DNA of 64,000 nt, from positions 61,816,001 through 61,880,000 of the forward strand of contig CM059432.1 of NCBI GenBank assembly GCA_030390025.1, in the 5' to 3' direction. Origin of the DNA: Squalus acanthias. Taxonomy: Eukaryota. The notes beneath the pieces were generated by a model. That model did not search any database and had not been told where the DNA came from. It was given only the letters and a program-made list of their open reading frames with translations. The translations under genes were made by a program, and so were the position numbers. This document shows positions 1 through 64,000 of the stretch, in pieces; the first letter of the stretch is position 1, and every line of letters begins with the position of its first letter.

Positions 1-170
1 TCTTTATGTTCCTTTCATTCGTTAACCAGTATGTTCAGGTTCAACAAGAAAGGACGCAGTGCTAGGTCTGATTCTGGGTAATTAGGAAGGATAGTAAGCA
101 ATCTCAAGGTAAGAGAACATGTGAGAAATAATGACCATAACTTAATCAGCTAATTTCAGTGGGATGAAAG

Positions 171-537
171 TAGGATTTTCAACCTTCCAGGACTACCCTG
201 GAGTCTCCAGAAATTAAAAACTAATCTCCAGGACACTGCTGCGAGCAACCCAGGAGAAAAATCATAGCGGCAAAAAAATATATATTTTTTTTGAACATTT
301 TTGTTAATTAGTTATAAAATATTGGATATGGGGAAAAAAGGCTGTTGACTGACAGTTAAGAATCATCATCAGGAAATGAAGAGTCTATTCACTTTCCGAT
401 TGGCATGAGTATGGGAGCTCCATGAGGATGGACATGTCGGGTGACCAATGGTGTGAGTATAGGAGCAGGGCAGTTGGAGGCAGGAGGTCATGTGATGAAA
501 CCTCCAGGAATATGTCCAACCAGAGTTGGCAACCCTA
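171..537. mobile_element. Non-autonomous hAT-type MITE (TAGGGTTGCCA-type ends, Blackjack-like)
   Basis: Right end TTGGCAACCCTA, decayed left end TAGGATTTTCAACC, perfect 8-bp TSD GATGAAAG (163-170 and 538-545). An inverted second copy lies at 63311-63682. Confidence 0.85.
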
Positions 538-549
538 GATGAAAGGCAG

Positions 550-2000
550 CCTAGCTCAGACTCATTGGATAGAAAAAATGACAGATCAAAATGGAAACGT
601 AGTGGGAGATATTATTTAAATATGAGATACATAAGATACAGGTTAAATGCATACCAGGAATAAATTGGTGTGTCAAAGACTGGGGCTCAGTTGATAAATA
701 GAGAGATATGAGCAAAAGTGAGGTTTAATAGAGGCATATGTTAAATATAAGGAGAAAAATATTGAATAAACACTGACAAAGACACAAGTATAGAAGTGAA
801 ACAAAGGGGAGATTGGAAGGCTAACAAAGTATGAAAGAAGATTGGTAGTTAGTATAAAGGGAAATAGCAAGGGCCTTTGTAAGCACATAAGAAGTAAAAA
901 GGAAAGATGAAGGGTGGGTTGGACCACTTAGAGACATGGGGGGAAAAATTCAGTTGGTTGCGCCTCCCGTTAACGCCTTAAGAGGGCGCTAATGGGGCGC
1001 AAAGCATCTAGCGCCCAGGCGCGGCGAAGTTTGCGCCGCTCGCGAAATTAACTAGACATTTTGTGGCGGCGCTAAACACTACCGCCACGATCTCCTGCGC
1101 CGGCAGATCGTGACGTCAGTCGAGTGCGCAACGCCCCGGTATCGCCCCGTAGCGGATATTGAGTGGCGCCCCCTGCCTTACCGCCTGACGCTAGCAACGA
1201 CAGTTTGAGTGGAGCGTTCTGCAGTCATGAAGGGAAAGGGGGAGCGCTATTTAAAGGTGACCGCTTCCTGCCTTTTATTGTTGGTGCAATTTTTGAACTA
1301 CGCATTCTGAGAGAGAGAGAGAGACTTCTGGAGAGTTTCAACGTTGTGTGAAGGAGTTTTGGGTACTGAGCAGCACTTTGCAGGTTCAATTTGATTTGCC
1401 ATTCCTTGTATCGATTTAGAAGAGACTGTGGGGGCTGCACTCTCAGCTCTTTGCCTGGTACTCTCCATTGTTCTTTCCAGCAGATTTGATGTGCAGGTCT
1501 CTCCAGGCCGAGATTCAAGGCTGCAATTAGCAGGATGTGGATGGAAAGTGAGATTAATCATCCCCCTTAAGAACTGGCCCATGCCATTGTGTGTGTGTTC
1601 CATTGCTGACTGACATTACATGAGCTTCGCCAGCGCTCTGAGGTAGCGCCTCGCTCCTCGGCCTTTGCGCCTTAAGACAGGTGTGAAGCGCCTGATTTAG
1701 CGCTCCAATCACCTCCGGGGCGATAAAAGTCAAGTTTGCAGTCGGTGGCGATAATTAGTGCCAGGCGCTAATCTTTGCGCCCGGCCGATAATTGCGCCCC
1801 AAATGGGGCGATACTGAATTTCTCCCCCAAAGAGCTTTCTTGTATTTGAGGGAATGGCAGAGATACCTAATAAGTATTTTGCTTCAGTTTTCACAGAGGA
1901 AGGTGAAGTATATCTGAGGAAATGTGGTAGTTCCATTACTAGTGATACATATTCAGAACACTGAAGAGGCCTGGGGAGAAGCTGGGAATAAATAAAGCAG
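550..2000 (+). mobile_element. Highly decayed CR1 LINE ORF2 remnant, split by the MITE at 939-1828
   Basis: Remnant translations VGPLRD before the MITE and MAEIPNKYFASVFTE after it match CR1 ORF2 segments seen elsewhere in the window. Confidence 0.6.
939..1828. mobile_element. PIF/Harbinger-type MITE, family A copy 1
   Basis: TIR GGGGGAAAAATTCAGT / ACTGAATTTCTCCCCC, GCGC-rich subterminal repeats, colinear with 9181-10071. The TSD is not intact. Confidence 0.85.
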
Positions 2001-3682
2001 AATTTAAAAATATCTTGCTGCCGGAGACTAGGGGGGTAATTTTAACCTAACCCACCCGGCAGGAAACTGACGGGATCAGATTGGCCGATTACAAAGGCCC
2101 TTGCTATTTCCCTTTTTGCACCCCACCGAATTTACCTCCATTGTGTCTCCATTCCTCTTCGTCATCATCATTTTCTTTCTCCTCCTATGCCTCCCGTTGC
2201 TGTGGGAGTCTGTAGGAAAGGAGGGTCCAAACCAAGAATGGATGAGCATCACCCCTTTGGGATGAAGGAAACAGAGAAGGGGGTGGAAATTTGTGGTAGT
2301 GTGGTACTTCAAGGGGTGTCACGGCAAAGTTGTAGGTCTTCAGTCATTAACCTGGTGCTGTCCCTACAGCATGTTTTCTCTTCTCAAAGGGCGTGAGGTG
2401 CTTCGGGTTGGGGATGCCCTCTTCAATGGCAAGCCTCTCATAGGCATTGTGCACCATTTTTTCCTAGTTAGGTGAAGGCTAACTGTGTGCCAAGTCTCAT
2501 GGAAAGCTGAAGTAAGAAATGCGCTGGTATCACCCTGTTAAACTGGAGGAAGTGGTTGCTGTTAGGGGACATGGGTAGTCACACTGTTAGATCCGAAGTT
2601 AGTGTTCTCCTTAACCAGAGTGCACCATGAAAAGTAAGTTTTATAGATGTTACTTTTAGAGAGTGAAGAATCTGCTGGTGTCCAGGGTGCCCAAGGAAGA
2701 AAAGGGAGAGCGGCCACCTTGCCTGCCCTGGACAGGTCATTAAACGTTTGGTCATTAAACCTAACGCATTACTACTGTTTTGCATGGGTTTTGCACCAAT
2801 CACTATTCCAATGGATATGGAAATGTTGACCCATGAAATTCTAGTCTAAACATCTCTCCAGGTCTTCGGTGGGCGCAACTCATTACCCATTGGCGTAAAA
2901 GTGATGCAATTCACTACAAGGAATTCCTTGGCCACTGTGTGTATGTGTGTATATATTGATTTTAATCCAAATAGAACAAAGAGCTTTACTGTGTTTGGCT
3001 TCTTCTACAGCTGACCTGGCAGGATGTAATGCTAACAGTGTTTGGCAACAGGGAAAATAAGTATAAACCGTTTATTTTAAATGCAGGAATTCCAGACTCT
3101 TTGTTCAATAACAATAAGTAGGTTTTTGGGTTTACACCACATTCACATAGGTTTGCTAAGGTTTTCCTTAATTCAACTGTATTACAATCCTTTTTGTTGT
3201 TTCACATGTAATACCTTTCAAAATGGAGTCCCAGGTTCCTAGTCCGGGCTAACGAACAAGGCAAGATATATTCCTAAATCAGGCATGTTTGTGTTCACCA
3301 TGAGCAGGGAATTGATGGAAAGAGAAAAACAAGACCTCAGTTTATCATCTCATCTGAAGGATTGTTCTTCTGACAGTGCAACAGTCCTTCTCTGCTACAT
3401 GGCAGTGTCAGCTTAGATTATATACTCTAACCTAGAATGTGAACTCACAACCTTGTGTCCCTGAGGCAAGAGTGCTACCAGCTGAGACAAGCTGATTCTT
3501 TAATTACATACATTTATATACCATGCGGTATAAGTTCAAAGTTAGGCATTCTTAGTTATCAAATACCTTTGTAGTTTAATCTTAACGTCAACCAAAGAAG
3601 AGCACTGTCTACTACACCAATGAGAATATTTTCCATTTCCTACACCAGCTATCGTGTGTCCTACCGACTGAGATTACCAATT

Positions 3683-4405
3683 TACGAACATACGAACAAT
3701 GATGAACAGGTAAAGACCCTCTGGTCCATCGAGCCTGTCCCACAAAATTGCGATACCTTGTGTATCATAATATATACATTCCACCCCACCCGAAACCATG
3801 TGATCTCCTGGGAGAGGCAAAAAAACAGGTAAAAACCCAGGCCAATTTGAGGGGGGGAAATTCTGGGAAATTCCTCTCTGACCCATCTAAGCGATCGAAA
3901 CTAGTCCAGGAGAGCACTCTGGACCTGAATTCCCTGCAGTGCCTACCTTCTGTAAGAGGTGATCTCCGCCCCAGCCAGAAACAGGTCCAACTTTCGCTTG
4001 AAGGAATTCAGCGAATCAGCATCCACCGCATGAGATGGCAGCCTGTTCCAGAGGCCCACTATTCTCTTGGAAAAGAACCATCTCCTGACATCTAACCTAG
4101 ATCTAGCCTTATACAACTTAAATTTGTGACTCCTGGTCCTCCCTAACCTATTTAATTGAAACAAACTGTCAACTGGAATACAATCTATTCCCTTCATTAT
4201 CTTATAAACCTCAATCAGGTCCCCCCTAAGTCTACACTTCTCTAAAGTGTAGAGTCCCAAATCTTTTAGCCTATCTTGGTAACTAAGATGCTTTAGACTG
4301 GGAATTAGTCTAGTGGCCCTCCTCTGCCCCCTCTACAAAGCCTCAACATCACCCACCATGTGAGGAGACCAAAACTGGACACAGTATTCCAAATGCGGCC
4401 TAACT
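3683..4405 (-). mobile_element. CR1 LINE 3' fragment (ORF2 C-terminus plus long 3' UTR)
   Basis: Minus-strand translations RPHLEYCVQFWSP, LRGDLIEVYKIMKG and FFSKRIVGLWNRLP. A sister copy lies at 14375-14895. Confidence 0.9.
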
Positions 4406-4597
4406 GAAGGGAAGCATGCCAGGAACTGAGCCAAGCTAATACTTCCATGCAAAGACCTGTTGGCTAAAAGATCTGATGTGATTTGACTGTAAGCTCTGAA
4501 ATATTCCAATGGCACTGCTATCTGCAGTTATTCCCAGTGTCCTGTATTGATTTGTCTGTGCCAATATAAATCCACAATAACATTTGTATTTTGTCAG

Positions 4598-4711
4598 AGA
4601 AATCCTGCAAGAGATACAGAGATTGAGACTTGAGCACGAGCAGGCATCTCAACCCACACCTGAGAAGGCACAACAGAACCCCACCCTCCTAGCAGAACTC
4701 CGGCTCCTCAG
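4598..4711 (+). CDS. DTNA: Alpha-dystrobrevin exon (coiled-coil region): [38 protein letters not shown]
   Basis: ttgtcag acceptor, gtaact donor, 114 nt, phase 2-2. Peptide recognised as dystrobrevin. Upstream exons are outside the window. Confidence 0.97.
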
Positions 4712-7700
4712 GTAACTCATTGAAAATGCAATTTAATTCAAAATTAGCCTGATAAATGTTGACTGGTGATGAGGTCAGTCACTGGCTAGAGCTCTCTCCT
4801 CTTTAAAAAAAATTCTCAATCTTTCTCCCTGCTCTGCCCTCATCCTCTTCCCTTCTGCTGCAGCAGCAAATTTTTTCCACTTCCTCCACAAGAGATGGGA
4901 AGAAAAAAATATTTTGGATTTTGGCTTGTTGCAGGGTTAAGTTTTGATGACACTCTGCGCACAGTATGTTTGGTGTGTTTTACATGGATGGGGAGAGAGG
5001 GTGGGGTCTCAAACCTGCTTGTTTTAGTCACATTCCAATATACAAACTGTATATTTGTACTGGGATCCATGGAGGTGAGCAGCTCACTTACACTGTTCTG
5101 GCTACAAGAAAATGGGACAAAGGTGATGTGCTGTGATAGAAAATAATATGGGGCCAGAAAACCCGTGATCCCACTCCTCAATAGTTACAATGACAGATAG
5201 TTATGACGCACCCAAATTCCTGACCCCGTAAGAGGCCATTTACATCGTGGTGCTGAGCACCTGCTCCGTAACGGCACATCTTGGGTGCCAACTAAATGGG
5301 CAGCAAAATGAACTGCTTGCCAGCTGCTTGTAGGCTAAGTTGGTAAAGAGCTCCCAAGATTTGAAGTCAGCCGCTTTATAAGAGGGCCGATTTTATTGGG
5401 GCCAGAAGTTCCAACTTGGAGTGTTCTAGGTCATGAATCCAACCTGGAATGCTCTTGTGATCCCTACTTCTGCCTGTGGCACCTTCTTCAAATTTTTCAG
5501 GCTGTAAGGTGAACACAGGTAGTCCTGGTGTCAATTTCTTGGGGCAGAGACCGGGTGTTACTGAGCCCCAGCCTATTTTCCACCTCCCGCTAATTCCTGT
5601 GGTAACACAATACAGCTTCCTGTGACTCGAACTTTATTACATCACTTCCTGTGATTAGTCCAGGATAAATACTGGGCTGATCAGTTGGATCCTGGAGAGG
5701 CATAGAGTAAGACCTCTTTTGTATGTAGCACCTTTTTAGTTGATTAAAGCTTACTTTAAGTTCACCACGCGTAAGGCTCATTCTTACGACAATTCCCACC
5801 TACTGGGGTATGCCAGCAACCTTCCCGATCCCCAAGGAAATTTGAGGGCATAAAAATTAGCATTGTGTTTGAGTAGTTTTGGAACAAACCCATTCAGTGT
5901 CAAATGGGATTCTGCTGATTCTGCTCATATTTCTACAGTTAACTAAGCTTGTTAAAACACCAGTTGCTTATGCTCAGTGTCTGACTGATCCACCCGTCGC
6001 CTAGCTCAGAAACCATGCTTTATGTCATCTGCAAACACTCCTTTAGTCTAATTCATCATGTGATTCGATTTAAAAAATGTTTCAAAACAATGAAATATTG
6101 AATTGTGTGCTACAAATTTCACGAATAGAAAATTGTGTATTATTGATTCATTCCTGAAACTAGCCATGTCTGCAAAAGACTGCAACAGTAATGCTAAGGA
6201 AATCTTGTTACTGATCTAACATCAAATACATGATTTGCTTCTTCACGGTCAAATCAAACAGGGATAGACCAGACCCAGCCAAAGTTTTGACATGCATGAT
6301 CAATCAAACAAATGCTATCAGATTAATCCTATTCAAATATTGAAAGCACTGGCTGATACTGAACTGCTGCTTAAATATGCAGTCTTGAGGATAATCAGCA
6401 TCCTGAATAGTGCTAAAGTCTGCCCAAAGTAGCTTAATTTCTTTCATTTTTCAGTAAAAATCAAAATAAACCGCTGGTGTTGCAAGGCGTACAATGTATA
6501 TGACTTTTTTGTGACCTGCTATTTATTAGTGACTTTTTTTTTCTCTCGGCAAGGTGAGGGATGTCAGTTATATGGAAACAAACTTGTATTTTGTATTTTT
6601 ATTGCAATCTTGTGTTTACATAGCATTTCATCATTTAAAACCATTTCAAATCATTTACCACACTGAATTACTTTTGCAATGCATGCCTTTTATTATGTAG
6701 GGATTCAAGCACTTGCAGATTGAACAAAGTAACATTTTCCTTATTTTGCTCCAACATTGTGCCATCAATCCCAACCTCAAAAGAGCATCCTTTAATGTAG
6801 AGGCATTCATTTTTTCCAATCCATCTCTGAGTGAGGTTGGATTTTTCTGCTGTGAGCCATGCACACAAGTAATCTGATTGAAACTGCCGAAACTCATTTC
6901 ACATAGGACTAGCAGAGAGCAGCGACTTATACACAAGTTTTATTTTTAAAATCATTATAAATTTGAATTGGCATGAAATTGTTGTTTTCAACGTGCTAGT
7001 ACAAAAATGTTTTTCTTGTTCCGCTTTTAAAACATATAAAATTAACCGTTTCTTCCCCCTCTCATTGCTTCTACATATGCCTCTGTTACACACGCATTCC
7101 ATTTACTATTGGAGAAGTCAGGCAGGCGATTTATTCCCAGCTTTTACCAATATTGGTTGTGAGTCATCCTCTAATTATCCCTCTGTGGAAAAATGCCTTA
7201 CATCTAGTTAATGCCTCCATAGTGCAGCCAGGGTTAGGAATTCATCATGTGAGGAATGATGGATACAAACCAGCATCTTGACCTTCTGTGGCACACAGCA
7301 GCACTGAATATAGACTTCTTAAATATGTAAGCAGCAGTTCTGAAGTTGCAACAAACATTTCAAATGTGAATAAGAGGGGAGGGTGTTTGGATATTCATTT
7401 ATGACGGTGCTGCATGTTTTTTATTTGCCCTGTTATATTTTGCAAGCTGCTGCCAGAAACCGTTTTATTCTCCACAGACAACTAATAAGTCATCAAATTT
7501 TATCATGTTGGGTGACAACCAAGTTTTATTTAAACTGGGCTAATGCAAAAATAAACTTAATAGTTGTTGGTTCTTGTTGATTATCATCAGGACATGTTCG
7601 TATTCAATATTTTACAGTATGAAAATGCCTCTGGAACCCATTAGACACTGTAGGATCCAGGTCTACTAGCAAATGGCTAATTTAACATCAAAGCCCTTGG

Positions 7701-7962
7701 TCTTGCCAATATTACATTGGCTTATTGTTCCAGTAGGGATGATACTGTTAACAAAAATATAAATTGATGACAAAAAGACTAGCATTTCCTAGAAGTAAAT
7801 AGGATGTCCAGCTGTCAAATATTAAATAGACAAAATACTTGGATACATTTGCACAGTGAAATGAAGTTAAAATATAATTCATTTTCATTTTGTGATAGAG
7901 TTGTATATATGCATACTGGTAGTAATATTTTAAAACAATGGATGAAAGTAGCATAATAGTAC

Positions 7963-8430
7963 AAAAGAAAGAATTACATTTCTATAGCGCCTTTCACGAC
8001 CACCGGACGTCTCAAAGCGCTTTACAGCCAATGAAGTACTTTTTTGGAGTGTAGTCACTGTTGTAATGTGGGAAACGCAGCAGCCAATTTGCGCACAGCA
8101 AGCTCCCACAAACAGCAATGTGATAATGACCAGATAATCTGTTTTTGTTATGTTGATTGAGGGATAAATATATGCCAGGACACCGGGGATAACTCCCCTG
8201 CTCTTCTTCGAAATAGTGCCATGGGATCTTTTACATCCACCTGAGAGGGCAGATGGGGCCTCAGTTTAACGTCTCATCTGAAAGATGGCACCTCCGACAG
8301 TGCAGCACTCCTTCAGCACTGCACTGGAGTATCAGCCTAGCTTTATGTGCTCAAGTCCCTGGAGTGGGACTTGAACCCACAACCTTCTGACTCAGAGGCG
8401 AGTGTGCTACCCACTGAGCCACAGCTGACA
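7963..8430 (-). mobile_element. tRNA-derived Deu-domain SINE (SacSINE1/AmnSINE-like) with L2-type tail
   Basis: Reverse complement has a tRNA-like head (A box TGGCTCAGTGGG, B box GGTTCAAGTCC), the central Deu-like domain and tail GAAAGGCGCTATAGAAAT. Matches 33901-34362. Confidence 0.88.
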
Positions 8431-8919
8431 CAAAGCATTGGTGTGCTAATACTCTTGTGTCATAGGTCAGTTAGATTCCTGATTTTGGTTAGACTATTAT
8501 GGTAACCACAGGAGATGATGATGCTTGCGATGGAGGCAGTACTGATGAATAGGTCATTATGGCTGTCTCTCATGCTCCTCCTGGTGGGTAGTTCAAGGGT
8601 GCCATTGGCAGACACATAAAAGCAGATCACCTGTCCACTCTGAGCTATGGAACAGTGTATGATATAGGAAGATATAAGGAGGAGATAAAATAATTAAAAT
8701 GGGTTATACAAACAAAAATAGCAGAAAGAAATGATCAAAGTATACCATTTGATACCAGTAATCAAAGGCACCATTTCATGAAGAAATGTTTAACAAACAA
8801 GCTGGTGGGATTTAAATGAGGCCCAGCCATTAAAATCGTACGTGTCTCATTCTGACACAGGGAAATTAACTCACCACCCCGGTTTCTAGCTGGAAACCCT
8901 CAGGCAATTAAAATCCAGA

Positions 8920-9080
8920 GGTCGCACAACACCAGGTTATAGTCCAACAGTTTTATCACCTGAGGAAGGGGCGATCGATAGCTCCGAAAGCTTGTGATTT
9001 CAAATAAAACTGTTGGACTATAACCTGGTGTTGTGCGACCTCTCAATTTTGTCCACCCCAGTCCAACACCGGCATCTCCG
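8920..9080 (+). mobile_element. Short Penelope-like terminal-repeat insertion with inverted 5' segment
   Basis: 14-bp TSD AATTAAAATCCAGA (8906-8919 and 9081-9094), perfect 40-bp inverted repeat (8917-8956 / 9004-9043), AATAAA, partial sister copy at 17820-17900. Confidence 0.8.
8955..8998 (+). ncRNA. Minimal type I hammerhead ribozyme motif
   Basis: Stem I ATCAC/GTGAT, core CTGAGGA (8960-8966), stem II GGGGC/GCTCC, GAAA (8986-8989), palindromic AGCT in place of stem III, then UH. Confidence 0.7.
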
Positions 9081-9180
9081 AATTAAAATCCAGACCATGG
9101 ACTTGAAAATGAGGACTAAATTATGTCTCTGCACACCATGGTCCAATTATCACTTTGACGCCAACCCCACTTAACACTTG

Positions 9181-10071
9181 GGGGTAAAAATTCACTTGGT
9201 TGCGCCACCCGTTAGCGCCTTAAGAGGGCGCTAATGGGGCGCAAAGCCGCTAACGCCCGGGCGCAGCGATGTTTGCGCCGCTCGAGAACTTAACTTGAGA
9301 TTGTGCGGCGGCGCTAAAACTTACCGCTGCGACCACCTGCGCGCGCAGATTGTGACGTCATTCCATGGTGCAACGCCCTTGGGGCGCCCCGTAGCGGAAA
9401 TTGAGTGGCGCCCCCTGCCTTACCGCCTGGCGCTTCCAACGACCAGAAGACTGGAACGCTATCAATCGCTGTGGGGCTGGTGGGGGCGCTATTTAAAGGG
9501 GGCCTCTTCCTGTCTTTTATTGTTGGTGGCATTTTTGAACTACGCATTCTGAGAGAGAGAGAGAGACTTCTGGAGAGTTTCAACGTTGTGTGAAGGAGTT
9601 TTGGGTACTGAGCAGCACTTTGCAGGTTCATTTTGAATTGCCATTCCTTGTATCGATTTAGCAGAGACCGTGGGAGCTGCACTCTGAGCTCTTTGCCTGG
9701 TGCTCTCCATTGTTCTTTCCAGCACATTTGATGTGCAAGTCTCTCCAGGCCGAGATTCAAGGCAGCAATGAACAGGATGTGGATGGAAAGCAAGATTAAC
9801 CAACCCCTTTAAGAACTGGCCCGTGCCATTGTGTGTGTGTTCCATTGCTGACTGACATTACATGAGCTTCGCCAGCGCTCCGAGTTAGCGCCTCACTGCT
9901 CGGCCTTTGCGCCTTAAGAGAGGTGTGCAGCGCCTGCTTTAGCGCTCCACTCACCTCCCGGGGCGGTAAAAGTGAAGTTTCCCGTCAGTGCCGATAATTA
10001 GCGCCAGGCGCTAATATTTGCGTCCGGACGATATTTGCGCCCCAAATGGGGCGCGACCTAATTTCTACCCC
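9181..10071. mobile_element. PIF/Harbinger-type MITE, family A copy 2
   Basis: TIR GGGGTAAAAATT / AATTTCTACCCC, 3-bp TSD TTG (9178-9180 and 10072-10074). Confidence 0.92.
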
Positions 10072-10436
10072 TTGGTCTTGACTCTCCACGTGCAATGTCA
10101 CAGAAAATCGACAAGCATAATACGAAATTTGATAAAAAGGCACGAAGTAATTTTGCAAGGTCCCAAGATTTCACCAAGAAGACATGAGGAAAAGAGTGCC
10201 CAATTTTGCTGTTCTGGACCAAGGTAGATCTGGCTGCTCCCACAACAAAAACATAAATTCTAACCTTTAATGTCAGAACAAAACCTCGATTGGCACCTTT
10301 CTGAAAATATATAATTATTAAAATAAACTTAGAAGAATCTGTTGGCATTGTAAACTTCATTTCTTTACTTTGTTGTTGATAAACTGATATACATATGTGT
10401 TAGATTAAAAGTTAGTTCTTGATGTACACTTCACAG

Positions 10437-10533
10437 GCAGCGAAAAGATGAATTAGAACAAAGGATGTCGGCACTGCAAGAAAGCCGCCGAGAATTAATG
10501 GTTCAACTGGAAGGTCTGATGAAGTTACTGAAA
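10437..10533 (+). CDS. DTNA: Alpha-dystrobrevin exon: [32 protein letters not shown]
   Basis: tcacag acceptor, gtaagg donor, 97 nt, phase 2-0, in frame with the previous exon. Confidence 0.97.
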
Positions 10534-11085
10534 GTAAGGTCATTCTGTGGGTAAATTAAAAGTCCAATTAACAAAATGCAACAGATTGATGACATGAATG
10601 CAGTTATTTTCTCCAATTGAGTGTCTTGTTTTTGATCTTTTTTTAAAAATAGTTATAAGTATATCACAGCGAAACAATTGCACAATGTGGAAAGTTGGAC
10701 ATTAGCAAGTTTAATCAGCATATGTAGGAGGATGGATTTCTTTTCTATAATTTCTATCCCTGACTACACTGAGGTTTGGAAGGAGAAATGGGCTTGGAAT
10801 TTCCTTGAAGCTGCTCCCACTCTGCTGCCATAACGTCATTGGACGCGCAGCTCTGAGGGAATGCACCTCATAGCAATTTTTTTATTTTAATTTTTTTTGT
10901 ATATATATTCACTGCTAAAGTAGTTTATTGAAACTGTAATTTTGTACATATAAATTTTTATAAATTTATACTATTACCTGCTGGCTAGGAATCCACTCTT
11001 TTGAGAATGAATTCTGTAGAACATTTAAATAATTATATGAATATGCTTTGTCTAAATAATACTTGATTTTTAAACTTTCAAATAG

Positions 11086-11106
11086 GAAGAAGAAATGAGG
11101 CAGGAA
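11086..11106 (+). CDS. DTNA: Alpha-dystrobrevin 21-nt microexon EEEMRQE; if the donor is ignored it reads EEEMRQEVSFLIQL* to 11130 (alpha-DB2-like end)
   Basis: tttcaaatag acceptor, gtaagt donor, phase 0-0. Resembles mammalian EEELKQG(VSYVPYCRS*). Confidence 0.88.
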
Positions 11107-12084
11107 GTAAGTTTCCTGATCCAGCTTTGAGCAATCATTGCATATTCATTTATTATCTGAGTCTGGCCTTAATGCTTTGTTTTGCTCTCTGCCTGTGCTG
11201 TGTATCAATGAAAATACTTTGCTTTAACTACAACAAGCTGAGTCTTCTGTGGCAATTGATACTAATGTATCTGAAATGATAAAGCTTGGATTTTGATTGA
11301 TATACTTTATGATTTATGACTAGACACTTGTTTCAGTTATGAGAGCATGAGTATATTGTAAAATTGTGTTCTTTACTGTGCTTTGACTCTATATACTAAG
11401 TAGTATACATTTACTTTGCCATGACATATAGTGATGAGTTAATCTTTAATATGTTTTAACTCCTGTGGATTCACAGATCGGCTGCTAAATGTGTGTTCTA
11501 ATGCGTTTATAGCATATTTTCTACTGAATTGACTGCTCCACAAACCTGACACCGTGTAATTTATTGCGTGTAACCTAAACTGTTTTTGGTTATATTTTCC
11601 TCCGTTGGAAAAAATGGAAGAATTGCTAAAACATTGCATGAATGTGTGGTTTTAATTGTGTGATTCATGAGAATACAAATTTCATTAGTGGTAAAGAAAA
11701 AGATAAGAGTAAGTCAAAATTCACCTGTAATGATGAGCCTTAACACTTTTCAAGCAGCTAATGAGCCATTGCATAAATGCTGAAAACTTCACCAGAAAGG
11801 TACATCCATATTATCCATGCTTAGGTACGTCTATATTATCCATGCTTGTCAGCATTTTAAAGACCTGGCTCATGTTCGCTCTCAATCTTCTAATCTCAAG
11901 AACATGTTCAATTCTCTTCCTAAATTCCAGCTTTATTTTGCAAAATTTTCTTTATTAATCTTCTCTGAATTCTCACCAATGCTTCAGTACCCTTTTCCAG
12001 AACTGCACAAAATATTCTAGATGTGGGCCTACCAATAAATTATGCCAGTTTGCAGTCAAATATTTTTGACATTCATACCAAGTC

Positions 12085-12580
12085 CTTAAGTAGCCTTCTT
12101 GACGAAAGGCTCTCCTCTACAAAAACAGCCCACTACTCCAGAATCAACTTGGAAAGCAAAGATAACCCCCGACTTCTTTTCTCTGCTACCAGTCGTCTCC
12201 TTTAATTCCTCTCCTCTGTCTCTGCCACCCTCACCACCACAATAAATGCAAGGAGCTCATGGACTTCTTTATCACTAAGATTGATACCATCCATTCAGCT
12301 GCCTCTGCTGCTTCCCCTCTTTTCCCACTGCCTGACAACTAAAACCTTCCCTGAACACACAGCTTTCTCCTATCTGCCCTCATGCCATCTCCAAGCCTAT
12401 CTTGTCCACAATACCCACCTCCTGCTCCCTTGCTGCCATTTCCACTAACCTGCTGGTAATTTAACTTCCCTTCCTGGCTCCCGTGCTAACTGACATTGTA
12501 GATGGTTTCCTATTCTCAGGTACTATCCCTCTCCCTTTCAAAACAACCATCATCACCCTGCCTCTCCCCCCACCCCCAAC
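12085..12580 (+). mobile_element. Decayed L2 LINE fragment
   Basis: Colinear with the start of the L2 at 41760-43787 (HYSRINLESKDNPRLLFS; GAGCTCATGGACTTCTTT). Confidence 0.75.
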
Positions 12581-12859
12581 AACTTTCAAAGTAGTATCTA
12601 CTTTCTCTTTGACAGCTGGAAGGGTCCCAAGTTAAATCACTTTAGGTAGTCAGGACTGATCTCTTTGTAGGTACCAGTGTGTGGCACAAAACAGACCATA
12701 ATTTGGTACTCAATTGGCAATCTACCACAGAGAAGCTGCACTTCACAGCGAAAGGTCACACAGAAGCTGGTGTAGATAAGGGCTCTTCTGATATTGTGGT
12801 AACAACACATTGTTGGCATGGATAGCACTGTACAAAAATGTACAATTATATAGTGGAGG

Positions 12860-15420
12860 TGAATTTCCTCATCATTTTCGGTGTATTTATCATGCAGGAA
12901 CAGTGCAGGAAATTTTATAGAGCGGAAATTCAGGTGGGAGCCACTTCTGCTACTTGTACAACTTTAAAACACTTCCCCTGAGCTACTTTGTGATTTTTGA
13001 ACATTCTCGCGATCCACTTGCTGAGTCCCCACTGGCAGCATTTACTGTAAGGGGCATCACAGCAGAGGTCATCACTGAAGTTTTCTCTTCTATGGAACAC
13101 AGTCGGCCTTTGACACCACAGCCTTACTTCCTTATCCCCCTCTTTCAAATAAAGGGACAGTCCCTTGAACCCATCCTATCATATGACAACACATCAGCCC
13201 TCTTTGTTCCTACATGACCATGCCAATCATCATCACCTGAGCAAAGATGTCAGCACTGCATAAGTGCACCCTTTCTTGTATGTCATTAACCTCCATCAAT
13301 AACAAAATACCGTATCAGTGCACACTCTATTTTACGACAGCAAAATCCAAAGTGCACACAATCAACTTCCTCTTTCTTAACACTGTGCTTCTTCTGGGTG
13401 CCTTTTTTTTAACCTATTCTCATGCTTCTTCTGGGTGGTACCGGAGGGCCAGGATCGCGGGAGGTGGTTGGCTCCTCATGCTCTACAAAGGCTCATGGGC
13501 CTCGGGTGGCCTTCTTCTCAAGGCAGCTTGCTCCTGGCAGGAAAGAACTGCTGGCTGCATCTCTGGAGCATGCCCCAGGCAGCCTGGTCTCGCCTTCCAC
13601 ATTCCACTGGCATGATCCTCTGAAGTGGAAGGCCAGAGGCCGAGCATATATTGCTGTCCTGATGGCAATATCAAGCAGGTGGACTCTAGCTGTCACCATT
13701 CCACTGGGCTGACTGTGGGTCGACTGAGCAGCGGGATGGCTGATCTAATGGCCGCAATGAGATCCTGAAAGCCCTGAGACACAGCAGTCACCACAATCTG
13801 GAAGCTGCAATTCATGCTGTGCTCCATTCTGTCCCCTATTGCCTTCGGAGCTGCACTCTGTACTTCCACGGAGATGGAGGCACAGATTCGTCCCAGACCC
13901 CTCCTTACCTCGGGCTCTGCTCTAGAACGTAATGAAGCTGCCACTCGCTCCATTAGTGCCTGCAAGTAAGACAAAGCTTCCATGGTGTTGCCGCAAAGGA
14001 CAGCTTTAGACTCTATAGTCACACCTGTCAGTTGGCGCACATCCTTGGACCTCGGAGCCTGCACATAGGTGCGATGTTGCTCAAACCCATGAGTTCTGTG
14101 TCCCACAAATCCGAAGGCAGCCTTACCTTCAGCCTGTGCTGGGAAGCGGGTACATCTTCACCCACTCCCTGCTCCTCCATTCCCTTGTGCCCTTGAATCA
14201 CACGGTGCCACATCCTCACTTCCGCTATCTAATTTCCCCATGTGAAAGTCTCTGAGCTGGTGTCTCCGATAAAGGAAGCAAGTGTTACAAGTTGTTAATT
14301 GGATGGAGTTGAGGCAGAGGAAAATGGGACAGGATGAAGTAGCTGCAATTGGCGGGAGAGCTGGTCCTCATGCTTCTGATTGAAGTTTATAAGATGATGA
14401 AGGGAATAGATTGTGTTCGAGTTGACAGTTTGTTTCAATTAAATAGGCCAGAGAGGACCAGGGATCACAATTTTAAGTTGTATGAGGCCATATATAAGTT
14501 AGATGTCAGGAGGTGGTTCTTTTCCCAGAGATTGGTGCACCTCTGGAACAGGCTGCTGGCTTGTGCACTGGATGCCGATTCACTAAATTCCTGCAAGCGA
14601 GAGCTGGACCTCTTTCTGGCTGGGGCGGGATCACCTCTTACAAAAGCTAGGTACTGCAAGACCAGAGTGATCTCCTGGACTAGTTTTGATTTGCCTAGGG
14701 GGATCGGAGAGGAATTTCCCAGATTTTTCCCCCAAATTGGCCTGAGTTTTTATCTGGTTTTTCACCTCTTCCAGAAGATCACATGGTTTTCGGGTGGGGT
14801 GGAGAGTGTATATATTGTGATACACAAGGTATCACAATTGTGTGGGACAGGCTGAATGGACCAGAGGTCTTTTCCTGTCCATCGTTGTTCATATGCACAG
14901 TTACTAACCTGGTGCGGCAAGATGCTGCCGACTTTGCCATCTCCTGCATCAAGAGCTGAGTGAGTGCCCACGAGCTCCATTGCCTAGACATCGAATCAGG
15001 TGAGAAGTTTAAGGGTGGAGATTTCTCCCTCCGATCATCTGTCTTTTGTGGGTATTGTGTGCCAATTCATCCTGCAAGAAGTTAGAGTGAATGAGGGTAA
15101 GGCTGGCAGTTGAGGTATGTGTGCCAAGTGGCATGGGAGAGGTGAAGTAAGAGATGCAAGGGTTTAAATGGAGAAACAGGTTTTAGGCTTGAGCATGTAA
15201 GCAATTGTTTTGAGAAGAACTGGATAGCCAGCGTGCAAGAGGCTGAATTATTACCGCCCTTAACTAGCGTGCATTGTGAAGGATTAGTTGTGCAAATGTT
15301 GCTTTGAGGGTGAAGAGTGCTGTTACCCAGGGTGGACAAGGATGAAAAACAGGGCGTTCACATTGTGTTACCTTGCCTGCCATTAAACTTTTTGCAGCAT
15401 TGCTCTGCATTGACCAAAAG
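12860..15420. mobile_element. Old decayed Harbinger-like remnant with a nested CR1 fragment
   Basis: Minus-strand ORF 13693-14106 resembles the C-terminal region of the Myb-gene ORFs at 37382-37753 and 52200-52559. Ends are uncertain. Confidence 0.4.
14375..14895 (+). mobile_element. CR1 LINE 3' fragment
   Basis: LIEVYKMMKG...FFSQRLVHLWNRL, with the same 3' UTR as 3683-4405. Confidence 0.9.
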
Positions 15421-15995
15421 CTTAACTGGACCAGCCATATCAAGGTGGTGGTTATAAAAGCAGAGCAGCGACTGGGTACTCTGCAACAATTGGCTCCCCT
15501 CTGACCCCTCAAAGCCTCTCCAGTATCTACATGGCTTAAGTCAGGAGTGTAATAGAATACCCACCATTAGCTTTTGTACGTGCACCTGCAACAACACTCA
15601 AAAACTCAACACCATCTATGACAGAGCAGGTTACTTGATCGGCACCCTTGACATTGGACTCAATATCCACCTTGTCCAGCACTAGTGCACTGTGGCTGCA
15701 GTACGTACTATATACAGATGTACTGCAGCAGCTCACCAAGTTTACTTCAGCAGCACATCCCAGCCCCATGACCTCTACCACTGTGATGGACAACAGCAGC
15801 AACATCATAGGAACATCATCACCTCCAAGTTCCCCCCCCCCCACCACCCCACCCCCCAACTAAGTCACTCACCATCCTGTCATCGGCATATATCGCTGTT
15901 CCTTCATTGGGAATGGATCAAAATCTTGGAAATCCCTACCTAACACCATCGTGGGAACACCATCAGCATAAGGACTGTTGTGGTTCAAGCAGAAA
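15420..15995 (+). mobile_element. Decayed non-LTR retrotransposon 3' remnant (clade uncertain)
   Basis: LINE-like C-terminal remnants such as APATTLKNSTPS and IKILEIP. No intact ORF. Confidence 0.35.
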
Positions 15996-16194
15996 GCAGT
16001 TTTTAAGAGGTAGCTCTGTATTTAACGATTGAGAACTGGAACTGTCCATTGTGGAATTTTTATTATACTAACTTCTACCGTATGTTCTGGACTGCTGAGT
16101 GGGAGGGACTGGGTAAAGTGCAGAGGTCATCACTGAGTAAAGTAAATGCATTGTTCTCATTCTCCATTACTAAAGAAGCTCAATTTGAAACAAT

Positions 16195-16954
16195 GAGCCA
16201 GAAATTCAGCTTTCAGGCTTCCTGCGGGTGCAAGCATCGCGCGCGTACTTGCCTACCGCGCCTGCAGTTGTGCTTTGGGCCCACGAGCACTTCGGGTCCT
16301 GGGCCTCTCCAGCTGCCGGCATGCAATGCTTGTGTATCCCAGGGGCGCAGTTAGTTCGAAGCGTCCCCTGGGATCACGTGGGCCATGGAGAGCCAATCCT
16401 AGCAGGGCATTTTCATTCATAGATCTGACAGGAAGACCTGTCAAATCTATGAATAGAGATCAGCCCCAAAACCACACTTAAACTTCAAATAATTTATTTT
16501 TTTAAATCACATTTTTAAAATAACTAAGTTAAATAAATTAACTACTTTGAACAAAAATTTAAATTTTTGAAAAAATTCATTATACTTTGTAACGGTGCTA
16601 AAAATAAACGTACTTTTCTTTAAAGTATCTAAAAAAGATAAACCTGTTGAAAATTTTTTTAATTGTAATTAATTAACCACTTACCTTGTTAAAAACAGGC
16701 CTTGCGCCTCCTTTTTAAAAGCGCAGCTTCTTCATACTTACCTTCCCGGAGAAACCTGAAAAAAAAATCGCAGTTCGCTGCGTGCGCGCAGCCTCTCCCG
16801 CGCACGCGTTCGACTTCTGAACCCCTCCCTTCAGAGGAACGGAAGTTCCGGTTTCCCACGCATGCGCAGTGCATGCAGGAAACCGGCACTTCAAATGGCC
16901 TTACGGGTGAGTACACAGCGCGTACTCACCCGACAACAGCCGAATTTCTGGCCC
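16195..16954. mobile_element. PIF/Harbinger-type MITE, family B (diverged copy)
   Basis: TIR GAGCCAGAAATTC / GAATTTCTGGCCC, flanks AAT/ATT, AT-rich core, colinear with 32445-33208. Confidence 0.88.
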
Positions 16955-17107
16955 ATTAAGGAAGGTCAATTTAGCGAACTTGCGGTGAAGGGATGGTCCT
17001 GCTTCTCACTAAATTAATACAAAAAATAATTTTACAATGTTACCCAAAAGATATCTTCTGTGCAATTGGCATATATGTAGTAACATAATATTTTTTATTG
17101 TTTTCAG

Positions 17108-17273
17108 ACTCAGGGGGCAGGATCCCCTCGTTCTTCACCAAGTCACACTATTAGTCGATCTGTTCCTATTCCAATGCCTATCAGATCAACCTCCGCTTGC
17201 TCAACTCCGACCCATACACCTCAGGACTCGCTGACAGGGGTTGGAGGAGATGTACAGGAAGCATTTGCACAGA
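17108..17273 (+). CDS. DTNA: Alpha-dystrobrevin exon: [55 protein letters not shown]
   Basis: ttttcag acceptor, gtgagt donor, 166 nt, phase 0-1. Peptide characteristic of alpha-dystrobrevin-1. Confidence 0.97.
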
Positions 17274-17819
17274 GTGAGTCATTCTCAATATTACTGTCCG
17301 AAAAAGTAGATATTGAAGGAGAAATTGGTCCTCATTGCACCTGTTTTTTTGGTGCGAAATATATGCAGGGGGTGGAGCCAATTTCCAGGCACGATCTTCT
17401 GCGCCTCAATACCATCCCCCCCTCAGAAGTGCATCAGATGCCAAATTAGCACCTGGCAACTTCCAAGTGCCCTGGAAGTCAGCCTGAAACCGGCGTTAGG
17501 TGCCTTGAATATGCTAATCAGAGACCTAAAGCCTGTTTCAGGACCTGTTGATGCCAAATCTGGCAAAAACTGGGTGGAGCAATTTGAGAAGTTACCTGCT
17601 CTTCCAGGTCAATGGCAGCCAAACCAGTAGTCCTTAAAGGGACCGCAGAAAGCTACTTACTGAACAAGAGGTAAGTTTTTCTTATTTCACTTACCTTAAT
17701 GTGGAGCCGGGAGGAGCTCCTCTTTGCCCCACAGCAATAGTGGATGTAACATTGTCGGCTCGTGCTTCCCCAGCCACCCTCCCCCCCCCCCCCCCCCCCA
17801 CCCCCAACCTCCTGTAGGT

Positions 17820-17900
17820 AAATAAAACTGTTGGACTATAACCTGGTGTTGTGCGACTTCTCATTTTTGTCCACCCCAGTCCAACACCGGCATCTCCGCA
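17820..17900 (+). mobile_element. Penelope-like terminal-repeat fragment without the hammerhead core
   Basis: Near-identical to 9002-9080. Confidence 0.75.
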
Positions 17901-17904
17901 TCCT

Positions 17905-18270
17905 GTAGGAGAGCATTTGGGGAACAGTGATCATAATATCATCAGCTTTAGAATAGTTATGGAAAAGGACAAGGTACAATAAAGCATTAAAATACTTAAC
18001 TGGAGGAGGGCTAACTTCAGTGAGTTGAAAAGAGATCTGGCCCAGGTGGATTGGAATCAAAAATTGGTAGGCAAAACAATAATTGAACAAAGGGAGGCCT
18101 TCAAAATGGAGATGGTTTGGGTACAGAGTAGACACATTCCCATGAGGGGGAAAGGAAGGGCATCCAAAGCTAGAGCTCTCTGGATGACTAAAGATATAGA
18201 GGTTAAAATGAGACAGAGAAAGGAGACTTAGAACAATTGTATGGTTAATAATATAGTAGAGAACCAAGCT
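17905..18270 (+). mobile_element. CR1 ORF2 fragment
   Basis: GEHLGNSDHNII and KRDLAQVDWNQKL motifs. Confidence 0.8.
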
Positions 18271-18278
18271 GAATCATA

Positions 18279-19017
18279 GGGGGAAAAGTTAGGTTGGCTC
18301 GCGCCTCTCATTAGCACCCCCAGGGGGTGTTAACGGGGCGCAAATCCCCTAGCACCCAGGCGTGGCGCCGCTAACACCTCCCATGAAATTCAGTGGGAGG
18401 TTATCAGTAGCCGGTAGCGCCCCGTAATGCTGTGCCACCAGCGATGACGCCATCGACGTGCGCAGCGCCCCACTTGCACCCCGGCCACAAACTTCCCTTG
18501 CGCCTCCTGAACTATCGCCGGATGATATGTCCAACAGGATCAGGGGGTGTTATTGCAGCGGTGGCAGCGCTACTTAAAGGGCAGGTGTTGGGAGGCCATT
18601 TTTATTTTGGCCGACTGCCAGCACCTGCCCCCGTTCCCTTTTTTATGCAGGGTGCCGGCCGCGATCGCTCAGCCCAGCACTCCTCTTGAGTGCCGGGCTG
18701 TTTTCACAGCACCCCGCTCCCCGGCGGTCCAGCAGGGCCCCGGTGCGTGCAACGCTAGACCCCTCCCCTTTAATCAGGGGAGGAGACCTGTGATTACGCT
18801 ACGTGCTGCCGCGCATGTCGCTGTTGCACGTAGCGCCACGAACTTCAGTAGTAGCGCCCCAAGCAGGAGGTGGAGCGCTTTCCAGTAGTGCTCCACCTCC
18901 TGCTTGGGGCGCTACTACTGAATTTACGGTGGAGGGGCACTAACTTTTTCCGGGCGTCAAAATTAGCACCCCAGCGACGTTAGCGCTCCAAAAGGGGCGC
19001 CACCCAATTTTTCCCCC
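18279..19017. mobile_element. PIF/Harbinger-type MITE, family C
   Basis: GGGGGAAAAGTT / AATTTTTCCCCC ends and 3-bp TSD ATA. Inserted in the (CATAGAAT)n tail of a minus-strand CR1. Confidence 0.9.
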
Positions 19018-19065
19018 ATAGAATCATAGAAATTTACGGAACAAAAGGAGGCCATTTGACCCATC

Positions 19066-19515
19066 GGGCTGGATTTTGAATGACCCATGGAGTCGGGTTT
19101 GGAGGCGTGTGGGGGGTTAAATTTGCGGGGTCGGGGTTTCCGACCCCATCCCGACTCCATCCCGCCTCCACGCAATTTTGACATAATCAGTCGCGGGGTT
19201 CCCGACTCCGTCCCGCCTTCAAGAGGCGGGAGAGGCCATTAAAGCCCTTAACAAGCTCTAAATAGGCTCTGTAATGCCATTTTGAAATGCTGTAGCTAGT
19301 TTAACCCTCTTCTGACATGAAGCACGCCTGGTGTGAAACACTCCAGTGAAACCTGGCGGGAGCACAAGTGGATAGCTGACTATCGGCTGCAGGTCCACTA
19401 TTACAACGGAGATGTGATGAAGGTAGTAGTAGTAGTATTAGGTCTGAACGCCGCCTCTGATGCTGCTGCATTGAATGTCTTCAGAGACTGCCTGGGAGGA
19501 CTTGCTTGGCAAAAA

Positions 19516-19550
<35 letters not shown>

Positions 19551-19937
19551 TCTCTCCCTCTCCCCCTCTCTCTCCCTCTCTCTCTCCCTCTCTCTCTCCC
19601 TCTCTCTCTCCCTCTCTCTCTCTCTCCCTCTCTCCCTCTCCCTCTCTCCTCTGCACCACCACCCCCCATTTTTGCATCCAGGTCCACCCACATCAAAAGC
19701 CAGGCAGGTCCTCTCTCACCAACAGTCTCTGAGACTAGCCAGTCAGCAATGTTGACATCATCAGAGGCGGCTTTCAGACTGAAAACACTAATTAGTTCAT
19801 GGGTTCCCACATGCTCCAACTCAATTGCCCAATTAAGTGAAAATTGCATCAGGCATCCACATTAATCTGGAGTCGGGGGGGAAACACGAAATGCGGATTA
19901 CATGACCCCAGCCCAACCCTAAGACAAAATCCAGCCC
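19066..19937. mobile_element. PIF/Harbinger-type MITE, family D, with internal CT-rich microsatellite (about 19519-19650)
   Basis: Perfect 13-bp TIR GGGCTGGATTTTG / CAAAATCCAGCCC and 3-bp TSD ATC. Interrupts a CR1 3' tail. Confidence 0.93.
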
Positions 19938-19940
19938 ATC

Positions 19941-21032
19941 GTGTCTGTGACGGCCGAAAAAGAGCTATCCAGCCTAATTCCATTCTGCAGCTCTTGGTCC
20001 GTAGCTGCAGGTTATGGCATTTCAAGTGCATATCCATGTACTTTCTAAATGCGATGAGGGTTTCTGCCTCTCTCACTCTGTTTATCTCATCTAATATTTC
20101 TCACTCCTCCTCCTTAACTACGATGTCTGCATCGTCCCTCTCTTTTGTGAAGACAGATGCAAAGTATTCATTAAGAACCACACCCACATCTTCCACCTCC
20201 ACACACAGGTTAACTTTTTGGTCTCCAATACGCCCTACTCTTTCTTTAGTTATCCTCTTGCTCTTTATGTATTTATAAAACATCTTTGGATTTTCCTTGA
20301 TTTTACTTGCCAATATTTTTTCATGCCTCTCTTTGCTTTCCTAATTTCCTTTTTAATCTCACCCCTGCACTTTCTATACTCCTCTAGGCTTTTTGTCTTA
20401 TTCTGTATACCCCTTGACATCCAGGGGGCTCTAGATTTGGGAGTCCCACCCTTTTTCTTTGTGGAAACATATTTGCTCTGAACCCTCACTATCTCCTTGA
20501 ATGCCTCCCACTGCTCTGACACTGATTTACATTCAAGTTTCTGTTTCCAGTCCACTTTTGCTAAATTACATCTCAGCTCAGTAAAGTTGGCCCTTCCCCA
20601 GTTGAGAACTTTTACTCTTGGTCTATCTTTGTCCTTTTCCATAACTACGCTAAATCTAACTGAATTATGATCACTACCACCAAATGCTCACCCACTGATA
20701 CCCCGCCCACTTGCCCAGCTTCATTCCCTAAAACTAAGTCCAGAACTGCTCCCTCTCTTGTGAGCTTGCCACATGCTGACTAAAAAAGTTCTCCTGAATG
20801 CATTTTAAGAATTATGCACCCTCTATACCTTTTACACTGATTCTATCCCAGTTAATAATAGGGTGGTTGAAATCCCCTACTATTACTGCCCTATTGTATT
20901 TGCACTTCTCAGAAATCTGCCTACATATTTGCTCTTCTATCTCTCTCTGACTGTTTTGGGGTCTATAGTACACTCCCAGCAGTGTGATTGCCCCTTTTAT
21001 GTTCTTCAGTTCAACCCATATGGCCTCATTTG
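19941..21032 (-). mobile_element. CR1 LINE fragments (3' end and endonuclease/linker region)
   Basis: Minus-strand translations KENPKMFYKYIKSKR, LNEYFASVFTKE and VLNWGRANFTELR. Confidence 0.85.
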
Positions 21033-21035
21033 ATA

Positions 21036-21112
21036 TAAAAACAGAAAATGCTGGAAATACTCAGCAGGTCAGGCAGCATCTGTGGAGAGAGAAACAGAGT
21101 TAACGTTTCAGT
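21036..21112. mobile_element. Short fragment of a probable Penelope-like terminal repeat (second family)
   Basis: AAAACAGAAAATGCTGGAAATACTCAGCAGGTCAGGCAGCATCTGTGGAG resembles a repeat end I recall from shark genomes. Not verified. Confidence 0.4.
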
Positions 21113-21156
21113 TAAAGTTCCATTTACCTTTACCTTCATTTACCTTTCTTTAAGAC

Positions 21157-22230
21157 AGGTTGAGAAAGCAGTTAAAAAAGCACACGGGATCCTGAGGATG
21201 CTGAGGGAGGTTAAGGAGGAAATCATGGAGGTACTGGCCATAATCTTCCAATCCTCCTTAGATACGGGGGTGGTGCCAGAGAACTGGAGAATAGCAAATG
21301 TTGCACCATTGTTGAAAAAAGGGTGTAAGGATAAACCCAGCAACTACAGGCCAGTCAGTTTAACCTCAGTAGTGGGGAAGCTTTTGGAAACGATAATCAG
21401 GGACAAAGTTAACGTAGCAGATGAAATTTAACACAGAAAAGTGCGAAGTGATACATTTTTGGTAGGAAGAACGAGGAGAGGCAATATAAACTAAAAGGTA
21501 TAATTCTAAAGGGGGTGCATGAACAGAGAGACCTGGGGGTATATGTGCACAAATCGTTGAAAGTGGCAGGGCAGGTTGAGAAAGTGGTTAAAAAAGCATA
21601 CGGGATACTGGGCTTCATAAATAGAAGCGTAGAGTACAAAAGCAAGGAACTTATGATGAACCTTTATAAAACACTGGTTCGGCCTCAACTGGAGTATTGT
21701 GTCCAATTCTGGGCACCGCACTTTAGGAAAGATGTGAAGGCCTTAGAGAGGGTGCAGAAAAGATTTACGAGAATGATTCCAGGGATGAGGGACTTCAGTT
21801 TCATGGATAGACTAGAGAAGCTGGGGTTGTTCTCCTTAGAGCAGAGAAGTTTGAGAGGAGATTTGATAGAGGTATTCAAAGTCATGAGGGGTCTGGACAG
21901 AGTAGATAGAAACTGTTCCCATTGGCGGAAGTGTCAGGAACCAGAGGACACAGATTTAAGGTGATTGGCAAAAGAACCAAAGGCGACATGAGGAAAAACT
22001 TTTTTATGCAGTGAGTGGTTAGGATCTGGAATGCACTGCCTGAAAGGATGGTGGAGGCAGACTCAATCGTGACTTTCAAAAGGGAATTGGATAAGTACCT
22101 GAAGGAAAAAAATTTGCAGGGCTACAGGGAAAGGGCAGGAGAGTGGGACTAGCTGAAGTGCTCTTGCAGAGAGCCAGCACAGGCTCGACAGGCTGAATGG
22201 CCTCCTTCTGTGCTGTAACCATTCTATGAT
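21157..22230 (+). mobile_element. CR1 LINE, internally deleted 3' portion
   Basis: NYRPVSLTSVVGK, RPQLEYCVQFWAP and LRGDLIEVFK motifs; tail ATTCTATGATT. Confidence 0.9.
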
Positions 22231-22566
22231 TGATGATTCTTCTAACATATCATCGCTCCTCATAGCTGTAATTGTTTCTTTAACCAATATTGCGATGCCC
22301 CCTCCTTTTTTATCCCCCTCTCTATCTTGTCTGAAATCCCTGTAACCAGGAATGTTGAGCTGCCATTCCTGCCCGTCTTTCAGCCATGTTTCAGTCTCAG
22401 CTCATCTGCCTTATTCACTAGACTCTTTGCATTGAAGTATAGACCATTAAGCACTGCCAAACCCCTTTGTTGTCTATGTTCTAGCCTTTGTTTCCTCTGC
22501 CTTCCAAACTCACTTACTAATTTTCTGGCTTCCATTTCCAGCTATGCTTCTCTCCTTTCTGAATCT

Positions 22567-22915
22567 ACATAGAAACATAGAAGATAGGAGCAGGAGTAGG
22601 CCATTTGGCCCCTCTAGCCTACTCCGCCATTCAATGCGATCATGGCTGATCATCCAAATTCAGAACCCTGTCCCTGCTTTCTCCCCATATCCCTTGATCC
22701 CTTTAGCCTTAAGAAATATATCCAACTCCTTCTTGAATATATTTACTGAATTGGCCTCTACTGTCTTCTGTGGTAGAGAATTCCACAGGTTCACCACTCT
22801 CTGGGTGAAGAAATTCCTCCTCATTTCTGTCCTAAATGGCTTACCCCTTATCCTTAGACTGTGACCCCTGGTTCTGGACTCCCCGACCATCGGGAACATC
22901 CTTCCTGCATCTAGT
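22567..22915 (-). mobile_element. CR1 3' end, young subfamily
   Basis: Near-identical reverse complement of about 25945-26297, with (TTTCTATG)-type tail. Confidence 0.92.
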
Positions 22916-22959
22916 TCCCATCCCTCCTGCCAAGCTAGTTTAAACCTCCCGAACAGCAT

Positions 22960-25900
22960 ATAGAAAGTTCAGATGAGATCTAAAAAAGGGAATAAGAGGG
23001 GCAAAGAGAGAGTATGAGACTAGATTAGCGGCTAACATAAAAGGAAACCCAAAAGTCTTTTATAAACACATAAATAATAAAAGGGTTGTCAAAGGAAGGC
23101 TGGGGCCAATTAAGGACCTAATAGGAGATCTTATTGTGGAGGCAGAGGGCATGACTGAGGTACTAAAGGAGTACTTTGCATCTGTCTTCACTAGAGAAGA
23201 GGATGATGCCAATGTAGCAGTAAAGGAAGAGGCATTAGTGATATTGGATAGGATAAAAATAGATAAAGAGGATGTACTTAAAAGGTTGGCAGTCCTCAAA
23301 GTAAAAAACTCACCCTGTCCAGATGGGATGCATCCTAGGTTACTAAGGGAAGTAAGGGTGGAAATTGTCAAGGCTCTGGTCAAAATCTTCCAATCCTCCT
23401 TGCATAAGGGGGTAGTGTCAGAGAACTGGAGGATTGCAAATGTTACACCCCTGTTTAAAAAAGGGGAGAGGGATAAACGCGGCAACTACAAGCCAGTCAG
23501 CCTAACATAGGTGGTGGGGAACTTTTAGAGACAATAATCCGGGACAAAATTAATTGGCCTTTGGAAAAGTATGCGCGAATAAATGATAGTCAGCACGGAG
23601 TTGTTAAAGGCTAATCGTGTTTGACTAACTTGATTACGTTCTTTGGTGAAGTAACAGAGAGGGTTGCTGAGGGTAGTGCGGTTGATGTATATATGGACTT
23701 TCAAAAGGCGTTTGACAAAGTACAAACAGTAATACGGAGGTTGGGGATGGCATTAAAAGGGAAATTAGAGAAGCGTGCAATAAGAGCACAGCAGTTATCA
23801 TGGGCGACTTTAATCTACATATAGATTGGGCTAACCAAATTAGTAACAATACTGTGGAGGAGGAATTCCTGGAGTGTATACGGGATGGTTTCCTGGACCA
23901 ATATGTCGAGGAACCAACTAGAGATCAGGCCATCTTAGACTGAGTATTATGTAATGAGAAAGGATTAATTAGCAATCTTGTTGTGCGAGGCCCCTTGGGT
24001 CGGAGCGATCATAATATGATAGAATTCTTCATTAAGACGGAGAGTGAAGTAGTTGACTCAGAGACTAGGGTCCTGAATTTAAATAAAGGAAACTACGATG
24101 GTATGAGGCGCGAGTTGGGTAGGATTGATTGGGGAATGTCACTCAAAGGGTTGCCGGTGGATAGGCAATGGCAAACATTCAAAGACCGCATGAATGAACT
24201 ACAGAGTTTGTTCATCCCAGTTTGGCATAAAAATAAAACAAAAAAGGTGACTCAACCGTGGCTAACAAAGGAAATTAGGGATAGCATAAGATCCAAGGAG
24301 AGGACATATAAATTGGCCAGAAAAAGCAGAAAACCTGAGGATTGGGAGCAGTATAGAATTCAGCAAAGAAGGACAAAGGGATTAATTAAGAGGGGGAAAA
24401 TAGAGTATGAGAGTAAGCTTTCAGGGAACATAAAAACTGACTGTAAAAGCTTTTATAGATATGTGAAGAGAAAAAGATTGGTGAAGTCAAGCGTAGGTCC
24501 CTTGCAGTCAAAATCAGGGGAATTTATAATGGGGAACAAAGAAATGGCAGACCAATTAAATACATACTTTGGTTCTGTCTTCACAAAGGAGGACACAAAT
24601 AACTTCCCAGAGATGTCGGGGAACATAGGGTCTAATGAGAGGGAGGAACTGAAAGAAATCAGTATTTGTAGGGAAATAGTGTTAGGGAAATTGACGGGAT
24701 TGAAGGCTGATAAATCCCCAGGGCCTGATAATCTACATCCTAGGGTACTTAAGGAAGTGGCCCTAGAAATAGTAGATGCATTGATGGTCATCTTCCAAAA
24801 TTCTATAGACTCTGGAACAGTACCCATGGATTGGAGGGTAGCTAATGTAACCCCACTATTCAGAAAAGGTGGTAGAGAGAAAGCTGGGAATTATAGACCG
24901 GTAAGCCTGACATCGGTAGTGGGGAAAATGCTCGAGTCCATTATAAAAGATGTAATAGCAGAGCACTTGGAAAACAGTGACAGGATCGGACAAAGTCAAC
25001 ATGGATTTACAAAAGGTAAATCGTGCTTGACTAATCTACTGGAATTTTTTGAGGATGTAACTGGTAAAATAGATAAGGGAGAACCAGTGGATGTGGTAGA
25101 TTTGGACTTTCAGAAGGCTTTCGATAAGGTCCCGCATAAGAGATTAGCATGTAAAGTTAAGGCACATGGGATTGGGGGCAAGGTATTGACTTGGATAGAG
25201 AACTGGTTGGCAGACAGAAAGCAAAGAGTTGGAATAAATGGGTCTTTTTCCGAGTGGCAGGCAGTGACTAGTGGGGTACCACAGTGATCGGTCCTAGGAC
25301 CCCAGATTTCACAATATATATTAATGATCTAGACGAGGGAATTGGATGTAATATCTCCAAGTTTGCAGACGACACAAAGCTGGGTGGGAGTGTGTGCCAT
25401 GAGGAGGATGCCGAGAAACTCCAGTATGATTTGGACAGGTTGGGTGATTGGGCAGAAGCATGGCAGATGCAATATAATGTGGATAAATGCAAGGTTATCC
25501 ACTTTGGTGTCAAAAACAGGAAGGCAGATTATTATCTGAATGGCAATAGATTGGGAGAAGGGGAAGTGCAACGAGACCTGGGTGTCCTTGTGCACCAGTC
25601 GCTGAAGGTAAGCATGCAGGTGCAGCAGGCGGTTAAGAAGGCAAATGGTATGTTGGCCTTCGTAGCGAAAGGGTTTGAGTACAGGAACAAGGATGTCTTG
25701 CTGCAGTTGTACAGGGCCTTGGTGAGACCACATCTTGAGTATTGTGTGCAGTTTTGGTCGCCTTATCTGAGAAAGGATGTTCTTGCCATGGAGGGAGTGC
25801 GGCGAAGATTCACCAGGCTGATACCTGGGATGGCAGGAATGACGTATGAGGAGAGATTGGGTCAATTGGGCTTATACTCGCTGGAGTTTAGAAGAATGAG

Positions 25901-27380
25901 AGGGGATTTCACTGAAACTTATAAAATTCTAACAGGACTAGACAGACTAGATGCAGGAAGGATGTTCCCGATGGCCGGGGAGTCCAGAACCAGGGGTCAC
26001 AGTCTAAGGATAAGGGGTAAGCCATTTAGGACTGAGATGAGGAGGAATTTCTTCACCCAGAGAGTGGTGAACCTTTGGAATTCTCTACCACAGAAGGCAG
26101 TAGAGGCCAATTCATTAAATATATTCAAGAAGGAGTTAAATATATTTCTTAAAGCTAAAGGGATCAAGGGATATGGAGAGAAGGCAGGGACAGGGTACTG
26201 AATTTGGATGATCAGCCATGATCTCATTGAATGGCGGAGCAGGCTCGAGGGGCTGAGTGGCCTGCTCCTGCTCCTATCTTCTATGTTTCTATGTTTCTAC
26301 CACATAAATAGACTTGTTAGCAAAATTAAAGCCCATGGGATTAAAGGGACTGTGGCAGCATGGATACAGAATTGGCTATGGGACAGGAAGCAGAGAGTAG
26401 TAGTGAACAGTTGTTTTTCAGACTGGAGGGAATTATACAGTGGTGTTCCCCAAGGGTCAGTATTAGGACCACGGCTCTTTTCGATCTATATTAATGACCT
26501 GAACATAGGAATACAGGGCATAATTTCAAAGTTTGCAGATGATACGAAACTCGGAAATGTAGTAAACAATGAGGAGGATAGTAACAGACTGGTAAAATGG
26601 CTGATGAAATTTAATGCAGAGAAGCGTGACATGATACATTTTGGTAGGAAGAATGAGGAAAGGCAATATGCATTAAATGGTACAATTTTAAAGGGAGTGC
26701 AAGAACAGAGCGACCTCGGGTGTATGTACACAAATCTTTGAAGGTGACAGGACTCGTTGAGATGTTAAAAAAGCATATGGGATCCTTGGCATTATTAATG
26801 GAGGAATAGAATACAAAAGCAAGGAAGTTATGCTAATCTTTTATAAAACACTGGTTCGGCTTCAGCTAGAGTATTGTGTACAATTCTGGGCAACACGCTT
26901 TAGGAAGGATGGCAAGGCCTTGGAGAGGATGCAGAAGAGATTTACCAGAATGGTACCAGGGATGAGGGTCTTCAGTTACGTGGAGAAGCTGGGGTTGTTC
27001 TCCTTAGAACAGAGAAGGTTAAGAGGAGATTTAATCAAGTTTGATAGAGTAAATAAAGAGAAACTGTTTCCAGTGGCAGAAGGATCGGTAACCAGAGGAC
27101 ACAGATTTAAGGTGATTGGCAAAAAAAAACAAAGGCGACATGAGGAAACTTTTTTTTACACAGCGAGTTGTTGTGATCCGGAATGTACTACCTGTAAGGG
27201 TGGTGGAAGCTGATTCAATAATAACATTCAAAAGCGAATTGAATAAATACTAAAGGGAAAAAATTTACAGGGCAATGGGGAAAGAGCAGGGGTGTGGAAT
27301 TAATTGGACAGCTCTATTGAAGAGCCGGCACAGGTAAGATGGGCCAATGGTCTCCTTCTGTGCTATATCATTCTACGATT
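22960..27380 (+). mobile_element. Older CR1 ORF2 (22960-23723 and 26298-27380) interrupted by a younger CR1
   Basis: RT motif DFQKAFDKV stops at 23723 and resumes as PH..RLVSKIKAHG near 26300. Confidence 0.88.
23724..26297 (+). mobile_element. Young 5'-truncated CR1 LINE with near-intact ORF2 (endonuclease C-part plus reverse transcriptase)
   Basis: ORFs 23983-25287 (434 aa) and 25284-26201 (305 aa) with QHGF, DFQKAFD, GVPQ and FADD motifs. Stop at 23941, stop/frameshift near 25285, tail CTATGTTTCTATGTTTCTA. Confidence 0.96.
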
Positions 27381-27521
27381 CATGGAGTAGCAGAAATTTT
27401 TATTTTAAAATGACCAACATAATTTGGCATGAAAGCTCTTGTATGAAAAATTTAATTGTAGCATTCCATTATGTGTTGCCATGTGTTTTTTTAAAACAAA
27501 CATACTATGCTCTCTTTGTAG

Positions 27522-27611
27522 GCTCCAGGCGAAATTTGAGAAATGACCTGTTAGTGGCAGCAGATTCCATTACAAACACAATGTCCTCTTTGGTGAAAGA
27601 GTTGAATTCGG
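27522..27611 (+). CDS. DTNA: Alpha-dystrobrevin exon: (S)[29 protein letters not shown]
   Basis: ctttgtag acceptor, gtaagt donor, 90 nt, phase 1-1. Confidence 0.97.
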
Positions 27612-28449
27612 GTAAGTGGTCGTATTTAGTAAAAATCCTATCTGCTGTATGGTATTTATATTACCCTGATACATTAATGTTATGATCAGCCTTGAGATGA
27701 AGAGAAGCCATTAGCCTTTTATGATCACTTTTCCAACCTTCAAGCTAGTTTTTAGTGACTTTGGTACCTGGACCCCTAAATCTCTTTGTTCATCTATCCT
27801 CCGCAGTACTTCCCCACTTAGATTATACCCCCATCTGCCATTCATACATCCAAAGTATACTACCTCATGCTTTGTTACATTAAACTGAATCTACCATCAT
27901 TCTGCCTACTCACTTAATCTCTTGATATCCTTTTCAATCTATACCTCCTTGCTCAGTATCATCTACATACTTGAATGAATTCCTCTCTATTCTGTAATAC
28001 AAGTCATTTTTTATATATGCTGTAAAGCTTCGGCCCAGAATTGATCCTTGTCACTACCACTTTGAATAGGTTCTACTGTTGGTCCATAGATTTACCAACT
28101 AATAATTTTTCCCATATTATTCCAGCCAATTCCTTCCTCATTCCTTCAAAGTTAGTCTTAGTTAAATCCAAAACCTTGTTTTGTGACCCTCCTTTCTCCT
28201 CTTCAAGCTGATAGTGAATTCAATTGTATTATGGTCACTATTCCCAAGATGCTGTTTTACTAGCAGGTCTCTAGTTTGTTACTCATAACTAAATCAAGTA
28301 TCGCCAGGTCCCTTGTCAGGTTGACAACATGTTGCTTTAGAAAATCTGAAATGCATTCAATAAATTGTTTACTACATGTGTTGCTATTTTTCTCCCAGTC
28401 CTTACAGACTGAAATCAATTGTTAACGTCATTATTATTCTTACAGAGAT

Positions 28450-28610
28450 GAATCGGTTTGATTCCTGGTCTGTGCTGAGTTAGCTGATCTCAGACAGCCT
28501 AGCAGTAGTGGTGCTACAGTTGGCCTCAGTGCTCAAGGATTAGGGACAGGAGACTAGACAGAATTCCTGCTCCAACCTCTATCCAATGACTCCTCTTGAA
28601 AGTGCATGAG
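28450..28610 (+). mobile_element. Old SINE of a second family (related copies about 30420-30620 and 47440-47770)
   Basis: Shared motif GAGTTAGCTGATCTCA...CTACAGTTGGCCTCAGTG...TTCCTGCT after a B-box-like GGTTCAATCCC in the 30480 copy. Confidence 0.5.
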
Positions 28611-28929
28611 GCAGACTTTCTTGTTCTTGTACCTGACACTATTGGATCATACGGGCATAGTGGAAACAGGAAACAGGATAGGGAGGAGTGTACATCCCTG
28701 ATGGAGCCTACCCGGTTTTCTGTCCATCCATTTAAATGGATGGAAAATTGGACAGGCTCCCTTATGCACTCCTGCCCGCCCGATGTTCCTGCATTTATTG
28801 TGTCTAGGTGATCCATTAGCCCCAGGCTCAGGAACAAGAAAATCTGCTCAAGTGTGTGCCAATGTTAGTTGACAACACAATCGACCTGTGAATCCACAAT
28901 GATTGAATAGCCTGCTGATCTTCATGTAG

Positions 28930-29268
28930 TACTGAGTGAGTGCTGTGCTGTGGGTGTACTTTCAGGTGAGATGATAAACCGAGGTCCCTCCTCTGCCCTC
29001 TCAGATTGATGTAAAAGATCTACTTGAAGAAATGCAGGGGAGCTCTATTGGTGTTCTGGCTAATGATTATTCCTCAACCAACAACAACCAAATCAAATGA
29101 TCTGGTCATTTATATCTTTGCTATTGATAGGACCTTGTCCGTAAATTGATTGCCACATTTGCCTACATTATAGTAGTGACTACACTTCAAAAGTACTTCA
29201 TTGTCTGAAATGCTTTGGGGGCATCCTTAGGATGTGAAAGGTGGTACAGAAATGCAAGTTCTTTTTTT
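28930..29268 (+). mobile_element. Decayed Deu-domain SINE
   Basis: Colinear with the body and tail of 33901-34362. Confidence 0.7.
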
Positions 29269-31350
29269 CCTCTGAATAATGGGCACTTGAATGAGTTACA
29301 CGGGCAAGAAGTCAACACTATCAAGAAAATGTAAAGAAACATTTGGTGAGAGAAAAAATATAAAATAGCTGACTACCTCATCTGCTCTTTTGAATCATAA
29401 ATTTCACCAGCAATCAGAGGCAAGTGAGCAGAACTCCATGCAAGTGTTTCAGTACAAACGCCTGAGGCCCGGTTTTCTCCAAAGTGAGCATCCAGTAAAA
29501 ATGCACTGCTACAAAAATATAAAAGCTGAAAAATAAATTGATTATAAGATGAAGACATATTGACCCACTGGTTATTTTGAGTCCTGCATGTGATACTCAT
29601 GAATTAAGACCAGTCACATTCATAAAGCAGTATCATTATTGTAATAACAAGTTGAATACTTTAATTGTTCAGTATCTCCACTTTCAACCATTTGCTATGA
29701 AGGGAAAGAGGGATGGTGTGAATAACTAATTTTTCTGTAGCTATCATTGATGCCATACCACACTTGGTGACGGTGTGTGCTTTGTGAAGGGACCCTCACT
29801 GATTATTTTTCCCTTTCCTCTTAGAAGGGGCCACTATCTCAAGACATTCCATTTACTATCCTAACTGATAAAAATGTTCAAGAACACCCACTCAGGGTAG
29901 CTGAGTTTGAATGTCAAGCCAGAATGGGAATTCAGAACTAAACATAAGAGTGCAGTGTTCTGAGCTATAAAGTTGTTCATGTCCTTTATTTCTACTAAAT
30001 ATAGGTGAATATATATTTCAATAAGTTTGTATTGATTTCTTTGTCTTTCCTTACAATTCAACTTGAGTACTGTGGACTGAAGGAAAATAAAAATGAAGTA
30101 ATAACATTATTGAGTAAGTGTGTGCCAAGTGACATCCCCTCCAGGAATGCAGTAGCTTTTTTGAACCATATCTAAAAATAATGCAAGAGTAGAATTTTCC
30201 ATGTCCTTTAGAGTGTGCTATAAATAAGCACATTCAATACATCGTACAGCTTGTCCATAGTGTGTTTTGTAATGCTCAGCATTATCTTTGAGAAAGTGAA
30301 GCAGTGTGAAAGTTGATAGAATGTCTAGCATAAGACTTCTGTGCAGTGAGAATAATCAGGAATAACATTTGGTATTGCATGGGTTCTTTTATTTTGAGAA
30401 TCTAGTTTATAAAAGGTCTTCTCCATGGCTTTGCTGATTAAAGCAATGCGTAGCTGAGCCATACAGACCAAGAAGGTGCTGGGTTCAATCCCAGTCTTTG
30501 TGGAATTAACTGAACTCAATTAGGGAAGCTATAATTGGCCTCAGTGTCCCAGATTTCGAAGGATAAATCATCTAGGATTCCTGCTTCTGATCACTATCCG
30601 ATAACCCCTTCTAAAAATGCATGCATACGAATGGCCCATGAGTGAGGCTACAGCTGCAGCCATCCAAACAGGTAAACCTGTTGGGAAGCCTGCGAGGTTC
30701 ACTAAGGTAAGTTTTTTTTAAATTCTTAGTGCAGACAGGAGGAGCAGGATTACTCCTTTAGGCCCATAAGGAAAGTCCAGGCTTCTGCTGCCCCAGATTC
30801 CCCCACTTCTCCCCAGCTGCCGCTTTCCACTGAAACGGCCGAGCAGCTGACCGGCAGGATCCAAATGAGGTCCGGCAGCTAAATTCTGTCTGGCCTCCGA
30901 CTTACACTCCAACATGCCAGGAGTTAAAATTAACCCTTTAGACTCATCTGAAACACAATTTCAAAATGCCAATGATGTGCTCAATTATTACTCTGGTAAT
31001 GAATGGACCACATTGTACCTTTGCTCAGCTCTTGTCCTGGGAAACCAAATAGGGTTGATCAGTCATGGCTACAGAGGATAACTTTGATATCCCAGAAGTC
31101 ATCCAGAGTCTTGTATTCCTGAGTGCTGGCACAGTGAACAACCTTAAAATGATGGTATCATGGTAGCTCACAGGGGAGCAAGCTTTTACTTGCTGGTTAC
31201 AGTTTTGCTGGTTGCTAATGAGCATTGAAAGAGTGGAATCCTTTATTGTTCAGACAAGTTGTGGCACTGAGCAAGGGAGCAAGTAGGGCCACGTGGGTGC
31301 AATATCTAGCTCCTGGACCTTCAGCATTCTTGCCACTGTGTAAAGTTAAA

Positions 31351-31860
31351 GGGGGAAAAATTTGTTAGTGATCATTTTGGGTTGTTAACATCGCCTGGGC
31401 ACTAAATTTAGAGCCCAGCAAAAAATAGCGCCAGCGATCGCTAACTTCAGTTTTAGCGCCCCAAGAGGGAGGTGGAGCGCTAATTCAAGCACTCCACTTC
31501 CTTCTTAGAGCACTAACCCTGAATATCAGGGCTTGCATTCTGCAACGCTACGCACTGGGCCACATAGCGCTGCCGCATGGAAGGGCTCTTCCCCTCATTA
31601 AAGAGGAGGTCCCAAGCCTTCAACTCTGCGGGGCCCTACCTGGACCATCGGGGAGCGGGGTGCCGTGCCAGCAGCCCGGCACTCAAGAGGAGTGCCAGGC
31701 TGCCAGATCGCGGCACGGACCCCGCGTTCAAAGACGCAACGGGCCGCGACAAGTAAGTCGGCTGATTTTTTTTCTCCCCTCCCGCCACCTCCCCTTTAGT
31801 TAGCGCTCCACGAGCCTCCTGCCACTCCGTTCCCGCCCCCTGCATTGCTCCTTGGACAAC
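31351..31860. mobile_element. Partial Harbinger-type MITE related to family C
   Basis: GGGGGAAAAATTT start, TAGCGCCCC repeats and GAGGTGGAGCGCT shared with 18279-19017. Confidence 0.6.
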
Positions 31861-32444
31861 TAGAGATAGGAGTGCCTCTGCCTGTATATTGTGGTATGAG
31901 GGACCAGCGAGTGTGTGCTATGCGCTGACCGACTGTCTGATCTCTCTGTGCCTCCTCTCGTTCTTCTTCTAAAAAGCAAAGACACAGGAGAATTCCCAAT
32001 GGAAAACCCATTATTTACTGTGCAAAATGGTATCAGGGAACTAGCAACTCTGCGCCCAATGGCAATAAGACAGATGGGGAAAGCATTTGCAACAGCAAAA
32101 ATATTTTCAAAATTGCACCAAAATCAAGAAGGATCATCTATGTGGCACTTTTGACTGAACACCCTTAAATGTTTGAGAAATGAAAAAAAATTGCTGCCAT
32201 TAATTAATATAGTGTGTAACATTTTTATGCATAAATTGTGGTATTTTTGAAGCAAATCAATCCATACGCAGTAAGGGCACAGAGTTGTAGGATTCTGTGC
32301 TGTACCAAGTCATTTGCCCTAAAGATCATTACTTGGTCTTAAGTGCTTTACCTTCCATTATGTTGTAAAAGTAGTAAAATTATATCCATATTGATAAATG
32401 ATGCAATCTTCATTCTCTTGTGCTATGTAAGGTCAGGCCTTAAT

Positions 32445-33208
32445 GGCCCAGAAATTAAACATCGATGGTTCCCGCGGGGGTAAGGATTCCCCGCGATATC
32501 GCACTCCGCGCCTACCTTTTTGTTTGGGGCCCACACGAACTTTAGTTTCAAAGCCTCTCCCTGTTGCAACCGTGCAGTGCTTGCGTATCCCAGAGGCGCA
32601 ATTAGTTCGTGCGAGCTCTGGGATCACGTGATTCAGTTAGAGCCAATGGCAGCACACCATCTTTCATTCATAGTTTTAACAGCAAGGGCTGTCAAAGCTA
32701 TGAATACTACAAACCGCCAAAAGAACAGCTAAACCTCAATTAAATTTTTAAAAAAGCCATCACATTAATAAAATAAGTATAGTTAAATAAATTAACCACT
32801 TTAAACAAAAAATTAAATTTTTGAAAAAATTTAAAATCTTTTTAAAAGTTATAAAAATAAACTTACCTTTCTTTAAAGTCTCTAAAAAAGATAAACCTGT
32901 TGAAAAAAATTTAAAATAACACTTAATTAACTACTTACCTTGTTAAAAGGGGATCCTACGCCTGCTTTCTTTATGTGTAAAATCTTCACCACTTACCTGC
33001 GCGTTCAAAGCTGAAAAAAAAACTAAGTGCACTGCGTGCGCGCAGCCTGTAGTGCGCACGCGGTTCACTTAGGAACCGCCCCCTTTGCAATTCACGAAGT
33101 GCCGGTTTCCCGCGCATGCGCAGTGCATGCAGGAAACCGACAATTCGGGATCTAATACGCGAGAGTACACAGTGCGTACTCTCGCGTATTAGGTTTAATT
33201 TTCGGGCC
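32445..33208. mobile_element. PIF/Harbinger-type MITE, family B
   Basis: TIR GGCCCAGAAATTAAAC / GTTTAATTTTCGGGCC and 3-bp TSD AAT. Confidence 0.93.
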
Positions 33209-33320
33209 AATAACTTGGTGCAATAAAAGTGCAACCCATCGCAGAACCTTCATATATGTACACAGGAGATCTAAACTATTTGTGTCACTGCTAATGGAAG
33301 TTTTGCTTTCAATTCAACAG

Positions 33321-33489
33321 AGGCCGGCAGTGAGACAGAGAGCAATGTGGATTCCGATATTGGTCGAGCTCATTTAGATGACATAGTTCCTTCACCAACT
33401 TCTGAGAAGGCCTTTCTAGCTCAGATCAATGCCAGAAATCCCAGCTATATCCACAGTGCTGCTGCAACAGGAACAATTCGAAGTGATAT
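33321..33489 (+). CDS. DTNA: Alpha-dystrobrevin exon: (E)AGSETESNVDSDIGRAHLDDIVPSPTSEKAFLAQINARNPSYIHSAAATGTIRSD
   Basis: ttcaacag acceptor, gtaagt donor, 169 nt, phase 1-2. PSPTSEKAFLAQI is alpha-dystrobrevin-1 tail sequence. Confidence 0.96.
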
Positions 33490-33900
33490 GTAAGTATGAA
33501 TAATTAGTACCTTTTTTTCATCCTGTGTTGAATGTAAATTTGAAAATTAGGCACATAGACATTGTAACAGAAATGATACTTTTTTCCTTTTTTTAATCTT
33601 TTTGGAAATTCTCTGTTTCAGTCTCTTCCCCACCCCCCCCACCCCCCGAAGAAAAGCTAAAATTAATCAACCAGCTAAACCATCTTGCTGAGAAAAGTAG
33701 ATGTTCAAATTTCTGCCAGATGGATAGACATTTCTGTGGGGTGTTGAAAACTGTTTTTCTTGCATTAAATATTTCACATAGCAGCCTTATTTTCAACAAA
33801 TGAAACATACAACAACTTACATTTACATAGCGCCTTTAACGTACTAGAACGTTCCAATACAAGCTGCTAAACAGAAAAGAGAGACTGCTTACTCCAAACT

Positions 33901-34362
33901 TGTCAGCTGTGACACAATGGGTAGCACACTCGCCTCTGAGTCAGAAGGTTATGGGTTCAAGTCCGACTCCAGGGACTTGAGCACATAATTCTAGGCTGAC
34001 ACACCAGTGTAGTGCTGAGGGAGTGCTGCACTGCCGGAGGTGCTGTCTTTCGGATGAGATGTTAAACCGAGGCCCCGTCTGCTCTCTCAGGTGGACGTAA
34101 AAGATCCCATGCCACTATTTCGAAGAAGAGCAGGGGAGTTATACCCGGTGTCCTGGTCAATATTTATCCCTCAATCAACATAACAAAACAGATTATCTGG
34201 CCATTATCACATTGCTGTTTGTGGGAGCTTGCTGTGCGCAAATTGGCTGCCGCGTTTCCTACATTACAACAGTGACTATGCTTCAAAAGTACTTAAGTGG
34301 CTGTAAAGCGCTTTGAGACGTCCGGTGGTCGTGAAAGGCGCTATATAAATGCAAGTCTTTTT
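33901..34362 (+). mobile_element. tRNA-derived Deu-domain SINE
   Basis: tRNA-like head with GGTTCAAGTCC B box, Deu-like core, tail GTGAAAGGCGCTATATAAATGCAAGTCTTT. Confidence 0.9.
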
Positions 34363-35037
34363 TGTTTATTTTGCTTTCAGACAGGAATGGCGATGCCTGT
34401 TGACAACCAGCAGCCACATCTGCACAAACATTACATATATGGAGCTCTACAAATACAGAAAGTTAACTATCACTTCCTGAACCAAGATTGTAAGAGCACG
34501 TATTTGGCAACGAGAAAGTTATAGTTTTCGTTTTGGTATCCCAGCACAAATTCAGGAATATAAATGTAAAAGGAGCTAGGACTAGAAATTCGGGGGTTTA
34601 GCGCCGGCCGTTAAGACCCGTTTTGATGAAAAAATGGCGACCAACTCACTTCTGCCCGCTTCCGGTGGGTCCCGCGGCAGCCGCCATTTTGGGGAGGTTG
34701 GCAAATCATGACGTCAATGAGTGTGCAACGTTGATTTGATGCACGATCTGCCAGTTTCAACGTTGCCACTCCACTTACCACCCTCCCTTAATCACGACCA
34801 GCTGACCAGCGTTCAGCAGCAGGAAGGAGCCCCCAGCAGCGCTATTTAAAAGGATCATCATCAACAACTTGCAGCTGACATGGTTTCTCAGTTTTACTGG
34901 CTCTGTATGAGTTTCTGCAATTCTTGTAGCTTTCTAAACTTGGTTAAAGTTGCTGAGGTCACAGGGAGGGTTGTTGCAAATGGAGAACGCCTTGATTCTC
35001 AATTAAAGGCTTCTGCTCACACCACTTGCTCACAGTT

Positions 35038-36126
35038 ATGGGGGCTCTACTTGCAGGCCCCCTCACGCTCGAGTATCTTTGGGAGAGGGAGTGGAGGCAG
35101 TGAAGAAGGGGAGAAGATGTTCGCAGAGGGAGGAGGAGGGGGGCCAGGAAGGTTCTTAGCTGGAGGCCTTGAGTCTTCAAAGAGCACTTCTCTTACCTCC
35201 ACTTAAGCGAGGAGCAGGCTCCGCTTCACCAAGGAGGTGGTCACAGAACTCTGCCACATCCTGCAACCAGACCTGCAGCCTCAGAGCAGGGCGACAACAG
35301 TTCTCCCAGTGGCCCTCAATATTTTCACCAGCGGATCCTTCCAGTCTGCAGCAGGAGACATAGCTGACATCTCCCAGTTTGCCGTCCATCGCTGCATCCA
35401 GGTCACAGAGGCTCTACTCCAGGAGAAGGGACTTCATTGTCTTCTCTCTGAACAGAGAGAAGCAGGACAAACGCGCACGTGGCTTTGCCAGGTTAGCGTG
35501 CTTCCCCATGGTGCAGGGAGCAATCGACTGCACCCATGTGACTTTGCGGGCACCGCACACCAATCCTTAGATGTTCCGTAACCGCAAAGGCTACTACTCA
35601 CTTAATGTGCTGTTGTGCGACCACGCCCAGCACATCATGATGATGAATGCCCGCTATCCTGGCAGCAGTCTTGATGCCTTCACCCCTGCGCCAGTCCGGT
35701 GTGCCAGCAATCTTCCAGCCACCACGTCAAACCCGAGGGTGGCTGCTCAGAGATAAGGGCTATATGCTCTGCACCTGCCTGATGACTCCCCTCTACAACC
35801 CCACCACTTGTGCCCAGCACTCATACGATGACAGCCATGCTGCCACCAGGAACATCATCGAGCAGACCATCGGGGTGCTCAAGCAACAGTTCCGCTGCCT
35901 TGACCACTCGGGAGGAGCCCTCCAGTACTCGCCGGTGTCCCATTTCATGGTTGTCTGCTGCATGCTCCACAACTTGACCATCATGAAGGCGCAGCCCTTG
36001 CCACCAGAGATTGCAGGACCACCTCAGGAGGAGTTGGAAGAGGAGAAGGGAGGGAAGAAGCGGGCAGCAAATCCCCGTTCTGGACGGACTGTCCGTGATT
36101 GCCTCATCAGACTCCAATTCCAGTAA
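35038..36126 (+). pseudogene. Harbinger DDE transposase (HARBI1-like), frameshifted
   Basis: FPMVQGAIDCTHV, FRNRKGYYSLNV, ARYPGS, WLLRDKGY, HAATRNIIEQTIGVLK and CCMLHN motifs across several frames. Confidence 0.93.
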
Positions 36127-36319
36127 ATGAAACCCCAGATCTCCCTTGCACACCACTTCCCCATCATCCATCCCTCTGTTGCGGAACATCACAGCATCCT
36201 CCTGGAGACAAAGCTGAAATGAGAGCCACCACAAAACACATAACCAAACAAAATTCATAAAGTTATCCAAATCCAATCAAAATGAGAATATCAACTATTC
36301 ACTCAAGTGCATTCCCTTA

Positions 36320-37111
36320 GGGCTGGATTTTGAATGACCCGTGGAGTCAGGTTTGGAGGCGTGTGGGGGGTTAAATTTGCGGGATCGGGGGTCCCGACTC
36401 CATCCCGCCTCCACGCAATTTTGACAAAATCAGTCGCGGGGTTCTCGACTCCGTCCCGCCTCCAAGAGGTGGGAGAGGCCATTAAAGCCCTTAACAAGCC
36501 CTAAATTGGCTCTGTAATGCCATTTTGAAATGTTTTAGATAGTTTAACCCTTTTCCGATGTGAAGTACGCCTGGTGTGAAACACTCCAGTGAAACCTGGC
36601 GGGAGCACAAGTGGATAGTTGACTATCAGCTGCAGGTCCACTATTACAACGGAGATGTGATGAAGGTAGTAGTAGTATTGTGATGAAGGTAGTAGTAGTA
36701 TTAGGTCTGAAAGTCGCCTCTGATGCTGCTGCATTGAATGTCTTCAGAGACTGCCTGGCCTTTGCTGGGAGAGGACCTGGATGCAAAAAAAATTGTCTCT
36801 GCTCTCTGTCTCTCTCTGCCTCTCTGTCTCTCCATTTTGCATCCAGGTCCACTCACAGCAAAAGCCAGGCACGTCCTCTCTCACCAACATCCAGTCAGTC
36901 TCTGACCTTCAATGCAGCAGCAATGATGACATCATCAGAGGCGACTTTCAGACTGAAACCACTAATTAGTTCATGGGTTCCCACATGCTGGAACTCAATT
37001 GCCCAATTAAGTGAAAATTGCATCATTCAGCCACGTTAATCTGGAGCCGGGGGGGGAACACGAAATGCGGATGACACGACCCCAACCTGACCCCAAGACA
37101 AAATCCAGCCC
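36320..37111. mobile_element. MITE family D copy nested inside the Harbinger element
   Basis: TIR GGGCTGGATTTTG / CAAAATCCAGCCC, colinear with 19066-19937. The equivalent empty site CCCTTAGT is in the second Harbinger near 51773. Confidence 0.92.
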
Positions 37112-38920
37112 TAGTGTCTGTCTTTCCTGTTCCTTTTCCTACTCTAGTGCTCCTAAGCAGTGCTCCCCCAGTGGCTGCAGCATGGCTGGTGGAAGGCTGC
37201 TGACTTTCAGTGGGGGAAAACTGCAGATGGTCTTGCACGGTGATCTCAAGCAGCTCTGGACCTAGAAGGCCCGGCTGTACACTGCACCACCTTGGCATAG
37301 GTGGCAGCAGTCTGGGCTGGCTGGCTGACTGGCAGCAACAAGGGCAATGGTGGAGTGGCAGTGGTGGGAGTAGGAATGCTGTCATCCTGAGAGAGTACAG
37401 CAGGTTCTTGCTCCACAGCCCCACCCACCCCGGGGCAGCGCCTCAACATTCTTAGCAATCTGTTGGAGCACAGATTGCTGGACTGCTGCAACACCCTGCA
37501 AGCCCCTTTCAAGACTCATAAACCCAGCAACAATGGCAGCAGTCTGAGCTTCCACTGCAGCAGTGAGACGTTGGGTCGCTTCCGCCTGTGCTGTAATGGA
37601 AGCTGCAAGATCGTCCATCACACCCAGTGGGTCCACGAGGTCTCTCCTGGAATTGTCCATCATTTTCATCCTGGAAATCATGGTCTTCAAGCTCTGCGCA
37701 AAGCCCCGCTCAATTTTGGAGCCGGACTCCTCCATGCTCCTTGACACTGACAAGAGGCTCTCTGGCAGGCTTACATTTCTGTATGCATGCCCATCACCCT
37801 TCTTCTGAAGGCCACCCCATCGAGTTCATCATCTGGATCCTGTGGAGAAGAACTCGTGTGCAAACTCGCTCTCCAGGGAGCTGGCACCCAAGCTACCCTT
37901 TCTCCCCTGGCCTGACTGCAGACCACTCATGCCCAGTGACTCACCATGTGCAGATCCTGCCTCTATACGACCCTCTGAGTTGGTGTCTATGAGTGTCAAA
38001 TGCAGTGCTGGTGTCTCTTATTCTGCTTCTTGTTTGTCTCCTCCTTCAGCTTGCTGATGATGAGGGACAGGCTGGCCTGTTAACAGTTCTTGGATGTCTG
38101 AAAGCAGAAAGGCACAAAGGTCGGGTCGTGGTGAGGGGAGTGGGGGGAAGCAAGATATCCAAGCATACACCATCAGCAGCTTGTAAGTGAGAAGAGATTG
38201 GGATGAGGGGGAAATGGGATGTGAGAAGAAGGATTAAGTATGACCATATCATCATAATCAGCAATGGTTTCAACTTCTCTGCAAACGGACACTGTCACTG
38301 CCCCTCCAATGATTTCAAGCACAGATTCCTCCAGGTCCATCAGGTTCTCTATTGTAGCTTGGCCACTTCCCGTCTGCTGTTGCTCCCTCCTGTTCTGAAC
38401 CACCTTGGCCTGCAAGAGAAAGGAAAATGTGCGAGTGAGTGCGGTGCAATGTGTTTGGGTGATGTGCCTGCCATAGTTGAATAGCTGTCAGTGTGTGCAA
38501 GGTGAGATATGGGTGTGAGTATTGCAGAAGCGGTAAGTGTGTGAGGGTGAAGTGAAGCAAGGAGTGTGAGGTCTGAGTGGTGATAGCAAGAGATTGTTGG
38601 TAGGTGAGTGATGGGGGTGTGGTCCATTGAGCAGTGTGTGAGGCTTGTGGTGCAGATGGTCGGATATGGCATTTGCTGAAGCCTTCACTCACCTTGACCT
38701 GCCGTGTGAGGTCATTAAACTTTTTTTGACACTTGGCACCACACTGGTAGCCTTGACGGATTCAGCAATCTCTTCCCACAACATTCAGCAAATGACTTTG
38801 GTTGGCCTCTTGCCTCCCTGATGGTAAAGGACAAGCCTGACTTTGTTGCACCCCCAGGACCAAGGCCGCCAGTGCAGCATCTGAAAATCTTCTAGCTCAT
38901 TCTCTAGGTTGTTGTGCCAT
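37112..38920 (-). pseudogene. Harbinger Myb/SANT-like DNA-binding protein gene, three exons, disabled
   Basis: Exon 1 38920-38693 (MAQQPRE*ARRFSDAAL...WEEIAESV...KKFNDL), GT-AG intron 38692-38410, exon 2 AKVVQNRREQQQTGSG...LEESVLEIIGG, second acceptor at 38098. Confidence 0.8.
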
Positions 38921-39273
38921 GGCTTGCTCCAGAGTGAGAATGAGGTGTACAAAACACCTTCCCTTTATGTAGTGCAGAGAGCCTAGGCCAAACTTTATTG
39001 GCCATTAGACTGCACCAGATATTGTTACTCCCATCCCCCCACCCCCGTTGAGCACTAAGCCAATCAGCAGCACATTTAGCGCTGAGATCAGCGCTCCAAT
39101 CATGTTAATGAGCAGGCAGCACGAATTTTGTGTGCTTCCTGCACCACTTAGAAGAGGCGCTGGCAAATGGCACTGGCCTGTGACACTGCCCATTTTTGGG
39201 CCTTATCCAATTTCTAGGCCCTAATGTATTAAGAGACAAAGATGCCACTGTTTATGGTTTCTTTCTTTGTAAG

Positions 39274-39406
39274 TGTTACAGAAGATGGTGAATCATATGT
39301 CAGAACTGATGATGAAAGTTATGAAAATGAATCTGTCCATCAACTTGAGCATGAGTTGAAGCTGGAGGAATACCTGAAGCAAAAACTGCAGGATGAGAGC
39401 TATCAG
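39274..39406 (+). CDS. DTNA: Alpha-dystrobrevin exon with tyrosine-phosphorylation region: VTEDGESYVRTDDESYENESVHQLEHELKLEEYLKQKLQDESYQ
   Basis: ctttgtaag acceptor, gtgaga donor, 133 nt, phase 2-0. Homologous to mammalian ...DENYENDSV...EEYLKQKLQDEAYQ. Confidence 0.95.
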
Positions 39407-40264
39407 GTGAGATAGGACAATATGTACAATAATCTGCTGCATGCCACATTTTGTGGCAGCCAATTTGGGGAGAGAAAATTAGGTGGTGCTACTTGTATGC
39501 AGGACCTCGCTTAAATAGAATAATTATTAAAATAAGGTCACAAAATTTCAAGTTTGTGGGAAAGGTTCCACCCACAGCGTACACCTCGCCCATAAAAATA
39601 GGCACATTGATCTGGCCTAAATAAGTTGGCTTCTTAAAGGGAGGTGAAAGCTTCTGCTACTGGTTTGCATTTTGGATGGCATTTTGCTCCATGTGTTACT
39701 TGGTTTTCTGGCGTAGTCTGCTATTTTTACATTTTATGGGGGTGGGGGTTCCTGTTAATTTTTTGCTTCATTATTCACTGGTCACAGCTGGAGGAACCTG
39801 TTGCAGGAAATGAAGTGAAACACCTGCAAAACTTTACTGACAATGTGGAACTGACCAACAAAAATATCTTCACAATAGTGTAAATCAATCAAAAATGAAA
39901 TCAATCCCTCTTTACCAAATTCAGCTGTCCTTTGAACTGTTTACAAGTTCTAGTCAGCCAAAGTGAAGCTGCCACCCAATTTGTGTCTCCCAAATTTGAA
40001 GACTTGCAATGAATTTTGTTCTGGACTCTTGTCAGCCTGGTATTTACTGAAAAACCACTGATTTGTAGGAATAAAACAATGGCCCTGAATTTTCTCAGGC
40101 TTTCTGTCGCTGGGCTGCCTTGACTTTGCCAGAAGTGCAACGGGGTTTCCACCGCACTTTTGCTGAAGTTATGGCAGCAGAAAATCTGAAAATATTCAGG
40201 GCCAATGTTTACCTGAATTGCTTGAAAATTGAAAATCTTGGAATTTGATGTTTCTATTTATATA

Positions 40265-40560
40265 GGGGGCTAAATTTGGTTGATTTGCGCCTCCCATTAG
40301 CGCCCTAAGAGGGCACTAACGGGGTGCAAATCAACTAGCGCATGGGCGCAGCGGCCGCTAACGCCTCCCGCGAAATTCAGCAAATAAGGGGAGGAAGGCC
40401 TGCAGTACCGCGGCACATAGCGCCACGATATTGGCTTGCAGCGTCCCAAGAGGGACGCGGGGCGCTTCCAGTAGCGCCCCTCCTCCCCGTTGGGGCGCTA
40501 CCTGGGAAAATCGGCCGCGGGGGCGCTAACTTTTTCGGGGCGCTAAGGTTTATGGGAAGT
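40265..40560. mobile_element. Internally deleted Harbinger-type MITE (A/C-like ends)
   Basis: GGGGGCTAAATTTGGTTGATTTGCGCCTCCCATTAGCGCC start resembles the family A and C termini. Confidence 0.6.
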
Positions 40561-41034
40561 TAAAATTAACTGGAAGATCTATGTATTAGGGGCATGAAAT
40601 CTAATTCAGTCCTTCCATGTGGGAAAGCTATCCAAATTTGGCATCCATCCAACAAAATGTGTTTTGCCTGAAATCAGAAATTGTTAATGCTATTTAGAGT
40701 TATTTCTATAGTAGAATTTAAGTCTGGTTAAAATAGCACTGATAATTTGATATTTGGTACCGAGAGTGCTGCAATGCATCAGGTACCAGCCCCCAGTATT
40801 ATGGTGCACCATCTACATAATGCCTATGTGCTTTTTACACATATCCCAATGTGAAACCGCTCAGGCACTTGGAGCCTGTGCACCATTGTGCAGTAGGCTC
40901 ATTAAAGCCCCGATTTTCATTCAAATGAGGAGAAACCCCGTTAATGCACTGGACAGTGCTCTAGCTAAGTGCTTCAATTGAGTCCTTGCTCTGAAAGATA
41001 AATTGCTGTTTTTTTGTACATCTGTTTGCAAGTC

Positions 41035-41172
41035 ATTGGGGGTCAAGGGGTATGGCGAGAAAGCAGGAATGGGGTAATGAGGTAGCATGTTCAGCCATGA
41101 ACGCATTAAATGGCGGTACAGGCTCGAAGGACCGAATGGTCTACTCCTGCACCTATTTTCTATGTTTCTATT
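41035..41172 (+). mobile_element. CR1 extreme 3' end
   Basis: Similar to 26160-26297, with TTTCTATGTTTCTA tail. Confidence 0.8.
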
Positions 41173-41759
41173 TCCATCTTCACTGCCGGGACAGTAATCT
41201 GGTGGAGTGGACCACCTGACCACTGTAGAATCCACCTAATTTTTATTCCAATCAGGCAGGTTCTACAACAGACAGGCAATCCACTCCACCAGATTACTGC
41301 CGAAAGTGAAAATTACCCCCATTGATTCTCTGCTATATTCTGTTGTTGTTAAAAGGAAAGCAGTGAAAGTTCATGCGGCCTTCTATACAGATTCTTAAAG
41401 CTGTACTTTATCTGTTATCCGTGCCCGTGTGTCTAGTGAACGGCGTTAGGGTGCTGATTTGCGAGCAGGTATGGCTATGGACATTATCTATTTGCAGGTT
41501 CTGGAGGAGGAGGATCATAGGAGGCATGCACTTATCAGATGCAGATCTACATTTGCTCAATTAAAGCTGGTGTTACCTTTATTGTTAAAATAGATTGAAT
41601 GGGAAATGTGCTAAGCTGAAAGAAGGTTAACTTAACTTCATTTAAGTAAATTCTTATTCTACTTCCTATTTTGGTTTCAAATAATATCGCTCTGGGAGCA
41701 GAGGTGTAATATCAATATCCATGCTAGATACTTTAAGTTTCCTTTCAACTTATTTCCTG

Positions 41760-43787
41760 TCTGGACTGGCTGATCTGGCTGGACCACATAAAGCATTATC
41801 AGGTCCTGCTCTCGTTTGCCAAAATTGCTCACTATTCCAGAATCATTCTGGAATGCAAAGATAAACCCCAGCTTCTATTCTCCACTGCTAACCATCTTCT
41901 TAAACCCTTCTTCCCTGTCTCCTCCACCCTCGCCTCCGACAACAAGTATGAGGAGCTCATGGACTTCTTTGTCTCTAAGATTGAGACCATCCGATCAGCT
42001 GCCTCTGCTACTTCCCTTCCTTCCCCTAATCCACCGGGCCAAACTTCCTCTGAGGTTCCTCCCTGTCCTAGCCCTGAACTCACATCTTTCTCCAGATTCT
42101 CTCTGATTTCCCCTGATGACCTCTCCGAGCTCATCTTGCCCATGAGACCCACTTCCTGCTCCCTCGACCCTATTCCCATCAAACTGCTGACCACCCAACT
42201 TCCTTTTCTGGCTCCCATGTTAGCTGACATTCTTAACGGTTCTCTCTCCTCAGGTACTGTCCCCCTCTCCCTCAAATCTGCCGTCATCACCCCTCTCCTC
42301 AAAAAACAACCCTTGACCCCTCCGTCCTTGCAAACTACCACCCCATTTCCAACCTCCCTTTCCTCTCCAAAGTCCTTGAACGTGTTGTCGCCTCTCAAAT
42401 CCGTGCCCATCTTTCCCACAATTCCATGTTTGAATCCCCCAATCAGGTTTCCGCCCTCGCCACAATACCGAAACAGCTCTCATCAAAGTCACAAATGACA
42501 TACTTTGTGACTGTGACAAAGGTAAACTATCCCTCCTTGTCCTTCTTGACTTGTCTGCAACCTTTGACACGGTTGACCACTCCATCCTTCTCCAACGCCT
42601 CTCCACCGTCGTCCAGTTGGATGGGACTGCACTCGCCTGGTTCCATTCTTATCTATCTAATTGTAGCCATAGAATCACCTGCAACGGATTCTCTTCTCGC
42701 TCCCACATCGTTACCTCTGGTGTCCCCCAAGGATCTATCCTTGGCCCCCTCCTATTTCTCATCTACATGTTGCCCCTTGGCAACATCATCCGAAAACACA
42801 GCGTCAGTTTCCACATGTACGCTGACGACACCCAGCTCTACCTCACCACCATTTCTCTCGATCCCTCCACGGTCTCTAAATTGTCAGATTGCTTGTCCGA
42901 CATCCAGTTCTGGATGAGCAGAAATTTTCTCCAATTAAATATTGGGAAGACCGAAGTCATTGTTTTCGGTCCCCGCCACAAACTCCGTTCCCGAGCCACT
43001 GACTCCATCCCTTTCCCTAACATCTGTCTGAAGCTGAACTACACTGTTCGCAACCTTGGTGTCATATTTGACCCTGAAATGAGCTTCCGACCACATATCC
43101 GCAGCACAACTGAGACCGCCTATTTCCACCGCCGTAACATCGCCCGTCTCTGCACCTGCTTCAGCTCATCCGCAGCTGAAACCCTCATCCATGCCTTTGT
43201 TACCTCTAGACTTGACTATTCCAACGCACTCCTGGCTGGCCTCCCACATTCTACCCTATGTAAACTTGAGGTCATCCAAAACTCGGCTGCCCATGTCCTA
43301 ACTCACACCAAGTCCCGTTCACCCATCACCACTGTGCTCGCTGACCTACACTGGCTCCCGGTTAAGCAACACCTCAATTTCAAAATTCTCATCCTTGTTT
43401 TCAAATCTGTCTATGGCCTCACCCCTCCCTATCTCTGTAATCTCATTCAGCCCCACAACCCCCCCGAGATATCTGCGCTCCTCTAATTCTGCCCTCTTGA
43501 GCATCCCTGATTATAATCGCTCAACCATTGGTGGCCGTGCCTTCTGTTGCCTAGGCCCTAAGCTCTGGAATTCCCTCCTTAAACCTCTCCGCCTCTCTAC
43601 CTCTCTTTCCTCCTTTAAGACGCTCCTTAAAACCTACCTCTTTGACCAAGTTTTTGGTCGCCTACACAAATTTCTCCTTACGTGGCTCGGTGTCAAATGT
43701 TTTGTCTTATAACACTCCTGTGAAGCACCTTGGGATGTTTTACTATGTTAAAGGCGCTATATAAATACAAGTTGTTGTTGTTGTTGT
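41760..43787 (+). mobile_element. L2-clade LINE, 5'-truncated, RT domain largely intact
   Basis: ORF 42551-43486 with FDTVDH, GVPQGSILGP, YADDTQLY, SRLDYSN and LHWLP. Tail AAAGGCGCTATATAAATACAAG(TTG)n. A short tail-only copy lies at about 44270-44410. Confidence 0.95.
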
Positions 43788-43995
43788 CTTACTGCCTCAC
43801 CGTGTATGCAATGTATGGAGCTTACTACTAAATACTATACTATATATTCTTTTTCCTTTTCACCACATATCTATTTGAAGTTTCACATTTTATTTGCACA
43901 TCACATATTTAAAAACACCTTTATTATTTTGAGTAGTCACATTACTTACTCTTTGGGCTGTCTCTCTTTCTCCTTATTTTATCTGCTACTTACAG

Positions 43996-44013
43996 GTCAG
44001 TTTGCAGGGGTGA
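43996..44013 (+). CDS. DTNA: Alpha-dystrobrevin-1 stop-containing exon VSLQG* (whole exon 43996-44034, 39 nt)
   Basis: cttacag acceptor, GTC AGT TTG CAG GGG TGA, gtaagt donor at 44035. VSLQG is the human alpha-DB1 C-terminus. Confidence 0.92.
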   Translation, partial: VSLQG

Positions 44014-44564
44014 ACAGACTCTTCTGTGTCCTGCGTAAGTAATTTTTATCTATCATTGGCTCTCACTACTGGCTTTCTAATGCAGATTTTCTAAGAGCAG
44101 TACTATTTCTGGTAATACACCATGCCAATTTTGCTGAAAAACTACAGTATGAACAGTGTGTTACACAGAATAGATCATCCCATCTCAAGTATTTTATTTT
44201 AATCCTTATTGCTTCCCAGCACCCTCCTTGCAATTATATTGTCATTGTTGATCACTGAGGGATGAAAGCAAGCTTTTGGCCACCTGTCCTAATATCTCCT
44301 TATGTGACTCGGTGTCAAATTTTGTTTGATAACGCCCCTGTGAAGCACCTTGGGACATTTTACTATGTTAAAGGCACTATATAATTGCAAGTTGCTGTTG
44401 TTGTTGTTGAACGTGCCCAATCTATATGTATCTTCATGGATCGTATTGAGTCTGTTCCTGGTCACAAGTTGTAGTTGAATGGTGCAGGAAAGGGCGCCTG
44501 TCCAACTAGTTTATTGCCAGTCGCTCAGGAAAAAAAAAATTACCAAGGAAGCTTGAGTGTAAGG

Positions 44565-46200
44565 CTTGGATTTTCCTTTCAATTACCATCCATTTTCAGG
44601 CAGGTTTGCGGTGCTAAACTGAGCAAAATTGGGCAGTAAGGCCTATCACCTCAAATCTGCCCCCAAAAAATTGCATAGGAATTTTCCTCTTCAAAATCTA
44701 CAAATTCTCCTTTAACGCCCAACCAGATGTATTTAATGTGGTCGGGTGGGTATGAGCAGCATTCCTATTGCATCTTCCTCAACTTCTACCCCTAACCTGA
44801 CCCTAATTGTTACTGCCACTTCAAAAATTACATTATAAGCAGCACAGCAGTGTCCTAGAGGCAGGATACTACATTGAGCAGGCCATTTTGTTTGCTGGAA
44901 CTAAATATTGGTGTTACTTTGTCTGCATATCAATTTTATCTGTTTGGTGATCTGGAGGTTCTGTCGGCACTTTTCCTGCCATATGTAGTTAGCTCTACAG
45001 AAAATACTGCTTTGGATTGGGGACATGGATTTTCCCATGGGAAGGAGGATATAGATATGGAAAAGGCTAGGCTGGAGGCACTTAAAATGAGGCAACACAG
45101 GAGTCATTTGTTTCCTACATGTAGATACCCACTCAACAGGGTTTACAGACCAAAAAGGTCTTACTTGGATTTCTCTACCGTCACAGCCTCAGAAGGTTGC
45201 AATTCACTCCTAGAGGCAAATGAAAAGGTATGTCAGCTGCTGGCTGAAAACCAGCAGCCCACTTCCACCAGGAGAAGAGCATTATATGTACCAGTCAGTG
45301 GTACTGCTGCTTTGAATTTCTTTGTAACTGGATTCTTCCAAGCAGCATCTGATGACCTTTGCCATATTAGTCAGGCTGCAGCTTACCATTGCAGAAAGAA
45401 AGCCACTGATGCTCTCTACCAGTGGGCTACACAGTTTATTTCCTTCTCAATAGAACCACATAAACAAAGCGACTGAGCTATCCAATTTTACAGACTGCTA
45501 GGGTTCCCACAGCTGCAAGAAGCAATCATAGAATTATAGAATCATAGAAGATAGGAGCAGGAGTAGGCCATTCGGCCCCTCGAGCCTGCTCCGCCATTCA
45601 ATGAGATCATGGCTGATCATCCAAATTCAGTACCCTGTCCCTGCTTTCTCCCCATATCCCTTGATCCCTTTAGCCTTAAGAAATATATCCAACTCCTTCT
45701 TGAATCTGTTTAATGAATTGGCCTCTACTGCCTTCTGTGGTAGAGAATTCCACAGGTTCACCACTCTCTGGGTGAAGAAATTCCTCCTCATTTCTGTCCT
45801 AAATGGCTTACTCCTTATCCTTAGACTGTGACCCCTAGTTCTGGACTCCCCGACCATCGGGAACATCCTTCCTGCATCTAGTTTGTCCTGTCCTGTCAGA
45901 ATTTTATAAGTTTCGATGAGATCCCCTCTCATTCTTCTAAACTCCAGCGAGTATAAGCCCAATCGACCCAATCTCTTTTCATACGTCATTCCTGCCATCC
46001 CAAGTATCAGCCTTGTGAATCTTCGCTGAACTCCTTCCATGGCAAGAACATCCTTCCTCAGATGAAAACATGTGGCATTTAACGCCCCATATCAGAACCC
46101 CCTCAATTTTCTTCAAGACAAAATTCTACATTACCGTTGCTATCATCCAACCCCAAAAAGTCTATACAATAATGAATTCAAAACTCTGTGTGGTCAAGCC
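44565..46200 (+). mobile_element. Decayed Harbinger transposase remnant interrupted by a CR1
   Basis: ORF 44874-45476 contains RVYRPKRSYLDFS and ALNFFVTGFFQAASDDLCHISQAA. Coding similarity resumes after 46064. Ends are uncertain. Confidence 0.65.
45525..46063 (-). mobile_element. CR1 3' fragment, young subfamily
   Basis: ORF 45627-46040 is nearly identical to the C-terminus of ORF 25284-26201; (ATTCTATG)-type tail. Confidence 0.94.
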
Positions 46201-46572
46201 TTGTTTACTTTTCAGAACAACATTCACCAAAAGGTGGTAACAAATCCAGACATCCCATCTATAACTACTTCTTCCCACCAGGTCTACCCTTTTTGACAGT
46301 TAACTTACTTCTTCTAGCTCCTATTGCTTCTACGAGGTGCTCCCTGCTAAATTCGTGGGGGCCTTTTTTAGATATCCTGGGCGAACGCATAAAACAAGCA
46401 TTAGGCCGGTTAATTATGTAAATTAGGGGGCTAATGCTTGTTGAAGAACGTTTGTTGAAGAACCCCATCAAGAAATTTGTTACCGATGAGTGGTCCAGGC
46501 ATCGAGCCTGCCCTGCTCAGGATTCTTTAGCAGCCCCTGTGGCTGCTAACGAGAGACAAGTTAATAAATGAT

Positions 46573-47249
46573 GGGGGATAAATTCTGTGGTGCCTCCTTT
46601 GGGGCGCTAACTTTGTCGAGGCGCTACTTTTAGTGCCCCGAAAAGGTTAGCGCCCTGCGCCGTAAATTCAGTGGTAGCGCCCCAAGCAGGAGGCTACTGG
46701 AAGCGCACCCCCTCCTTTCTGGGGTGCTACAAGTGAATATCGCAGTGCTATGTGCAACAGCGCCACGCACGTCGGCATGTAGCACCGCGATATTGCAGGA
46801 CTCCCTCCCCTGATTAAAGGGGAGGGGCCTAGCGCTGCGCGCACCGGGGCCCTGCTGGACCACCAGCGAAAGCTCAGCGATCGCGGCCGGCACCCCGAAT
46901 AAAAAAGGGGAAGGGGGCAGGTGCTGGCAGGCGACCAAAAATAAATGGCCACCCGACACCTGCCCATTAAATTGCGCCGCCGCGGCTGCAAAAACGGCAC
47001 CCTGACCCTGTTGGACATATCGTCCGGTGATAGGTCAGGGGGCGCAACTTAAGTTTGCAGCCGGGGCGCTGTGCACAGCGATGACGCCATCGCCGGAGGC
47101 ACAGCGCCGCAGGTCGCTACCGGTTACCGCCGCCACTAACCTCCCACTGAATTTCACGGGAGGCATCAGTGGCGCCACGCCCGGGCACTAGGGGCTTTGT
47201 GTCCCATTAGCACCCCCCCGGAGGCACAAAGCAACCCAATTTTTCCCTC
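46573..47249. mobile_element. MITE family C, inverted relative to 18279-19017
   Basis: GGGGGATAAATT / AATTTTTCCCTC ends, flanks GAT/AAT, colinear reverse complement. Confidence 0.88.
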
Positions 47250-47517
47250 AATGTTCTTGAAAAAAACTCTTCCTGTGGAGCCAGAAGGAGTAGGAGTGCT
47301 TCCCCGACTCCACAGGCATCGTGATCCCACCCCCATTGCCCACCCCAGACCAAAATCTATCCCATGATCTAATGAAAAAGCTCCTTTAAACGGGTTAGTG
47401 GGAAGATGCACACTATGATTCAGTATGGAGTCACACGGTCTAGAAAATTACCAAGTTTGATCTCTGATTTGTGTTGAGTTAGCTGAGCTCATTGGGAATG
47501 CTACAGTTGGATTCTAT

Positions 47518-47702
47518 GGGGGTGAATTGATAGTCAAGAAAAGCGCAAAACAGGTAATAGTGAATCGGCATCTCATTTTACACCACGCCCAACGTTCTTT
47601 TTCATTAAAGTCAATGGAAATGGAAATCGGGCATGGTGTAAAACAGACTGTCGATTCACTATTGCCCACTTCGTGCTTTTGCCAAAGACCAATTTCACCC
47701 GC
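47518..47702. mobile_element. Small Harbinger-type MITE nested in an old SINE
   Basis: GGGGGTGAATTG / CAATTTCACCCGC ends with TAT on both flanks. Confidence 0.6.
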
Positions 47703-47784
47703 TATGTGCTCAGGCTAGGAAGGGGAAAAATTGTCTCGGGTTTCTACTATTGATTGCTACCCGGTAAGGGATGCACAACATAAA

Positions 47785-50232
47785 CTCACAGGTAATGGCA
47801 GAGAAATGGCAGAAATATTGAATAGTTACTTTGCCTCAGGGAGACTAACAAGGTGGGCATGAGATTAGAAGAAGTGATCAAAAAAGATAAAAAGACATTT
47901 AAGATAGAACGAAGGATGATAATTGATAAATTAATCGAACTTAGAGAGGATAAAACCCCTAGTCCGGATGAATTACATCCGCGCATATTAAAAGAAGTTA
48001 GGGAAGAGATAGCAGAAATTCATTAGAAAAGAAAATGCTGCCAGATGACTGGCGAACAGCTAATGTGATTCCTATATATAAAAAAAGAAATAGAACAAGT
48101 CCAGGGAACTATAGACCAGTTAGCTTAATGTCAGTAGTAGGAAAGATGATGGAATCTTTACTCAAGATATAATAGAAAAACATCCAGAAACTTAAAATAT
48201 AGTAAACAATAGTCAGCACAGATTTCAAAAGGGCTTGACCAACCTTATTGAATTCTTTGAAGAAGTAACGGAAAGAGTAGACAAGGGTAATGCGGTAGAT
48301 GTAATGGCCCAGAAATTCGTCCGAATACGGGAGAGTACGCACTGTGTACTCACCCATATTCGGTCCCGAAGTGCCGGTTTCCTGCATGCACTGCGCATGC
48401 GCGGAAAACCGGCACTTCCGATATTGCGAAGGGGGCGGTTCCTAAGTGAACCGCGTGCGCACTACAGGCTGTGCGCACGCAGCACACTTAGTTTTTTTTT
48501 CAGGTTTGAACGCGAAGGTAAGTGTTGAAGATTTTACACATGAAAAAAGCAGGCGTAAGACCCCCTTTTAACAAGGTAAGTAGTTAATTAAGTATTTTAA
48601 ATTTTTTTCAACAGGTTTATCTTTTTTAGAGACTTTAAAGAAAGGTAAGTTTATTTTTATAACTTTTAAAAAGAATTTAAATTTTTTCAAAAATTTAAAT
48701 TTTTGTTTAAAGTGGTTAATTTATTTAACTATAGTTATTTTATTAATGTGATGGTTTTTTTTTAATTTAATTGAGGTTTAGCTGTTCTTTTGGGGGCAAT
48801 TTGTATTCATAGCTTTGACAGCTCTTCCTGTCAAAACTATGAATGAAAGATGGTGTGCTGCCATTGGCTCTAACTGGTTCACGTGATCCCAGAGGTCGCA
48901 TCGAACTAACTGCGCCTCTGGGACACGCACACACTGCGCGCCGGCACCAGGGAGAGGCCCAGGAACTGAAGTTCGTGTGGGCCAAAACCATAAAGGCAGG
49001 CGCGGAGTGCGATATCGCGGGGGATCCTTACCCCCGCGGCAACCATTGAAGTCCAATTTCTGGGCCAATATATTTGGATTTTAAAAAGGACTTCGATACA
49101 CTACCGCATTGTAGACTAATGACTAAAGCCAGAGCATGTGGAGTCAGGGGACAAGTAGCAGAATGGATAACGAGCTGGCTATAAAACAGTAAACAGAGAG
49201 TAGGGATTAAAGCTAGTTACTCAGACTGGCAAAAGGTGGGAAGTGGTGTTCCAGAAGGATCGGTGCTGGGGGGACCACTGTTGTTCACAATTTCTATAAA
49301 CAATTTGGACTCGGGAATCGTAAATACAATTTCAAAATTAACGGATGACACCAAATTGAGGGGCAGAGTTAGTACTGAGGAAGACTGCAACAAAATACAA
49401 GAAGACATTAATAAACGGTAAATGGCAAATTCATTTCAATATAGGTAAGTGTGAGGGGGTGCATTTTGGTAGGAAGAATAAGGAGGACACATACTCCTTT
49501 AGAAAATTAGAATCTAAATGGGATAGAGGAGCAAAGGGATCTAGGAGTACAAATACACAAATCACTAAAAGTGACGCAGGTTAATAAGGCCATAAAAAAA
49601 GCAAACCAAGCACTCATGTTATTTTCTAGAGGGATAGAATTGAAAAGCAGAGAAGTTATATTAAACTTGTTATGGAACCTTGGTTAGACCACACTTACAG
49701 GACTTTACACAGTTCTGGTCTCCATATTATAAAAAGGATATAGAGGCACTGGAGAAGGTGTGAAAAAGAATTACAAGGGTGATACGAGATCTGAGAAGTT
49801 ATACTTATCAGGAAAGGATGAACCGGCTGGATCACTATTCTCTAGAAAAGAAAAGGCTGAGGGTGACCTGATCGAGGGCTTTAAGATTGTGAAAGGGTTT
49901 GATAGAGTACACGTAGGGAAGATGTTTCCACTTGTGGGGGAGACCAAAACTAGAGGCCATAAATATAAGATAGTCACTTAACATCCAATAGGGAATTCAG
50001 AAGAAACTTCTTTATGCAGAGAGTGGTTAGAATATAGAACTTGCAACCATGAGGAGTAATTAAGATGAATAGCATAGATGCATTTAAGGAGAAGCTAGAT
50101 AAACACATGAGGGAGAAAGGAATAGAAGGATATTCTGATAGAGATATATGAAGAAGGGTGGGAAGAGGCACATGTGGAGCACAAACACCAGCATGGATCA
50201 GCTGGGCCCAATGGCTGTACATTCTATGTAAT
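47785..50232 (+). mobile_element. Decayed CR1 LINE interrupted by a family B MITE
   Basis: MAEILNSYFAS, NYRPVSL, TNLIEFFEEVT, GVPEGSVLG and DDTKL motifs; tail ATTCTATGTAAT. Confidence 0.9.
48306..49066. mobile_element. MITE family B, inverted relative to 32445-33208
   Basis: TIR GGCCCAGAAATT / AATTTCTGGGCC and TSD AAT. Removing it restores the CR1 codons GAT GTA ATA TAT TTG GAT TTT (DVIYLDF). Confidence 0.95.
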
Positions 50233-50269
50233 CCTTGTTGGAAAGTGCATATGTGAGGAATATAGGATT

Positions 50270-53040
50270 AGGACAGAATCACGAGATGGCGCTAAAACGC
50301 CGTTCAGAGCTCTACCGTCAGCTGATGGTGGTTCCAGCGCCACACGCCATATCCATCTTGCCAGTAGCGCTGCCGGTAAACTTGATCGCCAGGTCCATCG
50401 CAATCATGGAGATCATTACGTCAGTGAATGTGCAACGCTCACTTTATGCCCAATCTCCCAACTTCATTTTGGCCATTGAACTTACCGGCTGGAGAAAGCA
50501 ACAACAGGTTGAGGTGGTGTGCAGCAGCAGGAAGCCTTTACCGGGATCCTCACCAATCACTCGCACCTGACAGGATTTTGAAGTTTAAGTGGCTGTGTGC
50601 TAGTTCCTGCTACTGCAGTTGACCTCGCCCTCCAGGATCTATGGCAGAGAGAGCGAAGGCAGCGAGAAAGACAGGAGCATGTGCGCAGAGGGAGGAGGAG
50701 GGCTTTCAGGGCTCTCAACAGGAGGCCTTACCCTCTAAGAGTCTTCCGACAGCACTTCTCCTACCTTCAATTAAACAAGGAGCAGTGTATTAGGAGGCTT
50801 CACTTCACCAAGGAGGTGGTCCCAGAACTCTGCCACCTCCTGCAACTAGACCTCCAGCCTCAGACCAGGGTGACCACAGCTCTCCCAGTGGCAGTCAAGG
50901 TGACCATGGCCCTCAATTTCTTCGCCAGTGGATCCTTCCAGTCTGCAGCAGGAGACACAGCTAACATCACCGTATAACAATCCTGAGATCTTCCGTAACC
51001 GCAAAGCCTACCACTCACTTAATGTGCAGTTGGTGTGCGACCACACACAGCGAATCCTCAATGTCAATGCCCGCTATCCTGGCAGCAGCCACGATGCCTT
51101 CATCCTGCGCCAGACCGGTGTGCCAGCACTCTTCCAGCCACCTCATCAAGCTCGTGGGTGGCTGCTCAGAGACAAGGGCTATCCGCTGTATACCTGGCTC
51201 ATGACTCCCCTCCGCAACCCCAACACTCGTGCCCAACACTCATATAATGAGAGCCATGCTGCCACCAGGAACATCATCGAGCTGACCATCGGCTTACTGA
51301 AGCAACGGTTCTGCTCCCTTGACCGCTCGGGAGGAGCCCTCCAGTACTCGCCAGAGCTGGTGTACCATCTCGTGGTGGTCTGCTGCATGCTCCACAACGT
51401 GGCCATCATGAGGGCGCAGCCCTTGCCACCAGGGATTGTGGGACCACCTCAGGAGGAGGATGAGGGAGAGGAGGACGAGGATAAGGAGGGAAAGGAACAA
51501 GAGGGAGGGATGAGGCAGCCAATCGGCCTTCTGGACGGGCGGTCCGTGACTGGCTCATCAGACTCCGATTCGAATGAATGAAACCCCAGATCCCCGTTGC
51601 TCACTACATCCCCATCATACCATCCCTGTCGCAAGCCATATCACAGCATCCTCCTGGGTGCAAAGCTGAAATGAGAGACACCACAAAAGATTCCAAACAC
51701 AATTAATAAATTTATCTAAACACATATCACACATATTACATCAACACTATTAACTAATCACCCTTGTGCAATCCCTTAGTACCTGTCCATGTGCCTTTTC
51801 CTACTCTAGTGCTCCTACGCAGTGCGCCCCCAGTGGCTGTAGCATGGCTGGTGGAAGGCTGCTGAGTTTCCGTGCGGGAGTCTTCAGATAGCCTTGCAGG
51901 ACGATCTCAACCAGCTCTGGACCTAGAAGGCCCGGCTGTGGACTGCACCACCTCGGCATGTGCGGCAGCAGTCTGGGCTAGCTGAATGACAGGCAGCGGC
52001 AAGGGCAATGGCGGAGTGGCAGTGGTGGGAGCAGGAACGCTCTCATCCTAAGAGAGGACAGCAGGTTCCTGCCCACTGCCACTCCCCCCGGGCGGCACCT
52101 CAGCATTCCTAGCAATCTGTTGGAGCACAGATTGCTCACCTGCTGCGACACCGTGAAAGCCCCGGTCGACGATGGTAGACCCAGCCATGATGGCAGCAGT
52201 CAGAGCTTGGGTGGCATCACGCTGAGACTACATGAGAGCAGCCAGAGATTGGATGCCACCAAGCAGAGACTGCATGAGAGCAGTCTGAGCCCAGCTGCAG
52301 CACTAAGAGGTTGGGTCGCTTCCGCCTGTGCTGCAATGGAAGCTGCAATATTGCTCATCATGCGCGTCATCACGTCTGGGTCGCCAACACCTCTCTGGGA
52401 GTGTACCATCATTTGCAGACTGGAAATGATGGGCTCCATGCTCTGCACAGAGCCTTGTGCAATGTTGGAGGCGGACTGCTCCACGCTCCTTGCCATTGCC
52501 GAGAGGCTCTCTGGCAGCCTTGCCATTGCACCTATCATTTCGGTGTGCATGCCCATCACCCTTCTTATAAAGGCCTCCCCATCAAGGTCCTCATCTGAGT
52601 CCTGTGCAGCAGAACTCGCAGTGCGAACTCGCTGGCCCCCGAGCTACCCTTTCCCCCTGGCCTTGCTGCAGCCCACTCGTGCCCGGTGCCTCACTCTGTG
52701 CAGATCCCGCTACTACACTAGCCTCTAAAGAACGTGTAGTGCCAGTATCTAAGCTGGTGTCTGTGAGTGACGGATGCAGTGACGCGGTGTCTTCTTCCTC
52801 CTCCTTCTCCTCTTCTCCCCCCTCACTCGCTGCGGTGCCCTCAGGGACAGGCTCTTCAGGTGCTTGCTCATTATCTGAAAGCAGAAAGGCACAAGAGTCG
52901 GGTTCTGGTGAGGGGAGGGGAACAGGAAGGCAGAAATACATGCATACAGCATAAGTAACTTGAAAGTGACAAAAGATTGTGGGCTGAGGGGGAAGTGGGA
53001 TGTGAGAAGAAAGAGTAGGGATGAACATACCGTGCAAAAA
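50270..53040. mobile_element. Second Harbinger transposon, right end lost
   Basis: Transposase remnant on + and last exon plus intron of the Myb gene on - (GTATGT donor at 53030, CAG acceptor at 52875). Colinear with 34579-39220. Confidence 0.88.
50597..51581 (+). pseudogene. Harbinger DDE transposase with an internal deletion near 50970
   Basis: ALNFFASGSFQ, NRKAYHSLNVQLVCD, YPGSSHDAFIL, WLLRDKGYP and CCMLHN are present; the GAIDCTH segment is missing. Confidence 0.92.
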
Positions 53041-53361
53041 ATTAAATCATATTCACAATAAGACCTCCTGTGCAGTGTCATTAAATAACTACTTTCTCAG
53101 ACTGCGTTTTGCAAATGTTGTTTTTATTGTATTGTTTTTAGTCTGGTACTGACCTTTTAAAGTAGAATGCTGTGATTGCTTTTCCCCAAATAATTAATGA
53201 GCTGTTGTTTAGGGCTTTTGTTTAAATTATTGTTTTAGCAAATTTTTCAAATGTTAATTTGTGAGTTTTTTCCTTTCAAATATTCTAATTGCTTTTTGAC
53301 GCTGACTGTCCAGTTTTATTCTTGCTCTATATATAATTTAACCATTTTGTCCACTCATCAG

Positions 53362-53505
53362 GCTAATTACAGTCAAACTGATGATGAGAGTTACGTGAGA
53401 ACTGACGATGATGAAAGCTGCATACGGACAGATGATGAAGAAGGTCTAACTCCTGGCTTCACTGAAGAATGGAATGAACATATGAAGCGTCTTATGACAA
53501 AATAA
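53362..53505 (+). CDS. DTNA: Coding start of the DTNA terminal exon, alternative C-terminus ANYSQTDDESYVRTDDDESCIRTDDEEGLTPGFTEEWNEHMKRLMTK*
   Basis: ttttgtccactcatcag acceptor, phase 0 compatible with the donor at 39406, repeats ESYVRTDD from the upstream exon with synonymous codon changes, followed by a UTR-like region. Confidence 0.75.
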   Translation, partial: ANYSQTDDESYVRTDDDESCIRTDDEEGLTPGFTEEWNEHMKRLMTK

Positions 53506-55645
53506 GAATTTTATAAGTAGTGTGCGGACTATAGCACAGTCATTTTAAAAGTTTCTAGTTAGATGTGTTGACAAACATTTCTTTTACTAAAAGCTGGGTT
53601 TATCAGCATCTTCTTTATATGGCTCATCTGAGAACAGAATTCAGGAGAACACAACTGCAGTTATCACCAAACTGAACATGTTTGGTGTTGCTATTTCAAG
53701 AGATGGCAGTATTAATATTAAAAAAGATAGTTCTTCACATTTGTGATCAATATATTCTGTTTACACTTCTAATATTGATACACTTTACGTTTGGTTTCTA
53801 GGTGAACTGTGCAGTACTTTGACAAAACAGTTACATATTTTTTCAACTGTGATAAACCTACTATTTTGGTGAAATGCACTTAAAAATCAGATATTAAGGC
53901 ACTACATATGAGTATTTATTCAAAATTATAACTACCCATAAACTACTAATTCTCAGCATTTTTTAATAAAATGCACAGATCTGTAAAATATAAGAACTGT
54001 GAACTGTGTCAAGGACACTCTTAGCTAATTCTGTTCTCGTATTTTGAACCGTAGGTGCCAAAAACAAATACAGTAACAAAGTTGAACTTAGATCATTTAA
54101 TTCATTTTTGTGATTAATACAATGGGTTAAGCAATATTTTAAACAAGCATGTCCATTGCTAACTTAAAAAAGTAAACTATATTTTTGTTTTGTTTTCTGT
54201 TTCTATAATTTTGAGGCCTTCAGCTTGGACATACTGGTATATACACATTACTTGATGTGAATTGGAATTTTTTATGTTTGAAATGCGTATTACCTTAGTT
54301 GGCCATCTGTGTAGTGTGCATATTGTGAGAAAAGAATAGTTTTATTAAATAATCTATTAGAGAATTGCAAATGTTGTAAAGGAAGCAGCAAGTGAGAAGT
54401 CAGGGTTTGAGAGGTTTTGTGGCTTCAATCTGATTAATCCACAGGTAACACATGCTAATGGTTGCAGACACAGTCCTCCAAAGTACTACTTAATTTAAAG
54501 TATTAATGGTCAGTACAAAACAGCTCATTCAACTCCATGTGAATTCTCACAGAAACTATTCTTACAAAAAGCTGAATTGATCTACGGACTTATCTTTTTT
54601 GTAATAGTTATTCCTGCCTATAATTTACTAAAAATTCTGTTATAGAAGCTTTCTATAAAAGATGTCATATGTAAGTTTACCATTTATTACTTTTTAGTTA
54701 CAGTATAGTTAAATAAAAAGGTTTGATAATGACACGACAGTGACACGCTGAATAATCTGTAAACCTCGCACAACATATGTATTATTGATAGCTGAAGAAT
54801 TGCTAAAAAAGATCTAAAATTCTTACGTGGTAACCACACAAATATTTACCTTGAAAGCGTGTAGATATCTTGACAGTAAAATAACATTAGAAATTGGTGT
54901 GATTTAATTGATATAATCAGAGTAAAATCCGAAGAGAAATATGTTAATAATTATTGATTGAAGTCTAATAGTTTATCTAAAGAGAATGGATGTACATTAC
55001 AGATAAAAAGAAAAACACGTGAATGCTGGAAGATTTCAGATAAAGTTTAGAGTGTTATAAGAGAGAGGCTTGGCATGTTTCAGAGTTAACCTGCACAAGA
55101 CTGTGGCCTTCACTGTGAAACAATCTGTACTCTGTTAGTGCATGAAGTGATAAATTGTCTAGTTTTGTTGCATAGTCCTATATCTTTTATTTATTTTGAT
55201 TGACTTTTCCCAGCTACATAGGTTCATTAATGTAGACACATACTGTATATAATTAAAGTCTGTGTTGCTGAATTTAGAATGGATAAATTCAGCAAAATGG
55301 CTGTGAATAACAACCATTTTCTTACTGTGTCCAAAATAATGGACATTTAATTTCCACCAAAAATGTATGACTACACCATGTATGAACTTACTACAACAAC
55401 TAATATATTTAATGTCTCCAAAAGGAGGAGCAGTAACTTTGGAAGCACTAAAGGCTCAATGTAATACACTGTTAATGTAATAAAACTACTGATCTATGTT
55501 TTGTATTGTTAAGTATTGTATCCATACGTACATGTGTTGGAACGAGCTGGGGACTTGCCATGTTTTGAGATTGTTCAAGTATTTAACTGTGTGTCTGTAT
55601 TTTGGAATGGAATATTTCTTCATTAAAGAGAGAATTTTTAAAAAG
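53506..55645 (+). other. DTNA: Probable DTNA 3' UTR
   Basis: About 2.1 kb AT-rich and free of recognisable repeats. AATAAA at 53965 and 54712; ATTAAA at 55622. Confidence 0.65.
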
Positions 55646-55879
55646 GCTGGCAGGTAGGGTTCATCCTACATTTCTTCCTTTGCAACTTGTGTCTTGTTCT
55701 CCGTTTTGGTAATGTTGTCAATTGTATAATTGTAAGTTTTCTAAACATATAGCTAGTGGACAAACTAGAAACCTTTACATAAACATCAGTCAGGATATTG
55801 GTATGATCTTTGAAACTCTCCAAGCTAAGACTACAAAACAACAATGATATTGACTAATATTTTACAATATCTATTCATC

Positions 55880-56130
55880 TCCTCTCCAACAGCTTTATTA
55901 ATCCTGCTCTCCCTCTCTAGTCTCAAACCTAGACTTTCTTCTATCCCTGCCATATTTGTTTAAATCCTCTCCCATTGCAAGAACATTGGTGATGTTTTGG
56001 TTCAGGTGAAGGCCATCCCATTCTTTATTCCAGATATCGCTCCAGTGCCCCCAAAATGTGAATCTTTCCCTCCTGCACAAGCCCTGCAGCCACACTTTGA
56101 ACTTCCTAATCATCTCCTCAACCTATCCAG
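55880..56130 (-). mobile_element. CR1 ORF1 (SGNH esterase-like) remnant
   Basis: WLQGLCRRERFTFWGHW...DGLHLNQ. Confidence 0.65.
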
Positions 56131-56389
56131 TGTTTTTTACTCTGTGTACCCAGCCAGTTAGAGGGCTGTCCCTTTGATTCCTTCCCCGATCAGTGATTTA
56201 TCAGTAGGCCTGTAAATAAAACCAGCTATCTCTCTCTCTCTCTCCTCTCTCCCTTCCCCCCACCCTTTGGTGTGAGTTTAAAGAAAAATAACACTTAAAC
56301 ATAGCTCACTCCCAAATCCACTGCGCAAAAGAAAAATTATCAAAAATCCCAAAGCTATTATTCTGTGCCGATGGTCACAAATGAACTGC

Positions 56390-56700
56390 TTGTTCAGGGA
56401 ATAGTAGGCCTTGCGGTTGATGTAGATGGCTGAATTATGGGCAGTCACCCATGAGTGCTTTCAATTAACCCCTGGATGTGTAAATTCTGTCATCTGGAAA
56501 AAATGCTGTTGCTTGTCTATGGTGAATGATATTCACTGGTTTACTCTTGCAAACAGCATACCAGTTACGTGCTTTATATACTATTGTGACTGATATCCCC
56601 TCTGTCCCTCCTGGAGAATCCAAAGCATAAAAATTGAGGGCTGTAGCCCTGACAGTGCCATGCCTATTGTGGAGTTTTGCAGCAAGTGGCACAACTCAGT
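56390..56700 (-). mobile_element. Very old Harbinger transposase remnant
   Basis: ATALNFYA...GIS resembles the ALNFFASGSFQ..GD motif. Confidence 0.4.
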
Positions 56701-56996
56701 CACAACCCTAGTGAAGTGCCTTATGAAAATACAGTTCCACAGTTATAAAGTGCTACTTATGGAGACAGAGTTCCTCAGATAAGCATACCTTTTTTCATAT
56801 ATATGAGACGAGGGTTGGTGCAGAATAAGCCTCTCGTGAATCGTCCGCTGCCATCAATATTTTACACCTCTTCGTTCTCCAAATGACAACCCATGCTGTC
56901 AGTTGAAATGCCACCAAAAATTGGCACTGCAAAAACTCTTGCCATAAAGTGAATCCTAACAAAGTGGTGCCAAAAAAGATAAGCCACCAACAATAT

Positions 56997-57143
56997 ATTT
57001 ATACCACAGGCTCAAAAATTGGGAAACAAAACTTAAAAGTACAGCTTAAAATCTTCAGTGCTGTCATTGCAGAACCTAGCAATCCCGGACGCCCACTTTA
57101 TATGGGCGTGATTAAGACACAATACAATCACAGCAGCAAAGAC
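56997..57143 (+). repeat. Direct repeat flanking the RTE element (partner 58595-58742)
   Basis: 147 and 148 bp copies with about six differences by eye. Confidence 0.95.
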
Positions 57144-58594
57144 TCCCAGAGTCGCAATGCGGATTCCGCCCACTAAGGGGCACAATGGACATGATCTTCA
57201 CCGCGCGTCAATTACAAGAGAAATGCAGGGAACAGCACCAACCGCTGTACATGGCCTTCTTTGATCTCACAAAGGCCTTCAACACCATCAACCGTGAGGG
57301 ATTATGGAGTGTCCTCCTCAAATTCGGCTGCCCTCAAAAGTTTGTCACCATCCTCCGCCTGCTTCACGACGACATGCAAGCCGTGATCCTGACCAACGGT
57401 TCCACCACAGACCCAATTCACGTACGGACCGGGGTCAAGCAAGGCTGTGTCATCGCACCAACGTTCTTCTCGATCTTCCTTGCTGCAATGCTCCATCTCA
57501 CCCTCAGTTAGCTCCCTGCTGGAGTGGAGCTAATTTACAGAACAAATGGGAAACTGTTCAACCTCCATCGCCTCCAGTCCAGATCCAAGGTCGTCCAATC
57601 CTCTGTCGTCAAATTACAGTATGCAGACGACGCTTGCGTCTGCGCTCACTCGGAGGTCGAACTCCAAACCATCGTCAACACCTTCACCGAAGCGTACGAG
57701 AGCATAGGCCTTACACTAAACATCCGTAAGACAAAAGTCCTCTACCAACCTGCTCCCGCCACACAGTACTGCCCCCCGATTATCAAAATCCACTACGAGG
57801 CCTTGGACAATGTGGACCACTTTCCATACCTCGGGAGCCTACAAGGGCAGACGTCGATGACGAAGTCCAACACCGCCTTCAATGTGCCAGTGCAGCCTTC
57901 GGTCACCTGAGGAAGAGAGTGTTTGAAGACCAGGACCTCAAACCCAGCACTAAGCTCATGGTCTACAGAGCAGCAGTGATACCCACCCTACTGTGCCTCA
58001 GAGACATGGACCATGTACAGCAGGGACCTCAAAGCACTGGAGAGGTACCACCAACGCTGCCTCCGCAAGATCCTGCAAATCCATTGGCAGGATAGGCGTA
58101 CCAACGTCTGTGCTTTCGCTCAGGCCAACATCCCCAGCATCGAAACTTTGACCACACTCGATCAGCTCTGATGGACGGGTCACATTGTCCGCATGCCTGA
58201 AACGAGACTCCCAAAACAAGCGCTCTACTCGGAGTCCGACACGGCAAGAGAGCCCCAGGTGGGCAGAGGAAACGCTTCAAGGACACCCTCAAAGCCTCCT
58301 TGAAAAAGTGCAACATTCCCACTGACACCTGGGAATCCCTGGCCCAAGACCACACAAAGTGGAGGAGAAGCATCTGGGAAGGTGCCGAACACCTCGAGTC
58401 TCTTCGCTGGGAGCAAGCGCAAGGAGCGCACGTCAACCCAAGCACCCCACCCACTCGCCCCTTCAACCACCGTCTGCCCCACAAGTGACAGAGACTGTAG
58501 GTCCCACATTGGACTCATCAGTCACCTGAGAACTCATTTTTAATGAGGAAGCAAGTCATTCTCGGTTCTGAGGGACTGCCTAAGAAGAAGAAAG
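57144..58594 (+). mobile_element. RTE-clade LINE, 5'-truncated
   Basis: PESQCGFRP, DMIFTARQLQEKCREQ, FDLTKAF, GVKQGCVIAP, QYADD and FPYLGS motifs; (AAG)n tail. Confidence 0.95.
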
Positions 58595-59084
58595 ATTTAT
58601 ACCACAGGCTCAAAATTTGGGAAACAAAAACTTAAAAGAACAGCTTAAAATCTTCAGTGCTGTCATTGCAGAACCTAGCAATCCCGGACGCCCACTTTAT
58701 ATCAGCATGATTAAGACACAATACAATCACAGCAGCAAAGACAGGAAATTACATGTGCTTTCATTTGCCTATATTTAAATTTAAATCTAGTATCTTGATG
58801 AAGTTCTCGCCTATTTTCAGCATCCTGCATGCCTGAAGTTGTTGGGCAATGTGTTATGGGCGGAGATGTGGTGGAGTCCCACACAGATCAGTGTTAGGAT
58901 TGTTGCTCTTCACCATCTTTATTAATGATCTAGATGAAGGCATTGGAGGGACAATCTGCAGGTTTGCAGATGACACAAAAATGTGCAGGTGTAAGAACCT
59001 TAGATGAAAAAAATAGTTTGCAGGCAGATTTTGATACAATGAGGGAATAAGGTCTGTATCTGTCATTTTTTTTAATAGGTCCTG

Positions 59085-62000
59085 CTGAAGGAGTATCAGG
59101 AGTTAGGAGCTAAATTAAAAAGCAGGACCTCGAGGGTAATAATCTCTGGATTATTGCCCGAGCCACGTGCAAATTGGCAGATCAGGAGAATTAACACATG
59201 GCTAAAGGAAGGTGTGGGAAAGAGGGGTTCCTTTTCATGGGACACTGTCACCAGTACTGGAACAGAAAGGAGCCGTACCAATGGGACAGGCTCCACCTGA
59301 ACCGGGATGGGACCCGTGTCCTAGCGGAAAGGGTAAATAGGGAGGTGGCAACGGCTTTAAACTAGTAAGACGGGGGGAGGAATCTACAAGAAATGAAACC
59401 AGCTTAAATATAAACAAATCAGGAAAGAAGAGCATAGGAAAGAGTTAAGTAAGGGAGGACATTGATGGCCAGGGAATAAATAGAGTAATAGAACAGGAGT
59501 TTAAAAAGATGGTTAAAAATAAAGTGAGAGGAAAAGCTATTAAAAATGAGTTAATCTGTCTGTACAGCAATGCACACAATGTCCGTAATAAAACAGGGGA
59601 GCTGGAGGCAATCATGTGTTGCGAGGAACCAGACAAAGTAGGGATTACTGAGACATGGCTACAGAAAAATCAGGACTGGGAATTAAATATTGCAGGGTAT
59701 AACATATTTAGAAAAGATAGAGAGGGAAAAAGGGGGGGTGGAGTAGCTGTACTTATTAGGGATAACTTAATGGCAGTAGAAAAAAGTGACCCAGCTATCA
59801 GCAAAACAGAAATAGAATCCATGTGGATAGAGATAAAAGATAATAAAGGATCAATCACACTAATAGGGGTAGTCTACAGACCACATAATAGGGGAAGGGA
59901 GGTGGAGGAAGAAATATGCAAACAAATTAGGGAAATGACTAAAAAACATAGAATAATAATCATGGGGAATTTCAACTACCCCGATGTTAATTGGACAGAA
60001 GAGGTAGGTAAAGGGGATAAGGGACTGGAGTTACTACAATGTGTACAGGACTCCTTTCTCACCCAATATGTAAAAAGCCCAACAAGGGAGGATTCGCTAT
60101 TGGATCTAGTAATGGGGAAGGAACCAGAGCAGATAAGAGAAGTAAAAGTAGGGGAACATCTAGGCAATAGTGACCATAATATAATACGCTTTAAGATAAT
60201 AATTGAGAAAGACATAAGTATGACAAAGACGAGGGTAATAGATTGGAGAAAAGCTGATTTTGAGGGACTAAGAATAGAACTTGGGAAAATAAAATGGACA
60301 AAAATATTGGCAAACAATGATGTAGAACAGCAATGGGAAACATTTAAAACAGTGTTCAACAGAGTCCAGGAAAATATATTCTGCTAAAAAACAAGAACAA
60401 GCTAAACACTAATAAGACACTGTGGATGAATAAAGCCATAAGAGAAAAATTGAGGGTACGGAAAGAGGCATACATTAAGTACACGGATAGCCGGGGAGAG
60501 CATAATAAAGGAGAATATGAAGAGATTAGGAGAGAAGTAAAAAAGAAAACAATTAGGATGGCAAAGAGGAATTATGAAATTAAATTATCAAGGAACATAA
60601 AACAAAATAGTAAAATATTTTACAGGCATGTAAATAAAAAAAGGAAGGTCGGGATGGGAATAGGGCCACTAAGGGATTGACAGGATAATACCACAGGCAG
60701 CGATAGAGAGATGGCAGAGATATTAAATAATTACTTTGCTTCAGTATTTACCAGGAAGATAGAACAGGTGGAGATGACATCAGATGATGAGATTAGTAAT
60801 GAGATAACTGCATTTAAAATAAAACGAGGAGATATATTAAATAAACAAATGAAACTCAAAGAGGATAAAACCCCATGGATTACATCCGCGCATTTTAAAA
60901 GAATCTCGGGAAGAGAGAGCAGAGGCATTACTACACATACTTAATAATTTGTTAGAAAAAGGTGTAGTGCCTGAGGACTGGCGGATAGTTAACATAATAC
61001 CTATATTTAAGAAGGGAGATAGAACATGTCCAGGGAACTATAGACCAGTCAGCTTAACATCGGTGGTAGGACAAATAATGGAATTCCTACTAAAGGAGTA
61101 AATGGAAGAATATCTAGAACCCAAAAATATAATAATTAATAGTCAGCATGGATTTCAAAAGGGGAAGTCTTGATCGACCAACCTCATTGAATTTTTTGAA
61201 GAGGTATCAGAGAGAGTAGACAAGGGTAATGTAGTAGATGTAATTTATCTAGATTTTCAAAAGGCCTTCGATAAGGTACCACATAATAGACTAATGAATA
61301 AGGTCAGGGAATGCGGAGTCAGGGGACAAGTAGCAGAATGGATAGCTAGCTGGCTTCAAGACAGAAAGCAGAGAGTAGGATAAAGGGTAGCTAGTCAGAG
61401 TGGCAGAAGGTGGGAAGTGGTGTTCCACAAGGATCAGTGCTGGGACCACTATTGTTCACAATTTATATTAATGATTTAGACTTTGGAATCAAAAACACAA
61501 TTTCTAAATTTGCGGACGACACCAAATTGGGGGGGACAGTGAATGCTGATAGTGAATCACTAAAAGTTAACAAGGCAATAAAAAAGCAAACCAAGCACTC
61601 GGGTTTATTTCTAGAGGGATAGAATTGTGAAGTTATGCTAAACTTCTATCGAACCTTGGTTAGACCACACTGGGAGTACTGCGTACAATTCTGGTCGGCA
61701 TATTATAAAAAAGGATATAGAGGCACTGTAGAGGGTGCAGAGAAGATTTACAGGGGTGATACCAGAAATGCGAGGGTATACCTATCAGGAAAGGATGAAC
61801 AGACTGGGTCTCTTTTCTCTTGAAAAGAGAAGGCTGAGGGGTGACCTAATAGAGGTCTTTTAAATCATGAAAGGTTTTGATAGATTAGATACAGAGAGAG
61901 TGTTTCCACTTGTTGTGAAGAACAAAACTAGAGTCCATCAATATAAGATAGTTACCAATAAATCGAATAGGGAATTCAGAAGAAACTTCTTTAGCCAGAG

Positions 62001-62223
62001 AGTGGTGAGAATGTGGAACTTGCTACCACAGGGAGTAGTTGAAGTGAATAGTATAGATGCATTTAAGGGGCAGTTAGATAAGCATATGAGTGAGAAGGGA
62101 GTAGAGGGTTATGCTGATAGAGTTAGATGAGGAAAAACGGGAGGGGGCTCGAGTGGAGCATAAACACTGGCATGGACTGGTTGAGCCGAATGGCCTGTTT
62201 CTGTGCTGTATATCCTATGTAAT
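59085..62223 (+). mobile_element. CR1 LINE with ORF1 esterase remnant, AP endonuclease and decayed RT
   Basis: Esterase-like LHLNRDGTRVLAER near 59290; ORF 59509-60387 with GITETW, GGGVA, GNFN, LDLV and [14 protein letters not shown] and FADDTK; tail TATCCTATGTAAT. Confidence 0.93.
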
Positions 62224-62354
62224 ATAGACAAGTGCTACATGATGCATTTGGCCGAGGAATCATGCATCCAGGGGAGAATCAGAGTGAGGCAAAGGGGGTG
62301 TGCACAGGTAATTCACAGCGAATGAGTGGGTAGTGGAACCTGGGATGGAAGATG

Positions 62355-62487
62355 AATCATAGAATGGTTACAGCACAGAAGGAGGCTATTTGGCCCGTCG
62401 AGCCCATGCCGGCTCTCTGCAAGAGCACTTCAGCTAGTCCCACTCCCCCGCCCTTTCCCCATAGCCCTGCAAAATGTTTTCCTTCAG
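62355..62487 (-). mobile_element. CR1 extreme 3' end
   Basis: Reverse complement of about 22098-22230. Confidence 0.85.
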
Positions 62488-62787
62488 GGGATAGTCTCTG
62501 ACAATATGCAGTAGATGGTAGGGCAATTGGAATAGTCCACTAGCCACATCTTCACAACACTGCAGTGCATCCTGAAATGTGTGGTAGCTCCAGGACAATC
62601 TGCAATGGAGATATGCGCAACAGAGGCCCTAAAGACAATCTCAGCTTCTGCCATGGATGCTTGGACTGTTGCATTGAAGCCTTCGACAGCAGAGGGTAGA
62701 GACCTGTTGCTTCTGGTTTTGACAGGTTGTTCAGCAGTTCCGGACAACCATCTCTCAGGGCTTCACTGATGTTATTAACATTAACAG

Positions 62788-63243
62788 TGTCAGCTGTGAC
62801 TCAGTTGGTAGCACTCTTGCCTCTCAGTCAAAAGGTTGTGGATTCAAGCCCCACTCTAGAGACTTGAGTACAAAATCCAGGCTGACACTCCAGTGCAGTA
62901 CTGAGGGAGTGCTGCACTGTTGGAGATGCCATCTTTTGGATGAGATGTTAAACCAAGGGCCCCGTCTGCTCTCTCAGGTGGATGTAAAAAATCCCATGGC
63001 ACTATTTTGAAGAAGAGCAGGGGAGTTCTCCCTGGTGTTCTGGCCAATATTTATCCCTTAATCAACATCACTAAAACAGATTATCTGGTCATTGTCACAT
63101 TGGTGTTTGTAGGAGCTTACTTTGTAAATTGGCTGTCACATTTCTTATATTACAACAGTGATTATACTTCAAAAGTATTTAATTGGCTGTAAAGTGCTTT
63201 GGGACATCCTGAGGTAGTGAAAGGTGCTATAAATCTTTCTTTT
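62788..63243 (+). mobile_element. tRNA-derived Deu-domain SINE
   Basis: Colinear with 33901-34362. Confidence 0.88.
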
Positions 63244-63310
63244 ATGTCTGTTTCCTACTGATTAGTGGCCATGCAGAGCCAGTGCCCAGTCCCATTGGCA
63301 TGGCAGGAAC

Positions 63311-63682
63311 TAGGGTCGCCAACTCTGGTTGGATGTATTCTGGGTCGTTTCATCACATGACCTCTAACCACCCCACGCTCTCGCCACTGGTCACCCAACA
63401 CGTCCATCCTACCAGTGCACCACTTTACTATGCCACTTAGAAAGCGAACAGACTTTTTGTTAGTCAATTGGATGACTCTTGACTGTCAGTCAAACAGCCT
63501 TTTTTCCCCATCTCTGATATTTTTATAACTATTAAACAAAAGTGTTCAAATAAAATTTTAAAAAACACAATATTTTTTAATGCCCCTATAACTTTTCTTC
63601 AAGATTGCTTGCAGCAGTGTCCTGGAGATTAATCTTCAATTTCTGGAGACTCTAGGACAATCCTGGAGGGTTGGCAACCCGA
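63311..63682. mobile_element. hAT-type MITE, inverted copy of 171-537
   Basis: TAGGGTCGCCAAC / GTTGGCAACCCGA ends; decayed 8-bp flanks GCAGGAAC / ATAGGAAT. Confidence 0.85.
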
Positions 63683-63864
63683 ATAGGAATGAACTCAGAT
63701 GATGCTGATCCCTTGGTTAACCTGGGTCTCCTTAACCACTATGATTGCTGGTGGAACTATTATTGTTGGTGACAATTTAAATCACGATGTGGGTGAGGGG
63801 AAGATAGCTCCTAAGAGTTAAACATGATTCCATTATGGAAAGAAATATAGTTTAGTAAAAACAG

Positions 63865-64000
63865 CATGTTATCACCTGTCATTTGAATTCTTCAGCCCAC
63901 TCTGTTCTCAGTTGTCTACAGTGTTCCAATGAAGCTCAACGTAAGCTCGAGGAACAGCATCTCATCTTTCTTTTACAGCCTTCCAGACTCAACATCGAGC
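63865..64000 (+). mobile_element. Penelope-like element, GIY-YIG endonuclease C-terminal remnant (runs off the window)
   Basis: CSNEAQRKLEEQHLIF...LQPSRLNIE. Confidence 0.65.

Follow-up and report, generated by a model that had tools for sequence, protein, structure and literature searches.

A probable Penelope-like fold-back insertion carrying a minimal hammerhead motif in a dystrobrevin intron of a cartilaginous fish

Analysis of the window, the whole 64-kb stretch of DNA considered here, identified a short insert within a dystrobrevin intron of a cartilaginous fish. We read it, with a probability of about 0.9, as a young copy of a Penelope-like element with endonuclease, probably a member of the Neptune clade, which suffered extreme 5' truncation on insertion. 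The hammerhead carried by the 8906-9094 copy is, as judged from predicted folds, most likely a passenger that does not cut. Minimal hammerheads and fold-back insertions of Penelope elements have already been described, and the window copy is an ordinary example of both. As a single copy it matters little, and its value is that of a clean, dated product of an insertion reaction that is still poorly understood, for which the filled and the empty site are both known.

Table 1 Features of the insert, of a second copy of the same family and of the flanking host exons, in window positions
Feature	Position	Strand	Description
Dystrobrevin exon upstream of host intron	4598..4711	+	E 5e-16 to PDB 9c3c_V
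Left target-site duplication	8906..8919	+	14 bp, 11/14 A/T; one copy at the empty site (run X7)
Inverted arm	8920..8956	-	tail-less, 5'-truncated copy of 9004-9040
Stem I, 5' strand	8955..8959	+	pairs with 8994-8998
Core CUGAGGA and extra A	8960..8967	+	CUGAGGA 8960-8966, A8967; fits consensus CUGANGAH
Stem II	8968..8985	+	5 bp (8968-8972 with 8981-8985), one G-U, 8-nt loop
GAAA, AGCU palindrome and U17	8986..8993	+	GAAA 8986-8989, AGCU 8989-8992, U17 8993
Stem I, 3' strand	8994..8998	+	pairs with 8955-8959
AATAAA	9003..9008	+	polyadenylation-signal-like motif (sequence only)
Native 3' stem-loop	9011..9068	+	stem 9011-9019 with 9060-9068; shared by L002 and L003
One-sided tail	9041..9080 (or from 9044)	+	37-40 bp, direct copy only
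Right target-site duplication	9081..9094	+	14 bp, identical to the left one
Dystrobrevin exon downstream of host intron	10437..10533	+	E 5e-12
Second family copy	17819..17900	+	79/82 bases as in 9002-9083; hammerhead-less, without inverted arm

Architecture, age and host intron of the insert

The 161-bp insert is bounded by a 14-bp direct repeat (8906-8919 and 9081-9094, 100% identity), in agreement with the target-site duplication described in an earlier note on this DNA. The perfect inverted repeat of 40 bp described there was also confirmed, at 8917-8956 and 9004-9043; an imperfect extension brings it to 47 bp, and its arms enclose a loop of 47 nt. The outer 3 bp lie inside the duplication, where the pairing of the inverted arm continues through 8917-8919, and the other 37 bp are inserted DNA. 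The inverted 5' segment that had been suspected was recovered as 8920-8956, an inverted copy of 9004-9040. That first reading was thus right about the inverted repeat and the duplication, but it missed the 37-40 bp tail, of which the inverted arm carries none, as well as the native 3' stem-loop and the second copy at 17819-17900. The insert has a folding z-score of -11.6, and none of 200 shuffles folded equally well. The end of the tail-less arm falls in the loop of the native 3' stem-loop, whose stem has a pair probability of approximately 0.84 in the direct copy alone and 0 in the whole insert. In these predicted folds, the inverted arm of the 8906-9094 copy outcompetes the native 3' stem-loop.

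The insertion was dated by a comparison with read runs, carried out in 4 of 24 runs across 8680-9160. In run X7 (organism C), window position 8905 is joined directly to 9081 in a 2379-nt contig with a depth of 14.6, which covers 8680-8905 (226 letters) and 9081-9160 (80 letters) with 2 and 3 mismatching letters, respectively. Positions 8906-9080 are absent from this contig and a single copy of the duplication is left, which identifies a true and young insertion; the empty site is represented by one contig of one run. The divergence of organism C at the insertion locus is around 1-2%. In organism A, runs X1 and X2 from two studies gave mismatch-free left-flank contigs that enter the insert by 20 letters at about the depth of the flank, a reach that falls short of the 31-letter threshold for bridging a junction. 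These left junctions are suggestive of a filled site in organism A, and X1 possibly has the same source as the window. The fourth run, X13, which may be of RNA, has no coverage of the flanks and gives no indication on expression. The arms and the duplications are undiverged, consistent with a recent event, and the proposal of a recent insertion is therefore borne out by both the empty site in organism C and the lack of divergence.

The exons on the two sides of the insertion correspond to adjoining stretches (residues 512-549 and 549-581) of a dystrobrevin of solved structure and delimit a host intron of 5.7 kb (4712-10436), in which the insert lies in sense orientation with the nearest mapped exon 1.3 kb downstream. 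The exon matches uphold the dystrobrevin and sense parts of the earlier claim of a sense insertion in a DTNA intron; by its motifs, the gene is presumably 'alpha' rather than 'beta'. A pyrimidine-rich segment of the insert at 9039-9061 ends in CAG and, read in the sense direction, resembles a 3' splice site; it stands right before the ATG of the family. By its sequence, it could serve as a cryptic acceptor for the host gene. Introns in the 5' UTR occur in Penelope terminal repeats. Long perfect intronic hairpins such as this one could also be editing substrates.

The hammerhead motif and its relatives

The core boxes, stems I and II and the AGCU mini-stem were all found at the positions pointed out earlier, and the motif has the consensus features of a minimal type I hammerhead, namely the core, the extra nucleotide between 9 and 10.1 (A8967), the G10.1-C11.1 pair (G8968-C8985), the stub, in which the AGCU palindrome takes the place of stem III, and H17. 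With the numbering of PMC4209133, the cut is predicted after 8993. The pair probabilities of stems I and II in context are 0.8-0.97 (up to 1.0), and that of the outermost stem I pair is 0.35. The outermost base of stem I, A8955, comes from the inverted arm. In other contigs of the family this base is T, and a stem I of 4 bp is therefore probably the native form. Other family copies have 4 nt fewer in loop II, and the longer loop of the 8906-9094 copy probably reflects a 4-nt duplication. A descriptor requiring the core, a stem II of at least 4 bp and a stem I of 4 bp, applied to both strands, matched the 64-kb window at position 8960 only and none of 60 simulated windows. The covariance-model check proposed in the earlier note failed to recover the motif, with no hammerhead among the 12 Rfam matches at E<=10 in 8400-9600 and none at gathering level in the window; the Rfam hammerhead models appear to require helix III.

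The extra A after the core and the U at the cleavage position had been taken as weaknesses of the motif. Neither concern is supported, since the minimal-hammerhead consensus CUGANGAH of PMC4209133 has a nucleotide at the first place and, of the 44 rows seen of its alignment, 20 have U as nucleotide 17. Both features are normal for minimal hammerheads of Penelope elements and do not point to decay. No variant of at least 5% is listed at 8993 among the family contigs. The expectation of little activity from a single copy probably holds, but not for these two reasons. Further likeness to the hammerheads described for metazoan Penelope-like elements in PMC4209133 extends over the U-rich lead-in, the short helix I, CUGANGAH, G10.1-C11.1 and GAAA, and likewise over the palindromic stub, H17 and the AU-rich trailer. 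The row of the turtle Chrysemys has the same G-C-U-U stub, and a sea urchin row has helix I strands identical to those of the window motif. The window motif differs from these hammerheads by the probable duplication in loop II and by the clamping of helix I in a hairpin made by the insertion. The one supplementary file of PMC4209133 that was searched contains no shark or Callorhinchus entry, and the literature searched gave no description of the hammerhead of this shark family.

In the loose ends of the read contigs, other family copies have C or A at core position 7 with unchanged boxes, and their stem II is fully Watson-Crick. Covariation of the stems is weak. In three sequences, 52 of 53 cells are paired, with the pairing of stem II forced in this set by the search pattern, but the covariation is not significant, as its score is reached by 49 of 500 shuffles. 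One of the two double changes is genuine (helix I, L002) and the other is a junction artefact of A8955. The T at 8957 in the loose ends and the A at 8996 (around 21-23% of depth) might form a compensatory pair, but they are unlinked in the read data and were left out of the count.

The inserted sequence is a Penelope-like 3' end whose family is very abundant. In the two organism A runs, the depth summed over the insert, which is not a copy number, is approximately 0.3-6 million, compared with 8-32 for the unique flank on its left. Fourteen of the 15 joints listed (of 32 in total) link 8942-8954 to 8987-9049 and thus represent other fold-backs with other breakpoints. In the read runs, the sequence upstream of the hammerhead motif is heterogeneous, and past 9080 about 7-8 bases ending in ATG are common to the family before heterogeneous sequence follows. 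At position 9040, both arms of the insert have C, and T makes up around 74% of the depth in X1; the shared minority letter suggests that one event probably made both arms. The second copy in the window, at 17819-17900, begins 3' of the hammerhead and is flanked by a 9-bp duplication (17810-17818 and 17901-17909, 4/9 A/T); its target is GC-richer, with no ATT at the nick, which speaks against the Penelope reading. Two bases at the 3' end of this copy (4 of 5) are in common with the target.

The connection to Penelope proteins was established through metagenomic relatives. A degenerate hammerhead pattern retrieved three metagenome contigs (L001, L002 and L003), each of which carries pieces of a Penelope-type ORF and a stem I of 5 bp. 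L002 and the window share 73% identity across 81 nt that take in sequence 3' of the hammerhead. The hammerhead core of L002 lies around 210 nt past the stop of a frameshifted endonuclease C-terminus. In L003, a CX4CX2C finger and GIY-YIG motifs are in the same orientation as the core, which lies around 750 nt past the ORF stop, and in L001 an inverted RT fragment stands head to head with the same 3' region. L001 and L003, near-identical over 677 nt and counted as one family, show the head-to-head layout of the window insert. These hammerheads behind GIY-YIG-type ORF ends in L002 and L003 support the Penelope origin put forward earlier, and the ORF link for the window family runs via relatives with 73-79% identity over short stretches. 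As side observations, L001:1-1050 and L003:1-1470 are two independent head-to-head insertions of one marine Penelope family with different junctions, and in L002:505-1069 a Penelope 3' end has AT-rich DNA of prokaryotic appearance on one side and part of a deoxyhypusine synthase (Pfam E 2.5e-16) on the other. The L002 contig (coverage 0.8) is most likely an assembly or library chimera.

A search with the L003 protein led to two longer proteins, and one of these led to 790 relatives. Many of the best 120 of these 790 have RT domains and some have GIY-YIG domains, and the relatives listed among the 120 come from turtles, echinoderms, molluscs and the catshark Scyliorhinus torazame. L003 and its homologs have a cysteine finger in the linker from RT to GIY-YIG, a feature that marks the Neptune and Nematis clades according to the clade descriptions of PMC8557442. 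The relatives and the finger motif suggest that the element probably belongs to Neptune; this clade is found in turtles, sharks and marine invertebrates, and the ORF-bearing relatives match turtle and shark proteins. The tblastn search of 120 Penelope-type proteins found no Penelope ORF in the window; its five matches all concern non-Penelope parts of two chimeric proteins. The L003 protein matched no Pfam family at E<=0.1, had no relative among viral contigs and gave two weak, unrelated-looking matches in PDB, and GIY-YIG on its homolog P0001 scored 16.8 bits, below the Pfam cut-off. The exact 23-nt arm pattern had no match in the viral, metagenome and prokaryote collections, nor did the tight hammerhead pattern in the viral and prokaryote collections. 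Nine viral matches to a looser hammerhead pattern have a stem I of 0-1 bp and were rejected as chance.

Proposed origin of the insertion

Penelope insertions often comprise an inverted 5'-truncated copy and a tail of 30-40 bp at one end, according to the insertion structures in PMC8557442. The experiments reported in PMC11167929 indicate that a lizard Penelope protein cuts and extends both target strands with a preference for ATT, and that reverse transcription starts at two sites within a stem-loop whose spacing equals the tail. The layout outlined in these two sources has in common with the window insert the inverted 5' arm and the tail at one end, and likewise the AT-rich target, the ATT beside the bottom-strand nick and the inner end inside a stem-loop. 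The window insert differs from published Penelope insertions in its extreme truncation, to 161 bp in all.

We propose that the protein of the element made two nicks, one in each target strand and 14 nt apart, with the bottom nick beside ATT. The bottom-strand end would have primed reverse transcription at an outer start site close to 9080; synthesis of about 124 nt, to just past the hammerhead, would have given the direct copy (8957-9080). The top-strand end would have primed at an inner start site at 9040-9043 and copied 37 nt, and the two short cDNAs would then have been joined head to head at 8956/8957. The target end at 8910-8919 shows 8/10 complementarity to 9041-9050, the part of the template at which the inverted arm begins. 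Among AT-rich window sites, a complementarity of at least 8/10 occurs at 0.4% in a fixed register and at 1.8% with 5 nt of freedom; as a single event noticed post hoc, the match is a lead on second-strand priming. For the lizard element, of the Poseidon clade, the in vitro start reported in PMC11167929 is not homologous to the cut DNA, whereas the window insert shows this 8/10 complementarity. Second-strand priming by short complementarity in vivo would therefore differ from the homology-free start in the lizard. A further lead is the possibility that Neptune elements have a conserved stem-loop with the inner and the outer start site on either side of it.

In LINE-1 twin priming, the two arms derive from neighbouring parts of the RNA that do not overlap. 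The 5' inversions of LINE-1 resemble the window insert in the internal priming by a second strand with short complementarity and in the head-to-head junction. The window insert differs from them in that its inverted arm repeats part of the direct arm, which means that one template was read twice or that two templates were used.

The source of the copied RNA could be conceived differently. It is possible, but rather unlikely, that the master is a short non-autonomous element of SINE- or retrozyme-like kind, which derives from a Penelope terminal repeat and borrows a Penelope protein. The great abundance of the family and the tiny size of both window copies would suit such a master, and the preprint bioRxiv 10.64898/2026.07.22.740005 makes the case that the retrozymes of animals derive from Penelope elements and are non-autonomous; its one chondrichthyan genome is reported to contain retrozymes. 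The non-LTR retrozymes described there are short, non-coding, related to Penelope and equipped with a type I hammerhead, like the window insert, but they consist of tandem units each with a hammerhead, whereas the window insert is a solitary, truncated fold-back. The 64-kb window contains one hammerhead and no tandem hammerhead units. Furthermore, the lack of a tandem array, the absence of a fixed 5' end (the breakpoints vary, and the two window copies start differently) and the position of the metagenome relatives behind ORF ends speak against a non-autonomous master. The term 'non-autonomous' in the earlier note is not supported by this comparison, as the varying breakpoints and the differently truncated second copy fit ordinary 5' truncation whether the master is autonomous or not. 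Such a master is compatible with the insertion mechanism proposed above, from which it differs only in the nature of the master.

Expected activity and other repeats of the window

Under the Penelope-like origin, the hammerhead would belong to the terminal repeat of the element, and stem III could be completed there by a second copy in tandem or by the element protein. The 8906-9094 copy is expected to be silent because it has no partner copy and because the fold-back hairpin clamps stem I. Through the fold-back, stem I becomes part of a helix of around 45 bp, and the arms pair with a probability near 1. A dimer requires that stem I strands be swapped between molecules, and since the arms hold stem I in cis, cleavage should be low. 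For the isolated motif, the double-hammerhead fold is predicted at -23.9 kcal/mol, only 0.9 above two monomers (-24.8 kcal/mol), a point against a silent copy; the most stable dimer predicted, at -35.7 kcal/mol, has another fold, in which all strands are swapped. The dimer model of cleavage is set out in the review PMC6765202. In the in vitro assays of PMC4209133, a single minimal hammerhead gave no cleavage and dimers were weak, and in those of PMC11167929 the lizard Penelope hammerhead cut only with the element protein and was dispensable for insertion.

It is very unlikely that the hammerhead cuts the dystrobrevin pre-mRNA and affects the host transcript, by forming a dimer with family RNA or with the help of the element protein. 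Such an action would draw on an intact core in sense orientation, pre-formed stems I and II, an abundant family and the cleavage by the lizard hammerhead in the presence of its protein (PMC11167929). It is opposed by the in vitro record of PMC4209133, with no cleavage by a single minimal hammerhead and only low cleavage by dimers, by the 40-bp clamp that keeps stem I in cis, by the distance of 1.3 kb to the nearest mapped exon and by the absence of the insert from a relative diverged by only around 1-2%, which leaves no sign of selection. There is an equally slim chance that each fold-back plants a pre-folded half of a double hammerhead in a host intron. With very many family copies, some of them transcribed, a sense-oriented half such as this one would then cleave the dystrobrevin pre-mRNA in trans through AGCU pairing with family RNA or with protein help. 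If this were true, the retroelement family would constitute a dispersed, dose-dependent RNA-cleavage network in shark transcriptomes.

It is scarcely credible that the insert is a MITE, another DNA element of the fold-back kind or a microRNA-like hairpin, with a loop that resembles a hammerhead by chance. The short, non-coding insert with its long inverted repeat, target duplication and weak mir-39 match has such an appearance, but the right arm ends 37-40 bp before the end of the insert, so that the repeat is not terminal, the copy at 17819-17900 lacks an inverted repeat, the mir-39 match reaches 25.7 bits where the cut-off is 62, and the loop motif, with no chance match in 60 simulations, recurs behind Penelope-type ORF ends.

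Several other repeats were observed in the window. A 900-bp repeat with GC-rich hairpins begins 72 bp past the insert (9167-10071) and recurs at 924-1828 with 88% identity; it probably explains the word shares of 0.25-0.35 seen in other organisms. Another hairpin, of 39 bp and 95% complementary, lies at 18841-18925 within a repeat of around 700 bp, without a hammerhead core, and further copies of this repeat are found near 31351-31743 and 46571-47217. Two related, broken transposon copies at 35061-38248 and 50582-53029 contain transposase-like ORFs with tblastn matches and are presumably Harbinger-like. Long LINE remnants are located at 23944-26201, 41737-43486 and 57116-58095. One of them is of the CR1 type and, by the matches of its ORF, makes a cartilaginous fish the very probable host; from their translations we take the ORFs of the others to be L2-like and RTE-like. 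The named best matches of the CR1-type ORF come from stingray, skate, sawshark, catshark and chimaera.

Follow-up and report, generated by a model that had tools for sequence, protein, structure and literature searches.

The window analysed here is a stretch of 64,000 nucleotides of the Squalus acanthias genome (contig CM059432.1, positions 61,816,001 to 61,880,000 of the forward strand), and its plus strand contains the 3' exons of the gene for alpha-dystrobrevin (DTNA), which acts as a scaffold in muscle and at synapses. The dystrobrevin C-terminal coiled-coil exons (first three rows of Table 1) were present and matched shark DTNA, and both alpha markers, the tyrosine exon and the VSLQG end, were found, with 100% identity to Heterodontus DTNA and 95% to the Torpedo 87K protein. 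When the tyrosine exon, in which Torpedo Y685, Y693 and Y710 have their counterparts, was used as a query, 2637 proteins matched, and the named ones among the 120 matches listed were all of the DTNA type. N-terminal EF-hand and ZZ domains were present in the full-length homologues (Pfam), and the window begins 3' of them.

Table 1. Features of the 3' end of DTNA in the window
Feature	Positions	Strand	Remarks
DTNA coiled-coil exon (QRKDELEQ...MKLLK)	10437..10533	+	phase 2 in, 0 out
DTNA exon 3' of the coiled coil (TQGAGSPRS...QEAFAQ)	17108..17273	+	phase 0 in, 1 out; matches shark DTNA P0010
DTNA exon RRNLRNDLL...KELNS	27522..27611	+	phase 1 in, 1 out
DTNA exon AGSETES...TIRSD	33321..33489	+	phase 1 in, 2 out
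Tyrosine exon, 133 nt, donor CAG/GTGAGA	39274..39406	+	phase 2 in, 0 out; both ends set by the run X4 contig
Stop cassette exon VSLQG*, 39 nt	43996..44034	+	TGA at 44011-44013; donor TGC/GTAAGT
Start of last exon: acidic tail of 47 aa with TDD units, one Tyr and one Cys that are invariant, and an EW...MKR helix at its end	53362..53505	+	
Shared 3'UTR	53506..55000	+	run contigs reach at least 55000, the end of the stretch examined

AATAAA motifs were located in or after the shared 3'UTR at 53965, 54712, 55479 and 56215. Decayed stretches of LINE-type reverse transcriptase were seen in the introns and downstream of the gene (23195-25843, 42254-43436 and 57508-58064), and an open stretch of 100 codons (35818-36122) resembles a fragment of a Harbinger/HARBI1-type transposase.

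Splicing of the stop cassette and the last exon

The last exon opens with ANYSQTDDESYVRTDDDESCIRTDDEEGLTPGFTEEWNEHMKRLMTK followed by TAA (53362-53505), behind a pyrimidine-rich acceptor (CATCAG). The initial annotation had described this as a 47-codon frame in the phase left by the tyrosine exon, with the word ESYVRTDD identical in both exons and five of its eight codons different, and both descriptions held; the tyrosine exon ends in phase 0, as the tail frame needs. A shared word of at least eight residues was not reached in any of 2000 shuffles, the longest obtained by chance having six, and the alignment score of the tyrosine exon with the tail was attained in 3 of 5000. The tail is single-copy, because its DNA and its peptide each matched only this place in the 3.7-Gb genome. 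An open frame of 47 codons is not rare by itself, 2 of 150 stretches within the following 2 kb being as long, so that the case for the tail rests on splicing and conservation.

Splicing was followed in contigs from sequencing runs, of which 23 were listed and seven examined; their RNA status was guessed, the runs having no record as RNA and neither tissue nor read counts, and they were treated as transcript evidence because spliced joints were present. One contig of run X4 matched 39274-39401 and continued at 53357-53649, agreeing with the window at every letter, which joins 39406 to 53362 across 13.9 kb, the five letters ATCAG fitting either side of the joint. Among the contig pieces listed, this skip junction was directly visible in one of the four runs compared with the region 39000-55000. 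The contigs of X1, X2 and X3 began at 53357 with 942, 293 and 639 further letters upstream, respectively, and these starts fit the skip form because the cassette end, TGC, would not extend the match. The inclusion form (39406>43996-44034>53362) was represented by one contig of run X18 that covered the cassette exactly (region 43860-44260), its loose ends being identical to the last letters of exon 39274-39406 on one side and to the first letters of the exon at 53362 on the other. Inclusion was thus found in one of the four runs of this second set; X1, X7 and X5 had no contig there, which is not proof of absence. Two assembly-derived skate-type proteins carried one ending each, long in P0087 and short in P0180. 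Very abundant short repeats occupy about 43300-43800, 44280-44400 and 45550-45950 and make up most of the matching run contigs.

At the RNA level, transcripts that include the cassette reach their stop after VSLQG and have the tail within the 3'UTR, and those that skip it gain the 47 codons; the longer isoform proposed earlier from skipping of the VSLQG* exon is thus borne out by the 39406>53362 junction. The cassette is an internal exon of 39 nt with its own donor, and its TGA lies 21 nt 5' of that donor. Premature stops less than 50-55 nt from the last junction usually escape nonsense-mediated decay, so that the short mRNA, with its stop 21 nt before that junction, should escape it and both forms should yield protein. 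The surroundings of the cassette were scanned for words of RBFOX, QKI, MBNL, NOVA, PTB and CELF; sites for RBFOX and QKI were not found, the others had ordinary counts (no control), and no regulator is therefore proposed. Isoform switching with longer DTNA isoforms after hatching has been described in chicken, the exon not being named in the available part of the report (PMC13521219).

Two variants of the last junction were observed in other species. In Heterodontus isoform X3 (P0124) the last exon is entered 20 nt earlier, in another frame, and that acceptor is not available in the window, where AA and not AG precedes the corresponding position (53342-53361). Several turtle proteins (P0170 and others) have an extra Gln at the junction (EAYQ-Q-ASC), which suggests a tandem CAG-CAG acceptor.

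The long ending in other vertebrates

The shark tail matched 166 of 202 candidate proteins, and the 120 matches listed were dystrobrevin alpha isoforms together with one hypothetical and one unnamed protein. Among these best 120 of 166, identity to the tail was 89-98% in about 20 cartilaginous fishes, the closest matches (98%) being shark proteins, and 72-76% in two bichirs, gar and bowfin; the long-form proteins listed share the 39406>53362-type junction. With the turtle tail as query 447 of 451 candidates matched, the best 120 of them from turtles, alligator and birds, and other searches added a duck and two pigeons with the long tail. Teleost, amphibian, squamate and mammalian proteins were not met in the best 120 of 166 and the best 120 of 447 matches, and their absence is not shown because only these were listed. 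The 120 matches listed for the tyrosine exon included short VSLQG forms of the same sharks, Torpedo 87K, and a turtle with the long tail. Both endings were annotated within single species in sharks, gar and turtles. We collected 346 vertebrate proteins (272 long, 69 short and five other), numbers that the choice of queries biases and that give no frequency.

An alignment of 40 rows, 39 picked as one per taxon and the window, had 11 invariant positions of 47, including S-Y, S-C-x-R-T-D and E-W. From sharks to birds the tail was 64-98% identical, its frame was kept and its length changed only by whole codons, a pattern that points to selection on the protein, as had been proposed from the synonymous differences in the repeated word. 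The peptide search also answered whether the isoform was already annotated: it is present among RefSeq/UniRef predictions from many fishes and sauropsids, as entries named 'dystrobrevin alpha isoform X..' with the same junction and tail in sharks, rays, chimaera, bichirs, gar, bowfin, turtles, alligator and birds. These entries are automated models, and no described function or evolutionary reading was found with them. The long isoform is confirmed as a real alternative C-terminus of alpha-dystrobrevin, conserved and already automatically annotated.

The frame could instead be plain 3'UTR that is not translated, with the long isoform a product of noisy splicing or of faulty annotation; in favour of this are the automated origin of the RefSeq X isoforms, the chance frequency of such open frames given above and the short end of the cloned Torpedo cDNA. 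Against it stand the contig that joins the two exons, the preservation of residues and frame in about 40 taxa with indels in whole codons only, and a homologous end that is constitutive in Priapulus (see below), so that its probability is next to negligible.

We found no description of the long isoform or of an invertebrate tyrosine tail in the literature searched, which covers few subscription papers and not the first descriptions of the Torpedo and mouse isoforms. In the available portions of PMC1790709, PMC2796648, PMC2173352 and PMC8585010 the long isoform is not among the isoforms given, and those of PMC13521219, PMC10293626 and PMC6987317 describe neither it nor an invertebrate tyrosine tail, the word 'tyrosine' being absent from the portion of PMC10293626. 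In chick, turtle or shark tissue, dystrobrevin may have an ending that is missing from the cDNAs of Torpedo and mouse.

Dystrobrevin ends in invertebrates and the age of the tail

A search of 1.84 billion proteins by representatives, with the tail as query, gave five hits: two pigeons, two unrelated repeat proteins and a dystrobrevin alpha-like protein of Priapulus caudatus (P0349; 62% identity over 37-41 residues, E 6.5e-6). The two repeat proteins (P0350 and P0351, E <0.001) were rejected as tail homologues. The same end, DDDSYARTDDDESYIRTDDEEGG...EWEDAMKRWINR, was found in all four annotated isoforms of the Priapulus gene (XP_014672024-27; P0349, P0352-P0354), and the tail is thus constitutive there. 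It is homologous to that of the shark, with Tyr/TDD units and a W...MKR helix, and it differs in having Tyr at the place of the vertebrate Cys and more units upstream, six in all. An Atlas search with the turtle tail gave no usable match.

Scanning metagenomes with the tyrosine exon yielded three loci (L002-L004) among 549 pattern matches, each with tandem TDD-ESY units. L004 contains dystrobrevin coiled-coil exons (E 8e-23) that are identical to those of shark, gar and turtle at 48 of 70 positions, these three vertebrates being identical among themselves at 70 of 70; L004 would thus be a non-vertebrate dystrobrevin. L003 is 97% identical to L004 in their overlap, and the two represent one gene. 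The last exon of L003 has 47 codons and a stop and ends GESYIRTDD...WEESMKRWINR; against a profile built from the vertebrate tails this end scored 18.5 bits, which none of 2000 shuffles attained, and its helix part, which was absent from the query that had found L003, was reached by 0 of 3000 shuffles. The L003/L004 gene shares four intron phases with the window (0, 1, 2 and 0, for the introns that follow the coiled coil and KEL[NS]S and for those that precede the tyrosine exon and the last exon, in this order), the shark having one more intron in between. In the 218-nt last intron of L003 no VSLQG-like exon was opened by any of the 11 internal AG sites.

The third locus, L002, belongs to another gene and looks like a further, apparently non-vertebrate, dystrobrevin fragment; a single exon of it (549-708) holds four tyrosine units. 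Its upstream exon (L002:202-334) resembles the shark AFLAQINARN stretch and its phase-0 donor at 708 suggests a further last exon. In L004 (3674-3817), a short unit that takes in the beginning of the coiled-coil exon is present three times in tandem, which may be a local duplication or an assembly artefact.

Invertebrate dystrobrevins carry the motif in their last two exons and end in the same tail, so that of the two vertebrate endings VSLQG is likely the younger. Comparison of these sequences suggests that it is probably the ancestral bilaterian C-terminus of dystrobrevin; support for this ancestry comes from one named invertebrate genus, Priapulus, and the unplaced L002-L004, with the order of events taken by parsimony and no rooted tree. 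The distribution of the tail in invertebrates may be patchy, as none of the five hits of the representatives search was a named insect, nematode or mollusc dystrobrevin or a cnidarian protein. The initial annotation had spoken of a second C-terminus duplicating the upstream motif, and this is probably backwards, because invertebrates have the motif in both exons and end in the tail. Jin et al. (2007), in the available part of their survey (PMC1790709), treated the tyrosine-rich tail as alpha-specific and its absence as the presumed ancestral state, a view that the Priapulus and L003 tails probably contradict. The tail, with its seemingly undescribed end helix, would then trace to the protostome-deuterostome ancestor, contrary to that survey as far as it is available. 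The isoform itself is already in automated annotation; the value of these results lies in this probable reversal of the history of the tail and in a conserved motif of putative function.

A later duplication of the upstream tyrosine motif, specific to vertebrates or fishes and recruited from 3'UTR, would be in keeping with the identical 8-mer in the two exons, with a tail profile that scores the upstream exon above all 2000 shuffles and with the alpha-specific gain described in the part of the Jin et al. survey cited above. Yet the alignment score of the shark tail is 116 with the Priapulus end and 49 with the upstream exon of the same gene, the two shark exons show no relationship in their second halves, where 2353 of 5000 shuffles did equally well, and the motif is already in both exons of invertebrates, which makes the repeat between exons real but older than vertebrates; such a later duplication is thus very improbable, P0349 and L003 having largely refuted it. 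Duplication of the whole tyrosine exon was also considered as an origin of the tail and rejected, because no alignment could be made over the second halves and because the tyrosine exon is entered in phase 2 and the tail in phase 0.

Convergence of acidic low-complexity repeats, by which the vertebrate and invertebrate tails would be independent, could draw on the shortness and acidity of the repeats and on the E values below 0.001 reached by the two unrelated proteins mentioned above. The match nevertheless lies at the very C-terminus of a dystrobrevin and spans the non-repetitive, W-containing helix, of which the last 16 residues alone, compared between shark and Priapulus, were matched by 2 of 5000 shuffles (0 of 3000 for L003), and the four intron phases are shared; we consider convergence most improbable. 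Vertebrate contamination of P0349 and L003 is argued against by their coiled coils, which are identical to those of vertebrates at 48-49 of 70 positions (P0349 and the L003/L004 gene).

A second dystrobrevin gene of this genome, probably beta, was located on contig C9 (61966519-61966614; L007, with L008-L019), where the peptide of the coiled-coil exon is identical to that of 10437-10533. A profile search of the 120 kb downstream found the next two exons and neither a tyrosine exon nor a tail, and the same profile found both the tyrosine exon and the tail in the window. This paralogue may have lost the tail.

Proposed function and likeness to dystrophin exon 78

The explanation that we favour, with a probability of about 0.8, is that the gene has two spliced endings, VSLQG by way of the 39-nt stop exon and the 47-residue acidic tail by skipping it, and that the tail likely goes back to the C-terminus of the bilaterian ancestor and likely serves as a docking arm, which would carry one further phosphorylatable Tyr and a predicted amphipathic end helix. 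Torpedo 87K (P0149, UniRef P83954; 726 aa) ends in VSLQG, and the tyrosine of its ESYVRTDD is Y685. Torpedo 87K, or alpha-dystrobrevin-1, comes from the same gene, with a tyrosine exon 95% identical to the present one; its canonical end, VSLQG after three tyrosines, is found in the short isoform only, and in the long isoform VSLQG gives way to 47 residues, among them the extra conserved Tyr, a Cys unit and the W-containing helix.

The available text of Grady et al. (2003; PMC2173352) gives Torpedo Y685, Y693 and Y710 as the major if not sole phosphosites, shows that mice need the alpha-dystrobrevin tyrosine tail if the neuromuscular junction is to be stable, and reports that a triple Phe mutant rescues synapses poorly. 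The mouse sites are numbered Y705, Y713 and Y730 in the available part of PMC8585010, and published binding studies, as far as they are available, centre on mouse Y713 and Y730. The earlier expectation that the tail brings extra tyrosine sites was correct for one conserved Tyr and too generous in making them several, for only one TDD junction has Tyr and the next one has Cys. The tail has two Tyr: that of ANYSQ is kept in only 55% of the 40 rows, and that of ESYVR, whose context is identical to that of Torpedo Y685, is invariant (40/40). By analogy with Y685 the latter may be phosphorylated, which would add a docking site at the dystrophin complex; we hold this phosphotyrosine step with confidence somewhat better than even. 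Most likely the arm would provide the dystrophin complex with one tyrosine docking site under kinase control and one site of helix binding, and the terminal W-x-x-x-[MV]-[KRQ]-[RH] helix would bind a conserved partner.

The third unit, ESCIRT, has its Cys (53419-53421) in all 40 vertebrate rows and Tyr there in Priapulus and L003, and it likely records an early loss of tyrosine in vertebrates with a new constraint. Cys and Tyr are one base change apart at this codon. The unit with Cys equals the unit with Tyr in conservation, so that phosphotyrosine cannot be the whole function of the tail. T-D-D-[DE] fits the consensus of casein kinase 2 (CK2). It is possible, if rather unlikely, that the isoform and its age are as we propose and that the selected function lies in acidic linear motifs or in CK2 threonine sites (T-x-x-D/E), with the end helix as main binder, a reading compatible with the docking arm. 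It is favoured by the third unit, with its invariant S-C-x-R-T-D, having outlived the loss of its Tyr, by the fit of the T-D-D-[DE] of the tail units to that consensus, and by the conservation of E-W and the helix from Priapulus to birds. It is opposed by the invariance of the second-unit Tyr in all 40 rows within an 8-mer identical to a mapped Torpedo phosphosite, and by the Tyr present in nearly all invertebrate units (six units in Priapulus and three in L002).

The end helix occupies residues 722-737 in an AlphaFold model of P0010 that is poor (mean pLDDT 37.8), and the acidic stretch of the tail, with its three TDD units, is predicted to be without regular structure. The hydrophobic moment of the helix was 0.44-0.69 in six sequences, a modest value that 1-5% of shuffles reach. 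A PDB search with the tail returned chance ankyrin-repeat matches only. Deep conservation makes the tail a candidate binding motif in the dystrophin complex.

Dystrophin itself offers a parallel. According to the available part of Jin et al. (2007; PMC1790709), exon 78 is the penultimate exon of vertebrate dystrophin, its skipping reveals an ancestral helical end of invertebrate type, the exon also has an in-frame stop in bony fishes, and the switch is developmentally timed, with a donor that has a pyrimidine at +3. Like exon 78, the penultimate cassette of DTNA is alternatively spliced, both skipping and inclusion having been seen; its skipping opens a conserved frame in the 3'UTR of the last exon, and the end so revealed is homologous to an invertebrate C-terminus, constitutive in the four Priapulus isoforms and present in L003. 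Unlike exon 78, the cassette has a donor, TGC/GTAAGT, without a pyrimidine at +3, of which only the exonic side departs from the consensus. Dystrophin is a different gene, and homology of the two tails, which were not compared, was not seen. By this analogy the VSLQG exon is probably a vertebrate off-switch, which the jawed-vertebrate ancestor would have inserted as a stop cassette. Non-mammalian vertebrates would then toggle the tail by a 39-nt exon, a second design of the exon 78 type in dystrophin's own partner.

More tentatively, and with somewhat less than an even chance of being right in all its parts, the history can be extended as follows. The tyrosine-repeat tail and W...MKR helix would be the ancestral bilaterian C-terminus, more than 550 million years old; the jawed-vertebrate stop cassette would toggle it in parallel with dystrophin exon 78, possibly under common regulation; mammals would have overwritten the ending, perhaps by a frame shift of one base; and the three mouse tyrosines would be the remnant of a larger phospho-array. 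Chain V of PDB entry 9c3c (818 aa), which we take to be a mammalian dystrobrevin, is the same protein up to EAYQ and then has a long alternative ending of 46 residues (773-818) whose opening residues are LHVSTE and to which the acidic tail has no match up to E 10. The first three of these residues agree with the start of the amniote tail read one base on, a weak hint, as 94 of 3000 random words fit too. In the human transcript NM_001198938.1, a Trp698 nonsense variant is placed in 'exon 22' in the available part of PMC6987317.
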